Part shown: piece by piece, positions 1-60,000 of the stretch
How positions within the stretch are numbered: the first letter of the stretch is position 1
Layout of the letters: every line of letters starts with the position of its first letter
Translations under genes and position numbers: made by a program
The notes under the pieces: generated by a model
Told to the model about the DNA's origin: nothing
What the model saw: the letters and a program-made list of their open reading frames with translations, nothing else
Databases searched by the model: none
Origin: Amphiscolops sp. MND2022
Taxonomy: Eukaryota
Length of the DNA stretch: 60,000 nt
Reading direction: 5' to 3'
NCBI GenBank assembly: GCA_964187785.1
Contig: OZ076409.1
Coordinates: 15,936,001-15,996,000 of the forward strand

Positions 1-2
1 AG

Positions 3-324
3 CTCAGTTCTCTGGTTTACTGCCACCGTTTCCGAACACCGAACATTTTTGATGCTTTGAATGTTTTAGAAACCGATTATAACATCAAAGTATTCAACGT
101 TGTAAAAGATTTCATCTCATCAAAAAAGCAGAAAGATCCCCAGTTACTGAAAAAATTTAAAGCATTACACCAGAGTGCTGAGCTTGAACTGAAGAACCTT
201 GACCTTCTTTTACGTAAAAGAGAATGAATTATCATCTATAAAAGATAAAAGCCGTCCAAAAAGGCCCAGCAAGCGTGCCCGAAACGCTAGCAAAAAGGCT
301 CTTTTAACCTCCTCGTTTCAGTGA
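3..324 (+). pseudogene. Possible accessory ORF upstream of gag, 5'-truncated by the window edge, probably frameshifted near 218
   Basis: Frame open from 3 to 227 (LSSLVYCHRF...LKNLDLLLRKRE*). One extra A in the run at ~216-219 would continue it into a basic tail ENELSSIKDKSRPKRPSKRARNASKK...Q*. Confidence 0.3.
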
Positions 325-556
325 ACCCCCTTTCCCCTTCTTCGTCGCTCTTGTGGAGACGGTGTCCAAACTTCATTGTTTGGTTGAAGTCTTTACAAGC
401 CGTTAGGAGTCCATACTGTCAAAGTAGTGTCCAGACTTGATTGTTTGGTTGAAACTCTGGCAGTATTGTCCTGGTAAGCCCTCTTTCTTCCGAGACCGCG
501 TTTTTAACGCACCTTTGAGTTCTTTGTCCGTCGTCCCCGTAGTCTAACACTACTTT

Positions 557-3500
557 TAACTTTAAACAAAAACAAAAATCACGCTTCAAGCAGAAGCACC
601 GCTATCGGACCGTAACGTTAGGGTAAAGCAGTGTCCTAATCGTTGTCAAATACTCTTTCTGGACTGTGTCCGAACTTAGTTGTTCGGTTGACGTCCAGTA
701 AAGACTGAGTTAACCCCAATTTTCCCGAATTCAACAAAACAGTACCAAAACCGAATCCCACAACTCTCTTGTCATTTGACCTAAGTACCGAACTGTTGTC
801 AATGGCTGATTCTGTTGCAGAGAAGATCCAGAAACTGTTCGACGGTCGTCTAAAGACTGAAACAGAATTGAAAAAAGTTCAAAACGAGATCGTTGATGCC
901 GTGAACAACTCCGAACGTCGTGTCCGCGTGGAACGATTGGTAACATCTTGTGATGAATTATTGTCCGAAGCATTTTCGAAAAATGAGCAGCTTTTGGAAC
1001 TTGCGAAAAAAAACCAATGACCCTGCATCAACATCTGCAGACCTGGAAAAATGGTTACATGAGACAACTGTGATTAATGACGAAATCCTGAAAAAGGCTA
1101 GAGATTACATTGACGAGCATCCTCAGTCGGAAAAACTATCACAGAACTCACGGTAAACCACCACCGTCAGGACTAAATCCAACAAAGCATCCAGCTCTAA
1201 GTCGTCAAAGACGTTGAGTCAGCGGCAACGTGACCTGATCATTGCCCAACAACGTCGAGAGGAGATCGAAAAACAGAATGAAGCATCTCTACGTTTGGCG
1301 AGACAGAAACAAGAGCTAGAGCTTGAAAGACAGGAACTAGAGATAGAAAAAATGAGAGAAGAACAGGAACGACTCCGAAAAAATCAAGAACGACTTCGCA
1401 AAGAACAAGAGTTGAGAGTACTGGAACTAGAGGAAGAAAATAGAAAGCGACTCGCTGGAGCAACTTTAGCCGAATTGGAGCTCCGAGAGGATCTGTCCGA
1501 CCTCAACGCCGACTTTCACGACACTTTGTCGCGATTAAGTGCCACAAGTCACAAGGCCGAGACACAACGCATCCACGAGTGGATTATCAATTCACCGAAT
1601 GTAGCCGAAACTAACATTCAGTCTACTAGTGAAGCACCAGGAACGTCAGCTCCATTTGGAACATTAAATACCCACACTACAGTTCCTCCCCCGCAAACTG
1701 CAGAGAACCAAGCGATCACGGAAGCAGTTATGACAACAACCGAAGTCACAGGTGGGCTGATACTAACTGCTAGTGTCCCACAGACACCTACAAGTACTCT
1801 GCCCGTACCAACTTCTCTTCAAGTCGCACCTCCAACTTTTTCTCCGACCGGAGTTCCTGCGGTATCGGTACCTTCTCTCACCGTACCCATGACGAGTTCA
1901 ACAACATCAACCCGAAACATTAACACCCCGAACCAGGCGGCCCCGCAGCTACTGTCCACACTATTCAACCCAGCAACGTCAGTACCTGTCAGCCACATAC
2001 TTCCTAACTTGTCCGCATGGACATTTCCGACAGTAACCACCAACCCTCCCACACAACTGAGAACACCTTTACAAACGAGCCAACCGACGATTACCGCCAC
2101 AGCGACAACATCAATTGGAAGCGCCCCAGTAACCACGATGCCCGTAATGCCTGTAGCTCATGGAGGGACAGTCTTCTACGTACCACCGTCAGCAGCTACA
2201 GTTCCGACCCCAATTCCTACAATTGTTCAGCCGTCGTCATCATTCCCTAGTGCAACTGCAGCACCATTTATACCATCAGGATCAAGTGCGGTACTGCAAC
2301 CAAGCCCTACACACTTCAGTCTTCAAGATGTTGCGCAGCTACTAGCTTCAACAAAAAAAGACCACCTACCAGAGTGGAAATTGTCTGAATACAATAGGGA
2401 CCCGATTCATTGGCACGAATGGTTCGGACAGTTCAAGAGCGCCATTGACTCGGCTCAACTGTCAGATGATGTCAAGCTGACTTATCTGAAAACTCTGGTA
2501 ACTGGAAAGGCCAAAGTCGCAATAGCAGAATTCGCCTACTGCGGAGCTATGTACAAGGACGCCCTCAAGACACTGTAAAGCGCAGCCTAGACCGACCGAC
2601 ATTGATTGATTTCAACGATTGGCTGAAAGATAAAGCCGAAGCCCACGAACGTATGAAAACGGCTTCAGGCAAAGTCAAAGGCGACGAAAATGTTTCTAAC
2701 ACCGCAACGAAGACAAAGACAACTTCCAAAGTTTTTGCTGCAACGACCTCAACGAACCAAACGAATGCCCAAGTGAAATCGAAACCCGGAAACATGCCGC
2801 CCAATTGTGTAGCTTGCAAAGAGAAACACCCACTGTGGAGATGCCCCGTGTTCAGAAACAAAACACCCACAGAGAGAGCAAAACTAGTTGCCGACAACAA
2901 GCTTTGCTTCTCTTGTTTTCGAGCTAATCATTCATTCAAACAGTGCCCCAGCCCCGCAAATGCACTAAAGAAGGTTGTGAAAGCTCCCACAACATATTTC
3001 TTCACGGTGCCGAACGAGTTTTTCCGAAAAAATCCGAGACACCGAATAGAAAGAAGCCTGAAACTTCGACCTGTATTGGAACAAGAAAGACGAACGACCA
3101 CGTTGCAGAGAGCTCAGGAATGCCTTCAGTTGTAGATGTTAAAGGACTCCTTCAAATAACAGAAGTAGAAATACACTTCAACGAACGATCAGAAAGGGTT
3201 TTAGCACTCTGTGATTCAGCCTGCAGCCACTCTTGGATTTCATCAAGGCTAGCTGACAAACTGACTGTAAAGGGCACACCGACGAAGTTGACAGTGCATG
3301 GCATCAACTGCCATCAAGTTGTAAACACTCAAATGGTGGAGCTCAAGTTGACACCGGTTCATTCGGGTGGCTCTTGCTCCTCCTTTGCCATCAAACCATA
3401 TGTGAGAGACGATCTTCAAGTTGGAACCGATGTTATAGACGTAGAATCACTGAAAACAATGTACCCCCATTTAGAACCAATTCCTTTGAAGAAGTACAGC

Positions 3501-6500
3501 TATGCTGATGTTGACATGATCCTGGGTCAGGACGTGTTCCACTTTATCCGCCCACTGGAGTATTTCGATTCCGACCGTAAAAACACTCCAGTCGCCGTCC
3601 GTTTATCGTTGGGCTGGGTATTAAGTGGACCGCTACCATCGACTTCGGGGTTGTTCTCGACATGTTTCAAAGCTGTTACAACGAACAAAGACACTTATTC
3701 TGAACTGGCCGAACAACTCCGCAGCTGGCATGACATAGAATCATACGGAGCTTTTAAGCAAGTAGACTCTCGTTCCGCAGCCGATGCGAGGGCGGAGAAA
3801 ATACTTGAGGCAACCACATACCATGACGGGTCCCGATACCAAGTTGGTATGTTGTGGGCAGAAGACGAAAGTAATTTGCCGAATAATTACTTTTCAGCCC
3901 TTGTTCAACTGAAATCCCTCGAACGCCGTCTTGGGAAAGACGCGGAGTTGAAAGAACGGTACACTCAGACAATCAAAGAGGACTTTTCGAAAGGATACAT
4001 TGTCGAAGTAGACAAATCCGACTGTTTCAAGATGAGTAACGCACGTGAGTGGTATTTACCGCACCACCCAGTAGTCCATCCACATAACTTTAAACAAAAA
4101 CAAAAATCACGCTTCAAGCAGAAGCACCGCTATCGGACCGTAACGTTAGGGTAAAGCAGTGTCCTAATCGTTGTCAAATACTCTTTCTGGACTGTGTCCG
4201 AACTTAGTTGTTCGGTTGACGTCCAGTAAAGACTGAGTTAACCCCAATTTTCCCGAATTCAACAAAACAGTACCAAAACCGAATCCCACAACTCTCTTGT
4301 CATTTGACCTAAGTACCGAACTGTTGTCAATGGCTGATTCTGTTGCAGAGAAGCTCCAGAAACTGTTCGACGGTCGTCTAAAGACTGAAACAGAATTGAA
4401 AAAAGTTCAAAACGAGATCGTTGATGCCGTGAACAACTCCGAACGTCGTGTCCGCGTGGAACGATTGGTAACATCTTGTGATGAATTATTGTCCGAAGCA
4501 TTTTCGAAAAATGAGCAGCTTTTGGAACTTGCGAAAAAAAACCAATGACCCTGCATCAACATCTGCAGACCTGGAAAAATGGTTACATGAGACAACTGTG
4601 ATTAATGACGAAATCCTGAAAAAGGCTAGAGATTACATTGACGAGCATCCTCAGTCGGAAAAACTATCACAGAACTCACGGTAAACCACCACCGTCAGGA
4701 CTAAATCCAACAAAGCATCCAGCTCTAAGTCGTCAAAGACGTTGAGTCAGCGGCAACGTGACCTGATCATTGCCCAATAACGTCGAGAGGAGATCGAAAA
4801 ACAGAATGAAGCATCTCTACGTTTGGCGAGACAGAAACAAGAGCTAGAGCTTGAAAGACAGGAACTAGAGATAGAAAAAATGAGAGAAGAACAGGAACGA
4901 CTCCGAAAAAATCAAGAACGACTTCGCAAAGAACAAGAGTTGAGAGTACTGGAACTAGAGGAAGAAAATAGAAAGCGACTCGCTGGAGCAACTTTAGCCG
5001 AATTGGAGCTCCGAGAGGATCTGTCCGACCTCAACGCCGACTTTCACGACACTTTGTCGCGATTAAGTGCCACAAGTCACAAGGCCGAGACACAACGCAT
5101 CCACGAGTGGATTATCAATTCACCGAATGTAGCCGAAACTAACATTCAGTCTACTAGTGAAGCACCAGGAACGTCAGCTCCATTTGGAACATTAAATACC
5201 CACACTACAGTTCCTCCCCCGCAAACTGCAGAGAACCAAGCGATCACGGAAGCAGTTATGACAACAACCGAAGTCACAGGTGGGCTGATACTAACTGCTA
5301 GTGTCCCACAGACACCTACAAGTACTCTGCCCGTACCAACTTCTCTTCAAGTCGCACCTCCAACTTTTTCTCCGACCGGAGTTCCTGCGGTATCGGTACC
5401 TTCTCTCACCGTACCCATGACGAGTTCAACAACATCAACCCGAAACATTAACACCCCGAACCAGGCGGCCCCGCAGCTACTGTCCACACTATTCAACCCA
5501 GCAACGTCAGTACCTGTCAGCCACATACTTCCTAACTTGTCCGCATGGACATTTCCGACAGTAACCACCAACCCTCCCACACAACTGAGAACACCTTTAC
5601 AAACGAGCCAACCGACGATTACCGCCACAGCGACAACATCAATTGGAAGCGCCCCAGTAACCACGATGCCCGTAATGCCTGTAGCTCATGGAGGGACAGT
5701 CTTCTACGTACCACCGTCAGCAGCTACAGTTCCGACCCCAATTCCTACAATTGTTCAGCCGTCGTCATCATTCCCTAGTGCAACTGCAGCACCATTTATA
5801 CCATCAGGATCAAGTGCGGTACTGCAACCAAGCCCTACACACTTCAGTCTTCAAGATGTTGCGCAGCTACTAGCTTCAACAAAAAAAGACCACCTACCAG
5901 AGTGGAAATTGTCTGAATACAATAGGGACCCGATTCATTGGCACGAATGGTTCGGACAGTTCAAGAGCGCCATTGACTCGGCTCAACTGTCAGATGATGT
6001 CAAGCTGACTTATCTGAAAACTCTGGTAACTGGAAAGGCCAAAGTCGCAATAGCAGAATTCGCCTACTGCGGAGCTATGTACAAGGACGCCCTCAAGACA
6101 CTGTAAAGCGCAGCCTAGACCGACCGACATTGATTGATTTCAACGATTGGCTGAAAGATAAAGCCGAAGCCCACGAACGTATGAAAACGGCTTCAGGCAA
6201 AGTCAAAGGCGACGAAAATGTTTCTAACACCGCAACGAAGACAAAGACAACTTCCAAAGTTTTTGCTGCAACGACCTCAACGAACCAAACGAATGCCCAA
6301 GTGAAATCGAAACCCGGAAACATGCCGCCCAATTGTGTAGCTTGCAAAGAGAAACACCCACTGTGGAGATGCCCCGTGTTCAGAAACAAAACACCCACAG
6401 AGAGAGCAAAACTAGTTGCCGACAACAAGCTTTGCTTCTCTTGTTTTCGAGCTAATCATTCATTCAAACAGTGCCCCAGCCCCGCAAATGCACTAAAGAA

Positions 6501-7613
6501 GGTTGTGAAAGCTCCCACAACATATTTCTTCACGGTGCCGAACGAGTTTTTCCGAAAAAATCCGAGACACCGAATAGAAAGAAGCCTGAAACTTCGACCT
6601 GTATTGGAACAACAAAGACGAACGACCACGTTGCAGAGAGCTCAGGAATGCCTTCAGTTGTAGATGTTAAAGGACTCCTTCAAATAACAGAAGTAGAAAT
6701 ACACTTCAACGAACGATCAGAAAGGGTTTTAGCACTCTGTGATTCAGCCTGCAGCCACTCTTGGATTTCATCAAGGCTAGCTGACAAACTGACTGTAAAG
6801 GGCACACCGACGAAGTTGACAGTGCATGGCATCAACTGCCATCAAGTTGTAAACACTCAAATGGTGGAGCTCAAGTTGACACCGGTTCATTCGGGTGGCT
6901 CTTGCTCCTCCTTTGCCATCAAACCATATGTGAGAGACGATCTTCAAGTTGGAACCGATGTTATAGACGTAGAATCACTGAAAACAATGTACCCCCATTT
7001 AGAACCAATTCCTTTGAAGAAGTACAGCTATGCTGATGTTGACATGATCCTGGGTCAGGACGTGTTCCACTTTATCCGCCCACTGGAGTATTTCGATTCC
7101 GACCGTAAAAACACTCCAGTCGCCGTCCGTTTATCGTTGGGCTGGGTATTAAGTGGACCGCTACCATCGACTTCGGGGTTGTTCTCGACATGTTTCAAAG
7201 CTGTTACAACGAACAAAGACACTTATTCTGAACTGGCCGAACAACTCCGCAGCTGGCATGACATAGAATCATACGGAGCTTTTAAGCAAGTACTCTCGTT
7301 CCGCAGCCGATGCGAGGGCGGAGAAAATACTTGAGGCAACCACATACCATGACGGGTCCCGATACCAAGTTGGTATGTTGTGGGCAGAAGACGAAAGTAA
7401 TTTGCCGAATAATTACTTTTCAGCCCTTGTTCAACTGAAATCCCTCGAACGCCGTCTTGGGAAAGACGCGGAGTTGAAAGAACGGTACACTCAGACAATC
7501 AAAGAGGACTTTTCGAAAGGATACATTGTCGAAGTAGACAAATCCGACTGTTTCAAGATGAGTAACGCACGTGAGTGGTATTTACCGCACCACCCAGTAG
7601 TCCATCCACATAA
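557..7613 (+). repeat. Near-identical 3528-bp direct tandem duplication (557-4087 and 4085-7613)
   Basis: All ORFs recur at a +3528 offset. The junction at 4085-4087 has TAA microhomology. I saw 3 substitutions and one 2-bp deletion between the copies. Confidence 0.97.
769..4087 (+). pseudogene. Bel/Pao gag-protease-RT(N-term), copy 1, disrupted
   Basis: ORF pieces 769-1020, 950-1156, 1214-2578, 2602-3135 and 2943-4154 are linked by frameshifts and stops. The copy is cut at the WYLPHHPVVHPH motif by the duplication junction. Confidence 0.9.
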
Positions 7614-10593
7614 ACCGGGTAAAGTTCGACGTGTGTTGAACGGCGCTGCCAAGTTTCAGGGCCAGTCCCTGAATAACGCACTTTTGACCGGACCGGACTT
7701 ACTACAAAGCCTTATTCATATTCTATTCCGATTTCGACAATATCCACATGCCGTGTCCGCCGACATTGAGGGAATGTTCCTTCAAGTTGGAGTAATTCCA
7801 GAAGACAGACCGTCACTTCGATTCTTGTGGCGTGAAGACCCAGCCTCCGAAATTGCTGTTTACCAATATATTCGACATATATTTGGTTCCAAAAGCTCGC
7901 CAACGTGTGCGAACTACGCCTTGAGGCGGACAGCAACAGACAACAAAGCAACGTTTCCCGAAGCCGCCAGAATTGTCCTTAATAACTTTTACATGGATGA
8001 CTACCTTGAATCGAGTTTAACTGTTGAAGACGCGACCCGGAAAGCCGAAGATCTAGTAACATTACTTTCGCTCGGAGGTTTCAAGTTAACAAAGTTTGTT
8101 TCAAATGTTCCGTCGATCCCAGCAAAGCTCGAACCCGGCTCCAATGCGCCAACAGGAGTAAAGGAAATTCCAAATACCGAAGGTTCTTCACATGTGTTAG
8201 GACTGAAATGGAACCATTCCACAGACACTCTAGTTGTCAGCCGTGGAACGAAACCTGACGTAAAGCCGAACGTGACGCAAAGAGTTGTACTAAGTCTGGT
8301 ATCCGCAGGGTACGACCCCATTGGTCTTGTCGCTCCTTACACAGTAAAAGCCCGACTACTACTCAAGGACATCTGGCGATTGAATGGTCAACAATGGGAC
8401 GACGAGTTACCACCGGATCTTGTCACAAAGTTCACCGAGTGGAGTAAAGAACTTCCAACCCTGAGTGACATCACAATTCCTCGAGCATACTTCGTCGGAA
8501 AGATCGAAGCGCTGGAGTTACATTTGTTCGGCGACAGCTCACATGAGGTGTTCAGCGCGGTAGCTTTCCTTCGAGCAAAAGTCACAGCCAAAGATAGTGG
8601 GCCAACAACGGAATTAGCCTTTGTTTTTGGAAAAGCCAGGGTAGCACCCATGAAAGCCTTGACGATTCCTAAGCTTGAACTTCAAGCCTCATTACTCGCC
8701 TCGAGACTGAAAAAGGAAATCCAACGTGCTCTGACAATGGAAATAGACAAAGTTTTCATGTGGACAGATAGCACCACGGTTCTACAATGGATTCACTCAA
8801 TAGAAAAGCAGCCAGTCTTCGTAGCGAACTGCGTTGCGGAGATACTAGAGCTCACAACAACTGACGAGTGGAACTACGTTCAATCTTGTGATAATCCCTC
8901 TGATGCAGGCACTCGAGGACTCTCAGCGACGGCATTACCAAACAGCATCTGGCTGAAAAGACCGAATTTCTTGAAAAATTCTTATTGGCCTTTTAGGCCG
9001 TCGGAAAACTCGCCGTTCAAAGTTAAACAACGGAAAGAAGCTTCTAGTGGAGAAAAGCCATCTTTTGGAGACGAGACTGTCCTCAACGCTAATGCAGGCA
9101 TTAACACATCAACTTTCGAGTGGCAGAAGTACAGCTCTTACGAGAAACTCCTGCGTGTTTCCGCCTACATCTTGCGCCTTCTTCCAAAGAATGAGGCTTA
9201 CAGCTCCATTACGGGTGCCATTATCGACCCAAGTCAGCTCGAAAAAGCCCAATTGAAATTATTCTATATTACGCAATCCGAATCCTTTCCCACAGAGAAA
9301 AAGAACTTACTGAAAAACTCCCCCCTCAGTAGTTCTTCAAAAATCCTACAGTTTTCCCCTTTCATTGGACCCCAAGGCTTACTTCGGGCAACAGGTAGAA
9401 CAAAGAAACTCGATGTTTCAAGTTTTGACGCCAAACATCCTATTTTACTTGATAGTCATCATCCAGTTACACGCTTGTTCCTCGAAAACTTACACAGGAC
9501 CAATTGCCATCAGGGCGTGGACTACTTGAGGGCGTTGGTGCAGCAACAGTTCGCCATCGTCAAGCTCAGAGCCGCTCTGAGAACAATTGTTCTACGATGT
9601 GTAACTTGTCGTAAACGCCGGGCTGAGACCCTCAGTCCGATGATGGCAGACCTACCGCGAGAAAGACTAGCCTTTAAGGAGCCCCCCTTCTTTAACACTG
9701 GCGTTGACTACTTCGGCCCTTTCTACGTTTCCATTAAGAGGTCGACAGAAAAACGATGGGGATTCCTGTTTACTTGCTTGACTACGAGAGCTGTCCATTT
9801 GGAAGTCGTGCCGTCAATGGACACTAGCAGCTGTATAATGGGAATAGAAAGGTTCATCGCCCGCCGGGGTATCCCATCAGTTTTATGGTCAGACAACGGA
9901 ACGAATTTCATTGCCAGCGAAAAGGAACTCCTCCAAAACATTTCGAATTGGAATCAGCAACTTTTGACCGAGGCTCTCGTCAAGAAACGTATCTCGTGGA
10001 AGTTTAACCCACCTAGTGCACCACACCATGGTGGTGTTTGGGAACGCGTCGTCAGGAGTTTCAAACACGTTTTTTACGCTGTTCTTGGAAACCGACGCTT
10101 AACTGACGAGATCCTGATAACAACATTTTGCCTTGTAGAGCAAAGTTTGAATGCACGACCACTAGTACCAGCCAGCTCTGATGCTAACGATTTGGACGCT
10201 CTCACCCCAAATCATTTCTTGTTGGGAACTGCGGGTTCCGTCCTACCGTCACATCAGCGAGCCGAAATAGACCATCGCGAGCGGTACGTACGTGCACAAG
10301 CTTATTCTGACGCTATCTGGAATCGATGGTTAAAAGAATACGTTCCCTCACTTAACAAGCGCTCTAAGTGGCCAAGTCAACCGGAACGACAGCTTAAAAC
10401 CGGAGATCTAGTTTGGATAATCGAACCGTCGAGTCCAAGAGGACATTATCCACTAGCTCGCGTGACAAAGTTGAACTTCGGCAGCGATGCTATTGCACGT
10501 TCTGCCGAACTGAAGACCAACACCGGACGTCTTGTTCGCCCCGTCGTGAAGCTGTCCCCAGTCCTTCCCCTTCCCGAAGCCGAACCCTTTTAG
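4297..10593 (+). pseudogene. Bel/Pao gag-pol, copy 2, disrupted; RT-RNase H-integrase open from 7375 to 10593
   Basis: Same lesions as copy 1, plus a CAA>TAA change at ~4778 and a 2-bp deletion at ~7292. The 1072-aa ORF carries YMDD, FGDSS and integrase DDE motifs. Confidence 0.92.
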
Positions 10594-10806
10594 TTGTATC
10601 ATTGTATACTTAACTCCGATGTCGTGAAACGAAATTATTCCCAATAGTAGTAAGAGCCATGTATATCCTTATTTATTTTGTTTATTTCTCAACATGTTAG
10701 CATAAAACCCATGTAATGCGTTCTCATGATACTGAAAAAAATAAAAATAACAACTTTTTTTGTTTTGGCAAAAAAATAATGTTCACATCTTCTTGGGCCC
10801 GGAGGA

Positions 10807-11199
10807 TGTTGCGTGCGCAATTAAATAAGATTAGATTAAATCGTTCATTTTCAAGGCGCTATAGCATAGAGGATGCGCATTAGCCTTCCGATCATTAGAC
10901 CACCGGTTCAGTTCCGGATACCGTCAAATATTTAGTTCCAAAAAATATATTTTGATTTTCGAACTTTGCTATCTCGAAACTTCTTTTGTTTAATAATGTT
11001 TGTAAACAACTCGATGCTCATTTATTTATTTGATATTGTTTATTCGTGGGTTTGAAATATCATTCAGTACGGTTTTCGACTCGAGATAATTAAAGTGTTC
11101 CTCTTTCTCCTTTCAAATAAAAACAGGCTGTATGAATTGAATTACAGTTTCTTTTAGTAGATTTCCTTTGCTAAAGAAAAAAGACCCTTTCAAGCAACA
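10807..11199 (+). repeat. 3' LTR of element 1 (393 bp)
   Basis: Starts TGTTGC directly after the PPT and ends GCAACA (6-bp terminal inverted repeat), with AATAAA at ~11116. The partner LTR is not in the window, so the right end is inferred. Confidence 0.7.
10855..10926 (+). tRNA. 72-nt tRNA-like (Gly-TCC-like) pseudogene inside the LTR
   Basis: Acceptor stem GGCGCTA/TACCGTC pairs 6/7, D-stem GCAT/ATGC, CTTCCGA loop, T-arm CCGG-TTCAGTT-CCGG, with A-box and B-box-like motifs. The anticodon stem is degenerate. Confidence 0.55.
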
Positions 11200-12110
11200 C
11201 AAGATCTCCGCACACTTTTCGTATAACACTCTTTGATATTTTAAAAACAAAATCACCCGTTCTCAGTTTTGAAATTCAAATAATTTTGCTGGTTGTAACT
11301 TTACTACGTTCAAACGCTTGGAATAGCTTCAAGCTTTATATTTTTTCTTAGTGAAGAGAAAGTTAATTATTGAGATAAAACATATAAAAATAGAAAAAAA
11401 ATCAAAAGCAGTAAAGATTATAAAAAAGGCAGAGGGGCATTTAGTAAAGATCATCGAGCCATTGCCATGAAATTAAGTAGCAGCCTTGTGTACTTCGGTC
11501 AAAACCTGCCTGAACCCGAAGTTACAATCTGCATGGCGTAGATCAACGAAAGAAATAGGCTAGAAAGGACAGAAAACTATTCAAATTTAAAACAAGATGC
11601 AATTCCCCTTCTTGAATATACAAAAAACTTTGATTTCAGAAAACCATTCACTTTGACGGTCAGTATATAGACCTTTTCTAATTCTTAACACTTGACGTTT
11701 GTGTTCTCTCTTTTTCTCCCAAACTTGTATTTCGTTGTTTACTTTAGATAGTTACACCAATTTTTATACATGTGCTAGATTCCTGTATAATCCCAACACC
11801 ATTTTCAACATTAGTTGAAGTCTGCTCACCTTGTGATACTCAATTTCGGTTACATTTTACTGCCTCTCAGTATATGGGGAGTCTGTTCTACTAAGTATCA
11901 CAAGCTGAGGAGCTTCTATTTTTCTTCTTTACCACTTTTGACCTCTGGGATTTATTAAAACACAAAAATTGGTCGATGTTTCAGCTCCTTCTCTTAGAAA
12001 ATGAACAAGGTGCATCTCTTAGAGTTACGGTAAGCTCAAGCTCGCGGCTTTCACTTTGTGATGCCGATACCCTGGCGTTCAGATAAAAACTTCAGTTACA
12101 GAAACTGAAA

Positions 12111-12590
12111 AACAAGACGAGAACGTCTAAAGTCGGCGCTATATCGAAGGCTCAAAAAGCGCAAAACATTTTTTGGAGAAAACTTGAAATGGAAAGTTTT
12201 TTCTTTCACAAAATGTCGCAAAGTGCCAAAAACTGTAAAAGGGGGACCCTTTGGGATTTATTAACATACATTAAGTTGCAAAATATCAAAATACTCGAAG
12301 GGCGACCCTTTTGAGACAATAAAAAATTTCGAAAAAAAGTCGCACATCGCCGAAAAAAATTGAAAGGGGACCTCTTAGGCTCGTCCGGTTTTGTAGGTTA
12401 CGTTAAAAAAGTAAAAAATGAAAAGGGGGACCCTTTGAACTAAGTTTGCCTTGTCCGGACTTGGCCTTAGTGGTTTCAGGAGTTTCTTTAGAAAACGGAC
12501 CGATCAGTGTGAGTCTGTGGTCTGAAGAAAAGAAAGGTCACTGTTATAGTCGGACATTTTTCCTTAAAAGGAAAACGCGCCAACTAAAAA
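12111..12590 (-). mobile_element. Non-autonomous Helentron/DINE-like element
   Basis: Hairpin AGACG-AGAA-CGTCT next to subterminal AGTCGGCGCT. The other end is a stem-loop ending CGCCAACTAAAAA. Internal GGGGACCCTTT repeats; A/T-run insertion site. Confidence 0.65.
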
Positions 12591-12758
12591 TAGACTATGA
12601 TTCAAGAATGTCGATCGTTGTTCTCTTATGCACAGTTGCCGCAGATAGCAGCCCCATAATACAGCGTTGAAGTATAATCAAGAAAAAACTGTTGGGTGGC
12701 GCAATTATTAGACATGTTTTTTACAAACTGGTGAACCTCCGCATCATACTGTTCCAAC

Positions 12759-14954
12759 CAGGGGCTGGGAAACTATGCTACAGCGTAAAACAGCACAAAA
12801 CGGCATAAGCGAGACAAAACAGCATAAAACCAGTCCAAAAGCATGCTGAACTCTGATTGGCAAGCATAATGAACTCTGAAATTAGCAAAACTGCAACATT
12901 TTTTCTCAGATTTCTGTAAAACAACCGTGAATAACAGTTGTCTCGCTCACTGAATAACTTGATAACACGATTAAAAATGACGAATAACATAACGTTACAT
13001 GAGAAACCGCCGGAACAATTCGTTTCGTAACCGAATAATTTTTGCACTACCACAAATTTAGCGTTCATAATAAAATTTTAAAACATTTTTCAGGTATTAT
13101 GCCTTCTTTTCATTCTCGACTCCAACAATTTCCTGACTTCTACACTGAGCGGGGACTTTTTATCTGCCTTTATTGTTGCCATTCCGTGGATTTTGAAAAA
13201 GTTTCCACAATTAAAAACCACATTAATTCTTCAAAACACAAATTGCGCAAGAAGACAAAGCTCAGACGACCTGCTATTCCCGTAAATATCTCGACAAGCA
13301 TTAGCGCGTCACAAAAACGATCCGAATTTGTAAAGGATTATGTCGCTATGTTTCTAAAATCAAATATTCCTCTAGAAAAAAGTAATTCCATGACTGAATT
13401 TATGAGAAAACACTGCAGCGAAGGCGGTGCAATTACTGATAGCAATAATCTCAGGCGTGTTTACGTTCCTCTAGTCGCCGAAGGCCTAAGAAAGAGTATA
13501 ATTTTCAATATAACGGCTGCGTTTGAGAACCATCAAATTTTTGCGCTGAGTATTGATGAGACCACTGATGATCGAGAACGTCATGTATTGAATGTAATTC
13601 TTAAATTTGCTGACACAACTAACAACAACATTCTATTCGACACGATCTTCCTAAATTCAGCAGTGACTGCGCAAGTCTTGGGACAAACTGCTAATGCCAT
13701 CATTCAAATATTCAACCTGGGTGATCAACGTATGTTTTTTCTAACGGACAATACCAGTTATTGTTACAAAGCATATCGGGAATGTTTATTGCCTCTGTAC
13801 CCTAAGATGCACTGGATAGGGTGTTGGCCTCATATTGTGGATCTGTGTTGCAACACTTGGCAACCAACTTTCAAGTACTCTCGTGTACTTGGCCTTTTGA
13901 AGAACTTTTTCCGAAAAAAGGTCTCTGCAGGTCGAAAACAACGCTGGATCATTCATCAAAAACTGAATGCAGTTCAAAAGCCAAAGCTTCCTCCTACGCC
14001 TTGTTTTAAAAGATGGACAACTTGGATAAAGGCATGTATGTATCATGCTGAAGTAATCGATCTCTACAGCAGTTTTCTTGAGAATGAATCCAGCATAACT
14101 GAGAGTGGAACATTGAAGGAGTTGAAGTACATTTTCAATGACGTTGAAGAGTTCATCAAACTAAAGGTTCAGTTGGTTTTTATTTCGGAGCATGGTAAAC
14201 AAATGATGGATACAGTTGAATTCTTTGAATTGAGGAACAATCCGATTGCACATCAGGTATACAACACCATTTTTCGATTTCGACAGGAACTAGACAATGG
14301 GAAAACGAGTGTTGCGTTTCGACACAAAAGGGACGCCCTTCTAAATACGTTTAGCAACGCTGGAATTGCACAATCGATTGCACTTTCTTCGCCGGCTTTC
14401 AAGAGGCCTAAAAAACTTGAAACTCCTCTGAAGAAACAAGAGGAAATCATTCAGTTGTTCAAAGCATTTCGTATTTTTGATCCCCGTCAAAAACCAAGCA
14501 TGAGTAAAAGCTTAAAAAACCACAGCGTATTGCCCGATTTTGATATCCTTAATGATGCCCTTTAGATGAGTGGGGTGCATATTGGAACGATGTGGCCATT
14601 GAAAGTGATGATTTGAATATTGTGTCCTTTTGGAAGCAAAAAACTGATGAATATCTTCTTTTAAGTAACGTTGCACTCAAAGTTTTAGGGATTCCAGCTT
14701 CAACTGCAGACGTGGAAAGGAGTTTCAGTTTGTTAAAGACGTTAGAAACGCCTCAAAGGCTGCAAATGAGCGACTCTCATGTTCGTGATCACATATATTG
14801 TTATTTCAATTCGAAATATATTTGTATCGATTGAGTTCGTATACCGAATATATGTGTATCACATAATTGTTTTCGAAAAAGCATAAAAAGGCATAATTTA
14901 GAATAACAAGCAGCATAATTTCTGAAAATGAGCAGCATAAAATCCCAGCCCCTG
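12759..14954 (+). mobile_element. hAT DNA transposon, full length (2196 bp)
   Basis: TIR CAGGGGCTGGGA at both ends, perfect 8-bp TSD GTTCCAAC (12751-12758 and 14955-14962), and subterminal (C)AGCATAA(AA) repeats on both sides. Confidence 0.95.
13099..14834 (+). pseudogene. hAT transposase (CGGBP1-like N-terminal Zn finger), frameshifted before the dimerisation domain
   Basis: CLYC...HINSSKH Zn finger, SIDETTD, LTDN and CWPH motifs. The C-terminal IPASTADVERSFS motif lies in another frame after a break at ~14562. Confidence 0.88.
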
Positions 14955-16238
14955 GTTCCAACAGACATCAAATTCTGTGACTTACTGGTAACATTGCTGA
15001 TGTTTAATGTGATGCGATACAATAACAACTTACATGATTACTAGGGCAAGGCATGGGTCAATAAAGTCAATAAAGTCAAAATGAGCGCTTCACTCTTCTC
15101 GTTGAATGTTTACTTAGGAAATAGTCGTTGTTTATTTTATATATTTTGCTCGCTCGTAGCTTAATTTTGCCAGTTGGTTAATTTCAGTTTACTATGCCTA
15201 AGCGAACGTTATCGCAAAAGGAGAAAGCTGACGCAGTTGCAGCTAAATATCCAGACCTGGAATCGAGAATGAGCTAGCAAACTTACAACGAAACTTTGCT
15301 GGGTTATTGCAGCTGATATCCGATCTGGAGTCTGATACGTGCACTTAAATTGAGGGATACCGTAAAATATTACAATTTATTAATCAGCTGGATTTAGAAG
15401 TGAATTTTGTGAAGCAGTACATCGAATCTCGCTTATCTAAAATGCCAGACCTTCAAATAGTTCTCTCGTCTTCCGGGCCCCGCATAGGCTACCATTTACA
15501 GCAGTCGAACAGACCAAAGCAGCTTTAAACCATCAAAATGCGCTCTTCTTCTGGAGTTCCTACCCTGGACTTGGGATAATGTGTCATTCTGATCTCCACA
15601 GCCAATGTTTCTACAGCTTTCTTGTTGTAAAACTTTCCGCGCCACTCGCTAAACACTGATAAGTAAGGCATCACTTCTGGGTTGAATTCTGGATCACTTC
15701 GGAAAATAACCCTTTTTGTTCATCTTGTGCGAAGAATGCTGATGACCTGTTGCTACATTAACCTGGAGATTCAACTGTTGGGGATTTTCAAAGATTGACT
15801 GCAAGTTCATATTGAAAGAGTCTCCATCGGTTGAAAAAAAAAGAAATTTTCTGGCAATCATTTGTGTTTTATGTGCAAAGTTTCAGACATTGCTAGTGAA
15901 GCAAATTTGTTTAGACTGTTTTGTTTTTGATGACGTGCCTCCTGTGGCCTTGAACTCCATCATTTATTTAGTTCATTAGACACATGGTTTTCTAGTTCAG
16001 ATTAGTTGTTTCTTATGAAAATCTGCAAGTGTTCTTTTCAATCAACAGATAGCTTCATGATAGCGCCAAAAACGAGTTCGAACCTTGATGTCCAGGTTTT
16101 TTACGATGGGCAAATTTCAATGCATTGAAATTTTAAGCAACGCTATGGCGTTTTGCAAGTAACAGTCTTTAATTTGATGAGTTTGGTTGTTACAAATTGA
16201 TCATAATCAGCGGCTTTGACGGTAATAATGGACCTTAC

Positions 16239-18738
16239 TGTCACGACCCGCTCCCGGTCGTAATTTTACTTGCTGTACTGGCCTACCTGGATTTGGAAGA
16301 GGACGCGGCCGTGGGTATTGTAAATACTACTAAACTATTTCTAATTTATCTACGTCTACTTACGGTACAGCTAAATTATTTGTAGATAATTTTCCGAACA
16401 CAAAATCCAACGTAAGCGTTACGGAGTATTTTTGGAAATGCTTTTAGAGCTAACTAAAACTTCCGGTTTAATGTTTTCACACGTAACGTTATTCTCTATT
16501 TCCGGTTTCGTCTTCTGAAATTTCCATACTAATCTAAATACTAAAACAGAAACTTTTCCAAAATTGGATCAATTTTTGCTTCTCCACACCAAAATGAAAC
16601 ATTGAAGATAATATTTAACTCCGCGGTCCCAACGGAGTTCATACAATCTGAAATGAAAAGAACATACAAAATAGTATAGAGGAATTGTTTCCCAGTAATT
16701 AAAGTAGTTGTCATTATCCACTTAGAATCTCAGTCAAGTGATTTTAAGCAAATGTTCACAACGTTATGACAGCGTCACTCAACTAAGCTAGTAACGAGTG
16801 TTTCTATTTTTACGGACCAATAACGTCGCTTCTTAACTGAATTATTTGAGCTTAAGCCAATAGAATCGTGCTTGGTTGCCCCTAGCAACGCCAACTAGCT
16901 AAGAGAAAGAGAAAGAAATCGCCTACGCTCTCCGCTTTCTCTCCGTCAGCCACCGCTGCTCAGCTATACCTAATCTTAATACGTACGGAGCGACTACGGG
17001 GCAGATTGTAAAACTGTACTCCGCTGCTGCTTAGCTATAGCTAATCTTAATACGTACGGAGCGTCTACGGAGCGAATTGTGAAGTTGTAATTAGGAAGTA
17101 GTAGTTCAAACGAATTTCGAACGATGTTTCTTCCTAAATGGACGCGTTTAAAGGACTCTAGAATTAAAATCTTTCACATAAGAAAAGCTGTACTGTAAGA
17201 AAGATAAAAGTGTTAACTTTTGTACACTGTCAGATGAAGTATAGATGAAAGGGAACGTTAACCTTACGTCGAAACTCTATGTTATTCTCTCATCTAATAC
17301 AGTACGAGTATGTTGTAAAACAATTTCCTACTCAGGTTCCTAATTATATTAGAACGCCACGAAAGGTCTTCGTTCCCAAAAAACTAAATGTGCGAAAACA
17401 GGCTTCCCAATCGAATGTACGCCTAATTTTACGTATACGTAGCGTTGTGCTTGATTTGATTTGTAACGACAAAATTCAACGATGATATCGAGTTTTTTGG
17501 CTACTATTGTAATGATCTTTGTGTGATTTGTTCAGCTCACCTTCACAACCTAAGGCGTAATTCCCGTTGTATTTATGTTCATAGTTAGTTTTGTACCAAG
17601 TGAATGTTGTTCCTGTTTAGAATATGCACTTCAATAATGACTTTCAATGTGCAACATTTATATTGTTTTGAATTAGCGGATTGTCTCCGTGAACATTGGA
17701 TAATGTCTAAGTCAGAGTAATTTTTTGATGTTTCATGATTTATATTCAACAGTTATAATTTTGTCATATCGTTTGTAATCGTGTCAATAATTGGAATATG
17801 CTATTCCAGCATCATTTGTTCCTTTTGCCAATAGTTAGATATTTTTCTCCGCTTTCGAAATTCTTTGCTCCGTTTCAATTCTGTGATCTTTTTTGCGAGT
17901 CATACTTTTGCTTCGAATCTCAGCTTTCCTAAGTTGGGAATTGACTAATTGATCACACCGGCGTGCCTACGCTGTTGAAAATGTCAACTAGACCTTTATT
18001 TTGCCGCAATTTTGAAGCTCAAACAGGAAATGGGATCGCCTGAACAAAAATGATTTCAACAAAGTTTTACAGTTTTACGGAATAGCGACGCAACTAGGAA
18101 TTTCGATGCCTGATTTTATGACGCGGGACTGAAATGATTTGATTCATTATCGCTTTTTGATGAACAACCCGAATTTTTATGATACCTAGGAATTTTTAGG
18201 TGAGGAACAAATGATGCTAGGAAAGAATAAATGTGCAGAGACATGTAAAATTAGTCAGTCAATCGTGTAATCGTTTCACGTTCAATTGTTCCGTTGTATC
18301 AACGAAAAACTTTCTTTGACGAATTCACCAATTCCGAAGATCTTCTTTCTTCTCTATTCAAAAATGACAATTAGAAGTCAAAATAGAAAAGCTGTAGCCG
18401 AACTAGTTTCCGGAGAACTTGAAGCTTGATATGAAAATATCTCATCTGAAAACTTAGTAGCTGGACCCAGCAAACTCTTAGAGTTGAGCCTGAAAATCTT
18501 GATGAGATAAAAACATCTTTGAGAAAAGAAATCATGTCTGATCTAACAAAGATATTAGCTGAAAATCAAAAGGAAATGCTTAAATTGATACCATCTTTGA
18601 GCAAAAAACAGCCTGTATATCTGAACAATCAAGACTCTGATTCTGAGCCAGAAAACATCTCCGTTGCCAGAACGTCCACACCTGTAAAAACAACAAATGC
18701 GACTAACTCTAAAACAACACCGACCAATAGTCGTAACA
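16239..18738 (+). mobile_element. Probable ~2.5-kb solo LTR (Gypsy-like)
   Basis: Termini TGTCACGAC...GTCGTAACA (8/9 inverted match) with flanks TTAC/CTAC (imperfect 4-bp TSD). Contains a ~71-bp tandem duplication at ~16955-17089. Confidence 0.55.
18364..18738 (+). pseudogene. N-terminal gag-like ORF remnant running to the LTR end
   Basis: MTIRSQNRKAVAELVSGE...RKEIMSDLTKILAENQKEMLKLI...STPVK...NSRN, interrupted, ending exactly at the TAACA terminus. Confidence 0.4.
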
Positions 18739-19621
18739 CTACCATATTCTGCGTTTTAGTACCTTTTCAGGATTTTCGGGCTTCAATTGTTCGTCAGCGC
18801 CGACATCCTGTAGTTCAACCGAACGTTCCATATACTTTAAAAATCTGGTCAAAATATGCATGGCCAGTATACCAATTCTGATGCTAGTTTCGAGTTTGCC
18901 AATCGGATTATGTTCTGTCTCGGATTTGGAAATGGCTACAGTTTTCATGGGTCTAGCAACGTGTGCAATGATGCCAAGTATAACAAAGCAAACAGTGGCA
19001 AGTATTACATAGATGGGTGGAACTGCTTTTAATGGAGAGAATTTGGTTACTGAACGGTTATCGGCGGAACGATTACTGGGAAGTGTCCAAATTTTGTTTA
19101 AAAAAACATTTTGTTAGATACTTTTTTGCATAATTATACATCTTTTCAATAATAACTGTTTTCGATCCAAATGTATGGGTGCATAAGCTTTTCGGTTGCT
19201 TCTAAAATTTTACCTTGATTGTCTTTGACCATTATTTCAAAATCAGCTTCGAAGCAAAAGCTCTATGACAAAAGTTCTCCGAAACCTTGTTGGGAATTTC
19301 TTTTTGGAGCATGTCAAATGATACATGAATTGATGTGATTCTTCAAGGAGCTTGGAATGGAAAGTTATGCGGTTCAGAAAAGCGGAGCATGTAATTCCAT
19401 GAAGAAAAAATCAAGATGTATTGCTTAAAAGTTTTTTTGGTTTTAGGGAAATTTTAGTTTCAAAAAAATTGTTCGCTGAAGTAACAATGACGTTGGTAGT
19501 TCTGGTCCAGCTTCGCTAATGCTAATGTATTCAAAACAGTCTGAACTTACTTGCAAAGTTGCCTCAAAGTTATTTCAGAAAAAGCACCAAGAGTGTTCGA
19601 GTCCCTGCTTCAGCCAGCAAT

Positions 19622-22600
19622 TTTTTCGTCCTTTTGCATTTCACTTAAGAGGATATGGATGTTCCAAAAAAGCGCTCCCATTTGTCACAGCATGTTTTAT
19701 TCGAACTTTCGACGTTGTATCAGACACAAAGTGCGTTTTACTAAGAAGGAAGCGAGGTTCGAAAAAAATCCCGCTGCACCCGAATTTTGACGTTATATGT
19801 GAAGTAAATTGCGTTCTACTAAGGAGCAGGCTGGGGTTGCGCTGTATAGAAAATTTTTCGCTATACCCGAATTTTGCTTTTTTTCCGAGACCAGCGAACT
19901 GAACATTTTCTATAAACAATTCTATAAGGTAACTTAGTACCATCTGACTGCCACTTGGCCTATGGGTTAACTCAGATTTCCGGGCCTGGTGGCGGGGTCT
20001 GAGAAGCAGAAGTACGAGGGTTCGAGCCCCGGCTAAACCAACGAGAGACGCATGTGCGCTAAAAGAGTCGGATTAGGTCTTTTTCCATCTGAACTGCTCG
20101 AATCCCATTCATACTATTTTGAAGCTATTGCACACATAGGGCCATAATATGGTGCAGAATCATTGTAGAAAATTTCGTTCGAATCGTAAGGAGAGTTGTT
20201 GGGAAAATTGAAAAAAGTCGAAAAATGACTGTTTTTTTGCCATTTTTGGGCTAATTTTGGCTCTGTTCCTCACACTCCAGTCCTACGATTCGGATGTCAT
20301 TGCACACTCAGGAGCCCCTTCGTGAGTAGAATGACTGTGCAAAAATTTATGAATTTTGCGCTTGAAAAAGTCGAAAATTTTTTCCGACACCCAAACTTTT
20401 TTGTGCTTGCAAAAGAGGGAGACCAAAAAGTCCCTTTTGGATTTTTTCGGCACTACCAACTTTTCAAAAATTTCTTCAATCGAAGTGTCCCCTTTTTATT
20501 TTCGACAGGATCAAAGCGTTTTGCCACCATAGAAACACGTTCGGTTTTTTCGGCCCTGTGTAAATTTTCTTGAAAAATTTTTTGGTCTAAGTGTACGCCT
20601 TTCATTCAGAAATTTTTTTGGCTTCAAGTGTTTTGCGAGCTTGAAGTTGCATTTTCGGGACTGGCACTTCAAAGAAATCCAAAAAATTACATTTCCTTCC
20701 AGTTGAAAAAAAGGTTCTCGAGTTTTGTGCGTATCCCTTCGGGCATTTTTCGGCACTGTAAAATTGATAAAATTAACAATAGTGTCCTTTGTTTTTTCGT
20801 CTTTTTGGATTTCACTTAAGAAGATATGGATGTTCCAAAAAGCGCTCCCATTTGTCACAGCATGTTTTATTCGAACTTTCGACGTTGTATCAGACACAAA
20901 TTGCGTTTTACTAGGAAGGAAGCGAGGTTCGAAAAAAAATTCCGCTATACCCGAATTTTGACGTTATATATGAAGTAAATTGTGTTTCACTAAACAGGAT
21001 GCGGAGGTTCGAAAAACGTTCCCATTTGTTACAGCACGCTATATCCGAGTTTTTGACGTTAGATCTGAAGCAAATTTCGTTCTACTAAGGAACAGGCTAG
21101 GGTTGCGCTGTATAAAAAATTTTTCGCTATACCCGAATTTGGCTTTTTTTCCAAGACCGGCGAACTGAACATTTTCCATAAACAATTCTATAAGGTAACT
21201 TAGTACCATCTGACTGCCACTTGGCCTATGGGTTAACTGAGATTTCCGGGCCTGGTGGCGGGGTCTGAGAAGCAGAAGTACGAGGGTTCGAGCCCCGGCT
21301 AAACCAACGAGAGACGCATGTGCGCTAAAAGAATCGGATTAGGTCTTTTTCCATCTGAATCGCTCGAATCCCATTCAGACTATCTTGATGCTATTGCACA
21401 CATAGGGCCATAATATGGTGCAGAATGACTGTAGAAAATTTTGTTCGAATCGTAAGGAGAGTTGTTGCGAAAATTGAAAAAAGTCGAAAAATGGCTGTTT
21501 CTTGGCCATTTTTGGGCTAATTTTGGCTCTGTTCCTCACATTCCAGTCATACAATTTTGATGACATTGCGCACACGGGAGCCCCTTTGTGTGTAGAATGA
21601 CTGTGCAAAAATTTATGAATTTTGCGATTAAATAAGTAGTCGAAAATTTTTTCCGACCCCCAAACTTTTTTGTGTTTGCAAAAGAGGGAGACCGAAAAGT
21701 CCCTTTTGGATTTTTTCGGCACTACCAACTTTTCAAAAGTTTCTTCAATCGGAGTGTCCCCTTTATATTTTCGACAGGATCAAAGCGTTTTGCCACTATA
21801 GAAACACGTTCGGTTTTTTCGGCCCTGTGTAAATTTTCTTGAAAAATTTTTTGGTCTAAGTGTACGCTTTTCATTCAGAAATTTTTTCGGCTTCAAGTGT
21901 TTTGCGAGCTTGAAGTTGCATTTTCGGGACTGGCACTTCAAAAAAATTCAAAAAATTACATTTCCTTCCAGTTGAAAAAAAAGGTTCTCGAGTTTTGTGC
22001 GTATCCCTTCGGGCATTTTTCGGCACTGTAAAATTGATAAAATTAACAATAGTGTCCTTTGTTTTTTCGTCTTTTTGGATTTCACTTAAGAGGATATGGA
22101 TGTTCCAAAAAGCACTCCCATTTGTCACAGCATGTTTTATTTGAACTTTCGACGTTGTATCAGACACAAATTGCGTTTTACTAAGAAGGAAGCGAGGTTC
22201 GAAAAAAATTCCGCTATACCCGAATTTTGACGTTATATATGAAGTAAATTGTGTTTCACTAAACAGGATGCGGAGGTTCGAAAAACGTTCCCATTTGTTA
22301 CAGCACGCTATATCCGAATTTTCGACGTTATATCTGAAGCAGATTTCGTTCTACTAAGGAGCAGGCTAGGGTTGCGCTGTATAGAAAATTTTTCGCTATA
22401 CCCGAATTTTGCTTTTTTTCCAAGACCGGCGAACTGAACATTTTCTATAAACAATTCTATAAGGTAACTTAGTACCATCTGACTGCCACTTGGCCTATGG
22501 GTTAACTCAGATTTCCGGGCCTGGTGGCGGGGTCTGAGAAGCAGAAGTAGAGAGGGTTCGAGCCCCGGCTAAACCAACAAGAGTCGCATGTGCGCTAAAA

Positions 22601-24505
22601 GAGTCGGATTAGGTCTCTTTCCATCTGAATCGCTCGAATCCCATTCAGACTATTTTGATGCTATTGCACACAAAGGGCCATATTATGGTGCAGAATGACT
22701 GTAGAAAATTTCGTTCGAATCGTAAGGAGAGTTGTTGCGAAAATTGAAAAAAGTCGAAAAGTGGCTGTTTCTTGGCCATTTTTGGGCTAATTTTGGTTCT
22801 GTTCCTCACATTCCAGTCATACGATTTTGATGTCATTGCGCACACAGGAGCCCCTTCGTGTGTAGAATGACTGTGCAAAAGTTTATGAATTTTGTGATTG
22901 AATAAGTAGTCGAAAATTTTTTCCGACTCCCAAACTTTTTTGTGCTTGCAAAAGAGGGAGACCGAAAAGTCCCTTTTGGATTTTTTCGGCACTACCAACT
23001 TTTTAAAAAATTCTTCAATCGAAGTGTCCCCTTTTTATTTTCGACAGGATCAAAACGTTTTGCCACCATAGAAACACGTTCGGTTATTTCGGCCCCGTGT
23101 AACTTTTCTTGAAAAATTTTTTGGTCTAAGTGTACGCCTTTCATTCAGAAATTTTTTCGGCTTCAAGTGTTTTTCGAGCTTGAAGTTGCATTTTCGGGAC
23201 TGGCACTTCAAAAAAATCCAAAAAATGACATTTTCTTCCAGTTGAAAAAAAAGGTTCTCGAGTTTTCAGCGTATCCCTTCGGGCATTTTTCGGCACTGTA
23301 AAATTGATAAAATTAACAATAGTGTCCTTTGTTTTTTCGTCTTTTTGGATTCCACTCAAGAGGATGGATGTTCCAAAAAGCGCTCCCATTTGTCACAGCA
23401 TGTTTTATTTGAACTTTCGACGTTGTATCAGACACAAATTGCGATTTACTAAGAAGGAAGCGAGGTTCGAAAAAAATTCCGCTATATCCGAATTTTCGAC
23501 GTTATATCTGAAGCAAATTTCCTTCTACTAAGGAGCAGGCTAGGGTTGCGCTGTATAGAAAATTTTTCGCTATACCCGAATTTTGCTTTTTTTCCAAGAC
23601 CGGCGAACTGAACATTTTCTATAAACAATTCTATAAGGTAACTTAGTACCATCTGACTGCCACTTGGCCTATGGGTTAACTCAGATTTCCGGGCCTGGTG
23701 GCGGGGTCTGAGAAGCAGAAGTACGAGGGTTCGAGCCCAGGCTAAACCAACGAGAGACGCATGTGCGCTAAAAGAGTCGGATTAGGTCTTTTTCCATCTG
23801 AACTGCTCGAATCCCATTCATACTATTTTGAAGCTATTGCACACATGGGGCCATAATATGGTGCAGAATCATTGTAGAAAATTTCGTTCGAATCGTAAGG
23901 AGAGTTGTTGAGAAAATTGAAAAAAGTCGAAAAATGGCTGTTTTTTGGCCATTTTTGGGCTAATTTTGGCTCTGTTCCTCACATTCCAGTCATACAATTT
24001 TGAAGTCATTGCGCACACAGGAGCCCCTTCGTGTGTAGAATGACTGTGCAAAAATTTATGAATTTTGCGATTGAATAAGTAGTTGAAAATTTTTTCCGAC
24101 TCTCAAACTTTTTTGTGCTTGCAAAAGAGGGAGACCAAAAAGTCCCTTTTGGATTTTTTCGGCACTACCAACTTTTCAAAAAGTTCTTCAATCGAAGTGT
24201 CCCCTTTTTATTTTCGACAGGATCAAAACGTTTTGCCACCATAGAATCTTGTTCGGTTTTTTCGGCCCTGTGTAAATTTTCTTGAAAAATTTTTGGTCTG
24301 AGTGTACGTCTTTCATTCAGAAATTTTTTCGGCTTCAAGTGTTTTGCGAGCTTGAAGTTGCATTTTCGGGACTGGCACTTCAAAAAAATCCAAAAAATGA
24401 CATTTCCTTCCAGTTGAAAAAAAAAGGTTCCCGAGTTTTGTGCGTATCCCTTCGGACATTTTTCGGCACTGTAAAATTGATAAAATTAACAGTGTCCTTT
24501 GTTTT
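19622..24505. repeat. Tandem array of ~1.27-kb units (about 4 copies) with ~90-bp subrepeats, ending in a Helentron-like terminus at ~24540-24566
   Basis: The marker GCCACTTGGCC occurs at 19950, 21216, 22485 and 23659 (periods 1266, 1269, 1174). CGCCGACTT plus a GTACT-C-AGTAC hairpin follows the array. Confidence 0.93.
19950..20084 (+). ncRNA. tRNA-derived/Pol III-like cassette, repeated in each array unit (also at 21216, 22485, 23659)
   Basis: A-box-like TGGCCTATGGG, internal hairpin CTCAGATTTC...GGGGTCTGAG, B-box GGTTCGAGCCC and downstream TTTTT. Confidence 0.4.
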
Positions 24506-26498
24506 TCAAGAAACTTGGTTTTATGAAAATTGAGTGGAACGCCGACTTGGTACTCAGTACTAGTTATGAAAAGTATTCAGGAAAACTTACAATTGGCTCA
24601 CTTTACTCAATTTAATTCCTCCGTTCAAAAACCTCACTGCGGAACAAGTCAATAAAGTTGTAAAAACCAGAGTCGCATATGCGGTAAAGGAGTCGGCTTA
24701 GGTCTTTTTCCTTCTGACTCGCTCGAATCCCAGTTATAACGAATTTGATAAAATTGCACACAAAGGACAATAATATGGTTTAGAAGGACTAGAAAGTTCC
24801 GTTCGAATCGTATGGAGTTTTTGCGTAAATAAGTAAAAAAAACGGCTGTTTTTTGACCATTTTTGGGCTAATTTTGGCTGTTTCTCACATTCCAGTCATT
24901 GGATTTTGATGCCATTGCGCAGGCAGGAGTCCCTTGAGTGTAGAATGACTGTGCAAAATTTCATAAAAATCGTATGGACAGTTTGAGAAATTTTCGTTTC
25001 TCGAACTTTCAAAAAAAACACGATTGCATAAGTAGTCGAAAATTTATTCGACTCCTAAAAACATGAGTGAAGACAACCTAATTGCTAATAAGAACTATTC
25101 AAACTTTCGAATTCCACAAAACTTGAAAACTTCTCTTCTGAGATTACTATAACGTTTTTATTGCAAAGCTTTCGGAATAAACGATTCTAGTCTATTCTAT
25201 TCTAATCAAAATTCAACAATCATTCGGAATATTTTTCGTAATTAATTTTAAATTTTTCATGAGTTGTCGTTGGCATAATGACATGGGCTGTTGCTTAATA
25301 CTACTTGTTGCGGTACGTACTGAACCAGGGTAATGTTCAAAAACTTGAGACCAAAGTTAAATTAGCCTCCTATTTTGTTATCAAATGATTATACGCAAAC
25401 TTAACAATGGTTCAACAAAAATACATCAATAAAGCATAATAGTAATATGAACAATAATTTTCATCCAATCAATCATTAGAGCGCGACAACTGTTGCGCGT
25501 GGGATAATCCTAGAATGCTCCATTGACATCAAGCTATAAAGCAAAAAAAGGAAAATGAAAAATGAGCTGATACGCAGCATGACATGAACATGAATACTAG
25601 AGGTTCTGCTGTAGGGTAACATAGATGACATCAACCATCAAAATCTATATCACACACCCCAAGAGGTAGTAGTAGTAGTGGTTCCATGCGCCAACTTCAG
25701 ATGCGCCAACATGAATAGAAAAGTTGCAGAAAAATCAATCAACCTCCATCATTCCCATGTACTGCACTACATCTACATGAGATATTTCATTTCAGAATTC
25801 AAAGATGTTTCACAATTCCAGGGAACGAAGGAGGTGGGGTTCACTTCACAATGAATCCATCAAGTTAACTCGGCTATTATCAAAGTAAGAATAGTACATA
25901 CAATAAAGTAGTATCTCATTATTCTGCACAAAACGTTGGCCGCTGTAATACTTACTGGAGATCGATACACAAGCATAGCTAATACACCCAAGCAACTCAC
26001 CTCTCCTCCTCCCTTCTGGGGGTGGGGGATTGAGGCGGTAAGGGGGAAGGATTTAATAACATCATAAACAATATCCTATGCAATTTCATTTGAGCAACCC
26101 GCGCCCAATATGACTTCATCAAGTACAAAAATAGCCTTTTTATCATAAAGTAAGGATCCATCCACATTGTATCGATATATAATATAACTTCTGTTTACTG
26201 TATCATATCAGCTTTATATATGCGACGAAATACACCATGAGGAAGGAAAAACAAGTCAGAATGTTAACATACATGAATGAACATTGAGATGAAAAAATCA
26301 AGGGACTAGTTACTTTGTCCAAAACAAGCACCACTGGGGCCCTCCTTGCAACAACATAACACTTGCTCGACGACGATATGGATATAAATAACCAATATAA
26401 ATTGACTCTAATAGCAAAAATAAGTTTTCACCGATTAAATTTTTCCAAGTTTTTCTCATGATTCTCACGCGTGAATGAGTAAACATCTTTTCTTACTC

Positions 26499-26713
26499 TT
26501 ATAAGCATTTGACTCCGACATTAAGGGCAACTGCGAATCCTTTTCTCATGAGAAGGTCGGCTACACTTTCGAACTTGCCGTCCTTGCGAACAATCAGATC
26601 GACCAATGGCATGTCGCTCATGTTCCACCCTTTAACAAGGGCCTGAGGAGTCCCGCTTTCAGCTAACAGCTCCTCCAAGTATTTCGTTGCTTCAGCACTA
26701 AAATCTGCTTCGT
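26499..26713 (-). CDS. AKAP1: AKAP1/spoonbill-like protein, coding exon 8 (extended Tudor C-terminus, stop)
   Basis: DEADFSAEATKYLEELL...MPLVDL...SVADLLMRKGFA...KCL*. Canonical TTTCAG acceptor; phase consistent. Confidence 0.88.
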
Positions 26714-26798
26714 CTGAAATGAAAAGATTTGATGTTGGTCATCATTTCAAGCTTGCTTCGATGGAATCTTGTAAATTTCAAGCTTGAAATGCTCTTAC

Positions 26799-26866
26799 CA
26801 TTTGGCGGTGTGACTTCAGACAAGAAGACCTCGGTGGCTTGAAATGGTAAACTCAGGAAATCAGTT
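26799..26866 (-). CDS. AKAP1: AKAP1-like exon 7
   Basis: (R)TDFLSLPFQATEVFLSEVTPPN, the AKAP1-type post-Tudor motif; AG/GT boundaries. Confidence 0.9.
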
Positions 26867-26970
26867 CTGAAACAAAAGCCATCAATACATAACAATGCTA
26901 TATTCAGCATCAATTACTTGGGCATTGGTTCAGGGTTCAATAGGAATGAAATGTCAGGAGGCTAGGCTAC

Positions 26971-27118
26971 CTTATCTGCTTGACGTTGTGTCGGGGCATT
27001 TCTCTGTATCCGCCGACATCTAGGAATCGCACAGTGATAACATTTTCATCATCACTAACGCCAACAACTTGACTGCGACACCACTTGCCGTCCAAAAACG
27101 CCGCCGAGATTGTACCCA
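26971..27118 (-). CDS. AKAP1: AKAP1-like exon 6 (Tudor core)
   Basis: LGTISAAFLDGKWCRSQVVGV...TVRFLDVGGYREMPRHNVKQIR; AG/GT boundaries. Confidence 0.9.
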
Positions 27119-27363
27119 CTGAAACCACACACAAAATGAACACAAAATTAGTTGAAATGAAACCCGCTCAGTGGCATCTTCACTGAAATTTTTCATTCAG
27201 TGTGAGTTTGGAAAATTTCGAAACAATCTAAGAATCAAAAACTTCTTCGCGCACTGGTCATGACAAAGTTCTTATCTTGTATTACTAACGCAGAAGCATT
27301 CTTTAGGGAAACAAAAATCAGTTTGAAACTGGAGACATTTAATCAGCAGTTGATGATACTTAC

Positions 27364-27541
27364 AAGTAATGGGGGACGGTAATTCAGGAACGGCCGGGTT
27401 TCGGTAACAGTCTCTCATGCAGTCATGCAGACGGTCCAGGTTATAGAAGGAATTGTGAGTGGGCTGTTGCAGGAAAAAGTGACCAGCTGTTTGGATATTG
27501 CACACGATCGCATCAAAATACGCACACTGGGGCAATTGCAG
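27364..27541 (-). CDS. AKAP1: AKAP1-like exon 5
   Basis: LQLPQ...AGHFFLQQPTHNSFYNLDRLHDCMRDCY...PELPSP, a signature of the AKAP1/spoonbill family. Confidence 0.92.
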
Positions 27542-28431
27542 CTGCAAACGAGGAGCAAAACATTAACATTTCACCCAGTGAAGTTGTAGAAATATTTATA
27601 CAAATCAGTCATCAGTTCACTGGTCTTTAAAAACGCCACTACCAACCAGAGCCAGCGTTTTCTAATGAAAGCGCAGACAAAAAAAATCTCATTTACATCG
27701 AAGTTTTTTCAATTAGCTTATTTCAACTCTTGCGAAATGGGGGCAGAAACTAGGAGTACAACTAAGAAAAAGTACAGGAAACTTTCCCAGCTATAAATTT
27801 TCGGTATCTGTAAAATATTTGGATTTGAATTTCACGTGATTTTACAAAGCTTTTGTATGTAAAGGACTAGTAAAATTTCCTGGTGAGAGCTCTCTCTCTC
27901 TCTCTTCGAGCACTCTGATGCTTGACTAGGTGAACATTGGACATTTTCGGGCTCTCAAAGTTTCAAGTATTTGTCAACAAATATTTGAAACATTGCGAAT
28001 GAGCTTGTCAGTCATTCAATTTGACAACTTTTGGAAGCCAAGAAACTTTCACACATCAAAGGTGTGAACGAAATGACTGGTAAAGACGTCTAGACTTTTT
28101 CTGAAGGTTCGAGCCATCCATTGTTGCCGTTTTGATTGACTAGAGAGAGGATGATTGGCAGAGAAAGTGAAAAATTTTCAGTAAGTTGTTTACAAACATT
28201 ACGATTTTGAAGTGAATATTTTGCGCGTTCCGTTTTTTGGTTCACCTGGTACGTCATTTTGATTAATTCATGCAAGTTTCGATTTGGTTGTTGACAAATA
28301 TTTCGACAAACTGTTGTCTCGTGCATGAAACTCAAGCCTTTTTCAGTAAGAGAACAGCATTAAAACAGCGTGTAAAAGCTCAACAGCTGTCATAAGAAAA
28401 TAATGTTTGCAATAGTTGACATAAATTGGAA

Positions 28432-29467
28432 AACAGGCCAGGAACGGCTCAAGCCGAGATATTAAGTACTTCAAACGATCAAGAATTCTTAATCTCATCA
28501 CGCCGAAAAAAAGGAGGGCAAAGCATTTGAGACTAAAAAGGGCTTCTCACCAGAAATAGAAGACCGGTGCTTTTCTGCTTTTCCGAGAAATAGAAAAACA
28601 AGGAGAGAACCCTTTTGGTTTCCTAAATATTTCCCAAAAATATCCATACTGCCAAAAAACCCAAGGGTGGACCCTTTGGGCTTAAACTCTTTTCCTATCC
28701 AAAAATACTTTAAAAACCAAATTTTCAAAGACCATTATATCAATTTGAAATTTTGTAGAAAATTGGAATTTGGTAGAATTTATCTAAGGCTCAAAAATAT
28801 GCCGAGGAGGTTTTAATAACTCAGAAAAAAGTTTCGAAACAACGTAAGGGTGCCTTTCGTGCTCGGAAAATGCTTCAAAAGTTCGGATGTAGCGTGCTGA
28901 GACAAATGCGAGCGTTTTTTCGATCCCCCCACTCCTCCTCAGTAAAATGCAAATTACTTCTGATATAACGTAAAAATTCGGATATAGCGCTTTACTCCGG
29001 ATATTACGTCAAAATTTCAGATAGTATTGAAAAAAATATTTGTGGGTATATATTGACAAAACCTAACTTCAGACGGAAAATTAGAATTTTAAAACAGTCT
29101 AACAGTGCCGAAAATGTAAAAGGGGAGACACTTTGGGCTTTTTGAAGCTCCAATTTGTTGCAAAAAATATTTAAAAAATGAAGGGGGCAAAGACCCTTTC
29201 TTTTGAGACATTTAAAAATTTTCGAAAGTCTTGTATCGAAAAAATTAGAAAGGGGGCCCTTTAGTCTCATCCGGTTTTGCAAATGCACGAAAAAGTTTCT
29301 GGCTGAAGCAGCGACTCGAACCCGCGAGCGCTGGGTTCCAGCATAACCGATTAACCTCTATACCAAGAAGTGGTACATACAGGATGAGCTCTCTGGTCTG
29401 ACGAAAAAAAAACTAGCTACTGTAAAGAGTCGGGCATTTTCTCTCAGGAAAAGCGCCGATTAAAAAA
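28432..29467 (-). mobile_element. Non-autonomous Helentron/DINE-like element in AKAP1 intron 4
   Basis: Terminal hairpin GCC-AGGAAC-GGC at one end and stem-loop ...AGCGCCGATTAAAAA at the other. Shares internal subrepeats with the 19.6-24.5 kb array. Confidence 0.55.
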
Positions 29468-30162
29468 TGAACAATGGATAAATCAAGTAACGAAGAACAA
29501 TGAGTAATTGGCCATTTTTCGGCTAATTTTGGCTGTTTCTCACATCCCACTTACGATTTTGATTCCATTGCGCACACAGGAGCACTTTTGGGTGTCAAAT
29601 GAATGCGCAAAATTTCGTAAAATTCGTATGGACAGTTTCTGAGAAATTTGAAACTTTCGTTGAAATGTTTAGAAAGATAAGTACGATTGCATAAGTAGTC
29701 GAAATTTTTTTCCGAATCCTAAAAATGAAAACCAAAATTACAAACTTATTGATCCTACAACGTATGAATCAGAGTTTTCACACGGCTAATCAGCTATTCA
29801 AATTAGCGGTAACTAATAGATTGTCCAAATTCAAAATGTCCTCGGAAAATACAAGGAGTTTCAAAATGAATTTCGAAAAATACCAACTCTTCATCTATAA
29901 AATAAAACCCACGCAGTATAAAAAATTTCTAAATTTTTCCTTGCAAAAATTGAATTGAATGATTTAATATTAAAACATAGTTGAAGTCAAACATTTAATA
30001 GTTTGAAGAAAGTCCTCCAGCGGAATAGCGATTTTGAAATTAGTGGTTTAGCGATTAGCGAAAAAATAGCGATGTCAAAACTCTGGTATGAATCCCACAA
30101 TACAGATTCTCATGGTACCGGAAATCGGAGGAATGACGACTGGGAAAACGTGAAATACTTAC

Positions 30163-30344
30163 GTAAGTGTTTGCCGCTGGCATAATTTGCGCGGCGGGAG
30201 CGGTAATGGGCGGAGGGGGCATTGGGTATCCTAGAAATCCAGCCAAACCTTCCATCGTGTAATACACTCCGCTCTCAAAGTCTATTTCCTTGCGGAACTT
30301 TTTGTCGAGAAGCCTGTGACAAGTCTGAATCTGCTCGAGAGTAC
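30163..30344 (-). CDS. AKAP1: AKAP1-like exon 4 (KH C-terminal helix and Pro-rich linker)
   Basis: GTLEQIQTCHRLLDKKF...PMPPPPITAPA...ANTY; TTTTCAG acceptor and GTAAGT donor. Confidence 0.88.
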
Positions 30345-30770
30345 CTGAAAAGTTTAAAAACAATTCACACTAACTTGAATTAACTTCGATATTGGTTGCT
30401 TATATAGTCTACTATAAAGGATACCAGGGTTGGTTAAAAAACGTTCAAAAGTATTATTATACGTTTAAAACGTTTTAAAACAAAGTGAGAGCTGAAAACT
30501 CAATTCACTTCATTGTCACAAAAACCACTCAGAGAATGAAGCTGAATTCAGCAAGAGCATACCAAACGCCAGTTTACGGACTTTGTCAGTTTTCAGTCTA
30601 TTCCGAATTTCAGAATGTACGTGACCCATGGATGAAAAACCCTCTCCAAAAAACAAGATAAAGGATTCTGTACAACTGAAAGGTCTGCGAAAATAGAAAC
30701 AATAGCTGTTTTGAAAAACCCCTGAAAAAAGGCATTGTTTGGAAACATGCGAACTCTGAAGGATACATAC

Positions 30771-31000
30771 CTCGCACAACCAAAAGCTGTTTTCTGCGAC
30801 TGTTTTCAATGTCTTTGATAATGACTTTGCATCCTGTTTTGTCTCTCAATTCCTTCACATTTCGCCCAGCTTTTCCTATGATTTTACCACCAACAGGAGT
30901 GGGAATCTCAACTTCCCACGAAAGAAATTCTTCCAGCGATGGGTTGAAGTAATCAGGAGATCCAGAACTTCTTCTCATCCCACTGTCAGTTGAGGTTCCA
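30771..31000 (-). CDS. AKAP1: AKAP1-like exon 3 (KH domain)
   Basis: WEVEIPTPVGGKIIGKAGRNVKELRDKTGCKVII with the GxxG loop; AG and GTATGT boundaries. Confidence 0.92.
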
Positions 31001-31191
31001 CTAAAACCAGGAATCATGATTCTCATTGGTTTTAAGCTATTTTAATAACTTGGATTTCATAGTCATGTCAAACTTACTTTTGATACGTTCACACTCACTA
31101 TTCATGAGCAAAATCTCTACATCGAAATAGAAAAAAACGTACTCAATCAACTTAGAACGCTCTGGCTTATTTGGGATGAAACATTTTAAAC

Positions 31192-31299
31192 TAGGGGCGC
31201 GAATAACGTCTAAAAATATTTCGGGAATAACGTCTAAAATTCAATGTATTAAGATTGGGAATGAGCATGACTGAGGCTTTAGACGTTATTCCAGCTCCC
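31192..31299. mobile_element. Small MITE (MULE-like)
   Basis: Inverted GGAATAACGTCTAAA ends with an internal tandem copy, flanked by the direct repeat ACATTTTAAAC (31181-31191 and 31300-31310). Confidence 0.55.
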
Positions 31300-31517
31300 A
31301 CATTTTAAACACAAGGCATGAAAATTCCAACATTTTACGGAATTAACCATTTTTTTCCAATTCTGCGAATGCCCGCTAAAAATGCAAATAAAAAATGCAT
31401 TATACGTTTCTATTTTTGAACAAAGACTTCAACAATTATTGACCTTGGGCAATGTTAATTTCTGTCAACCTGTCACAATTTAGTGAAAAATAACAATACT
31501 AAGGTAGATATACATAC

Positions 31518-31593
31518 CTGGGTGACGGAATTCCATTTGGAAGGTAGGTAATTGAAGCTAAACTGCTTTCTCCACAAGAAATTACTGCACTGT
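31518..31593 (-). CDS. AKAP1: AKAP1-like exon 2
   Basis: 76-bp exon with a polypyrimidine TAG acceptor and GTATGT donor. It supplies the phase 1 to phase 2 link needed between exons 1 and 3 (DSAVISCGESS...PSP). Confidence 0.78.
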
Positions 31594-33514
31594 CTAAATA
31601 AGGAAAAAACGTGCAATTAAAACACGGGCAAAGACGACGCATTTTCTAGCTGGAAAGTTTAAAGACGATTTTTTTTCAACGCAAGCTCACAGCAAAATTG
31701 ACGATGACGTGAGCTTTCTTTTCAGAGCGCATTGCATCAAGCTGTACCAGTTCATATTTACAAATAGCGTAACTTCATATGACAGTTGCAAAAAGGCTGA
31801 AAAATGTCACGAAATCTTTTAAGGGCGCAAGTTACTCGCAAACACGATGCACCAACATTTAAACTACTCCCGTGCATATTGATCACGCTGCAGTTGAATC
31901 CGCATTGCTAGGATTGACCGAATAAAATAGTACGAATAAGGAGAAACGCGAATTAGCCGGATGACATTTGTGTGGTCGTCACGAAATGGGGTTTCAGATA
32001 CAAACGAATTAAACGATCATAATTATCCGGATACAAGTTAACCGGAGTTGACTGTATTACAAGTTGAATTTTCAACTCCAAAAAAAAACATGAAAAAGGA
32101 ATTCATAATCACGGAAATTCATCAAAAAGTGCATGGAATGCACCATGAGGGCATTAACCTTCTTGAACTATGCATTTTTAATCAGTTCAGATGGCGTACA
32201 CATTAAGAATATTCGATTTTACACAAGTGACCTTTACGCTTTCAATTAAAAATAGGAGGAAAGTATCTTTCGAGGTGGTAGAGGCAGTGGATGAAATGCA
32301 AAAGGAAGCTTTTCAAAGTAATCGAATTCTTTTCCCATGAAATTCGAAAACCAAATGGAATGAAAATGAAAAAAGTCATTGCCAAAAACTTCAAGTGACA
32401 TTTTTACATATATTTTATACTACAAATTACGAAGTTATTATTATATAATTCATGAATCAAATGAAAAAAAATGGCAAGACAATTCGAAAAGACTTTGCCC
32501 GGGAAAACAATCAATTAGACTTGACAGACCATTGCCAAAAGTTGTAAAAAAAAGAAAACTCTGAAACGATGTATTGCAGAAGAGCTACAAAATGATAGAA
32601 AATACCAAAAGCTCTGTTAATGCATTTACATGACATGTAAATTATTATTCTTACATAAACTCCTATAAACTCACTAAACCTTAGCAAGACTACCGAATTA
32701 AAAGAACAATGGCAATGGGAACAACTGTTTATGCCACTGCCTACAGGAATAATGACCAGGACTCGCTCAAATCTGTTGATTAAATTCGATCGGAAACATT
32801 GTAAGCATGTGTTTCCCATAATTCTTCACAGATTTGCATATAAAAGTTTGTTTTGTCCACTGAATATTTAAGCCATAAAAACCATTTCCCAGAACTCATA
32901 AAAAGCTGTTTGAGTACCGATTCCAATTATATATGGTGGAAATGACTCATAAACGTGGTAGCGTTTTGAACACATTTGTCTAGATCCGATAGGAAAGTGT
33001 GAAGTTTGGCATTTCAATATTTCAAAGAAAGGTTCAGGATTTTCCCGAGACTTAGCTACAACCACTTTTATACGTCAATAGCCCCTGGTCACTTGAACTA
33101 TTTAATTTGCTTTCATGAATAGTTGCTTTCTTTGTTGTCACATTGTCGCAAATCCGCGAAGCTTTTTTAGTACCACTCGTCGCTTTTAATACTTAGAACT
33201 TCATCCCATTCAGTTTATTTTGAGTTCTGTTATCAAAATAACAGATGTCAGACCTAACATATAATTGGAAATGATGCGAAAAAAAAACAAAAATACTCAG
33301 GGACGAGTTATTAATAACTTTGATAGAAAGTAATTATGTAGCGACAGCTTGAAGTACGTTTTGCATCGTGGATTATGCATAATGAAATACAGAATGGAAT
33401 GTGACATTCCCCCCCCCCCCCCCCCCCCAAAGGCTTCACTCACTAAAAGCGCCCCGAGGGACCAAAAAATTTTTACTTTGAGTCATTGCATTTTCACAAA
33501 GTGATTTTTCAGGC

Positions 33515-33590
33515 CTTGCTGCTGAAAAGGGTTGTCACGAGTGCAACAAATCTAGTCCACTATTAATTGGACAGCAAGTTGAACCTCTCA
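33515..33590 (+). repeat. 76-bp dispersed repeat, identical inverted copy at 43778-43853
   Basis: Exact reverse-complement identity over 76 bp, read by eye. Confidence 0.9.
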
Positions 33591-33716
33591 AACGGGGACT
33601 GTTCAATTCGTCGAACATTCAATTCGTCGAACACGTATTACTTTAGCGAGCAATATATGACGTAATGGAATGAATTGATTTCGGCCAATCAAATTCGAGC
33701 ATTCAAAATTACGATA

Positions 33717-34141
33717 ACGTAGTCAGCTATGTCCACATACTCCTAGTGCCCTAAATGCAGGAGCGAAGCGGAGCGACGTGCCATATGGCCATGCCTCAAT
33801 GTTGCTACTTGGCGAACGGAGCGAAGCGACCGAGCCATATAACAAATATGCTAACCTCTTCAAATTATAACCTGAAAATAATCGCTGCTATGGAAATCTT
33901 TCGACGCTTTAAATACCTGATTTTTTCAACGCTTTGAATATTCTGCAATTTGAAAAGTGCATGAACTTTAGCGCCGATTATGCAATGTTTAATCCAAATA
34001 TTAGATATACATGTAGTATCAATATTTGTTGTATGATTCGGCCTTCAGAACCAGTCGCTGGACTAGTGATGGCACGTTGCTCCGGTTCGCTTCGCTTCTT
34101 TATTTAGGGCACTAGGGGTGAATGGATATAGATGACTACGT
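33717..34141. mobile_element. Foldback/MITE-like element with ~70-bp imperfect inverted arms containing GAGCGAAGCG motifs
   Basis: Arms at 33717-33784 and 34069-34141 (CCTAGTGCCCTAAAT / ATTTAGGGCACTAGG). A related copy lies at 59916-60000 on the minus strand. Confidence 0.65.
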
Positions 34142-34541
34142 TTCGATGTCGTGCAATACACAATTTCAATTGACTGATTTTAATTTTCAGCCAATCAGAA
34201 AACTTGATACATTCAGTCATTGAGTCATTCAGAAGGCACTGATCAAAAGTCGCTCGTGGAATCTTTCTGCCTCGATTATTAGAGCATCGATTGTCCTAAC
34301 CTTGATTACAAGATTTTAAAGACGTACATGTAGTTGAAACAAAATTCCGGAGCAACAATTATATCATATCAATCAACTCGTTGCAAAACGTAGAATTTTC
34401 AAAAAATTTTCTCGGCCGAGCAAAATGCACTCAAAACTAGCCAAGCTCGGCATGAACTCATTGATCTATCTCGTCAACTTCACGACAATTATGATTTTGA
34501 ATTATTAACGAATAGCTTCGATAAAGTCAATTACAACTAAC

Positions 34542-36429
34542 CAGCTTCACTGTAGTTAGAAGGACTGATAACAGAAATGACCGAAGGGTCATTCAAATAG
34601 ATCTGATCAAGACTGCTTCCATTGAGATGCTGAATTTGTTTACTACAAACATCAACATTCGTGTTCTTCATCGCTGCGTCCTTCTTCTCGACTCCACACT
34701 TCTTGTCTCCTTTGGCACGAAGGGCGTTTCCGGTCGGGTCATTCTCCTGGTTTGACCTGTTGCCGGTTGGTGATTTAGAGGTAGGTGTTGGCTTCAAGTT
34801 ATTACTGTCTGGAGTTGAACTTTTGTTCATCTGGTTGTTGTTGAGGTTAGCTTCGTTGCAATCGACCGAGAGAAGAGAGTTTTTGTAAGAGGTTGTGTTT
34901 CGATTGTTAGACTCGGCGTTGTTAGTGGGTCTGTTGTTAGCTTTCTGACTGCTGCTGTGTTGACTGTTTTTAGAACTGCTGTTATTTTTTGAGGGTGACG
35001 AGTTCACATTGTGGCTTTTTGAGTTAGGGGAATGTCGCGTTTTGTCATTAGCACTTACTGAGTTTGGAGACTGTTTATTGCATGAGTCTGCTGTTACTGT
35101 AGACTTGTACGCGCTTTCCTTGTTATTGGTAGCGTAGTAATGTGAAGTTGAAAAGTGTTGCTGTTTGTTTTTCGCGGGCATTTTCCTGCCGTCTGAAGTC
35201 GCCATACTGTGGTGTCCCTGTGAAGAGCCTGTGTTGTTTTGAGGTTTCTGATAAGTGTTGCCTGCTCCCTTGTTCAGCTTCTTATTAGGGTTACTTTTCG
35301 ACGAATCTGCAGCGTGGGCGCTTCTGTTGTGGTTACTGCTTTTGTTATCTGAGGAGGGTGAGGTTTTGAACTGATTTGTCGTCGCCGTAGAGGTACTAAA
35401 TACGTAGGGAGTGTCCGTCTGAGGATCGCTACTCAAAACTGGGTCTGAGTGATCCTTGAGTGACTCTTCCACAATTGACGCCCACGAAATGTAGCCGTTG
35501 GTCAAGTCGTCCGTCTTGTCCCCGGGACTGTCATGTTTGGAAATACAATCAGCAGCTGAAATCTGGGAATTGCCCTTGGCCTGTTTGTCGGTAGACGTTT
35601 TGCGAGGGTTGCTCACAACCTCGTCACACATCTTGCCACCGTTGCTTGTCTCTTGTTCCTTTATAGTTTTTATAGCTGTAACGTCCAAGGATTGCTGATC
35701 CTGCGAGCCGTTAATTGCTGCGTGCGTTTTATTTTGAGCAATGAATGAAAATGAAGGAGTGTTCAACTCACAGACGATGTCAGAGGAGGCAATAGGAGTA
35801 TCACTCTCCACGGTACATTGACCAGGAGTAATAGTAGCAGTAGAATTAGTACTGAATTGTGACTGAGTAATACTAGTTTGAACAGCGATGAGCTTTTCCT
35901 CTGCAGTGTTGGCGGTGGCGGCTTTCAACTCCGGTTCACAAGCTGTTGCCTGCTTTGTCCCTGTGCTGCAACTTTTATTGTTGCTCGTCGTCTTTTGCAG
36001 TGAAGCCGACGATGATAATGGGAGATAGGAACAACAAACTGTTTCGACTTCTTTAACAACCACTAAATCCTCTTCTATTGAGTTTTGCTCACAACCACGG
36101 TCGTAAATTGCGCCGTCGTGTTTCCGTTTGGTTGACTCTTTGCTAACAACTGTTGTCAAATGGTCAGTGATAATATCAGGCGTTGGGTTGGGCAATTTAT
36201 TACTATTTTTGTTGTTTTTGTCACTTTTATCCGAGCTACAATTTGAGATTGATTTATCGGCAGAGGAGATATTCTGTGTTTCACTTTGGGTCTCTTGTTT
36301 TATAGAAGTTAGAAATCTGTTTGCAGAGGTTTGTTTGCGTTTTTGCCCAGTGATGTACTGGTAATAACAATAATAAACAGCGGCTAATGTTGATATTCCA
36401 CAGAATGCAAGGATGGAGTGAAATTTCAT
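34542..36429 (-). CDS. AKAP1: AKAP1-like exon 1 (N-terminal membrane anchor and long S/N/T-rich disordered region)
   Basis: MKFHSILAFCGISTLAAVYYCYYQY...QKRK resembles a mitochondrial outer-membrane anchor. The 630-aa ORF ends at a G|GTTAGT donor. The joined CDS is 2985 nt (994 aa plus stop). Confidence 0.85.
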
Positions 36430-39400
36430 AATACGTTCATCAAATCACAGATGGGTCGGGTCGGGTCGTTCCAAGGAGGCTTTGGGTGTTCGAATGGATA
36501 GCGAAGGGTGGTTTGAGCCCAAGGCTATTCAATACATTCGAAAGGAAAGGGTAAACAATTCAAAAACAAACAATTCAATCAAGAAACAACAAGGATAATA
36601 CAAAAGTAATAACTTATTAATCTCAACAAGTTGGTAGGTCGCCTGTAGTTCAATTGCCAATTTCTTCTCGTTTGATGCTTGTGTCAAGTTTTACTTTGAC
36701 ACCACGTAAAATTGAAATTACCAACAAAAGTGTGAACAAAATATCAGTTTGTGGATTTAAGCTGATGTCGTAATCTTGTAACTCTTAATCATGGCAGAGC
36801 ATTAATTAGCTCATTAATTACGTAACAAGTTCGGCTTTCTTGTGTTCGAAACAACTGTTGAAAAAGTCGAAACTCGAAAGGCGTCCGCTGACAGATTTGA
36901 AGTCGCTTTCAAGGCGGTAGATTCGCTTTTGGGACAACTGAAGGTAGATCAACTTTATCCACAGATGTCGTTTGGAGAAACAAACAAGATGATTGCTCAA
37001 ACCAAACGGCTTTGTTGGGCGAATAACTTATCGCGAAGGATGACGAACAAAGGAGGGTGCTAATCTAACGATAAAACGACAGGAGAGTGTTTACAAATTT
37101 GTGATAGTAATCAATAACTCCCGCGCGTAATTTGTAATAGTAAACTTGTCCAAGTAGTAGAATTAAATAATGAGCGCCAACTGAAGATGAAGGCTGTTTG
37201 TTGTAGTAAAATTCTTACAACTGATACGAGAGGCACGATTCGGGTGATGATTCTAACCACTCGACTCTTAAGAGAACTTTTAATGACGACGCGACTACGC
37301 ACTGTACAGAACAGACACTACGAACTCATACAAGATCTGAAACAAAAACCACAAATGCACATTAATCACTGACAGTCCGGAGTTGCCGACCGGCGCGTTT
37401 ACTTTCACGCTCGTCAACCGGATTCGAGGTCTGGATTTATTGAGGTTTGAATAAATAAATTATTCATGAACAAATACGTACAAACCGCTGATGAGCACTC
37501 TTGAACTCGACTTTATGTAACTAACTAACTCAAATCAAGTTTGTAAATAATATTTTCAAGTTATAACTCGTTTAGAGTACAAATTATGCAATCTACGGTC
37601 ATTTGAAAAAAAACAACGATAAGTACGCGGTTCACGACTAGATAAATTACTCAATCGGATCAAAAACGTTCAATTATTTAATTGCTCTATTACACGGTCG
37701 ATAAACGAATGAGAATAATTAACTTCGACTTGAATAGTCAGAATTGTGTAATCACACAAAAAACAAGTTGAGAAAAGCTTGCAGATAGTGTAAAAATTCA
37801 AACGAACAACTTGTTACAAAGCAGCACATAAAGCCTTTGCACTAAGAAGCAATTTTCTCAACAATCTCGCTTCTAGCAGCGCAGCGAGGAAATAAATTGA
37901 AAAATCTACACCAAGGTGAAAGAATCTGAAGGAAATCTGAAGACACGGCGAGAATTTGATTCGGGAAAATTATTGCAAAATTTTAGAGGTACTACGCTTC
38001 GAAGGAACGCAGTAAATTGAATGAGGCAGTCGAATTCACAACGGTTTCGCTGTCTCGGGACGATAAAGCAACAAATTTACGGCCTCGAAAGACTGCAGGT
38101 TCTGCAAGTCACTGTGGCGGAAATGTTTGCTCAGCCAGTCCAGCCGTAGTTCGTCTGATTCAGAATTAGACGACCGTGGTTAACGAGACGAGACGGTGGG
38201 TAACGAAGTCTTACAAACAGGCATCAAGTATCCTATCTTGACGGTAGCTTGAGTAATATCAAATCTATCGAATTAAAAACATTATCATCCTTCATACATG
38301 TACCTGTATATACGACACTCAACTCAGCAGCCTCTGTGATTACTATAGAGAGGAAGAGTAGATTCTGGTGAATTTCGCTTTAAATACCCCACCGAACACA
38401 GATAATGATAAATTTGCATGCTTTTCCCATTCGACGACATTCGCCCGATGTGTCATGCATAATACTATGGCATTCTATGGTAAGGGCATTGAATGGAAAG
38501 ATGTTCTAATGCTATAAATTCGACGTTTTCCATTAAAAATGGACAATTTCGTGGCAGGCGCGAGACAGGCAGTTAGGATAGCTACTTGATCTATTTAGGA
38601 TTTTGTAGAGCGAGCAGAGGTGAGGGAGAGAATGCCCCGAGGAATGAATTTGGTTGGTGATTAGATGAACGAACCTCGTCTTACTCCTACTTTTCTTCCA
38701 CTACAACCCCCCTAGTAACGATATCTACCCACGCATGCAACTTGTCTGATTCTTGCATTTTGTGCCTGCTGTGTACCAGACAAAATAGCTGCTAAGTCCA
38801 GCCGACTACAAATTTTGTCACAAGCAAGAGAGCATTAGAAGACAAGAGACGGTAGTGACATTTATGTCAAAAAGATTGCAATTGAAACGCCACCAATGAT
38901 TTTCAGACTGAACAAAGAAACTCCTATTCATCCTATCTGGTTCTCTCGGCTGCCCCTGCATTTCTGAATCACATTAACGAGAGGAGAGGGGAAATGATTT
39001 AGACTCCACCGCAGAACAATCAGACCATATTCCCCCATGACAATACAAAGCGTTACCCTTCCCACGCGTGTCTAACTTAATTTCCCCTGTCTAACTCCGA
39101 TCCAAAGTATAAAATGATTTCCAATTATTCCTCAGTCGTCTTCCGCCATTGTGGAAAAATTTTTTAATGTTTGACCACATGTACGTTCAATTTATTATTA
39201 TTTGCGGTGCTTTTCAGCAAATATTTCACAGTCGTCAATTTCTTGGAGTGACATTTCAACCGAAAACATTGCTAAAGACCCGAAACATTTCAAGACAACC
39301 GCGAACTATTTGGCATCTTAAAAACGCAAAACCAAGAGGCTACAGAGACACTTAGAAAAAGGTTCAATTAGACAGTTAACTATTTTTGAATGCAAAGCGA

Positions 39401-39893
39401 GCGTTAATTATAACTTCAAAGATATTGTTTCTTAAAGAGGATTAGTCTCAGAATTCAATTCAGCTCAACAGATGAAGTCGAAATGGATTTTTATTATTAA
39501 AGTAAAATATTTATTTTCTCAGTACACACTTATAGCAAACAGGACGTGCTAATAAAATAAGAAAATTAGGCAGTAATTATTCAGATTGAATGGAACCACC
39601 AACCAATTTGAAGCCAGAGAAAATTAGCATACGGAAGAGGTTAGGTTTGTCCGACTTAATGAACCAAGTCGTACATCAAAGACCTCTCAGTGTCATTTAG
39701 AAGATCGTAAAGAGAGAGCCCCACAGATATGAATTGATTATATGCTAAGTAACATCCGCCATCAAAGTGCTTTTGGTAGAATAGTGCAAGGATAAATTGG
39801 CATTAATTTCCGATATAATTAGTCCGAGCGGATGACGCGACTATATTGAACCAAAACGAAAGGCACAACAGAACTACAATATTTTGTAAGTAC

Positions 39894-40549
39894 AAACTAG
39901 CCGCGAACGGTATAAGTCGGCGACCCGCTTAAGGCTCGAAAATAGCACAAAGACTTCAAAGTGTCAAGTATTCTCTTCCACGGTACCCGAAAAGCCCAGA
40001 CCTAACTGCTGACGCGCTAGTTTTTTGCGCAAAGTCCTCCACTTCGTCCCAATCTTCCATTTAGGGTTAATCAGAATGTAGTAACAAAGGAGGCGCTTGT
40101 TTTCGAACCTTAGTTTCCTTGTTTTCCTCCTTAGTGAAACGCAACTTACTTCGAATATACCGTTCAGAATTCGCATAATATTTCAAAAATGTTGGTGGAA
40201 ATCTATCGAGAATTTCAGACGAAAAATGAGAATTTTGAAAAACAAGTCTCATAGTGCCGAAAAATTCAAAGGGTACAATTGGGGATTTTTAAACATCTAT
40301 TGTTGCAAATATTTTTAAAAATGAGGGGAGACGATGAAAAATTTTCGGAAAAAATCTCAGTGCCGAAAAAATTGAAAGGGGGACCAGTTTAGTTTCGTCC
40401 GGTATGTTACGCTAAGAAAGGAAAAACTATTATATTAAGTTTCATATAGCCCAATTTTGCCCCTTAAAAATGTAGAACTTTTAGTAGAACTATTTTGGTC
40501 AGTTCGTGTGGATTCAAAAAGTCACTAATCATGAAGCGCCGACTAAAAA
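39894..40549 (-). mobile_element. Non-autonomous Helentron/DINE-like element
   Basis: CCG-CGAA-CGG hairpin plus AAGTCGGCG at one end and AGCGCCGACTAAAAA at the other. Confidence 0.65.
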
Positions 40550-41623
40550 TCCGAGAATGATTCAGAAGACACTGATGAAACCTTGCTAGCAAAAGTTCAA
40601 CAAAAAAAATTAAAAAATCGAATCAATTTTTTTAAGTTTTCCTGAAACTTTCATAGTCGTCACTCGCTCATCGTAACATGAAAGGGGTTCCATTGTATGC
40701 CGACACTAAGAGCTTCAACAGATAGTTAGTTTTCAAGATGTGATCAAGTTCTGATTGGATAGTAGGAATAGGATAAAAATCGAAGGAAAATAATTAGAAG
40801 TACATGTATTCTGGAGATTATTCATCCAAAATTAAACAAAATCTGAAGAAATATATTAATCTCAAGATAATTACTTTTTAACTGATAATTAATTAAGTGG
40901 GAACAAAACTGAAGAAAACAACTGAAGAAAGGCTCAGCAGCACTAAATTGTAAAGCTAACCAAAAACGTTTTCCGCCGAAAATGGTTAATAAGTAACTTT
41001 ACTCGAAACCTGACCACTTGAAGCATCATACACATGAGCGTTTCATTAAGGTTCGTTGAAAAATAAAGGAAAAATTTGAACTAAGCCCGCTTATCTCAGC
41101 ACCCTCCTTAAAGCACCGATACCAAAATTATCTCCAAAAATAGCTCGGAACTTTTCCTTTCCCTCCCACACGCGAAGGATTACGTGAAAATATTGAAAAA
41201 CTGCTATGAATTAGTAGCGGATTGTATGAATTCATGTGACGTCATCAAAGAATGTGAATTAGAAAGTAATTTAGGAATTCTTAAAAAGGTGTTTTTAGTA
41301 CAACTCATTGGACAAAAATTTAGTTTTTGTAACGCGTGTGTGTGTGGGAAGGAAAAAGGTAATTGCCCTTAATTGCCTTAGAAGGTAACAGCTTCAGAAA
41401 CATTTAAAAAATCAGTAAAATTTTCAGCGTTTTTTCCGGAAAGACCAAATGAGACTAATGTAATTATTAGAAATAAAAACGACATAAACCAAGATATCGA
41501 TAATTCTAGTAACATTATTAGGCAATAAAATTGGGATATTTCCTAGCAAACTAAGGATACGCCCATAAGGTAACAACATAGTAAAATGTGGACATGAGCA
41601 TTAAGGAAACACAGTAAAGTGAG

Positions 41624-41847
41624 TCAATCAATTAAAGAAGTTTGCTTCAAGAAGTGAGAGAGAAACGTGACAACAGTTAGGTACAGGCCGAAGAGCGATA
41701 ATAAATATTGCGTCATTGATAAGCTGTGTGTGCTGTCTGTTATCAAAGGGTACAGCCACAAGCCCCGCCGTAGAGCGTCCCGCAGGTGATGAGTAATCCA
41801 GGAATTCAACAGACAAGTGGCCACCAGTAGCGATATTCGCTCATTCC
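41624..41847 (-). CDS. TMEM267: TMEM267-like exon 3 (stop)
   Basis: NSWITHHLRDALRRGLWLYP matches the TMEM267 SWxSHHxRDxxRxGLW motif. Acceptor GAACAG at 41849-41848. Confidence 0.85.
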
Positions 41848-43265
41848 CTGTTCCAGACATGCGCAAATACTACATTTAGTCCCAGCTTTAATTTCATACT
41901 TTCTCTAAACTGCTCTAATGTTCGGAATTAATTACTTTCTAACGAAAAAAAAATGAGCATAAATTGACCAGTGGCGGTTGAAAACGAAAAAATTAGCTGA
42001 CTGACAGCAGAGTCCCATCGTTGAAACGTTCCACGCAGTTTTATAGCCATTAAAATATTTTAACCCTAACTGACCCGCGCACGTTTGCAAATTTTCGAAA
42101 AATTGGATCAAAATTTTTCAATTGTTAATATGTCTACAACTATAAATACCAAACAAATGAGCTAGAGCGCTTTTGTAACGTCTGATACTGGGCTTTCATT
42201 TTGGTTTCTGCGCTCCTGTAGCCGGTGCCCTATTCTTCAGAATTTTAGTTTTTTCCGGTACGGCCGCTTCTCTGCCATTGCTCACTTCGTGCAGCCTGCT
42301 GCGCGGTGACTTCTAATAACAACAGCATATTTCTGGCTTTGTAGCACAAGGTTTAGTTGTAAAAGGATTTGGAGTTACCTTTCTTTATGGGTGGAAAATA
42401 AAAAAGAAAATTGGATGTTGCCAAAAAGATATTTGGAAAAGTATAAACATTTTTTGCTTTTTTGCAAGAAGAACCCTATTTTCTTAGCTTTGCAGAAAAA
42501 TTCTTTTTTGCTAATGCCTGTGCCGTTCAAACCAAACAAATTGTTACCTAAAAACGAAGCTAAAGAGTATGGGCTACTGGCAAAACGAGTCAGGAGCTGA
42601 AAAAAAGGTCGGGTACTTTAAAGTACCGCTAGGTTATTTAGGATTAACCCGTGCCCTTTGGAAAAACAAGCCGGGAACGGCATAAATCGTAATGCCCTCT
42701 TAATGCTCAAAGTACCCCGACGCCTTAAATAGTTTTTGAATAGTTCTGAATCTCCAACAAGGACAAAAATTGTAAGGAACCGTTTCTTGTTGGGTAGAAA
42801 AAGTAAAATCATCAGTTAGCCTCAAAAAAGGCCGAAGAATAGGAAAGCCTAGAGTTTCAGTTTTTATATCCGAAGTAATTGTTATATTCGTTATATTAGA
42901 AACTGGAATTAGTTCAATTTGAAAAATTGAACACCCCGGCATTGGTTCGATTCGGATCCCTAATTTCCACCAGGCAGGACGCAAAAAAAACGAAGAAACC
43001 ATATTTCGGAATTTACGACATATCCGGAATTTATCACCGTATAAACGATACAAAAAAATCCGAAAACAGTAACTGCAATTAGTTTGATCAAGTTTTAAAA
43101 GATGAACACCCTGACGTTTGATGGATTTGTACCAACTCCTGCCTATCAAGACGCAAGAAAACGAGAGAGGCGTACTTTTGGCGTTATAACAGGATTATAT
43201 CACTTTATAAATACGTTATAGCCGGAAACGCTATTCCTATAGTTCAAAATGGAAACAAATAGTAT

Positions 43266-43338
43266 TGGACCTGTGCAGGATTCGACCCCACGTCCTGCTG
43301 ATTCTCCGGCTAACGATGTAACCACTAGGGCATCGGGC
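43266..43338 (-). mobile_element. tRNA-derived SINE-like head or tRNA pseudogene
   Basis: Minus strand reads CCTAGTGGTTA (A-box) ... GGGTCGAATCC (B-box) at tRNA spacing; stems are imperfect. Confidence 0.45.
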
Positions 43339-43949
43339 TTCACTCTAAGGCAATTTGGCCTTCGGCACAAAATGGTCACTTCAACCGAAATGAAGAAAAA
43401 CACGACGAAAGACCACTATAATATACGTGGTTTATTTCATAAGGCATCGAATAAAAATGTGATAAGCGAGACTGGCGATTCCTTCAACAGGACGATTGCT
43501 AAGAAACAATATTTAAAAGGTGAATTGAATTACCTTGAATTTGAGTCAGCGATGAATTTAACACTGAACGATTTGAATTGAAGAAATTCACGAATCGTTC
43601 TGCATAATTATGGCACGGTCACAAACAAAGCTAGCATTGGGCTGAAGTTTATTTTCGGTCGTGTTTGTGACCAAAACCTGGTCTGTCAGCTCAATTTTCA
43701 TAAAGATCGCTCAAGAAAAATTGAGGTGTAGTAGTTATACTATTTTGATGTCAGAATGTATCAGAAATGATAATGCCTGAGAGGTTCAACTTGCTGTCCA
43801 ATTAATAGTGGACTAGATTTGTTGCACTCGTGACAACCCTTTTCAGCAGCAAGTTCGATTGGTTTGAGGCGACAAAAATGTATAATTATTTCAACCCAAA
43901 GCAAAGCTTCAAACAGCATTTTCCAGCATGTTCTTTGCTTGAGTCGGAA

Positions 43950-44192
43950 TAAACAAGTCGGTGCCAAAAAATGTAAAAGAGGGAACACTTTGGGATTTTT
44001 AAAAATCGATTCTGTTGCAAAATATCAAAAAAAATCGAAGGGGAGACAATTTAGTTTATTAAAACATCGAAAGGTGGAACCGTCCTGTTTTGTATGTCAC
44101 GCTGAAAAAAAGAACAACTAGTATAATTCAGATCTCTGGGCCAATTGGGCAAAGTTTTCTGGGCCAAAACTTCATGAAGCGCCGACTAAAAA
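43950..44192 (-). mobile_element. Short Helentron/DINE-like element
   Basis: AAGTCGGTGC ... ATGAAGCGCCGACTAAAAA; the interior resembles the other copies. Confidence 0.55.
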
Positions 44193-44470
44193 TGAATTCT
44201 CATCGGCAGATCCAACCATTTCCAAATTTGACGATTCAATTCGAGGACGGCCTACTAAACATTAGCACATCTTTAGTTTCGACCAAGCAGAACTAAACAG
44301 GCGAATAGTACAAATTAGTGAACTTCTACCGCCAACAAAGAGAAAGGCAATAAATATATTTGAAAAAACAACTGAAATTTACTGAGGAACAGAAGAAATT
44401 ACAGCAATGTAAAGTTGAATATCATACAAATCAGGGGCCAAAGCCGACAAAAGTCCATTTTTGCGCATGC

Positions 44471-44638
44471 CTGTTGTGATCCATTTAACTGAGAGATATG
44501 TAAGAATTGCGATAGTGAACACCAGTGGAGTGTTATGAAGAAATGGTCTTTTGCTGAGAGACGTGGCTGCTCCCAGACTGAAAGAACGGGCAGCCAAGAA
44601 ATGGTCCAGGTCCAAAATTGAGCCCAACACAAGGGCGA
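44471..44638 (-). CDS. TMEM267: TMEM267-like exon 2
   Basis: ALVLGSILDLDHFLAARSFSLGAATSLSKRPFLHNT matches the TMEM267 IDxDHF...RPFLH motif. CAG acceptor with CTAAC upstream; inferred GC donor at 44470. Confidence 0.87.
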
Positions 44639-45306
44639 CTGTGAGCGCACGTTTCGGTTAGTTCATTTTTCAAGTATCAAAGAACAAATTATCGTCAACT
44701 CTTTAGCAAGCTTTGGAAAAAACAGGGCAGTTCTAAAAAGGTGTGCACTTTTTTTAGCAACTGATGCTTTAATTCGAGTTTCAGAAAATCTGATTCAACT
44801 TCAAATTTTCTTTTCAAAACTCTCCGAGTTCAATCTGCTTCAAAAAACTTCGGACAGAATTGACTAAGCAGCAACGTGATCAAACTCTGATCCATTACAT
44901 TTCAGTTATATAACGGTTTCATTGAGAACAGCAGATTGACAGTTTAATTTAGAACATCTTTTCTTCGCAAAATTACTCTTTCTCATGTTGAAATGCCACA
45001 AAACATTAAGCTTGGAAATCAGAAAATTGCACAGAATCGCACAGAAAACTCCATTTTATATCTCACTATATGTCAATTCTAACGATTTGGGATATACTTT
45101 TTCGCAATAAAAATGCCGATCACAATCTAGAGTAATCAAGAACTTTCTCATTCCACAGAAACTAGAAGGGTACAAGAATTCAAAAATAGACCACAACCGA
45201 AAACTAAATGTTTCCGAGAAAATTACCGTTGAGCGAAGGAAAAATGTTTCTAATGAGGAACTTACCATTTCTACAGCTTCAAACAGTTTCTTACCTCCCT
45301 GCAACA

Positions 45307-45326
45307 ATGACTATGCCAGCGTCGTA
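45307..45326 (+). CDS. Calmodulin-like EF-hand protein, putative exon 1
   Basis: ATG ACT ATG CCA GCG TCG TA|GTAAGT. The phase 2 donor matches the acceptor at 54124. The start codon is uncertain. Confidence 0.55.
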
Positions 45327-45352
45327 GTAAGTAACATTCAAAAAACCAACCA

Positions 45353-46409
45353 TGTTGGCGCCAGAGATTGAGAAACCAACTTGAACATATTAGCTGGAAA
45401 TCTTGAGTTACAAAACTTTGTAAAACACTCGAAACTCATAACCATAATTCACTAACCTGTGCTGTTGTGAATATTTGAAGTCAAATGATTAATTTGGTAA
45501 TGGCGCTTAATGTTTGTACCGAAGTTCATTGTACTTTGACTCTATTCGAACGAGAGCGGTGGCGTGATTTGAGTCAAATGTTATCTATCCTACCTATCGG
45601 TCAAATTGCCGTTCATATTGCAGTTTCATTGATAGATTTACCTCTTTATGGAAAATTTTGGAAGGAATTTCCAAATTAGAGGTGTGAGAGGTCCGAAAAA
45701 CGTGATGGAAAAAGTGATCTTATGTAATTTTGTTATTTGAATATCCTGTGATTTTAAAGGTTATCAACTGTACATCCGCTGAGTAGAGTATAAATTTGAC
45801 CAATTTTGATACCATATTCAGAACGCTAATTAAAATATTCTTGAAACTTAAATGTCTTTGACAGCTGTTGAGTAGCTACCCCGGTTCCGGTTTAGACAGG
45901 TTGTGACTGGGAGGGTAGCATTGCACTACTCAACGATCGAAAAAATAAACGATCAGCTGTTTTAGGAGTCCAAATCAATCAGAAAAGTACTCTTGAAATA
46001 GCTTCATTAGGCGTAGTAGGTCTAAGATCTAGGAAAGCGTTCTATTATCGCTCATCGTAGTAGCGAGATTAAAAGCTCATCGTAAGAGCTATTCAATTGA
46101 AACGACAACCCTCTTTGGAGGCTTGGGTGGAAACAATCCGTTGAGGACGATCAGTTGCTGTGGTTGAGCGTACGACCTCCGGACAACAAGAGGTGAAGCA
46201 GATTTCCAGTCAAAAGAGGGATTGGGATCGAAGTGTTGCTTAGCCTGAAGAGTCTGGTGTTGAGGAGCACGAAGCCGCTAGCAGCTGAGAACTCATTGAA
46301 CAGATACAGTCCTTTAGAAAGTTTGTTCCTGCTTTTGGCCGAAGAAGTGGGAAGGATCAGGGACCGGCAGAAAGCTCAATTCCGCTGTAAGATTTGAGCG
46401 GCCGTTACA
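45353..46409 (+). repeat. 5' LTR (1057 bp)
   Basis: TGTTGGCG...CCGTTACA; matches 52881-53936 apart from one A in a homopolymer. Confidence 0.97.
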
Positions 46410-46428
46410 TTTGGTCCGCCGACCCGGA
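46410..46428 (+). promoter_or_regulatory. Primer-binding site, probably tRNA-Tyr
   Basis: TTTGGTCCGCCGACCCGGA directly after the LTR; it resembles the tRNA-Tyr-type PBS TGGTCCTTCGAGCCGGA of Bel/Pao elements. Confidence 0.75.
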
Positions 46429-46470
46429 CACTATTTGATTCGGAAATTGGATTGGAAATCGAGAAAGAAG

Positions 46471-49400
46471 ATGGCTTCGAACGTAATACCGGAGCTCGAT
46501 ATAACATGGTTCAAGGACGACAAAAGGTTGAAGGACCTGAAGAAGTCAGGTGATCTTGCCAAATGGAAAGCTGGCGTTGATGCCCTAGATAATAGCTTCA
46601 AAAACTTGAATGTGATTGTCTCAACAGATGAATTCAGCAAGAAAACTGACTGGACTCCAGATACCAAACTGGTCGTCTTGGGGAAATTCTACAGTGAATT
46701 CTCAACTGAAAAGCAGAAGTTCATGGACTTGGTGACCTCGATCACATCAATGTTGAAAACAAAGGCACTTGAAGAGCTTTTAGCTCATCAAAAACGAATT
46801 CTTTTCGGATTGGACAAAGCAGTGGAGCTATGGACGACAAACAACGCTGCCCTCAAATGGATTGTCAAGAAATCAGAGCTCCTCATAACCAAAGCATCTA
46901 TTGTGGAATATGGGAAGTTGGAAGACAAACAACGAGACATTCTTCAATCCCAAGCGGAGTTGAAACGAGAGATAAATGCTTTGATCGGACAAAAGGACAG
47001 AGTGTCAAAGATACGTCAACTCCTTCAACGGTTTACTCATAGACTAGAGGAACATAGAAAGCTTCAACAGCAGAAGCGGCAACTCATCAAACCTCTTTTG
47101 CTCACTTTACAAATCGAGGAAGCTGATGAGCGTGCGCAGGAGAAAGATCTACTTGGCTGGCTGAGCTACCTGAACGAACGCGAGGAGCAAAATGCCAGAG
47201 ATAAACAAAGTCAAATGGTTCATCAAAATTTCGACTTACCGGTGGCATCGAGGGAAGGCGAAGAACGCGTCCAAAATGTGGAGACAACAATGATACTGTC
47301 AGACAATGAAAATGAAGACGCTGAGCGCGTTGCCGGGCAAGGAAATGCTGGAGCCATTGGAGGAACTCCAGCAGCGGACGTTCCCACGGAGGAACCTAAC
47401 CCTAATGTAGGGGCAGCTGAAGTCAGCGTTGTATCCCCTCAAAAGGCATTCCCGATCACAGAAGAGCCAAAGGATATCATGGGCAGCGCTAGAAAACAAT
47501 TGGGATCAATTCCTTCGTCTCGATCGTCTCGGAGACGTGTGGAACTTGAAGCACAAATCTTCGAAGAACAAACAGAAGCTGAGATCAGAAAGAAGCAGCA
47601 GGAGATTGAGTTGAAACGGAAGCAACGAGAGATGGAATTGGCAATAGCAAAGGAGGAACTAGAATTGGAAGAGATGACCCGCAAGAAACAGCTTCATCTG
47701 AAAATGAAGAAGTTGGAAATAATGGAGCGAGCATCATCGAGATCTAGCATTTGCAGCATGGATCATTCTGAGACTGAGAAAGCCGCGACTACAAAAGATT
47801 GGTTGGAGTCGTCGAGGAACCTTTTCAATCACTCGAACGAGGACCAAAGACAACCGAACCTATATGTGAAGAGTGAAGAACAAGGCACATCATACGACTT
47901 CAATGACGACCAAGAGTATGTTTCAAAGGACCCATCGTTGCCCGGAAAACAAACAGACGTCAAAAGGAAAACGATTAAGTTCAACCCTGAGAGGATGTTT
48001 GTACCTCAGACAATCTCAACGCCCGCTGCGAGCAACAGCCCATTAAAACAATGGCAACGTAATCAACCGTTGGCAACAACATCATTCGGAGCTCTTCCAG
48101 CAGTAATGCCACCAATGAAACTACCGAAACTGGTTTTGGACAAGTTCGCTGGAGATCCTCTCGAGTGGCCTGAGTGGTCTGGGCAGTTTCTAGCAACTGT
48201 GGATCAAGCTGGAGTACCGGACAGTGTCAAGATGAACTACTTGAAAACTCTTGTAACGGGAAGAGCGAAATCATCAATAGACGGCATGGGCTACTCTGGT
48301 GGCATGTATCAAGTGGCTTGGCAAACACTTGAGCAAGATTTCGGTCGACCAGAACTTGTTGTCAATGCACAACTGAAGAGGATCCACTCTTACGGATTCA
48401 TCAAATCTCACGATTCAGTGGACATCATAAAGTATTCGCAAGTGGTTTCTGGATGTGTCAATGTCCTCACTCAGTATGGGTATGAAAGTGACATTGCTTC
48501 GGAGTCAGTGCTTAACAGTGCAGTAAGGAAACTACCAATCGAGCTCAAAAATAAATGGCTCTCTCACCTGCAACGATTCGACCCGACATACAAGAGCTTG
48601 AGGGTGTTCAGCGCCTGGTTGAAAAACATTGCTCAGGTACAAGAGAACATCCGCTTACAGTTCGGAAATGCAGGTGACAAGACGAAATCAACAACAAACA
48701 AAGACAAACCGAAGACAACCAGTTTTGCTGCTTCGACGGACTCCTCCACCAAAGGCAAACCCTCGTGTCCATTGAAAGACGGGGAACACAAGTTGTGGCA
48801 ATGTGAATTGTTCAAAAATATGAAACTAGCTGAACGATACGAAACGGTGAAGAAATACAACTTGTGCTTTTCTTGTCTCAGTTCCGGTCATCGCATTGGA
48901 CAATGCAAAAGCAACAGACTTTGTGGCAAGAATGGGTGCGGTAAACACCACAATCGCCTGTTGCACAGTGAAGAGAAACCAGATAGCAGTAAAATGGAAT
49001 CGAAAGGAGCGGATGGTGAGCAACCGAATCCAGTAGCCATCGCGAACTCATGCAGTGGGAGTCTGCAGATTGTGGCTTTGAGATTGTCACATGGAAACAA
49101 ATCGTGTGACACTTTGGCTATTTGTGACACGGGTTCTACGCTATCCTTCGTTGACGCAACACTGAAGAAAGAACTTCAAGCACAAGGTACTGGCTTGACT
49201 CTCAACATTGCAGGGATCAATGGCACGAAACAAATGCAAAGCGAGAAAGTGAAATTGGAAATCACAACTCCTACAGCTCGAGAAACTGTTTTGTTTCATG
49301 TGCATCCAAGCATGTTTCTGGGGAACAAGTCTTACGATTATCACTCTATCAAACAGAAATACAAACATCTAGATGTCCTACCAAATGCAGTGTTCGATTT

Positions 49401-52400
49401 GAGCAAAGTCAAGGTGGTTCTTGGGCAAGATAACTACCATTTGCTCTATCCAGTGGAATACAAGAAGGGACACAAAAATGAACCATGGGCGGTCAGAAAT
49501 AAACTGGGATGGACGCTCAGTGGCCCGCTTCCGAAACATGAAGTGGCCAATGTTGCATCAGCTACGAGTCATCTGGCATCAGAAGATAGTGAACTGAGCG
49601 TACAGCTAAAGTCCTGGTTCAGTATGGAATCATACGCGACGAGGGTGAACGTCAGCGGACGGTCAAAGGACGATAAAAGAGCTTTGGCGCAGTTGGAACA
49701 AACAACTAAATTGGTCGATGGTAGATATGAAGTCGGCCTACCATGGGCAGAAGATAACCCGAAGATCGAAAACAACTACTTCTCAGCGCATTCACAATTT
49801 TGCTCTTTGGAAAGACGCTTGGAAAAGGATCTTTCATTGAAAGCTAGATATCGAGACACAATTAAAGTAGATCTGGAGAATGAATATGTCAGGAAACTGG
49901 ATGAAGAAGAACTTGGAGAAACGAAGGATGAGACTCAGTGGTACGTGCCTCACCATCCCGTGATAAACCCTCACAAACCAGAGAAAGTCCGAAGGGTTTG
50001 CAATGCTGCAGCGAAATTTCGAGGAACTTCTCTGAACGATATGCTTCTCACGGGACCTGACCTCCTTCAAAACTTGGTGGGAATCATCTTCAGGTTCCGG
50101 GAGCATCCAATTGCCCTTACAGCTGACATAGAAGCGATGTTCTTGCAAGTTAAAGTGCCACCGCAAGACTGCAAGGTGTTACGTTTCTTATGGAGGAATA
50201 ACCCGAGTGATCCGATCTCCGTGTATGAATACACCCGGCATATTTTTGGAGCAAAGAGTAGCCCAACTTGTGCTAATTTTGCGCTGCAGAGAAATGCGAA
50301 GGACAACGAAAAGGACCACCCCATGGCGGCAAAAATCATCCAAAGGAACTTCTACATGGACGACTTTGCAAAATCAGTAGAGACTGAAGAAGAAGCACGT
50401 TTTGTGTACCAAGACGTGAGAGAGACATTGAGGCTCGGAGGTTTTAACTTGTTGAAATGGATCTGCAACAGTGAAGCTGTATGTAATTCGATACCTGAAA
50501 AAGATCGATCAGACGCAGTCAATAAGACCTTTGAGGCAGAGCCGCATACCTCTTCGCTTTTGGGACTTCAATGGAAAGTAGAAGCAGACGAACTTGAAGT
50601 TTGCCGTGGAGCTGACAAAGAAGTGCCAGTGAAAATCACTCAGAGAGCAGTACTCTCTTTCGTAGCCTCTGTCTTCGACCCACTTGGACTATTTGCACCA
50701 TTCACAATGAGAATGAGGATGTTGCTGAAGACGATCTGGGCGAAGACAGGTCAACAATGGGATCAAGAAATTGACATTGATGATCAGACAGTTTTCCTAA
50801 CATGGGCTAACGAGTTGAATCAATTGCCAAGTTCTCCACTGAGACGCAGATACTTCATGAGCCAGTTTGATAAAGTGGACTTGCACATCTTTTCAGACGC
50901 CTCTTTGGAATCCATGTGCATTGTTGCGTACATAAGGGCTCTTACACCAAGCGGAACAGAAGTTTCATTCGTGACGGGAAAGTGCCGAATAGCCCCAATG
51001 AAACAACAAACTATACCCAAGCTGGAGCTGCAAGCAGCATTGTACTCGGTGAGACTTAGGCAGCTGATAGAGAAGGAACACGACATCAAAATGGATTCAG
51101 TGACCCATTGGACGGATTCAATGACAGTGCTGAGGTGGCTTCATGCAGCACATAAGAAACAACAGGTGTTCGTCGCTAACAGAGTCGGGGAAATACTTGA
51201 TCAATCAACTGTAGACGAGTGGCGACATGTGAAAGGCTCCATGAACCCTGCGGATATTGGAACTCGAGGTGTCACTCTTGAGCAGTTGAGAGAAAGTGAG
51301 TGGCTACACGGGCCGGCCTGGTTGCAAGATGAACCGGAGAACTGGCCAGAGCAGCAGTTAGTCGAACACGAGGACGAACAAACATGGACTATAGCTTCCA
51401 GAGAGAGTATTCTTGATTGGACTAGATTCAGCCAATTCAAGCGATTACTCAATATGCTTGTCTACTGTCGAAGAATCAAAAACAAAAGAAGAGGACCCTT
51501 GATGCCCGATGAGCTGAATTCAGCAGAATTGACGATCCTGCAACTCTCACAGCGGGAGAGCTACCCTGAGCTGTATGAAAAGCTCATCAAAAGTAGTGGA
51601 AAGCCTGCCAAGAATGACTTGGCTAAATTGTGTCCATTTCTAGACAAGCAGGGCACAATTAGACTGAAAGGACGGCTGAACAAGTCAATGCTTCCTGATG
51701 AGACGAAGCATCCAATTCTTCTTTCAGCTAAACACCCTGCGATTGTTCTTCTCGTGAGACAAGCTCACGTGGACAATCATCATGAAGGAACTGAGCATGT
51801 CAGAAACATACTCCAGCAACAATACTGGATAACTGGACTCAGAAACGCTTTGAGACGCATCAAGTACAGCTGTGTACAATGTCGGAAAGCTGCTTCACAA
51901 CCTTTTCAACCTCACATGGCAGACTTGCCTAAGGAGCGAGTGCAGCAGAACGTGTACCCTTTCAGCAACACAGGGGTCGACTACTTTGGACCCTTCGAAG
52001 TGACATTCTTCAGGAAGACAGTCAAGTACTGGTGTTGTCTCTTCACTTGTCTAGTCACTAGAGCAGTTCACATCGAAGTCGTGAACGGCTTGGACACAGA
52101 CGCGTGCATGATGGCAATCACGCGATTCATGGCAAGGAGAGGCAAGCCATTGAAAATCATCAGTGACAATGGCACTAACTTTGTTGGAGCTGCACGGGAG
52201 TTCAAAGAATGCTTCAGTGAATGGAATCAAGATGCTATTTCGGAAAATCTTGCAAAGCAGCGCGTCGTTTGGCAATTCAATCCCCCCGGAGCGCCACATT
52301 TCGGTGGTATATGGGAGCGACTTGTGAGAAGTTGCAAAAAGTCTATGATTGCTATCTTGGGAAGTCGACGCTTGACTCTACCAGTACTCACCACAACGAT

Positions 52401-52899
52401 GTGTCTGGTTGAACAGACGCTAAATTCAAGGCCTTTGACGCCTGTCAGTGATGATCCAGAGGATCTAGAGGCATTAACGCCTAACCATTTTCTACTGGGC
52501 AGACCTGCAATTTCGGAGCCATTATTTCCGGATGCATCAAGATACGTGAACTGTCGAAAGCTCTACAAAGCGTCTCAAGCATATCATGAAATGATATGGA
52601 AAAGATGGGCTCGCGATTATCTGCCGCAATGGAACGTGCGACCTAAATGGGGGAGCAATGACGTGCGAGCCCTCCAAGTAGGTGATCTGGTGTGGGTCAT
52701 TGATGAGTCAGTGAAGCGGTGCAAAAATCAAATGGCTAGAGTTTTGGATGTCTTCCCGGGCAGTGATGGAGTGGTTCGATCAGCAAAGATACAGACTTCA
52801 AATGGGATATTCGTTCGACCCGCTGTGAAGCTGGCGCCACTATTGGACGATTGTTTTCAGAGAGAAAACAGGGCCGGCGATGTTGGCGCCAGAGATTGA
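46471..52899 (+). CDS. Bel/Pao Gag-Pol polyprotein (2142 aa from the first ATG)
   Basis: Coiled-coil N-terminus, DUF1759, three Zn knuckles, protease ICDTGS, RT YMDD, RNase H FSDAS and integrase HHCC/DYFGP/SDNG. The stop codon lies inside the 3' LTR. Confidence 0.97.
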   Translation: MASNVIPELDITWFKDDKRLKDLKKSGDLAKWKAGVDALDNSFKNLNVIVSTDEFSKKTDWTPDTKLVVLGKFYSEFSTEKQKFMDLVTSITSMLKTKALEELLAHQKRILFGLDKAVELWTTNNAALKWIVKKSELLITKASIVEYGKLEDKQRDILQSQAELKREINALIGQKDRVSKIRQLLQRFTHRLEEHRKLQQQKRQLIKPLLLTLQIEEADERAQEKDLLGWLSYLNEREEQNARDKQSQMVHQNFDLPVASREGEERVQNVETTMILSDNENEDAERVAGQGNAGAIGGTPAADVPTEEPNPNVGAAEVSVVSPQKAFPITEEPKDIMGSARKQLGSIPSSRSSRRRVELEAQIFEEQTEAEIRKKQQEIELKRKQREMELAIAKEELELEEMTRKKQLHLKMKKLEIMERASSRSSICSMDHSETEKAATTKDWLESSRNLFNHSNEDQRQPNLYVKSEEQGTSYDFNDDQEYVSKDPSLPGKQTDVKRKTIKFNPERMFVPQTISTPAASNSPLKQWQRNQPLATTSFGALPAVMPPMKLPKLVLDKFAGDPLEWPEWSGQFLATVDQAGVPDSVKMNYLKTLVTGRAKSSIDGMGYSGGMYQVAWQTLEQDFGRPELVVNAQLKRIHSYGFIKSHDSVDIIKYSQVVSGCVNVLTQYGYESDIASESVLNSAVRKLPIELKNKWLSHLQRFDPTYKSLRVFSAWLKNIAQVQENIRLQFGNAGDKTKSTTNKDKPKTTSFAASTDSSTKGKPSCPLKDGEHKLWQCELFKNMKLAERYETVKKYNLCFSCLSSGHRIGQCKSNRLCGKNGCGKHHNRLLHSEEKPDSSKMESKGADGEQPNPVAIANSCSGSLQIVALRLSHGNKSCDTLAICDTGSTLSFVDATLKKELQAQGTGLTLNIAGINGTKQMQSEKVKLEITTPTARETVLFHVHPSMFLGNKSYDYHSIKQKYKHLDVLPNAVFDLSKVKVVLGQDNYHLLYPVEYKKGHKNEPWAVRNKLGWTLSGPLPKHEVANVASATSHLASEDSELSVQLKSWFSMESYATRVNVSGRSKDDKRALAQLEQTTKLVDGRYEVGLPWAEDNPKIENNYFSAHSQFCSLERRLEKDLSLKARYRDTIKVDLENEYVRKLDEEELGETKDETQWYVPHHPVINPHKPEKVRRVCNAAAKFRGTSLNDMLLTGPDLLQNLVGIIFRFREHPIALTADIEAMFLQVKVPPQDCKVLRFLWRNNPSDPISVYEYTRHIFGAKSSPTCANFALQRNAKDNEKDHPMAAKIIQRNFYMDDFAKSVETEEEARFVYQDVRETLRLGGFNLLKWICNSEAVCNSIPEKDRSDAVNKTFEAEPHTSSLLGLQWKVEADELEVCRGADKEVPVKITQRAVLSFVASVFDPLGLFAPFTMRMRMLLKTIWAKTGQQWDQEIDIDDQTVFLTWANELNQLPSSPLRRRYFMSQFDKVDLHIFSDASLESMCIVAYIRALTPSGTEVSFVTGKCRIAPMKQQTIPKLELQAALYSVRLRQLIEKEHDIKMDSVTHWTDSMTVLRWLHAAHKKQQVFVANRVGEILDQSTVDEWRHVKGSMNPADIGTRGVTLEQLRESEWLHGPAWLQDEPENWPEQQLVEHEDEQTWTIASRESILDWTRFSQFKRLLNMLVYCRRIKNKRRGPLMPDELNSAELTILQLSQRESYPELYEKLIKSSGKPAKNDLAKLCPFLDKQGTIRLKGRLNKSMLPDETKHPILLSAKHPAIVLLVRQAHVDNHHEGTEHVRNILQQQYWITGLRNALRRIKYSCVQCRKAASQPFQPHMADLPKERVQQNVYPFSNTGVDYFGPFEVTFFRKTVKYWCCLFTCLVTRAVHIEVVNGLDTDACMMAITRFMARRGKPLKIISDNGTNFVGAAREFKECFSEWNQDAISENLAKQRVVWQFNPPGAPHFGGIWERLVRSCKKSMIAILGSRRLTLPVLTTTMCLVEQTLNSRPLTPVSDDPEDLEALTPNHFLLGRPAISEPLFPDASRYVNCRKLYKASQAYHEMIWKRWARDYLPQWNVRPKWGSNDVRALQVGDLVWVIDESVKRCKNQMARVLDVFPGSDGVVRSAKIQTSNGIFVRPAVKLAPLLDDCFQRENRAGDVGARD

Positions 52900-53936
52900 G
52901 AAACCAACTTGAACATATTAGCTGGAAATCTTGAGTTACAAAACTTTGTAAAACACTCGAAACTCATAACCATAATTCACTAACCTGTGCTGTTGTGAAT
53001 ATTTGAAGTCAAATGATTAATTTGGTAATGGCGCTTAATGTTTGTACCGAAGTTCATTGTACTTTGACTCTATTCGAACGAGAGCGGTGGCGTGATTTGA
53101 GTCAAATGTTATCTATCCTACCTATCGGTCAAATTGCCGTTCATATTGCAGTTTCATTGATAGATTTACCTCTTTATGGAAAATTTTGGAAGGAATTTCC
53201 AAATTAGAGGTGTGAGAGGTCCGAAAACGTGATGGAAAAAGTGATCTTATGTAATTTTGTTATTTGAATATCCTGTGATTTTAAAGGTTATCAACTGTAC
53301 ATCCGCTGAGTAGAGTATAAATTTGACCAATTTTGATACCATATTCAGAACGCTAATTAAAATATTCTTGAAACTTAAATGTCTTTGACAGCTGTTGAGT
53401 AGCTACCCCGGTTCCGGTTTAGACAGGTTGTGACTGGGAGGGTAGCATTGCACTACTCAACGATCGAAAAAATAAACGATCAGCTGTTTTAGGAGTCCAA
53501 ATCAATCAGAAAAGTACTCTTGAAATAGCTTCATTAGGCGTAGTAGGTCTAAGATCTAGGAAAGCGTTCTATTATCGCTCATCGTAGTAGCGAGATTAAA
53601 AGCTCATCGTAAGAGCTATTCAATTGAAACGACAACCCTCTTTGGAGGCTTGGGTGGAAACAATCCGTTGAGGACGATCAGTTGCTGTGGTTGAGCGTAC
53701 GACCTCCGGACAACAAGAGGTGAAGCAGATTTCCAGTCAAAAGAGGGATTGGGATCGAAGTGTTGCTTAGCCTGAAGAGTCTGGTGTTGAGGAGCACGAA
53801 GCCGCTAGCAGCTGAGAACTCATTGAACAGATACAGTCCTTTAGAAAGTTTGTTCCTGCTTTTGGCCGAAGAAGTGGGAAGGATCAGGGACCGGCAGAAA
53901 GCTCAATTCCGCTGTAAGATTTGAGCGGCCGTTACA
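52881..53936 (+). repeat. 3' LTR (1056 bp), preceded by PPT-like AGAGAAAACAGGGCCGGCGA
   Basis: Direct repeat of 45353-46409. Confidence 0.97.
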
Positions 53937-54124
53937 AACCATTTGAACAAACTCAAAACTCAATTGGTTGGCTTTTTTCCGAAAAAATGGGACTAGATTT
54001 ATAATTGCATGTACAAGTTGCAAAATGGTAATTCTTGAGAAATGGTAATTTGCATGTTAACTAGACTTAAAACAGGATAAATTAGGTAATCGTTTTAGTC
54101 AGACGAGTTATTCTTTATTTATAG

Positions 54125-54188
54125 CTCCGTTGCCTACGACCATGCACAGCGATTGAAGATGAAGAGCTTGTTCGAAGAATTCGACCAG
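54125..54188 (+). CDS. Calmodulin-like EF-hand protein exon 2
   Basis: Polypyrimidine TAG acceptor; SVAYDHAQRLKMKSLFEEFDQ is the entering helix of EF-hand 1; CAG|GT donor. Confidence 0.8.
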
Positions 54189-55120
54189 GTTGCTTGTTTG
54201 TCCAACTTGAAAAAAACTTGAAATTTTGATCGCTTTTCATCAAAAAAGCGGTGTTAAAAAAGCATCTATTTTCACGCCTTCGTAGGCATTAATAGGCTTG
54301 AGAAACGTCATGAATCCAAACAGTCCGTAATTGCATCCGTAGATAAAAGCACTGTCAAACTGCGGTACATTACGTGCTTTGCTTTCAGAGTAACCGATCC
54401 TATGAAAGCGAGCATACACTGATCCAAATAACAAATTAACGCAGCCATTACGTAAAATTCATCTACATTTGGCATTGAGTCATCGTCCACAGTTTAAAAA
54501 ATGTCCATAATAGAAAAACTAGAATTTTTCTGTGAGGCAAATGTTCAGCAACAGGCGGCGCATGAATACTACTTTAGTGGAGAAAATGAGCCTTAGCAGT
54601 AACAGGCGGTCTTTTCACACAAGAAATCCTGAAAATTGGCTTTAAATTCAACCAATATACCATATATGGCATGATGGTTGCTAATTGAAGGATCAAACGA
54701 GGCGGAGGTTAACATGGAATGATGCGGACATTGCGTCACTCATAACTTTTTATACGGTTACTGACTTGAAATGACGTCACAACATCTATTGTAATTTATA
54801 ATTAGAGTTCAACATTTTTTTGTAGAAAAATGGCAACCACATTAACATGGTTCGAAAATATTCAATTGCATCGTCGTCAACAGTGATAAAAGCTGATAAT
54901 TCAAACCCTCCAGAAAAAGTTTCAACAGTGGCGGCGTTACAAATTCCTCCTCAAAAGCGCGTACGGAGAAGCAAGCCTTTACGCATCAGTGAATACAGCT
55001 CATTCACAAATGTTGCTCGCTAGAAAGCCAGGCCAAGTAAAATCGCTACTATTTCCGAGCCATTTGTTTTATCAAGAAGCATCGAATGAACTTGAAAGGC
55101 AACAAGCAACCGCGGAATAG

Positions 55121-55198
55121 GACAACAGCGGAAAACTAGATTGCCGAGAGTTCCAACTGCTGCTTCAAAAGTTCGGCATTTCTTTGCCATACGACCAG
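55121..55198 (+). CDS. Calmodulin-like EF-hand protein exon 3
   Basis: DNSGKLDCREFQLLLQKFGISLPYDQ completes the loop DQDNSGKLDCRE begun in exon 2; 78 bp, phase 0/0. Confidence 0.82.
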
Positions 55199-55711
55199 GA
55201 ATAGTTGAAAAATTTTCAGCTAAGCAAAAACTGAATGCACAAAATTACCGAAAAAAAGATATTCAGCGACGATGCAATCCTGACTTGCAACTTGTATGTT
55301 TTATGCAACAATTTTCGACGAATTCAAAACGCAGGAAAGCGTCATTTTCGGACAGAATGACAAGATTTTGAAGTCTTACCTCCTCCAATTCGCAGGAACA
55401 GTTGAGACAGATAATCTGTAACTGCTAATTTGTAACGGTAAACTTAAATATTTTTGATCGATTTGAAACAAATGAGTGACCTTGAAGAACGCACGTCGAA
55501 TTTGATATTGTTTTAAACGGATTTTACCGTACATATTCGATTTTTCACAACCCTGAAAAACCAGTGACAAAAAATTGAAGATTGGTCAGCTCGGTTTAAA
55601 TTTCAGAATTTTTGAATTTCTTGGCTCAGAGATACGATGGCAACTTCAAGTATTCAAAGTGCCCGTTTTTCATCTCAGTTTTTACAATTGTCATTCTTAC
55701 CTTAACTTGTG

Positions 55712-56109
55712 TTTTTAGACGGCTTTTCTTTCAAGGAAAAGTGTCCGAATTACAGTGATTAGTTTTTTGTCAATCTCACTCTGAATAGTCTTTTTGTGCA
55801 CGGTGCACATTTATGATAGGTACTTAGTATTTAATTTTGAACGCAACGAAAGCCGTCCCGCTTTCCAGTTTTTTTGGCACTATGAGATTTTCCCCTTTTG
55901 GCTTTGTGAAATTTTTTTTGAAAATTATTGTCTCCAAAGGGTTCCCCTCTCACGTTTTTTGGCACTACGAGACTTCCAAAATTCTTCTCTGTTTTCGACA
56001 CTTTTTAGTGAGTTTTTCATAACAAAACGTCCTGTGCATATTTCATAAACTTTGCGCTTTTTGAGCCTTAGGTATAGCGCCGACTTGGAGATGTTGCCGT
56101 CTTATTTTT
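55712..56109 (+). mobile_element. Non-autonomous Helentron/DINE-like element in EF-hand intron 3
   Basis: TTTTTAGACGGC stem-loop at the start and AGCGCCGACTT plus a hairpin at the end. It is a reverse-orientation relative of 12111-12590. Confidence 0.65.
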
Positions 56110-56145
56110 GAACCAATTGAACAGTATTCCTGCACATAAAAATAG

Positions 56146-56490
56146 TGTGTGAAATGCATCACGGAACAAACAGGCGGAAACGAGGAACTAACGTTTGAGG
56201 ACTTTCTAGACATCTACCCGAAAATCAAGCCGAAAAGTTTCGAAGAGGAGATCAAAAATGCGTTTGAATTGGTGGATTTGGACAGAAGCGGAAAACTGGG
56301 TCGAGACGAGATTAAGGCCATGATGATATCGGCAGGCGTGAAAGACATCACAGACGCCGAAGTAGAGTTTCTTATTTCTGAATACGACAAAGATGGCGAC
56401 GATGAATTGAACTTTGATGAGTTTAAGGCTTTCATGATGGATGACATATCAGATAACAGGATTTTCAAATCTGCAAACAACCAAATTTGA
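56146..56490 (+). CDS. Calmodulin-like EF-hand protein exon 4 (degenerate EF2, EF3, EF4, stop)
   Basis: Loops DLDRSGKLGRDE and DKDGDDELNFDE; TAG acceptor at 56143-56145. Confidence 0.9.
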   Translation, partial: CVKCITEQTGGNEELTFEDFLDIYPKIKPKSFEEEIKNAFELVDLDRSGKLGRDEIKAMMISAGVKDITDAEVEFLISEYDKDGDDELNFDEFKAFMMDDISDNRIFKSANNQI

Positions 56491-56815
56491 CTCGCAGACT
56501 GACGCTAATCATCTTGAACAAATATTGCAACACTTTTGTCCAGCAAAGTAGATTCAGATTTCACACTATACTCGCAGTTGCGGTGTTTGGATAGAGTTGT
56601 TAGCTGATTATTGGGGGATGGCGGACATGAAAACATGGACACGCGATTAATCATGCTTTAGATTTGCATTCCAGTTCGTTATTACCCCATTTTGAATAGT
56701 AAACTTGCAACCGATTAGTCATGAAATTGCTAAATTTTTAGAACGAATTGGCTGTTTTGTTTCTAAGGTTCCGCATAATTGTTTTCTAAGGTTCTGCCTA
56801 CAGTGAAGAAGTTAA

Positions 56816-57301
56816 CCATAAATGGACGAGGAAATTTCTGGATCCATCCAAAATTTTGGTACTTAAATTTCAAACCGCAATATCTCCTAAATTAATCAAC
56901 TCCGACAAACGATTTATGGCCCGTTCTAAAGAAGACAATCAGGGCTTCGCCACACTGGCTCCGGACTTTGCGACAAAACTTTGCACGCCTCGCGTCTCTG
57001 GCTGCATTTCAGCATGTTTCAAAACATGCTAGGGCCACTTTGACCCAATCTTGATACTTCAGTGGGATAAAGTGGCCACACAAGAAAACAGGAAAATTTG
57101 CACTCATTTTTTTGATTTTTTGGTCCCGTTTCCTTGATTTCGGAGACATCAAGTCAGTATTCCGTGAAAAGGTGTGCAATGCTATGTAATATCGTCCGAA
57201 AATCTCATTCAAGAGTTTTCTTCGCCATACGGCCAGCTGAGGCCTTCAGAAGTTTGCAGAAACTAACGGTACGAATTCAACCCTATCTCGTCCATTTAGG
57301 G
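56816..57301. mobile_element. piggyBac-like MITE (486 bp)
   Basis: TTAA on both sides and a 15-bp TIR CC(A/C)TAAATGGACGAG. Confidence 0.8.
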
Positions 57302-58894
57302 TTAATTTAAAAGGAAATTTTTTCGAACAATAAAATACAGCCAGAGTTGGCTTTCAATAGAATCAAAAAAATTAAATCCAGAATCAGTTTATATTGATTT
57401 AAGAAAGAAAATATATTTCATCTCAATTAAGAAATTCAGGAAAATTTGATCAGAAAACATTTTCTTGTCTTCGACGACAATTTCATGAAGGAAAACAAAT
57501 TATACAAAATGGTAGATTAATTGAGTCAAAAATTGGGTCAATTCCGTTGAATTCAATCAGTAATCAATATAATTTAAAATCTGATTACATCAATTATAAA
57601 AATTTGATTTTCTATAATTTTGTTTCCTCCATAGGTTTGTTGATTATGATCTATATTTGATTCAAGAGACAAAAAAAAGCGGAGTGGCATTGAGATACTT
57701 TTCTCGAGGGTTAGCAAAAACGTATAAACTTATACAAGGAAAGTTTCGGCTTATATACATGCCTTCACCTGACCAAAACCTTGCTATGATAAATGGTCAC
57801 AATACTGAAATATTTTGTAGAATACGTCGAAATGGCAACGTCGTTCGTCGATAATTTTCAAAAAGTTGGCCGAAGTTGGCTGGTAAAGCAACTGTGAGAC
57901 TTGTGTAAGCATTTAGACCGCAGTATTGAGACCCAAGTGCTTGAAATGAAACATTCACGGATTGCACTGTCCAGGAATAAAATGGTATCCTTCAATTTTC
58001 TCGGTTTGCATTGCCATACTCAATAGGATAATACCTCGAAGGACATTTAACCCCAGTGGAAGACGGTATTGCAACAATAATAATGAACTTGAATGCATGT
58101 ATTGAACTTTTTGCCAACACAACGAATTCAATTCATTTCAATGCCTGAAGTAGAAGTTTTTTCGTTTACAGCTACCATAAAAATAATTATGCACTTTTTT
58201 GAATTTCAAATTTATTTTTACAATATTTTGCAAATTGTCGTAATTCAAATCCTTTTCCTTACCATAACACGTGAATTAAAATCAGCAATCGTCTAAAACA
58301 AATATATTGAAAAAACAAAATACATCAAATTTAACCACACACTTGTGCGTGATTGAACAGTCAATTGATTAACTTAACGATGCATTAACAGATTCAGTAT
58401 ATAAACCTGCGGTCTCGACTGAAATTAATTTTTCGATGCATGAACAAGCCATCGAATAACTAGTACATAATAGGTAAAAATTCCTTTTCCCTAACACGAA
58501 GTTTTTCGTTTGAACAAAACATTTTCACACACTTTGAATATGATTGTCTTGTCTCTGAGTTAACCGTTTTTACTACTCAAGAGAAAAAGCTGTTGACTTA
58601 CTATTCAGGAATGCGTGACTTCATAAGAGAAATAGTGTCAACAAATATTTATAGCTGGAACCTAAAGCTACTGCCCGTAGCTGCTCCCGCGTCTTAAACA
58701 ACAATTACCAAGTTAACAAAATATGGGCTCGCGATCGTCACGATGTCTTCTACTATTGAAACGGTTCGACTTTAAAATCGTTTACACAAACTTTCAGGAG
58801 AAATTAAACAGAAGATCGAGTTAACTATTTGAATCAGCTAGTAAACTGATCACGTCTAAAGATTTTAAAGTCCCAAGATTTGCAGCGAACTAAC

Positions 58895-59114
58895 CGAAAC
58901 ACAGCATGAAAGAATCGAACTTTGCATTAACCATTGCGATTGTTACCCAAGAGAGCATACTTATTAAAGCATGCAAGCTGTTATCACAGACAGCTCGCTT
59001 CAAACGACTTTGGTCATTCAGAGTAGGAAAAAAAGGTTGTTCTATTAGCCAACAGAAAATCAGGAGTATACACTCACAGCAAACCGACAGGATCTGAACA
59101 AGACTTGGTACCAT
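58895..59114 (-). CDS. TMEM267: TMEM267-like exon 1
   Basis: MVPSLVQ...LKRAVCDNSLHALISMLSW matches the TMEM267 RAxxDNxxHxxIxxxSW motif. The G|GTTAGT donor (phase 1) fits exon 2. The joined CDS is 612 nt. Confidence 0.87.
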
Positions 59115-59599
59115 GTGATGAATCAGGCAAAATCATAAACCTGAAAAGGCACTGATCAAAAAGCGCTGATAACGACTAATCAATTCGTAATTGAAATGTA
59201 CTTGGATTTTTTGTTCTTTTATTTCTTTTCTTCATTCTTTTTTCCCCACTATCAGTATCATGCATCTTCATCAATCAAGCGCCATGTGTGTCATGTTTTT
59301 TCTTCTCTTTATTCACTATCAGATATCACGGATCTTCGTCATCAATCAAATGCCATGTGTGTCATCATAATGGGAGAAGACACACACCCGTGTTCTGCAA
59401 CGAAAGGAGGAAACCCCATACCAGCCACTATCCCAATCAAAAACAAACAACCAAACTACTCATACCAGCCACAATCCCAGGCGGTAGAAAAAGTTTCAAA
59501 AAACCTACAATAATATACAGGTTTGCAAAAAAACGACTATATGTAATATATATCCCCTATTTGCGGGATGATGATTTGGTGCTTATTCATACAGCCGAA

Positions 59600-59890
59600 A
59601 ATGAAAATTTGGTCCCATACAGCCGAATTTAAATTACTAGCTTTTAGTGCTGTTACAGCCAATATGTTGGAACTTGATTTATTCACAGGTTCTTTTCTGA
59701 TCTGTCGGCCACAGCCTCTGTCGATCAGCTCTTTCATGTGAGTCCATTTCTCACAAGGAACTCGGTGTTGAACATTTTGTGTTCCCAGTGTCTGTCTAAA
59801 CTTTTTAAAAGCGTTTACGTTGTCACAGCGCACAACTGTTTCTGGCATTGAATTCCAATCCGCTACTGCAGCGACAGCAAAAAAGTTATA
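59600..59890 (-). mobile_element. 3' fragment of a CR1/L2-like LINE
   Basis: FFAVAAVADWNSMPETVVRCDNVNAFKK is a typical ORF2 C-terminal motif, followed by a 3' UTR-like tail. Boundaries are approximate. Confidence 0.6.
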
Positions 59891-59915
59891 TATAAAAGGT
59901 TTGCATATTTGTTGT

Positions 59916-60000
59916 ATGGCTCGGTCGCTTCGCTCCTTTCGCCAAGTAGCAACATTGAGGCATGGCCACATGACACGTCGCTCCGCTTCTCTTCGCTCCT
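59916..60000 (-). repeat. Copy of the GAGCGAAGCG foldback repeat family, cut by the window edge
   Basis: Reverse complement of ~33760-33840. Confidence 0.8.

Follow-up and report, generated by a model that had tools for sequence, protein, structure and literature searches.

Strong base pairing between the two ends of an intron is tied, in the 1.07-Gb genome of Amphiscolops sp., to GC and GA donors and to U-poor 3′ ends, and at least some introns of this kind were created by inverted-repeat transposons inserting in exons. We use the name transposon-footprint introns for the class, and consider it somewhat probable that four introns in the window (the whole analysed stretch, 60,000 nucleotides of contig OZ076409.1) belong to it, as part of a genome-wide, transposon-derived minority of about one in ten of the sampled introns.

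Inverted repeats in four window introns

The four introns lie in two genes (Table 1): a TMEM267-like gene, whose homologue P0006 carries that source-given name, and an EF-hand gene on the opposite strand that is enclosed, together with a BEL/Pao element, in TMEM267 intron 1. The original prediction of one shared architecture held, as inverted repeats are present at the predicted places in all four introns and the 3′ arms end within the claimed 6–13 nt of the intron end. The stems measure 14/14 in TMEM267 intron 1, 14 bp with one G-U pair in intron 2 (10 uninterrupted Watson-Crick pairs), 11/11 in EF-hand intron A, and 8/8 in EF-hand intron B. Against 20,000 shuffles per acceptor window, these stems have P values of <5e-5, 3.5e-4 (<5e-5 with one G-U allowed), 3e-4, and 0.012, respectively. 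GC and GA donors are tolerated, as had been claimed, in TMEM267 intron 2 and EF-hand intron B, while the other two introns start with GT, and a U-rich tract is absent from all four 3′ ends.

Table 1. Coordinates of the two window genes, their introns, and the paired arms
Feature	Position	Strand	Basis
TMEM267-like coding exon 1, ATG at 59114	58895..59114	-	ORF + homologue alignment
TMEM267 intron 1, 14,256 nt, G|GTTAGT...CACAG|	44639..58894	-	sole AG; homologue alignment
Intron 1 5′ arm, 6 exon + 8 intron bases	58887..58900	-	14/14 complement of 44651-44664
Intron 1 3′ arm, ends 12 nt before 3′ splice site	44651..44664	-	complement of 5′ arm
TMEM267 exon 2	44471..44638	-	homologue alignment
TMEM267 intron 2, 2,623 nt, G|GC...AG|	41848..44470	-	homologue alignment, repeats
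Intron 2 5′ arm, 3 exon + 11 intron bases	44460..44473	-	14 bp, one G-U, vs 41854-41867
Intron 2 3′ arm, ends 6 nt before 3′ splice site	41854..41867	-	complement of 5′ arm
TMEM267 exon 3, stop codon 41624-41626	41627..41847	-	phmmer + alignment
EF-hand coding exon A (calmodulin-like, 150 aa model)	54159..54188	+	ORF, alignment
EF-hand intron A, 932 nt, GT-AG	54189..55120	+	alignment; single copy in genome
Intron A 5′ arm, 1 exon + 10 intron bases	54188..54198	+	11/11 vs 55101-55111
Intron A 3′ arm, ends 9 nt before 3′ splice site	55101..55111	+	complement of 5′ arm
EF-hand exon B	55121..55198	+	alignment
EF-hand intron B, 947 nt, GA-AG	55199..56145	+	alignment
Intron B 5′ arm, 3 exon + 5 intron bases	55196..55203	+	8/8 vs 56125-56132
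Intron B 3′ arm, ends 13 nt before 3′ splice site	56125..56132	+	complement of 5′ arm
EF-hand exon C with stop codon	56146..56490	+	Pfam EF-hand_7, E = 1.4e-15

Placement of the window exon junctions relies solely on ORFs and homology. Once spliced, the TMEM267 model is gap-free at junction 1 against six full-length and two partial homologues and carries a single additional residue at junction 2, and its exon 3 is shared with 19 relatives found by phmmer. No alternative AG is present ahead of the conserved frame of exon 2, and cutting out the repeat-bounded segment at junction 1 instead would add two residues. The EF-hand model shows a one-residue gap relative to calmodulin at its GA junction.

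Outside the stems, no additional complementarity was found in the terminal 400 nt of these introns, the repeats being sharply bounded. The 5′ arms include 1–6 exon bases, in contrast to three transposon-derived cases described below (two CCT introns and that of CCT5). No TSD is visible adjoining the arms of TMEM267 intron 1 or EF-hand introns A and B; a 6-nt direct repeat, AACAGG, can be read off at both junctions of TMEM267 intron 2 and is mostly expected from the splice consensus alone. The arm offsets sum to 6 in TMEM267 intron 1, 3 or 11 in intron 2, 8 in EF-hand intron A, and 10 in intron B, so that, assuming an 8-bp TSD, the frame would be restored exactly in EF-hand intron A alone. For EF-hand intron A, and likewise for the 5′ 500 nt of intron B, a genome search returned one candidate, the query itself, indicating single copy; repeats in intron B lie at ~55702-56112. 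Among the candidates scored (40 of 387 and 40 of 2,301), nothing else matched the opening ~228 nt of TMEM267 intron 1 or the opening ~300 nt of intron 2; nested repeats occupy about 42052-42648, 42786-43459, and 43958-44156 of intron 2. When whole introns were folded, the closing helix appeared in the MFE structure of EF-hand intron A and TMEM267 intron 2, and the 8-bp helix of EF-hand intron B was not favoured and was absent from the MFE. The 3′ arm of TMEM267 intron 1 carries ACTAAC, a branch-site-like motif.

Junction stems are absent from four canonical TDRKH introns of the window, in line with the earlier remark on short introns with normal tracts. An 85-nt TDRKH intron contains an internal 13-bp hairpin distant from both splice sites.

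End pairing in a genome-wide sample

An independent sample was drawn from Pfam searches of the genome, which gave 86 exon pairs in CCT, tubulin, and HSP70 genes. Excluding four of them, namely an LTR insertion, a mispaired exon, and two ambiguous cases, left 82 introns with 73 GT, 7 GC, and 2 GA donors; the LTR insertion, with a 5-bp TSD, had posed as an HSP70 “intron.” Pairing was scored as the duplex energy between donor positions −9..+30 and the last 45 intron bases, with 8,010 non-cognate pairs as the null. Duplex energies at the 1st percentile of the null were found in 5 of the 9 non-GT introns, whose junctions derive from protein conservation (two of the nine set by hand), versus none of the 73 GT introns (Fisher 4.6e-6), and Watson-Crick runs of at least 9 in 3/9 versus 0/73. 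GT introns matched the null (mean −11.8 versus −11.6 kcal/mol). Comparison of cognate with non-cognate ends bore out the predicted class for GC and GA introns and left GT introns at background. A strong stem was not found in two GC introns on a small contig (C1383) and in one GA intron. The GA and GC junctions yield exact family lengths in the tubulin, CCT, and calmodulin alignments.

The predicted lack of a polypyrimidine tract also extends beyond the window: over the final 25 bases of the intron, T makes up a fraction of 0.24 in the 11 stem introns and of 0.48 in the remaining 79 (P = 6e-7). Every one of the 90 junctions has an AG acceptor and a GT, GC, or GA donor, and 10 of 11 stem introns use the first AG past the 3′ arm as their 3′ splice site. 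The stems are not one repeat family, again as predicted, with a single related pair in an all-against-all BLAST of 12 stem introns; the outermost pairs are CA...TG in 8 of the 12, matching hAT ends. The claim that the 5′ arm straddles the exon/intron boundary stood for the four window introns and for one of seven stem introns located elsewhere in the genome, but not for the other six of these, whose arms start at intron positions +2 to +16. The closing helix was present in the MFE of five of the six outside-window stem introns folded whole, and the 11-bp helix of a tubulin GA intron was not favoured in its whole-intron fold.

CCT introns derived from transposon insertions

Two homologous introns in two different CCT genes (C8:57287705-57288081 and C13 near 9337553) are copies of one hAT-type MITE with 8-bp TSDs. 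Both are members of a ~330-bp repeat for which 40 of 2,708 first-look candidates were scored, all at 76–82% identity; its TIR, CAGAGTTTTGACA..., is present in 6/6 fetched genomic copies, as is an 8-bp TSD with 6 to 8 of 8 matching bases. The six TSDs show no visible preference for splice-like targets. The TIRs of the MITE-derived introns have already decayed to include mismatches. In both genes the intron comprises two TSD bases, the element, and six TSD bases, so splicing takes out the element and one TSD exactly, and, since the splice sites fall at the same position in both TSD copies, the old reading frame is restored.

The CCT5 intron (C3:83.59 Mb; 5.7 kb, GC-AG) shares this TIR/TSD geometry, with a stem of 12-bp perfect core (14/15 when extended), CA...TG ends, and TSD copies GATAAAGG / GACAAAGG. 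It is the lone intron of CCT5, which points to gain via insertion. A 99% identical protein, P0020, crosses the junction DKG|IHP uninterrupted; its 1,846-nt contig is transcript-like by length (whether it is RNA is not stated) and is the sole such support in the class. The predicted origin from TIR elements therefore holds for three introns outside the window; the four window introns, with single-copy ends and no convincing TSD, do not show the multi-copy TIR families with TSDs expected of a simple transposon origin.

Introners, the MITE introns of Fritillaria, and the hairpin introns of zebrafish come nearest as precedents, and the latter two precede the present case in animals, contrary to the original remark that no such description was known. 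Introners were reportedly treated by Huff in 2016. In the excerpts consulted here, they are described as non-autonomous DNA transposons that become introns (Gozashti 2022, PMC9860276; review PMC11282704), reported in only two animal groups (PMC9860276). They have in common with the introns of the two CCT genes and CCT5 the TIRs at intron ends, the TSDs at exon/intron junctions, a donor (GT or GC) from the element edge, an AG co-opted from the TSD, and an ORF restored by splicing; unlike introners, the introns of the window are single copy and lack a clear TSD, and the MITE is a general genomic repeat rather than a specialised introner family. According to the same review's summary, the tunicate Fritillaria borealis has MITE-derived introns with TIRs and TSDs (Henriet 2019, per PMC11282704), an animal likeness that extends to non-canonical ends; excerpts place these introns at species-specific positions and have a U2-type spliceosome remove them. 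The main Fritillaria classes are AG/AC and AG/AT, with GT/AG at only 5% (Soo 2026, PMC13326754, in part), whereas the junctions here resemble the GV/AG class of other tunicates given there.

Origin and role of the stems

In the origin we propose, a DNA transposon bounded by terminal inverted repeats (TIRs) would land in an exon and be tolerated because the spliceosome could excise it through improvised edge sites. The donor would arise at the TSD/TIR boundary, where G| followed by G and the first C of the CA... repeat gives GC, or as GT, or just inside the repeat as CAG|GA; the acceptor would be the first AG beyond the far repeat, usually from the second TSD copy. A 3′ end made of transposon end and target DNA would account for the missing polypyrimidine tract, and the paired inverted repeats would close the intron in the pre-mRNA. 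Because the window introns have single-copy ends and lack a clear TSD, we infer, rather than observe, that they arose alike, from elements now unrecognisable. The 14-kb length of intron 1, which holds a whole gene, also speaks against it.

Both of the original readings, a stem standing in for U2AF-type recognition and gain from diverse TIR elements, keep partial support. That the helix is needed to bring a weak donor to the branch/acceptor region has, in our judgement, about an even chance. Against such a function count the decay already seen in the MITE-derived stems, the two helices (EF-hand intron B and the tubulin GA intron) not favoured in whole-intron folds, and the competition with U1 to be expected from a helix that covers the 5′ splice site. 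Zebrafish (AC)m-(GU)n introns are reported, in partial views of the sources, to be hairpin-dependent and U2AF2-independent (Lin 2016, PMC4691745; PMC9024468). There, too, a helix across the intron joins the splice sites with no need for a tract or U2AF2, but they are simple dinucleotide repeats with experimentally shown structure dependence, whereas here the arms are unique sequences or transposon ends and a splicing role is only predicted. Excerpts on euglenid nonconventional and intermediate introns, of suspected MITE origin (review PMC11282704; PMC12501133), describe short inverted repeats, often CAG/CTG, located close to the ends, which pair and join the ends, and TSD-like junction repeats; these protist introns differ in having borders other than G[T/C/A]-AG and in being excised as circles after conventional splicing, by a mechanism given as unknown. 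For fungal symmetrical stwintrons and introner-like elements (PMC9024468, in part), a predicted TIR stem similarly sets the G's of donor and acceptor next to each other and hides the branch site; they form sequence-related families with canonical GT-AG ends and are still removed via ordinary consecutive splicing.

The stems could instead be neutral relics, leftover TIRs in introns whose GC/GA donors and U-poor acceptors the spliceosome tolerates while the helix stays idle. Transposon origin is shown in three class members, the TIRs of the MITE-derived introns are mismatched, whole-intron folding does not predict two of the helices, and a young insertion as common cause would alone link stems with weak splice signals. 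We nevertheless judge this unlikely: the perfect window stems (14/14, 11/11) sit in introns whose remaining sequence has no relative detected among the candidates scored, although MITE copies are only 76–82% alike, and decay to the unrecognisable should also break the 22–28 paired bases. Perfect stems are those noticed, which introduces discovery bias. For this genome, relatives of ~98% identity are seen as proteins P0021-P0023 and P0140.

A more doubtful reading has the stems evolving in place, in ordinary or old introns that, within a repeat-rich genome, lost the tract and gained a donor-complementary segment near the acceptor, possibly by a template-switch mutation, which selection then maintained as a U2AF-independent bridge. 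The single-copy ends with no TSD, the sharply bounded, perfect arms, the exon bases in the 5′ arm, unlike a transposon end, and the zebrafish precedent of structure substituting for U2AF2 would fit; against this stand the clear TIR and TSD marks of other class members, the fit of G|GCA donors to a TSD/TIR boundary, the gain by insertion indicated in CCT5, and the want of comparative data behind an old age for the window introns. Wrong gene models or dead genes, in which the repeats would mark pseudogene insertions or the splice sites lie elsewhere, draw on the missing RNA evidence for the window genes and on the HSP70 LTR case, yet are very improbable given that every exon is open and conserved, the GA/GC junctions restore exact family lengths, TMEM267 junction 1 is gap-free with neither an alternative AG nor a repeat-bounded cut that fits, and P0020 confirms one class junction.

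Introns with complementary ends in two nested genes

Two genes were modeled from open reading frames and homology in the window C1:15,936,001-15,996,000 of this 1.07-Gb animal assembly, a TMEM267-like gene and a calmodulin-like EF-hand gene, the latter lying with a BEL/Pao LTR element in the 14,256-nt first intron of the former. Exon 3 of the TMEM267 model has 19 relatives by phmmer, the source of one of which names it TMEM267. When the spliced TMEM267 model is aligned with six full-length and two partial homologues, junction 1 is gap-free and junction 2 has one residue extra; the EF-hand model differs from calmodulin by one gap, one residue long, at the GA junction. The 240-aa ORF of one relative (P0003), which may derive from cDNA, is uninterrupted at both TMEM267 intron positions, at most a hint that these introns were gained recently. 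A word-based homologue search with TMEM267 exon 2 gave zero matches, and a metagenome scan gave two weak ones (48-50% identity over about 31 residues), which we guess to be unrelated membrane proteins. The protein search with EF-hand exon C returned solely ORF calls of one exon each, belonging to a genome ~98% identical; these are uninformative on the junctions. Genomes ~98% identical are seen through proteins P0021-P0023 and P0140, and other relatives stand at 94% and 84-86%. The closest EF-hand paralogue, sought for covariation, is 37% identical with introns at other positions.

According to the original prediction, a segment spanning the donor has its complement close to the intron's 3' end in both TMEM267 introns and in two EF-hand introns, here called A and B. 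All four stems were found, with 6, 3, 1, and 3 exon bases within the 5' arm and 12, 6, 9, and 13 nt from the 3' arm to the AG in intron 1, intron 2, A, and B, respectively. When each acceptor window was shuffled 20,000 times, the corresponding P values were <5e-5, <5e-5 (3.5e-4 if Watson-Crick pairs alone are counted), 3e-4, and 0.012, which rules out chance as their source. Duplex energies range from -22.6 to -32.2 kcal/mol in three of the introns and reach -14.5 kcal/mol in intron B, against a mean of -11.6 kcal/mol for the non-cognate null described below. The arms are unique sequences that differ between introns, and BLAST of the terminal 400 nt detected no complementarity outside the sharply bounded stem cores. 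Intron 2 and intron B have stems with CA...TG as outer pairs. Intron B and a tubulin GA intron on contig C7 have equal offsets, with three exon bases included in the arm and a distance of 13 nt to the AG, and their arm starts are similar (CAGGAAT).

Other accounts do not fit. Complementarity between the GTTAGT donor and ACTAAC branch-site consensus can account for no more than 6 of intron 1's 14 bp, and bidirectional splice signals are true of intron 1 alone. Were the segment bounded by the repeats the one truly excised, both TMEM267 introns would remain in frame but add residues that no homologue has, and the frame would be broken in both EF-hand introns. U12-type introns have the donor /RTATCCTT and the branch site TCCTTAAC, which the donors here, GTTAGT (intron 1), GCATGC (intron 2), and GTTGCT and GAATAG (EF-hand), do not fit. 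As had been noted for short introns with pyrimidine tracts, four window introns, all from a TDRKH-like gene, have GTAAGT-type donors, U-rich acceptors, and no junction stem.

Predicted genes, intron stems, and other elements (plain coordinates refer to the window; C numbers are contigs of the same assembly)
Feature	Location	Strand	Details
TMEM267-like gene	coding exons 59114-58895, 44638-44471, 41847-41627	minus	open frames and homology
Calmodulin-like EF-hand gene, complete	exons 54159-54188, 55121-55198, 56146-56490	plus	inside TMEM267 intron 1; Pfam EF-hand_7, E = 1.4e-15
TMEM267 intron 1 stem	5' arm 58887-58900, 3' arm 44651-44664	minus	14/14; donor GT
TMEM267 intron 2 stem	5' arm 44460-44473, 3' arm 41854-41867	minus	14 bp, one G-U; donor GC
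EF-hand intron A stem	5' arm 54188-54198, 3' arm 55101-55111	plus	11/11; donor GT
EF-hand intron B stem	5' arm 55196-55203, 3' arm 56125-56132	plus	8/8; donor GA
CCT intron	C8:57287705-57288081		GC-AG, 377 nt
CCT intron, a different CCT gene	C13 near 9337553		GT-AG, 586 nt
CCT5 gene	G000:C3:83590279-83597603		two coding exons
BEL/Pao LTR retrotransposon	45353-53936		within TMEM267 intron 1
Second BEL/Pao-like element	1-10600		gag-like part duplicated (709-4154, 4237-7334)
ORFs of 508 and 92 aa	13039-14834		
TDRKH-like gene	26500-36444	minus	KH and Tudor exons

A genome-wide class of stem introns

To sample introns independently, we searched the whole genome with the Pfam families Cpn60_TCP1, Tubulin, and HSP70 and paired neighbouring exon matches. 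Junctions were placed by reading frame, family length, and G[T/C/A]...AG borders, nine of them being positioned manually on the conserved protein frame. Four of the 86 exon pairs were removed (one LTR insertion with a 5-bp target-site duplication, or TSD, one mispaired exon, and two ambiguous cases), leaving 82 introns with 73 GT, 7 GC, and 2 GA donors. Together with eight from the window, these form a curated set of 90 junctions, all ending in AG (donors GT 79, GC 8, GA 3). We computed the duplex energy between donor positions -9 to +30 and the last 45 intron bases, using as the null all 8,010 pairings between non-cognate ends in this curated set.

The sampled GT introns are indistinguishable in the mean from this null (-11.8 versus -11.6 kcal/mol, n = 73), and none passes its 1st percentile, whereas the non-GT introns average -21.6 kcal/mol and 5/9 pass it (Fisher 4.6e-6; Mann-Whitney 1.2e-5). 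In this sample, the excess complementarity expected of cognate over non-cognate pairs is present in the non-GT stratum and absent from the GT stratum. Three non-GT introns are without a strong stem: a tubulin GA intron and a pair of GC introns from the small contig C1383. The polypyrimidine tract is missing as proposed: over the final 25 intron bases, T makes up a fraction of 0.24 in the 11 stem introns, compared with 0.48 in the remaining 79 (P = 6e-7). Of the 11, ten, among them the four window introns, use as 3' splice site the first AG past the 3' arm. Stem introns are a real genome-wide class and make up roughly a tenth of the introns sampled. One part of the description is narrower than first stated, in that the 5' arm spans the exon/intron boundary in the four window introns but begins at intron positions +2 to +16 in most members elsewhere.

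The sample retains the introns of four small contigs (C1383, C908, C1751, and C1226) bearing additional genes for CCT and tubulin, some of which have GCTAGT donors; these contigs may be haplotigs or another organism's DNA. Left out of the statistics was the 5.2-kb GT intron of a calmodulin-like paralogue at 25.29 Mb on contig C6 (G000:C6:25290000-25298500). Its donor, G|GTTGGTT, is similar to the EF-hand intron A donor and forms a weak stem (8 bp including one G-U) with GACCAACC, located 15 nt before the AG. In an HSP70 paralogue (G000:C3:36746137-36764241), an exon is split by a 15.9-kb insertion, which by its TG...CA ends and 5-bp TSD (ATTGT) is an LTR element instead of an intron.

Transposon insertions as a source of introns

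The best-documented members of the class are transposon insertions spliced at the duplicated target. The C8 and C13 introns, which belong to different CCT genes, are homologous and match a repeat of ~330 bp that has 2,708 first-look candidates; the 40 of these that were scored are all 76-82% identical. All six copies fetched start with CAGAGTTTTGACA and end with its reverse complement, and all six are flanked by 8-bp direct repeats (6 to 8 of 8 bases equal); from the 8-bp TSD and the CAG ends we take the repeat to be a hAT-type MITE. At both introns the 8-bp target is duplicated (7/8 on C8, 6/8 on C13). The donor is cut behind base 6 of the left copy, bases 7-8 being GC or GT, and the acceptor behind base 6 of the right copy, which supplies the AG; splicing thus takes out the element plus one TSD and brings back the old reading frame. 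The stems of these MITE-derived introns are already imperfect. One end of the same family lies in a TDRKH-like gene intron at about 30073, and the ORFs at 13039-14834, presumably hAT-family transposase-like by a C-terminal motif, may be the autonomous partner of this MITE.

A second case is CCT5, whose coding exons are separated by one 5.7-kb GC-AG intron with a 12-bp perfect terminal repeat (14/15 if lengthened to CA...TG ends), an 8-bp duplication (GATAAAGG / GACAAAGG, 7/8 matching), and no U-tract. A 99% identical 542-aa protein, continuous over the junction at DKG|IHP, comes from a 1,846-nt contig that is most likely an mRNA assembly, since it is too short to hold the 5.7-kb intron. Among named relatives of CCT5 the nearest are 76-78% identical and come from various animal phyla. 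The GC donor consists of the duplication's last G and the repeat's first C; four of the eight curated GC donors, including that of TMEM267 intron 2, start GCA, which fits the same rule. CCT5 has no intron but this transposon-type one, the others having been lost; that it is the sole intron is a hint of recent gain. Another CCT gene (G000:C1:33715344-33716813) is a single 547-aa open frame, and there are several HSP70 and tubulin genes that likewise have few introns, so this genome may have undergone intron loss on a wide scale.

The proposed gain of introns from diverse terminal-inverted-repeat elements is borne out by the CCT introns on C8 and C13 and by CCT5, which have both terminal repeats and TSDs, but not directly by the window introns, whose ends are single-copy. 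Searched against the genome, EF-hand intron A together with intron B's 5' part gave one candidate, itself, and the outermost ~228 nt at the 5' end of intron 1 and ~300 nt at the 5' end of intron 2 had no other match among the scored candidates. The repeats detected in these introns are nested insertions within their interiors. Inverted repeats are present at or near the intron ends, with arms of 14, 14 (one G-U), 11, and 8 bp, but no multi-copy family emerged there among the scored candidates; no TSD is visible beside the arms of intron 1, A, or B, and at intron 2 the only TSD-like repeat is a junctional AACAGG, much of which is splice consensus. A search for a GA-type family with the tubulin GA intron yielded 19 partial matches, all of them weak and confined to the 3' part of that intron. 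All-against-all BLAST of 12 stem introns relates the two CCT introns alone, which excludes a single element family behind all stems and agrees with the view that the stems are not one repeat family.

We consider the window introns likely to be of transposon origin. Because perfect 11-14-bp stems in otherwise unrecognisable sequence run contrary to neutral decay, we further lean to viewing them as old insertions whose stems were kept by selection, a leaning that carries a discovery bias.

Pairing of intron ends and splice-site recognition

Whether the stem has a role in splicing is, in our estimate, evenly balanced. Consistent with a role, stems are associated with weak donors and missing U-tracts, and the 3' arm sits in the AG-free zone that normally holds the branch site and pyrimidine tract; the arm of intron 1 contains ACTAAC. 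Whole-intron minimum free energy (MFE) folds predicted for intron A and intron 2 retain the closing helix, with 16 and 29 pairs, respectively, as do those of 5/6 stem introns folded from outside the window. Against a role, the helix is lost in the global folds of EF-hand intron B and the tubulin GA intron, the MITE stems are imperfect, and U1 and U6 require that a helix covering the 5' splice site be opened. The association of stems with weak signals could also arise from a shared cause, the introns being young insertions, without any function.

More tentatively, and with somewhat less than even expectation, we propose that a short helix pairing the 5' splice-site region with the final 6-15 nt ahead of the acceptor could itself be the splicing signal, replacing the polypyrimidine tract and U2AF and licensing GC and GA donors. 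An inverted-repeat transposon entering an exon beside AG|G would then be spliceable at once, and transposon-driven intron gain would be an ongoing process in a metazoan. Selection would later preserve a perfect stem while the remaining element decays, as may have happened in TMEM267 intron 1 and EF-hand intron A.

The literature offers several parallels. Introners combine terminal inverted repeats with a TSD, taking the donor from the element edge and the AG from the TSD (PMC11282704), and the CCT introns arise by this same mechanism. In animals, introners are described for Fritillaria borealis (PMC11282704; Soo 2026, PMC13326754), whose termini are AG/AC or AG/AT with a YAY triplet (Soo 2026, PMC13326754), unlike the G[T/C/A]...AG found here, and a survey of 3,325 genomes is reported to have found transposon-made introns in two animal groups only (Gozashti 2022, PMC9860276). 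In zebrafish (AC)m-(GU)n introns, structure replaces U2AF2 (PMC4691745; PMC9024468); the window introns share with them a predicted helix bridging the splice sites and the absence of a polypyrimidine tract, but not the complementary dinucleotide repeats, their arms being unique sequences. Other parallels are the fungal symmetrical stwintrons (PMC9024468) and the euglenid nonconventional introns (PMC11282704), although the latter have variable borders other than GT/GC-AG and all 90 junctions here end in AG. The suggestion that the arrangement is undescribed in animals needs qualifying in view of the Fritillaria MITE introns and the structured zebrafish introns; for unique-sequence stems with G[T/C/A]-AG borders, a limited literature search found no account in an animal.

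The origin of new introns in animals is an old open question, for which this genome supplies textbook cases (the hAT MITE in two CCT genes and the sole CCT5 intron) as well as a series of older-looking single-copy introns that retain the stem alone. The G|G·CA geometry leads to a checkable rule, that a GC donor is the TSD's last base plus the terminal repeat's first base. If functional, the stem would join two literatures, on the transposon origin of introns and on RNA structure replacing U2AF, and would account for the source of GC-AG and GA-AG introns; if neutral, it would still be a useful marker to date intron gains.

Other elements accompany these introns. The BEL/Pao element in TMEM267 intron 1 carries a single open frame of 2,193 aa (Pao peptidase, RT, integrase). 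Its LTRs, about 1,057 bp long, align over 1,058 positions with zero mismatches and one gap; its 5-bp TSD is AACCA, and the element looks like a very recent insertion. In the second BEL/Pao-like element the two gag-like copies are near-identical and are followed by a 1,108-aa pol frame. TMEM267 intron 2 contains at 42052-42648 a ~600-bp repeat with many copies of about 70-74% identity, including a tandem array at G000:C4:74817078-74821275, and at 43778-43853 a 76-nt segment that is 100% identical, in inverted orientation, to 33515-33590 in the TDRKH region. The TDRKH-like gene itself has a long low-complexity first exon and canonical introns (GTAAGT, U-rich CAG), one of which, 85 nt long, has a 13-bp hairpin inside.

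Follow-up and report, generated by a model that had tools for sequence, protein, structure and literature searches.

The TMEM267 gene and its introns

The window, by which we mean the entire 60,000-nt stretch of DNA that was analysed, carries a TMEM267 gene on its minus strand, with coding sequence divided by two introns:

58895..59114, minus strand: TMEM267 exon 1, coding, 220 nt, aligned without gaps to S. roscoffensis P0253
44639..58894, minus strand: TMEM267 intron 1, 14,256 nt, phase 1, GT-AG
44471..44638, minus strand: TMEM267 exon 2
41848..44470, minus strand: TMEM267 intron 2, 2,623 nt, phase 1, GC-AG, likely hAT-born
41624..41847, minus strand: TMEM267 exon 3 up to the stop codon (protein of 203 amino acids)

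Junctions in this gene, and in the sampled introns described below, were placed by protein homology. Against three acoel-like homologues, the intron 1 borders proposed in the earlier note (58894/44639) obtained the top score among in-frame GT/GC-AG alternatives (1036, versus 1017 for the next), and TMEM267 of Symsagittifera roscoffensis aligns across the join without gaps, which marks the animal as a related acoel. An alternative in-frame donor, at 58900, scores lower and is a possible minor site; it coincides with the start of the 5′ arm of the repeat described below. Further TMEM267 exons within the interval, which would speak against a single long intron, were searched for and none was found (best E value 2.3). 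For intron 2, a broad profile does not separate a GC from a GT junction, and the next GC donor scores just 6 points lower. Allowing borders other than GT/GC-AG left the TMEM267 model unchanged.

The position of intron 1 is common to S. roscoffensis, in that the exon 1 ORFs of the S. roscoffensis cluster break at the same codon and in the same phase; the S. roscoffensis donor reads G|GTCARTTY. Among the closest relatives, records P0121/P0252 have exon 2 ORFs that are 98-100% identical. Intron 2 is absent from the genomic ORFs of that cluster, and records P0255, P0127, and P0122 read through its site, which thus represents a new position. Exons 1 and 2 had no match in Pfam, a word-based search with exon 3 gave none, and Rfam had none within positions 41000-60000; among the 17 loci of a JGI metagenome scan, no acoel-like TMEM267 orthologue was present.

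An inverted repeat at the ends of intron 1

The two ends of intron 1 carry the following elements:

58887..58900, minus strand: 5′ arm, positions -6 to +8 around the GTTAGT donor, GTTTCG|GTTAGTTC
44651..44664, minus strand: 3′ arm, positions -26 to -13, with the branch-like CTAAC (44661-44657)
44639..44650, minus strand: spacer of 12 nt plus acceptor, with no U-rich tract; among 221 GT introns, this acceptor scores within the bottom 2.3%

The arms lie where the earlier note had placed them and are perfectly complementary over 14 bp, and the 3′ arm, which ends 12 nt upstream of exon 2, includes CTAAC, with the branch-like adenosine at 44658 (-20). Pairing covers +1 to +8 and continues with a G-U pair at +9, so that the cut site is fully paired; the extension of the stem through G-U pairs, also suggested previously, is predicted with a pair probability of 0.74-0.93. 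An additional contact between exon CTGT and the terminal ACAG across an 8-nt bulge is allowed by the geometry, but it would comprise just 4 bp and is absent from the predicted fold. The duplex has a predicted energy of -23 kcal/mol, compared with -9.3 kcal/mol for the best U1 variant. By the latter measure the donor is strong, exceeding 76% of GT donors, and the ACTAACC of the 3′ arm equals the 5′ end of one U1 variant in this genome. The acceptor has 2 T residues in 16 nt, a composition equalled by only 1 of 221 GT introns, and its weakness is partly due to the A-rich arm. A third acoel-like record, P0122, reads F-L-F-S into exon 2, implying an ordinary TTYTCAG intron end there. The 3′ arm is placed as though inserted, with a T-rich stretch on one side and the AG on the other, and an inverted acceptor-like TTTGCAG occurs immediately inside the 5′ arm.

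Perfect inverted repeats of 14 bp are ordinary in the window, where 31 of 274 perfect pairs of at least 12 bp reach that length; it is the placement of this one that is not ordinary. The 14-mer has five copies in the 1.07-Gb genome, as counted by a DNA search that can overlook very common repeats, and two of the five are the arms of intron 1, which makes a chance origin unlikely. The three remaining copies (L132-L134) show no kinship beyond 17-23 nt. An order-5 Markov estimate gives 2e-7 per intron end for a match within 40 positions, and permuted donor/acceptor pairs reach the intron 1 score or better in 2 of 59,852 cases (about 3e-5). The possibility that donor and branch-point consensus sequences supply six pairs for free was ruled out, as ACTAAC occurs in only 3 of 221 acceptor regions.

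Transposon hallmarks were also sought at the ends of intron 1. The preceding exon ends in TCG and the arms lack the YAGNG start found in 62 of 64 hAT ends, the flanks match at 3 of 8 positions in the hAT register (background 2.0) and thus show no 8-bp target-site duplication, and the site itself is not new. Nor was a multi-copy family detected, given the three other copies of the 14-mer and intron ends without a notable match in 1.47 Mb.

Intron 2 and a class of GC-AG introns with the same layout

The donor of intron 2, like that of intron 1, is predicted to pair just upstream of its own acceptor:

44460..44473, minus strand: intron 2 5′ arm, positions -3 to +11
41854..41867, minus strand: intron 2 3′ arm, positions -20 to -7, forming 13 Watson-Crick pairs and one G-U pair at +1
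42052..42648, strand not assigned: dispersed repeat of about 600 bp nested in intron 2, sharing about 72% identity with 43 copies among the matches listed

Counted from -3, the start of intron 2 is identical at 15 of 16 nt to the left end of a local hAT element (L117). No other copy matched the intron 2 ends, the remaining matches coming via the inner repeat alone. Judged from sequence features, intron 2 is likely an old hAT-born intron.

Introns of this CAG|GCA.. GC-AG type make up 6 of 412 sampled introns (about 1.5%). Gapless pairing of the donor (+3 to +9) to a stretch ending 6-18 nt before the acceptor is found in both TMEM267 introns and in five of the six sampled class members; the sixth, dyC11a, pairs with a 2-nt bulge and was excluded from the counts that follow, which concern six CAG|GCA(T/G)G introns, namely these five and TMEM267 intron 2. 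With registers taken from the best alignments, positions +3 to +9 are paired at 42 of 42 sites, and +1/+2 form Watson-Crick pairs at only 4 of 12, the cut site usually being mismatched. The 8-nt flanks match at 22 of 48 positions (empirical p about 0.001), a decayed relic of an 8-bp target-site duplication that shows in aggregate only, the introns singly giving 4, 5, 4, 1, 4, and 4 of 8. Among lengths of 2-13 nt, 8 nt alone stands out; Tc1/pogo (TA) and other duplication lengths were rejected, as neither 2-7 nor 9-13 nt gave a signal.

Local hAT elements have YAGNG ends and 8-bp duplications (47 matches, versus 1 in shuffled DNA), and of 64 living ends, 62 carry G at position 5. The class ends match these living ends with one G-to-C change at position 5, and in 3 of 6 class introns the 3′ arm also has C at its position 5, restoring the pair. 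Two class right arms read C(A/G)GAGATG, in keeping with inverted ends of hAT type. The intron bodies are single-copy in both of the two tested genome-wide, and thus form no multi-copy family; a pattern search restricted to one narrow length range, with hAT-like ends spaced 150-180 nt, found no young copies that carry both of them. On the evidence of the two bodies, the class is a fossil and not an active introner family. Its donors pair poorly with U1: GCATG is matched by none of the 21 U1 copies read, and 5 of 7 class donors fall within the weakest 9%. In one case, dyC1d, a class intron lies at the same site as an ordinary GT intron of a paralogue; such sharing is seen for 1 of 7 class introns and 129 of 370 ordinary introns, a difference that is not significant. 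On these sequence characters, CAG|GCA.. introns are likely old hAT-born introns whose stem is likely under selection.

Across all sampled introns, 3 of 412 reach a pairing score of at least 12, where 0.32 would be expected, and all three are GC introns. Among GT introns, 1 of 397 scores at least 11, against about 1.0 expected from permuted pairs. End pairing common to all introns genome-wide was therefore ruled out, the GT introns fitting the permuted null, and intron 1 is without a counterpart among the GT introns sampled. No confident intron exceeded a score of 10 among the 94 and 242 of the dynein rounds, and 1 of 31 kinase introns scored 10.

The interior of intron 1

Intron 1 contains a nested gene and transposons, as had been reported in the earlier note:

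45353..53936, minus strand: BEL/Pao LTR retrotransposon with 1,058-bp LTRs and a 5-bp target duplication
56146..56490, plus strand: nested ORF of EF-hand (calmodulin-like) type, in antisense orientation to TMEM267

The BEL/Pao element accounts for 8,584 of the 14,256 nt (60%) and is very recent, its LTRs differing by a single 1-nt indel. A first exon for the EF-hand ORF was not found. Persistence of a perfect stem despite such insertions had been taken as a sign of selection; that argument fails, since insertions leave the sequences of the intron ends unchanged. The conclusion itself holds up better: end pairing is non-random and selection on it is likely, on the different grounds that the same architecture occurs in intron 2 and the GC-AG class and that the acceptor is very weak. 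The notion that long introns in general need such a clamp did not survive, because no such stem occurs in any of 19 other sampled introns above 5 kb (up to 19.7 kb), and intron length therefore calls for no clamp. Unique intron 1 sequence has a strand skew of +0.082 (T over A), of the same sign as in other introns (+0.036), at both ends, which disfavours a recent inversion of the interior.

Origin and role of the stem

The reading that we favour, as somewhat better than an even proposition, is that the predicted intron 1 stem likely holds the donor beside a weak acceptor and represents a likely lineage-wide splicing aid, used mainly by old introns that were likely hAT-born. A hAT element with an end beginning CAGGG.. 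would have inserted into an exon, and a G-to-C change at the fifth base of this end would have produced a CAG|GC donor, with an AG within or just past the duplicated target serving as the acceptor. The body of the element would then have decayed while its inverted ends were kept, presumably because their pairing draws together splice sites that match U1 poorly and have a poor U-rich tract. Before U6 and U2 could bind, this duplex would need unwinding, as normally happens to the U1-donor duplex through the action of Prp28. The weakest step is that intron 1, a GT intron at an ancestral position, would use the same aid, its 3′ arm perhaps derived from an older transposon birth, a templated inverted copy, or stepwise selection. 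A stem over the donor and branch point could also block splicing.

A more specific version, offered tentatively, is intramolecular mimicry of U1, in which the stretch preceding the acceptor would pair with the intron's own donor and deliver it to the 3′ end, replacing both a good U1 match and a U-rich tract. Such a device would have arisen from hAT ends, been selected, and been adopted by one or more ancestral GT introns, with TMEM267 intron 1 among them.

It is rather unlikely, though consistent with several features of intron 1, that the 3′ arm has no function and was copied recently, in inverted orientation, from the donor region, by a templated repair insertion or as the duplicated end of an inversion, and is unrelated to the hAT-born class. 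Perfect arm identity would be expected of such a copy, as would the lack of a target duplication or hAT end, and both the insertion-like placement of the 3′ arm and the inverted TTTGCAG inside the 5′ arm fit this origin. Against it, the skew at both intron ends is at odds with a recent inversion, a repair event that copied exactly the donor and set the copy, 14 kb away, exactly at the branch region is improbable, and the same layout recurs in intron 2.

Less probable still is an inhibitory stem that hides the donor and branch point, such that removal of intron 1 is slowed or regulated (retention, helicase or ADAR control). The duplex far exceeds the best U1 pairing in predicted stability and covers +1 to +8 together with the branch-like adenosine, and the cut site, usually mismatched in the GC class, is fully paired here. 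However, transcription reaches the 3′ arm only 14 kb beyond the donor, which would presumably let U1 bind first, and a purely inhibitory stem would not be expected to persist in the constitutive motor-protein exons of the GC class.

We regard chance complementarity singled out by a large scan as a slightly poorer candidate again. At the permutation frequency given above, a genome with an assumed 1e5 or so introns may contain a few such pairs, the AACCGAAAC word recurs as a subterminal motif in a local hAT family, and no GT companion was found among 397 introns. These points are countered by the Markov estimate for a non-repetitive 14-mer with only three other genome copies, by the rarity of ACTAAC near acceptors, and by the neighbouring intron 2, which belongs to a 1.5% class of the same layout.

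In the split introns of Giardia, trans-spliced halves have a donor region paired to an acceptor region. That the TMEM267 halves are likewise transcribed separately and joined by the stem is very improbable, as this shared layout is outweighed by halves that are collinear on one strand, by like stems in introns of 347-2,623 nt, and by the lack of any sign of an internal transcription end or start. Spliced-leader trans-splicing in acoels, recorded for 30.2% of S. roscoffensis genes in the portion of the source drawn on here (PMC9911081), also counts in favour of this idea.

Comparison with known systems

Introns born from transposons are seldom observed in animals, and can be found only as long as their copies still resemble one another. 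Under the aid reading favoured above, old, single-copy introns of this origin would be recognisable by a stem that has survived the decay of the remaining element. This survival suggests that splicing needs the inverted ends, which would then be more than a scar. Acoel introns would thus provide a direct test of how a new insertion turns into an intron that the host tolerates, and of whether U1 and U2AF can be replaced by donor-acceptor pairing, in an animal whose relatives can be cultured. Among the openly accessible papers searched, no work was found linking acoels with introners or such stems.

As the consulted sections of the sources describe them, the closest counterparts of the GC class are the TIR/TSD introners of Micromonas (IE1), Aureococcus, and dinoflagellates (PMC11282704, PMC9860276, PMC12130899), in which a DNA transposon with inverted ends and a target duplication, in an aquatic host, supplies a 5′ GC donor and the target side contributes the acceptor AG. 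Unlike these, the acoel bodies are old and single-copy, and would therefore escape the family searches by which introners are found; their ends are tied to hAT with the G5-to-C change, the stem is kept though the duplication has decayed, and intron 1 has no scar. The main text of Gozashti 2022, in the parts seen, places introners in just two animal groups and names neither acoels nor hAT (PMC9860276).

Three further systems, again according to the available parts of their reports, pair intron ends. In the structure-bridged (AC)m-(GT)n introns of zebrafish (Lin et al. 2016, PMC4691745), complementary ends enforce splice-site pairing and take the place of U2AF2 and of a strong pyrimidine tract; acoel intron ends are likewise complementary above chance, but whereas the zebrafish type uses simple repeats beside the splice sites, the acoel arms are unique, 12-16 nt long, and extend over the donor and into the exon. 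The sister stwintrons of Hypoxylaceae (PMC8469720) carry terminal inverted repeats in U2 introns and often leave the reacting nucleotides unpaired, comparable to +1/+2 in the GC class, although these fungal repeats are 45-55 nt long, multi-copy, and without a target duplication. Lastly, in euglenid nonconventional introns (PMC11282704) and the non-canonical introns of Fritillaria (PMC13326754), transposon-derived ends pair and join the intron ends; those introns lack GT/GC-AG borders, whereas the acoel introns keep them and constitute a small minority, about 1.5%.

TMEM267 in Acoels

Homology searching with TMEM267 exon 2 returned 131 homologues. The clusters of the nearest contain proteins named for Symsagittifera roscoffensis, which is also the top named match for a myosin (85% cluster) and a dynein (90%), indicating that the source animal is a related acoel. 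The coding exons specify a 203-aa product and flank a GT-AG intron 1 (58894-44639) and a GC-AG intron 2 (44470-41848):

59114-58895, minus strand, TMEM267 coding exon 1
44638-44471, minus strand, TMEM267 coding exon 2
41847-41624, minus strand, TMEM267 coding exon 3

Alignment of this product with S. roscoffensis TMEM267 is gap-free at junction 1 and shows one additional residue at junction 2. With three acoel-like homologues, which discriminated among TMEM267 donors better than a broad profile did, the predicted donor and acceptor of intron 1 score highest among in-frame alternatives (1036 versus 1017), as does junction 2 (1036 versus 1030); a search for extra TMEM267 exons within intron 1 found none. 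Genomic ORFs of the S. roscoffensis cluster end at the codon that intron 1 interrupts (MLFSL followed by read-through GQF), and intron 1 is thus common to both animals, although its back-translated donor context there differs (G|GTCARTTY). Because the same ORFs and P0122, an acoel-like TMEM267 record, are continuous across the intron 2 site, intron 2 was likely gained later. P0122 enters exon 2 as F-L-F-S, a translation implying that this third species would have an ordinary U-rich acceptor.

The Predicted Stem of Intron 1 and Insertions in the Intron

The 14-bp inverted repeat described in the earlier note consists of exact reverse complements, and CTAAC does lie in the 3′ arm:

58900-58887, minus strand, intron 1 5′ arm (exon -6 to -1 plus intron +1 to +8)
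44664-44651, minus strand, intron 1 3′ arm (intron -26 to -13; CTAAC inside)

Intron pairing covers +1 to +8, followed by a G-U pair at +9. Stem probability is ~1 in a local fold of both ends, and neither end folded singly forms notable structure. Two repeat copies (loci L132 and L133) have 17-19 nt in common with the exon 1/intron 1 junction, with no similarity beyond.

A single BEL/Pao element, its LTRs one indel apart and its insertion marked by a 5-bp duplication, accounts for 8,584 of the 14,256 nt of intron 1, which measured ~5.7 kb prior to this insertion; part of the remainder is taken up by shorter repeats and by an EF-hand ORF in antisense orientation. The earlier note took the persistence of a perfect stem despite insertions as a sign of selection, an argument that fails because interior insertions are uninformative about the arms. 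A second BEL/Pao element, its gag region tandemly duplicated (~3.5 kb), occupies 1-10600 (plus strand) of the window, and dispersed repeats form a tandem array of period ~1.27 kb at 19600-24600.

End Pairing in a GC-AG Intron Class

Myosin, kinesin, dynein and kinase genes of the source genome were surveyed using a spliced aligner written for this purpose (profile to genome, only GT/GC and AG allowed). The 698 intron predictions, 127 dynein ones being repeated in a second round, were reduced, with one duplicated kinesin locus excluded, to 412 distinct introns with support of 3 nats or more at each end (397 GT, 15 GC). Three of the 412, all GC, have pairing scores of at least 12, versus 0.32 expected from permuted pairs; GT introns do not depart from the null (1/397 at 11 or more, ~1.0 expected), and no stem was found among 19 sampled introns longer than 5 kb (best score 9).

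CAG|GCA(T/G/C)G donors begin 6 of the 15 GC introns, all six of which possess an arm pairing the donor with the stretch just before the acceptor (scores 13.5, 12.5, 12.5, 10, 8.5 with a bulge, and 7). The donor of intron 2 pairs just upstream of its acceptor through 13 Watson-Crick pairs and one G-U; across this intron and the five ungapped CAG|GCA introns, +3 to +9 is paired in 42/42 cells and +1/+2 in 4/12. A kinesin intron (L146:1973-2801) with an AAG|GCATCC donor, a purine-rich acceptor and an offset 10-bp arm pairing +11 to +28 is perhaps a further variant of this class. For the eight remaining GC introns (GCTAGT in four, GCAAGC, GCGAGA, and two that are doubtful) the scores are 3-8. Class introns may occur grouped within genes: a myosin VII-like gene (L018:2819-3705) has two consecutive hAT-type introns, paralleling the two paired introns of TMEM267. 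Seven introns of the following gene, read by eye, lack notable end pairing (scores 3.5-9.5):

26500-36430, minus strand, gene that we take to be AKAP1/spoonbill-like (long low-complexity exon; KH (Pfam) and Tudor-like exons)

A Possible hAT Origin

A de novo screen of 919 kb for inverted termini accompanied by a perfect 8-bp duplication yielded 47 matches, versus 1 in shuffled DNA, and hAT transposase pieces are abundant. A hAT element also lies in the window:

12759-14954, hAT element (termini CAGGGGCTGGGA; perfect 8-bp duplication; transposase frame split into 13039-14565 and 14556-14834)

Among 32 YAG-starting elements (1.62 Mb; a match at positions 7-10 was required, and families are not independent), 62 of the 64 ends have G as their fifth base, and an element's own ends differ chiefly at positions 4 and 6. 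Counted from -3, 15 of the first 16 nt of intron 2 match the left end of the hAT element L117, with no reliable similarity beyond; the one difference, G5 to C, would have created its GC donor. In intron 2 and the five ungapped CAG|GCA introns, 22 of 48 positions agree between the 8 nt preceding CAG and the 8 nt following the partner CTG (empirical p 0.001), other lengths from 2 to 13 nt giving no prominent match. The exact net-zero hAT layout (end, 8 nt, CAG) occurs in two introns, and both class bodies searched genome-wide are single-copy. Counted against this origin, an intron position common to a paralogue was found for 1/7 of the class versus 129/370 others, a difference that is not significant. 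A hAT-type GC intron (L053:3783-4129) shares codon and phase with an ordinary GT intron of a paralogous dynein, dyC12c (L061), which may mean that introns were gained there in parallel at a CAG site or that an old intron was replaced.

Decay has left the duplication at 46% and the body unrecognisable, yet the stem core is intact and a matching C at position 5 is present in three 3′ arms, a pattern that points to probable selection on pairing. Alternatively, it could reflect rapid change on the acceptor side combined with a now-extinct family whose ends both carried C5.

U1 Variants and Splice-Site Strength

Of 23 U1 snRNA matches, 21 copies were read: 7 have standard 5′ ends, 6 end CCTT, 3 have ACTAACCTG, 3 TTAAACCTG, and 2 others.

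L201, L207, L208, L213-L215 (G000 C3, C7, C12, C13), U1 snRNA gene variants with altered donor-recognition ends

The ACTAAC variant (ACTAACCTG) matches GTTAGT, the most frequent donor (42/397), and these candidate gene variants have likely coevolved with donors. None of the 21 fits the GCATG donor. Five of seven class donors fall within the weakest 9% for U1 pairing, unlike the strong intron 1 donor. Class acceptors are mostly weak, and that of intron 1 lies in the lowest 2.3% of 221 GT introns.

Standing of Intron 1

Intron 1 has in common with the class its paired zone and weak acceptor; it differs in having no YAG start, no duplication and an older position, and no companion among the 397 GT introns. 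On balance we lean towards its stem being a putative splicing aid of the kind proposed for the hAT-born class. Prp28 performs unwinding in splicing. A functionless inverted copy is unlikely; strand skew disfavours a recent inversion. That the stem would be inhibitory is quite unlikely. Perfect inverted pairs of at least 14 bp (31 of 274 pairs of at least 12 bp) are not rare within the window, so that only the placement of the repeat counts; the 14-mer occurs five times in the 1.07-Gb genome, two being the arms, while an order-5 Markov model predicts 12.5 genome occurrences and a probability of 2e-7 for a match in 40 given positions. Chance complementarity is very unlikely. Split introns occur in Giardia; a trans-splicing function for this stem is hardly credible.

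'Introner' and an acoel name appeared together in no paper of our literature search, although supplements of introner surveys may name hAT families or acoels. Related work treats Hypoxylaceae stwintrons (PMC8469720), Fritillaria introns (PMC13326754), S. roscoffensis trans-splicing (PMC9911081) and introners (PMC12130899, PMC9860276). GC-AG introns of transposon birth (PMC11282704) and stems bridging intron ends, in zebrafish (PMC4691745), are both already known.

Follow-up and report, generated by a model that had tools for sequence, protein, structure and literature searches.

The EF-hand gene and its surroundings

The window, that is, the whole stretch of 60,000 nucleotides analysed here, belongs to contig C1 of a 1.07-Gb animal genome and contains a predicted calmodulin-like EF-hand gene of four exons and 168 codons, the frame of which is open throughout (Table 1). 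The EF-hands are paired with calmodulin spacing, and a centrin-like paralogue can be aligned with the four-exon model, a short gap falling in EF-hand 2. Relatives of exon 4 were found at 98%, 84% and 83% identity; a search of metagenome contigs for related loci returned one distant EF-hand locus, which was uninformative. As to lineage, a quick DNAH2 tree grouped the query with bilaterians in no starred clade, a TMEM267-like query returned one weak hit, and an acoel identity is a tentative guess. The Pao/BEL element placed within the inferred first intron has LTRs identical at 1056 of 1057 positions, a 5-bp target duplication and a single open frame of 2193 amino acids, with matches to the Peptidase_A17, RVT_1 and integrase domain profiles.

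Other features of the window were recorded as well. A second Pao-like element (636-10593) has about 3.5 kb of its gag region repeated in tandem internally, seen as duplicated open frames. A multi-exon KH-domain gene lies on the minus strand at 26499-36444 and adds later exons, which we take to be Tudor-like. A small element at 29770-30085 has 9-bp repeats and an 8-bp duplication.

Table 1. Features of the EF-hand locus and the hAT element of the window (window coordinates)
Feature	Position	Strand	Basis or remark
hAT element, exact 8-bp duplication; its 12-bp terminal repeats begin with CAGGG	12759..14954	+	Dimer_Tnp_hAT E 3.9e-14
Exon 1, probable (ATG to phase-2 GT donor)	45307..45326	+	inferred; weakest part of the gene model; donor at 15th percentile
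Pao/BEL LTR retrotransposon, full-length, very young	45353..53936	+	within inferred intron 1
Exon 2, final CAG, first helix of EF-hand 1	54125..54188	+	ordinary T-rich acceptor, 35th percentile
Intron 2, GT-AG, 932 nt, single copy	54189..55120	+	13 nt scored before the acceptor without T
Intron 2 arm, perfect 11-nt complement of 54188-54198 (donor)	55101..55111	+	9 nt before AG; p=0.002
Exon 3, final CAG	55121..55198	+	sequence and free-donor join scoring
Candidate left copy of 8-bp target duplication	55188..55195	+	weak alone
Left arm, exonic CAG and GA donor; putative left terminal inverted repeat	55196..55203	+	sequence comparison
Intron 3, predicted GA-AG, 947 nt, phase 0	55199..56145	+	sequence, join scoring, site percentiles
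Dispersed repeat inside intron 3, short of both splice ends	55702..56112	.	52 other matches, all to query 553-963
Right arm and putative right terminal inverted repeat, complement of 55196-55203 (8/8)	56125..56132	+	sequence comparison
A-rich tail, 13 nt, with TAG acceptor, without pyrimidine tract	56133..56145	+	lower score than any of the 416 GT-intron acceptors
Exon 4, degenerate EF-hand 2, EF-hands 3-4, stop	56146..56490	+	Pfam EF-hand_7 E 1.4e-15

The GA-AG junction of intron 3

Joins between exons 3 and 4, with no constraint on the donor, were scored by comparison with seven open frames of this genome that are calmodulin- or centrin-like. Among GT, GC, GA and GG donors at 55150-55259 combined with AG acceptors at 56040-56229, the join from GA at 55199 to AG at 56145 came first with a score of 69.0, compared with 55.4 for the best GC join. 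No GT donor in this range gives an open single join, and the initial annotation had noted stop codons for the GT at 55204 with every adjacent acceptor; two GC joins are open and both lose most of a helix. The GA at 55199-55200 following CAG, the GT at 55204-55205 and the AAAATAG ending at 56145 all lie where they had first been described, and the reading of intron 3 as a GA-AG intron is upheld, as a prediction, as the best single-intron model. The accompanying claim that this is the only join giving a calmodulin-like helix had overlooked a two-step, all-GT path through a 29-nt exon, which is weighed below.

Set among 416 GT donors with position +2 ignored, the GA donor falls at the 11th percentile and the nearby GT at 0.2%. 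The canonical U1 matches the GA donor at 6 of 11 positions and the nearby GT at 3, the GT donor of intron 2 behaving like the GA donor. The acceptor had also been singled out as A-rich, which is correct for its 13-nt tail but not specific, since AAAATAG likewise ends a GT intron of the KH-domain gene (31517-31037), the duplex of which is weak (-4.6 kcal/mol). The original argument against a GT-to-GA base-call error, drawn from an arm complementary to the donor, is supported by the recurrence of CAG followed by GA or GG donors with complementary arms in unrelated genes. On sequence evidence, 55199-56145 is very probably a real GA-AG intron, predicted as it is.

Complementary arms at the ends of introns 2 and 3

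The nucleotides 56125-56132 are, as first reported, the exact reverse complement of 55196-55203. Compared with 440 other acceptors, the duplex of intron 3 has p=0.036, and the reciprocal comparison gives p=0.054, values that are modest alone; the duplex becomes convincing because intron 2 (p=0.002) and all six GG introns found elsewhere share the feature. In whole-intron ensembles, the donor of intron 2, which also follows CAG, is paired with a probability of 0.96-1.0 over positions -1 to +8; the corresponding value for the arm of intron 3 is about 0.15 and its stem is absent from the minimum-energy fold. Apart from intron 3, pairing reached 0.83-1.0 in four of the introns folded and 0.04 and 0.3 in two. 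Among the seven introns folded whole, the end stem was well formed in four and partly formed in one.

Traces of a target duplication were sought beside the arms. The candidate left copy next to intron 3 (55188-55195) matches 4 of the 8 positions directly after the right arm and 5 of the 8 nucleotides before the final TAG. Intron 2 has no such relic (0/8) and a 7-nt tail, despite having the strongest arm.

GG and GA donors in dynein heavy-chain genes

An intron census was carried out over 1.51 Mb around 18 dynein heavy-chain loci, with junctions derived from similarity to outside homologues, AG acceptors forced and non-GT donors penalised. From 454 junctions, 450 calls were obtained (four gave none), of which ten were dropped: nine judged doubtful by hand (six GT, two GC and one GA) and one duplicate or short. 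The 440 introns kept comprise 417 GT, 15 GC, 6 GG and 2 GA, GG and GA donors thus making up about 2% of the sampled introns. All eight GG/GA introns keep conserved dynein frames, one of them in the P-loop; four lie in a single locus, the downstream exons of which were not found within 100 kb. A count of GA-AG introns and their stems across the genome had been suggested at the outset; the dynein loci supply two GA introns alongside the six GG, and neither GA intron reaches p≤0.05 for its duplex.

The class shares several features with intron 3. An exonic CAG precedes the donor in 8/8 GG/GA introns against 118/417 GT introns, and in intron 3 too; A at +3, also present in intron 3, is found in 7/8 against 163/424 GT. 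Taking intron 3 and the dynein introns together, the donors read GAATAG, GGATG, GAATG and GGCTG. A duplex between the donor and the 3' end with p≤0.05 was obtained for all six GG introns, neither GA intron (0.09 and 0.15), 3 of the 15 GC introns and both introns of the window, compared with 23 of 417 GT introns, each scored against 150 sampled acceptors. The latter figure is at chance level, and no general stem excess was detected in the 417 ordinary GT introns of the census. The pairing of each donor with its own partner within the six GG introns was the best of 720 permutations; consequently, the GG arms are intron-specific.

The arm motif occurs 9-18 nt before AG in 6/6 GG, 1/2 GA, 1/15 GC and 13/409 GT introns, one of the two dynein GA introns being without an arm. 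Acceptors of the GG/GA introns are mostly weak, between the 1st and 15th percentiles, with the arm-less GA intron at the 49th; some of the GT calls removed by hand had T-poor acceptors, which somewhat flatters the contrast in T content. Position and phase are common to a GT intron of a paralogue in four of the eight arm-bearing dynein introns, a proportion that gives p=0.01 against a flat 12% background and p=0.14 when stratified by conserved AG.

Two further observations come from the same loci. At dynein locus C, two GC introns (C11 1,730,247 and 1,689,179) have the same GCACGCAT start and strong 3' duplexes (p=0.007 and 0.002) that sit further from AG; the GCACGCAT-start GC introns possibly represent a second element family. 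At locus F (G000 C7 near 65,116,600, minus strand), the best free-donor call at a conserved dynein junction is CT-AG, one base off a good GT, and no downstream exons turned up in the stretch examined; this call may reflect an error, a mutation or a true CT donor.

hAT elements and the geometry of the intron ends

Five of the six GG donors read CAG-GGATG (the hyphen marking the exon-intron boundary). A scan of 1.75 Mb found an intact element with a CAG-GGATG end and an exact 8-bp duplication. This element belongs to a young hAT-type family, which gave 91 matches, and 17 full copies among the 30 loci examined; 14 of these copies have exact 8-bp duplications, 16 have duplications of at least 7/8, and none is evidently exonic. 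Repeat pairs starting with YAG or YAA and flanked by 8-bp duplications numbered 30 rows, some redundant or AT-rich, against 1 in the shifted control. Ten pairs have G at +1, eight as GG and two as GA, which mirrors the introns. Maize Ac/Ds, in the part of the source available, has C/TAGGGATGAAA and TTTCATCCCTA as its ends and makes 8-bp duplications (PMC3260210).

The window itself contains a hAT element (Table 1), with transposase remnants split over two frames; it exemplifies the proposed source superfamily and is not the parent of intron 3. No intact element with the exact end of intron 3 (CAGGAATA) and a duplication was found in 1.75 Mb. Genome searches with the ends of intron 3, of intron 2 and of one GG intron returned no other copies, nor did the examined loci contain any. 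The intron ends being single copy, no young parent of intron 3 is apparent, and since a family similar from end to end is absent, these introns are not an active introner family but at most an old relic.

The scores of the GG arms and of the duplications both peak at a tail of 11 nt from arm to AG, the distance that restores the frame. The eight tails measure 16, 11, 18, 11, 14, 9, 13 and 13 nt, that of intron 3 being 13 and not 11; one arm-bearing GC intron has a tail of 11. At the class level, the duplication relic amounts to 25/64 positions (p=0.009), or 26/56 with one short tail omitted (p=0.0009); intron 3 alone has 4-5/8. Arm matches reach 55/64, with the best register chosen and a GT background of 4.5/8. 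The better preservation of the arms relative to the duplications hints at selection, although the comparison is biased by the choice of register. One GA and one GC intron retain an arm that matches a presumed ancestral GG, which suggests a relic at +2. The stronger arm in the upstream intron, the predominance of GG over GA and the match of the arms to hAT ends are all absent from the initial annotation.

Splicing machinery

Among 23 U1 matches, none above the family cut-off pairs with GA or GG at +2. One candidate for a donor-matched U1 variant, a 36-bit degenerate copy, was set aside as it looks like a pseudogene. The U2 and U6 boxes are canonical in the copies read (three and two, respectively). 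With U1, U2 and U6 canonical, no fitting U1 variant and the partial U1 match of the GA donor given above, removal of intron 3 is presumably of the U2 type. No match to U11, U12 or U6atac was found among the 41-45 candidates scored for each, a weak negative without a positive control, and the minor-intron supplementary lists contain no DNAH or dynein entries, which says nothing either way. A scan for branch motifs was likewise uninformative.

Three U1 loci (L169, L175 and L176) have an A in place of T at position 6 of the 5' end, which makes that end complementary to GTTAGT, the commonest GT donor of the census (37/417); other U1 genes pair with AAG or CAA exon ends. On sequence, co-adaptation of U1 and donors is possible. 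The U2 snRNA genes form a tandem array (G000 C4 81,044,275-81,083,745) with at least 46 matches of equal score.

Proposed origin of the GG/GA introns

The reading that we moderately favour from the sequence comparisons is that intron 3 belongs to a small class with GG or GA donors, about one in fifty sampled introns, derived from old hAT insertions. The ends of hAT elements start with (C/T)AG-G, and insertion of such an element into an exon would have created an 8-bp duplication. Cleavage by the spliceosome would then fall behind the three leading bases of the element itself, and a cut three bases into a hAT end forces a GG or GA donor. The acceptor would be a host AG located 11 nt past the right terminal repeat, a distance made up of the 8-bp duplication and NAG, so that the exact frame is restored, and the complement seen in intron 3 would be this right terminal repeat. 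Interiors and duplications would since have decayed, the tail of intron 3 now measuring 13 nt. Removal would rely on the ordinary U2 spliceosome, presumably aided by the exonic CAG and the A at +3, and the arm was perhaps kept because it holds a weak donor beside an acceptor that has no pyrimidine tract. That the stem is actually needed for splicing is a tentative suggestion, and we rather doubt it.

A second account accepts the GA-AG intron as real but regards the stems as a splicing aid that evolved in ordinary old introns, and not as transposon relics. Pairing of the donor with the 3' end would let +2 drift and the tract decay, CAG-GNATG then being simply the sequence that still matches U1, U5 and U6 best. 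The perfect 11-bp arm of intron 2 is unlike catalogued hAT ends and comes without a duplication relic, the arms match better than the duplications (55 against 25 of 64 positions), half of the eight positions are common to paralogues, the GT intron with the strongest stem of 417 lies at a position common to a GG intron, and the end stem forms in five of the seven introns folded whole, in one of them partly. This account nevertheless offers no explanation for sequence identical to that of a hAT end which is active in this genome, for a peak at tail 11, for the duplication relic or for the excess of GG over GA; moreover, two arms did not track the change at +2, and ordinary GT introns have no stem excess. 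It is consequently considered rather unlikely, though the most credible of the alternatives to the hAT origin.

It is improbable that intron 3 is an unspliced product of a sequencing error, an inactivated allele or a pseudogene. A retrotransposon with nearly identical LTRs in the inferred first intron and an acceptor scoring below all 416 GT acceptors would fit a dead copy. Against this, the frame is intact over four exons, exon 4 has relatives at 83-98% identity, the arm matches the non-canonical A, and elsewhere eight GG/GA introns leave conserved dynein frames intact, in one case within the P-loop.

The all-GT path mentioned above would use a hidden 29-nt exon at 55565-55593, with GT 55204 joined to AG 55564 and GT 55594 to AG 56173. 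It is the best of 1107 two-step paths and scores 81.6, compared with 69.0 for the GA join, exceeding all 25 nulls with swapped introns (maximum 78.6). Its selection from about a thousand paths must be set against this score, as must the quality of its four sites, none of which ranks above the 1st percentile of 416 GT introns (0.2, 0.5, 0.2 and 1.0%). The two segments cannot be told apart by coding-likeness (0.3 vs -0.8), and the 8-nt arm, the donor made of CAG followed by GA with A at +3, and the genome-wide class would all be left unexplained, so that the path appears very improbable.

Equally hard to credit is that these are degenerate U12-type introns, with the arm serving as the U12 branch motif for a minor spliceosome that has diverged: the pyrimidine tract is missing, a TCCT/TCCC-like motif 10-18 nt before AG resembles TCCTTAAC (consensus in PMC3488318) and some positions are common to distant paralogues, but the donors are without the ATCCTT signature (5' RTATCCTT), the weak searches described above returned no U11, U12 or U6atac, the arms track each intron's own donor, and one arm has no A before the acceptor.

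Comparison with known systems

The hAT origin can be placed beside other non-canonical introns. The origin and the recognition of GA/GG donors in animals have been stated to be unclear (PMC5714493). The GA/GG introns of the copepod Eurytemora affinis (PMC5714493) and the GA-AG introns of Oikopleura dioica, in the available part of the source (PMC7072748), share with those described here the obligatory exonic AG, the A at +3 and a canonical U1. In the same two sources they are constitutive introns of conserved genes; the genes are conserved here too, the introns being predicted. Frequencies differ, with about 2% here against 10-12% in Eurytemora affinis, and so does the balance of donors, GG:GA being 6:2 here whereas GA:GG is 31:5 in that species (PMC5714493). 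Eurytemora acceptors are near-ordinary (PMC5714493), in contrast to those found here, which are weak and carry the donor complement. Neither a stem nor a transposon source is mentioned in the portions available of the Eurytemora and Oikopleura texts (PMC5714493; PMC7072748).

Introners, as described in the accessible sections of two reports (PMC9860276; PMC12130899), have terminal repeats, a target duplication and one splice site carried with one recruited, as proposed here. According to the same sections, GA donors occur in some introner families, and hAT introners are known in plants, fungi and the tunicate Styela clava (PMC9860276, PMC12130899). The donor proposed here lies three bases inside the terminal repeat, whereas the hAT introners listed in the portion available, covering 32 of 63 hAT places, are for the most part classed as GT/GC or left unclassified, and a GG category is absent there (PMC12130899). 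Introners, in these partial sources, form families; the introns described here are single copy and have no similar interiors.

Maize Ds1 has reportedly been found, in a study of that element, to act as an intron. Within the available excerpt on Ac/Ds, the end is near-identical to the one considered here and the 8-bp duplication is common to both (PMC3260210). The present case would differ from Ac/Ds, as covered by that excerpt, in that the cut is inferred to fall inside the terminal repeat, at a site other than GT, and in introns apparently fixed in essential genes of one animal.

Fritillaria borealis is likewise an animal with terminal repeats, duplications and conserved U2-type snRNAs, as far as the available text of the two reports extends (PMC11282704, PMC13326754). 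Its transposon-derived introns are, in that text, mainly AG-AC/AG-AT (PMC11282704, PMC13326754); those described here form a minority class and retain both the G at +1 and the terminal AG. The non-conventional introns of Euglena also pair CAG with CTG near their ends, the CTG lying some way short of the 3' boundary, as here, in the part of the report at hand (PMC12501133). In that same part, the CAG is intronic, the ends are not G-AG and the need for pairing has been demonstrated genetically, whereas here the CAG is exonic and the pairing is only predicted (PMC12501133). A literature search of partial coverage found no paper in which GG/GA donors are tied to a cut within hAT ends.

Significance

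Taken together, the comparisons allow a bolder and still speculative proposal, which at present we hold to be doubtful: a second, structure-guided intron class, in which domesticated hAT repeats would serve as intron-specific stems between the donor and the 3' end that replace GT and the pyrimidine tract, the stems being kept only while the donor is weak, and in which a cut three bases inside the hAT end would yield exact, frame-preserving introns.

The hAT origin offers a concrete proposed source for GA/GG donors, namely the (C/T)AG-G hAT end, together with a testable geometry of an 11-nt tail and an 8-bp duplication. If it is true, decayed single-copy introns of transposon origin could still be recognised once they have slipped beyond the reach of introner searches based on families, and, if the stems are needed, splicing assisted by end pairing would operate in an animal. 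Gene finders restricted to GT/GC would break about 1 in 50 introns in such genes.
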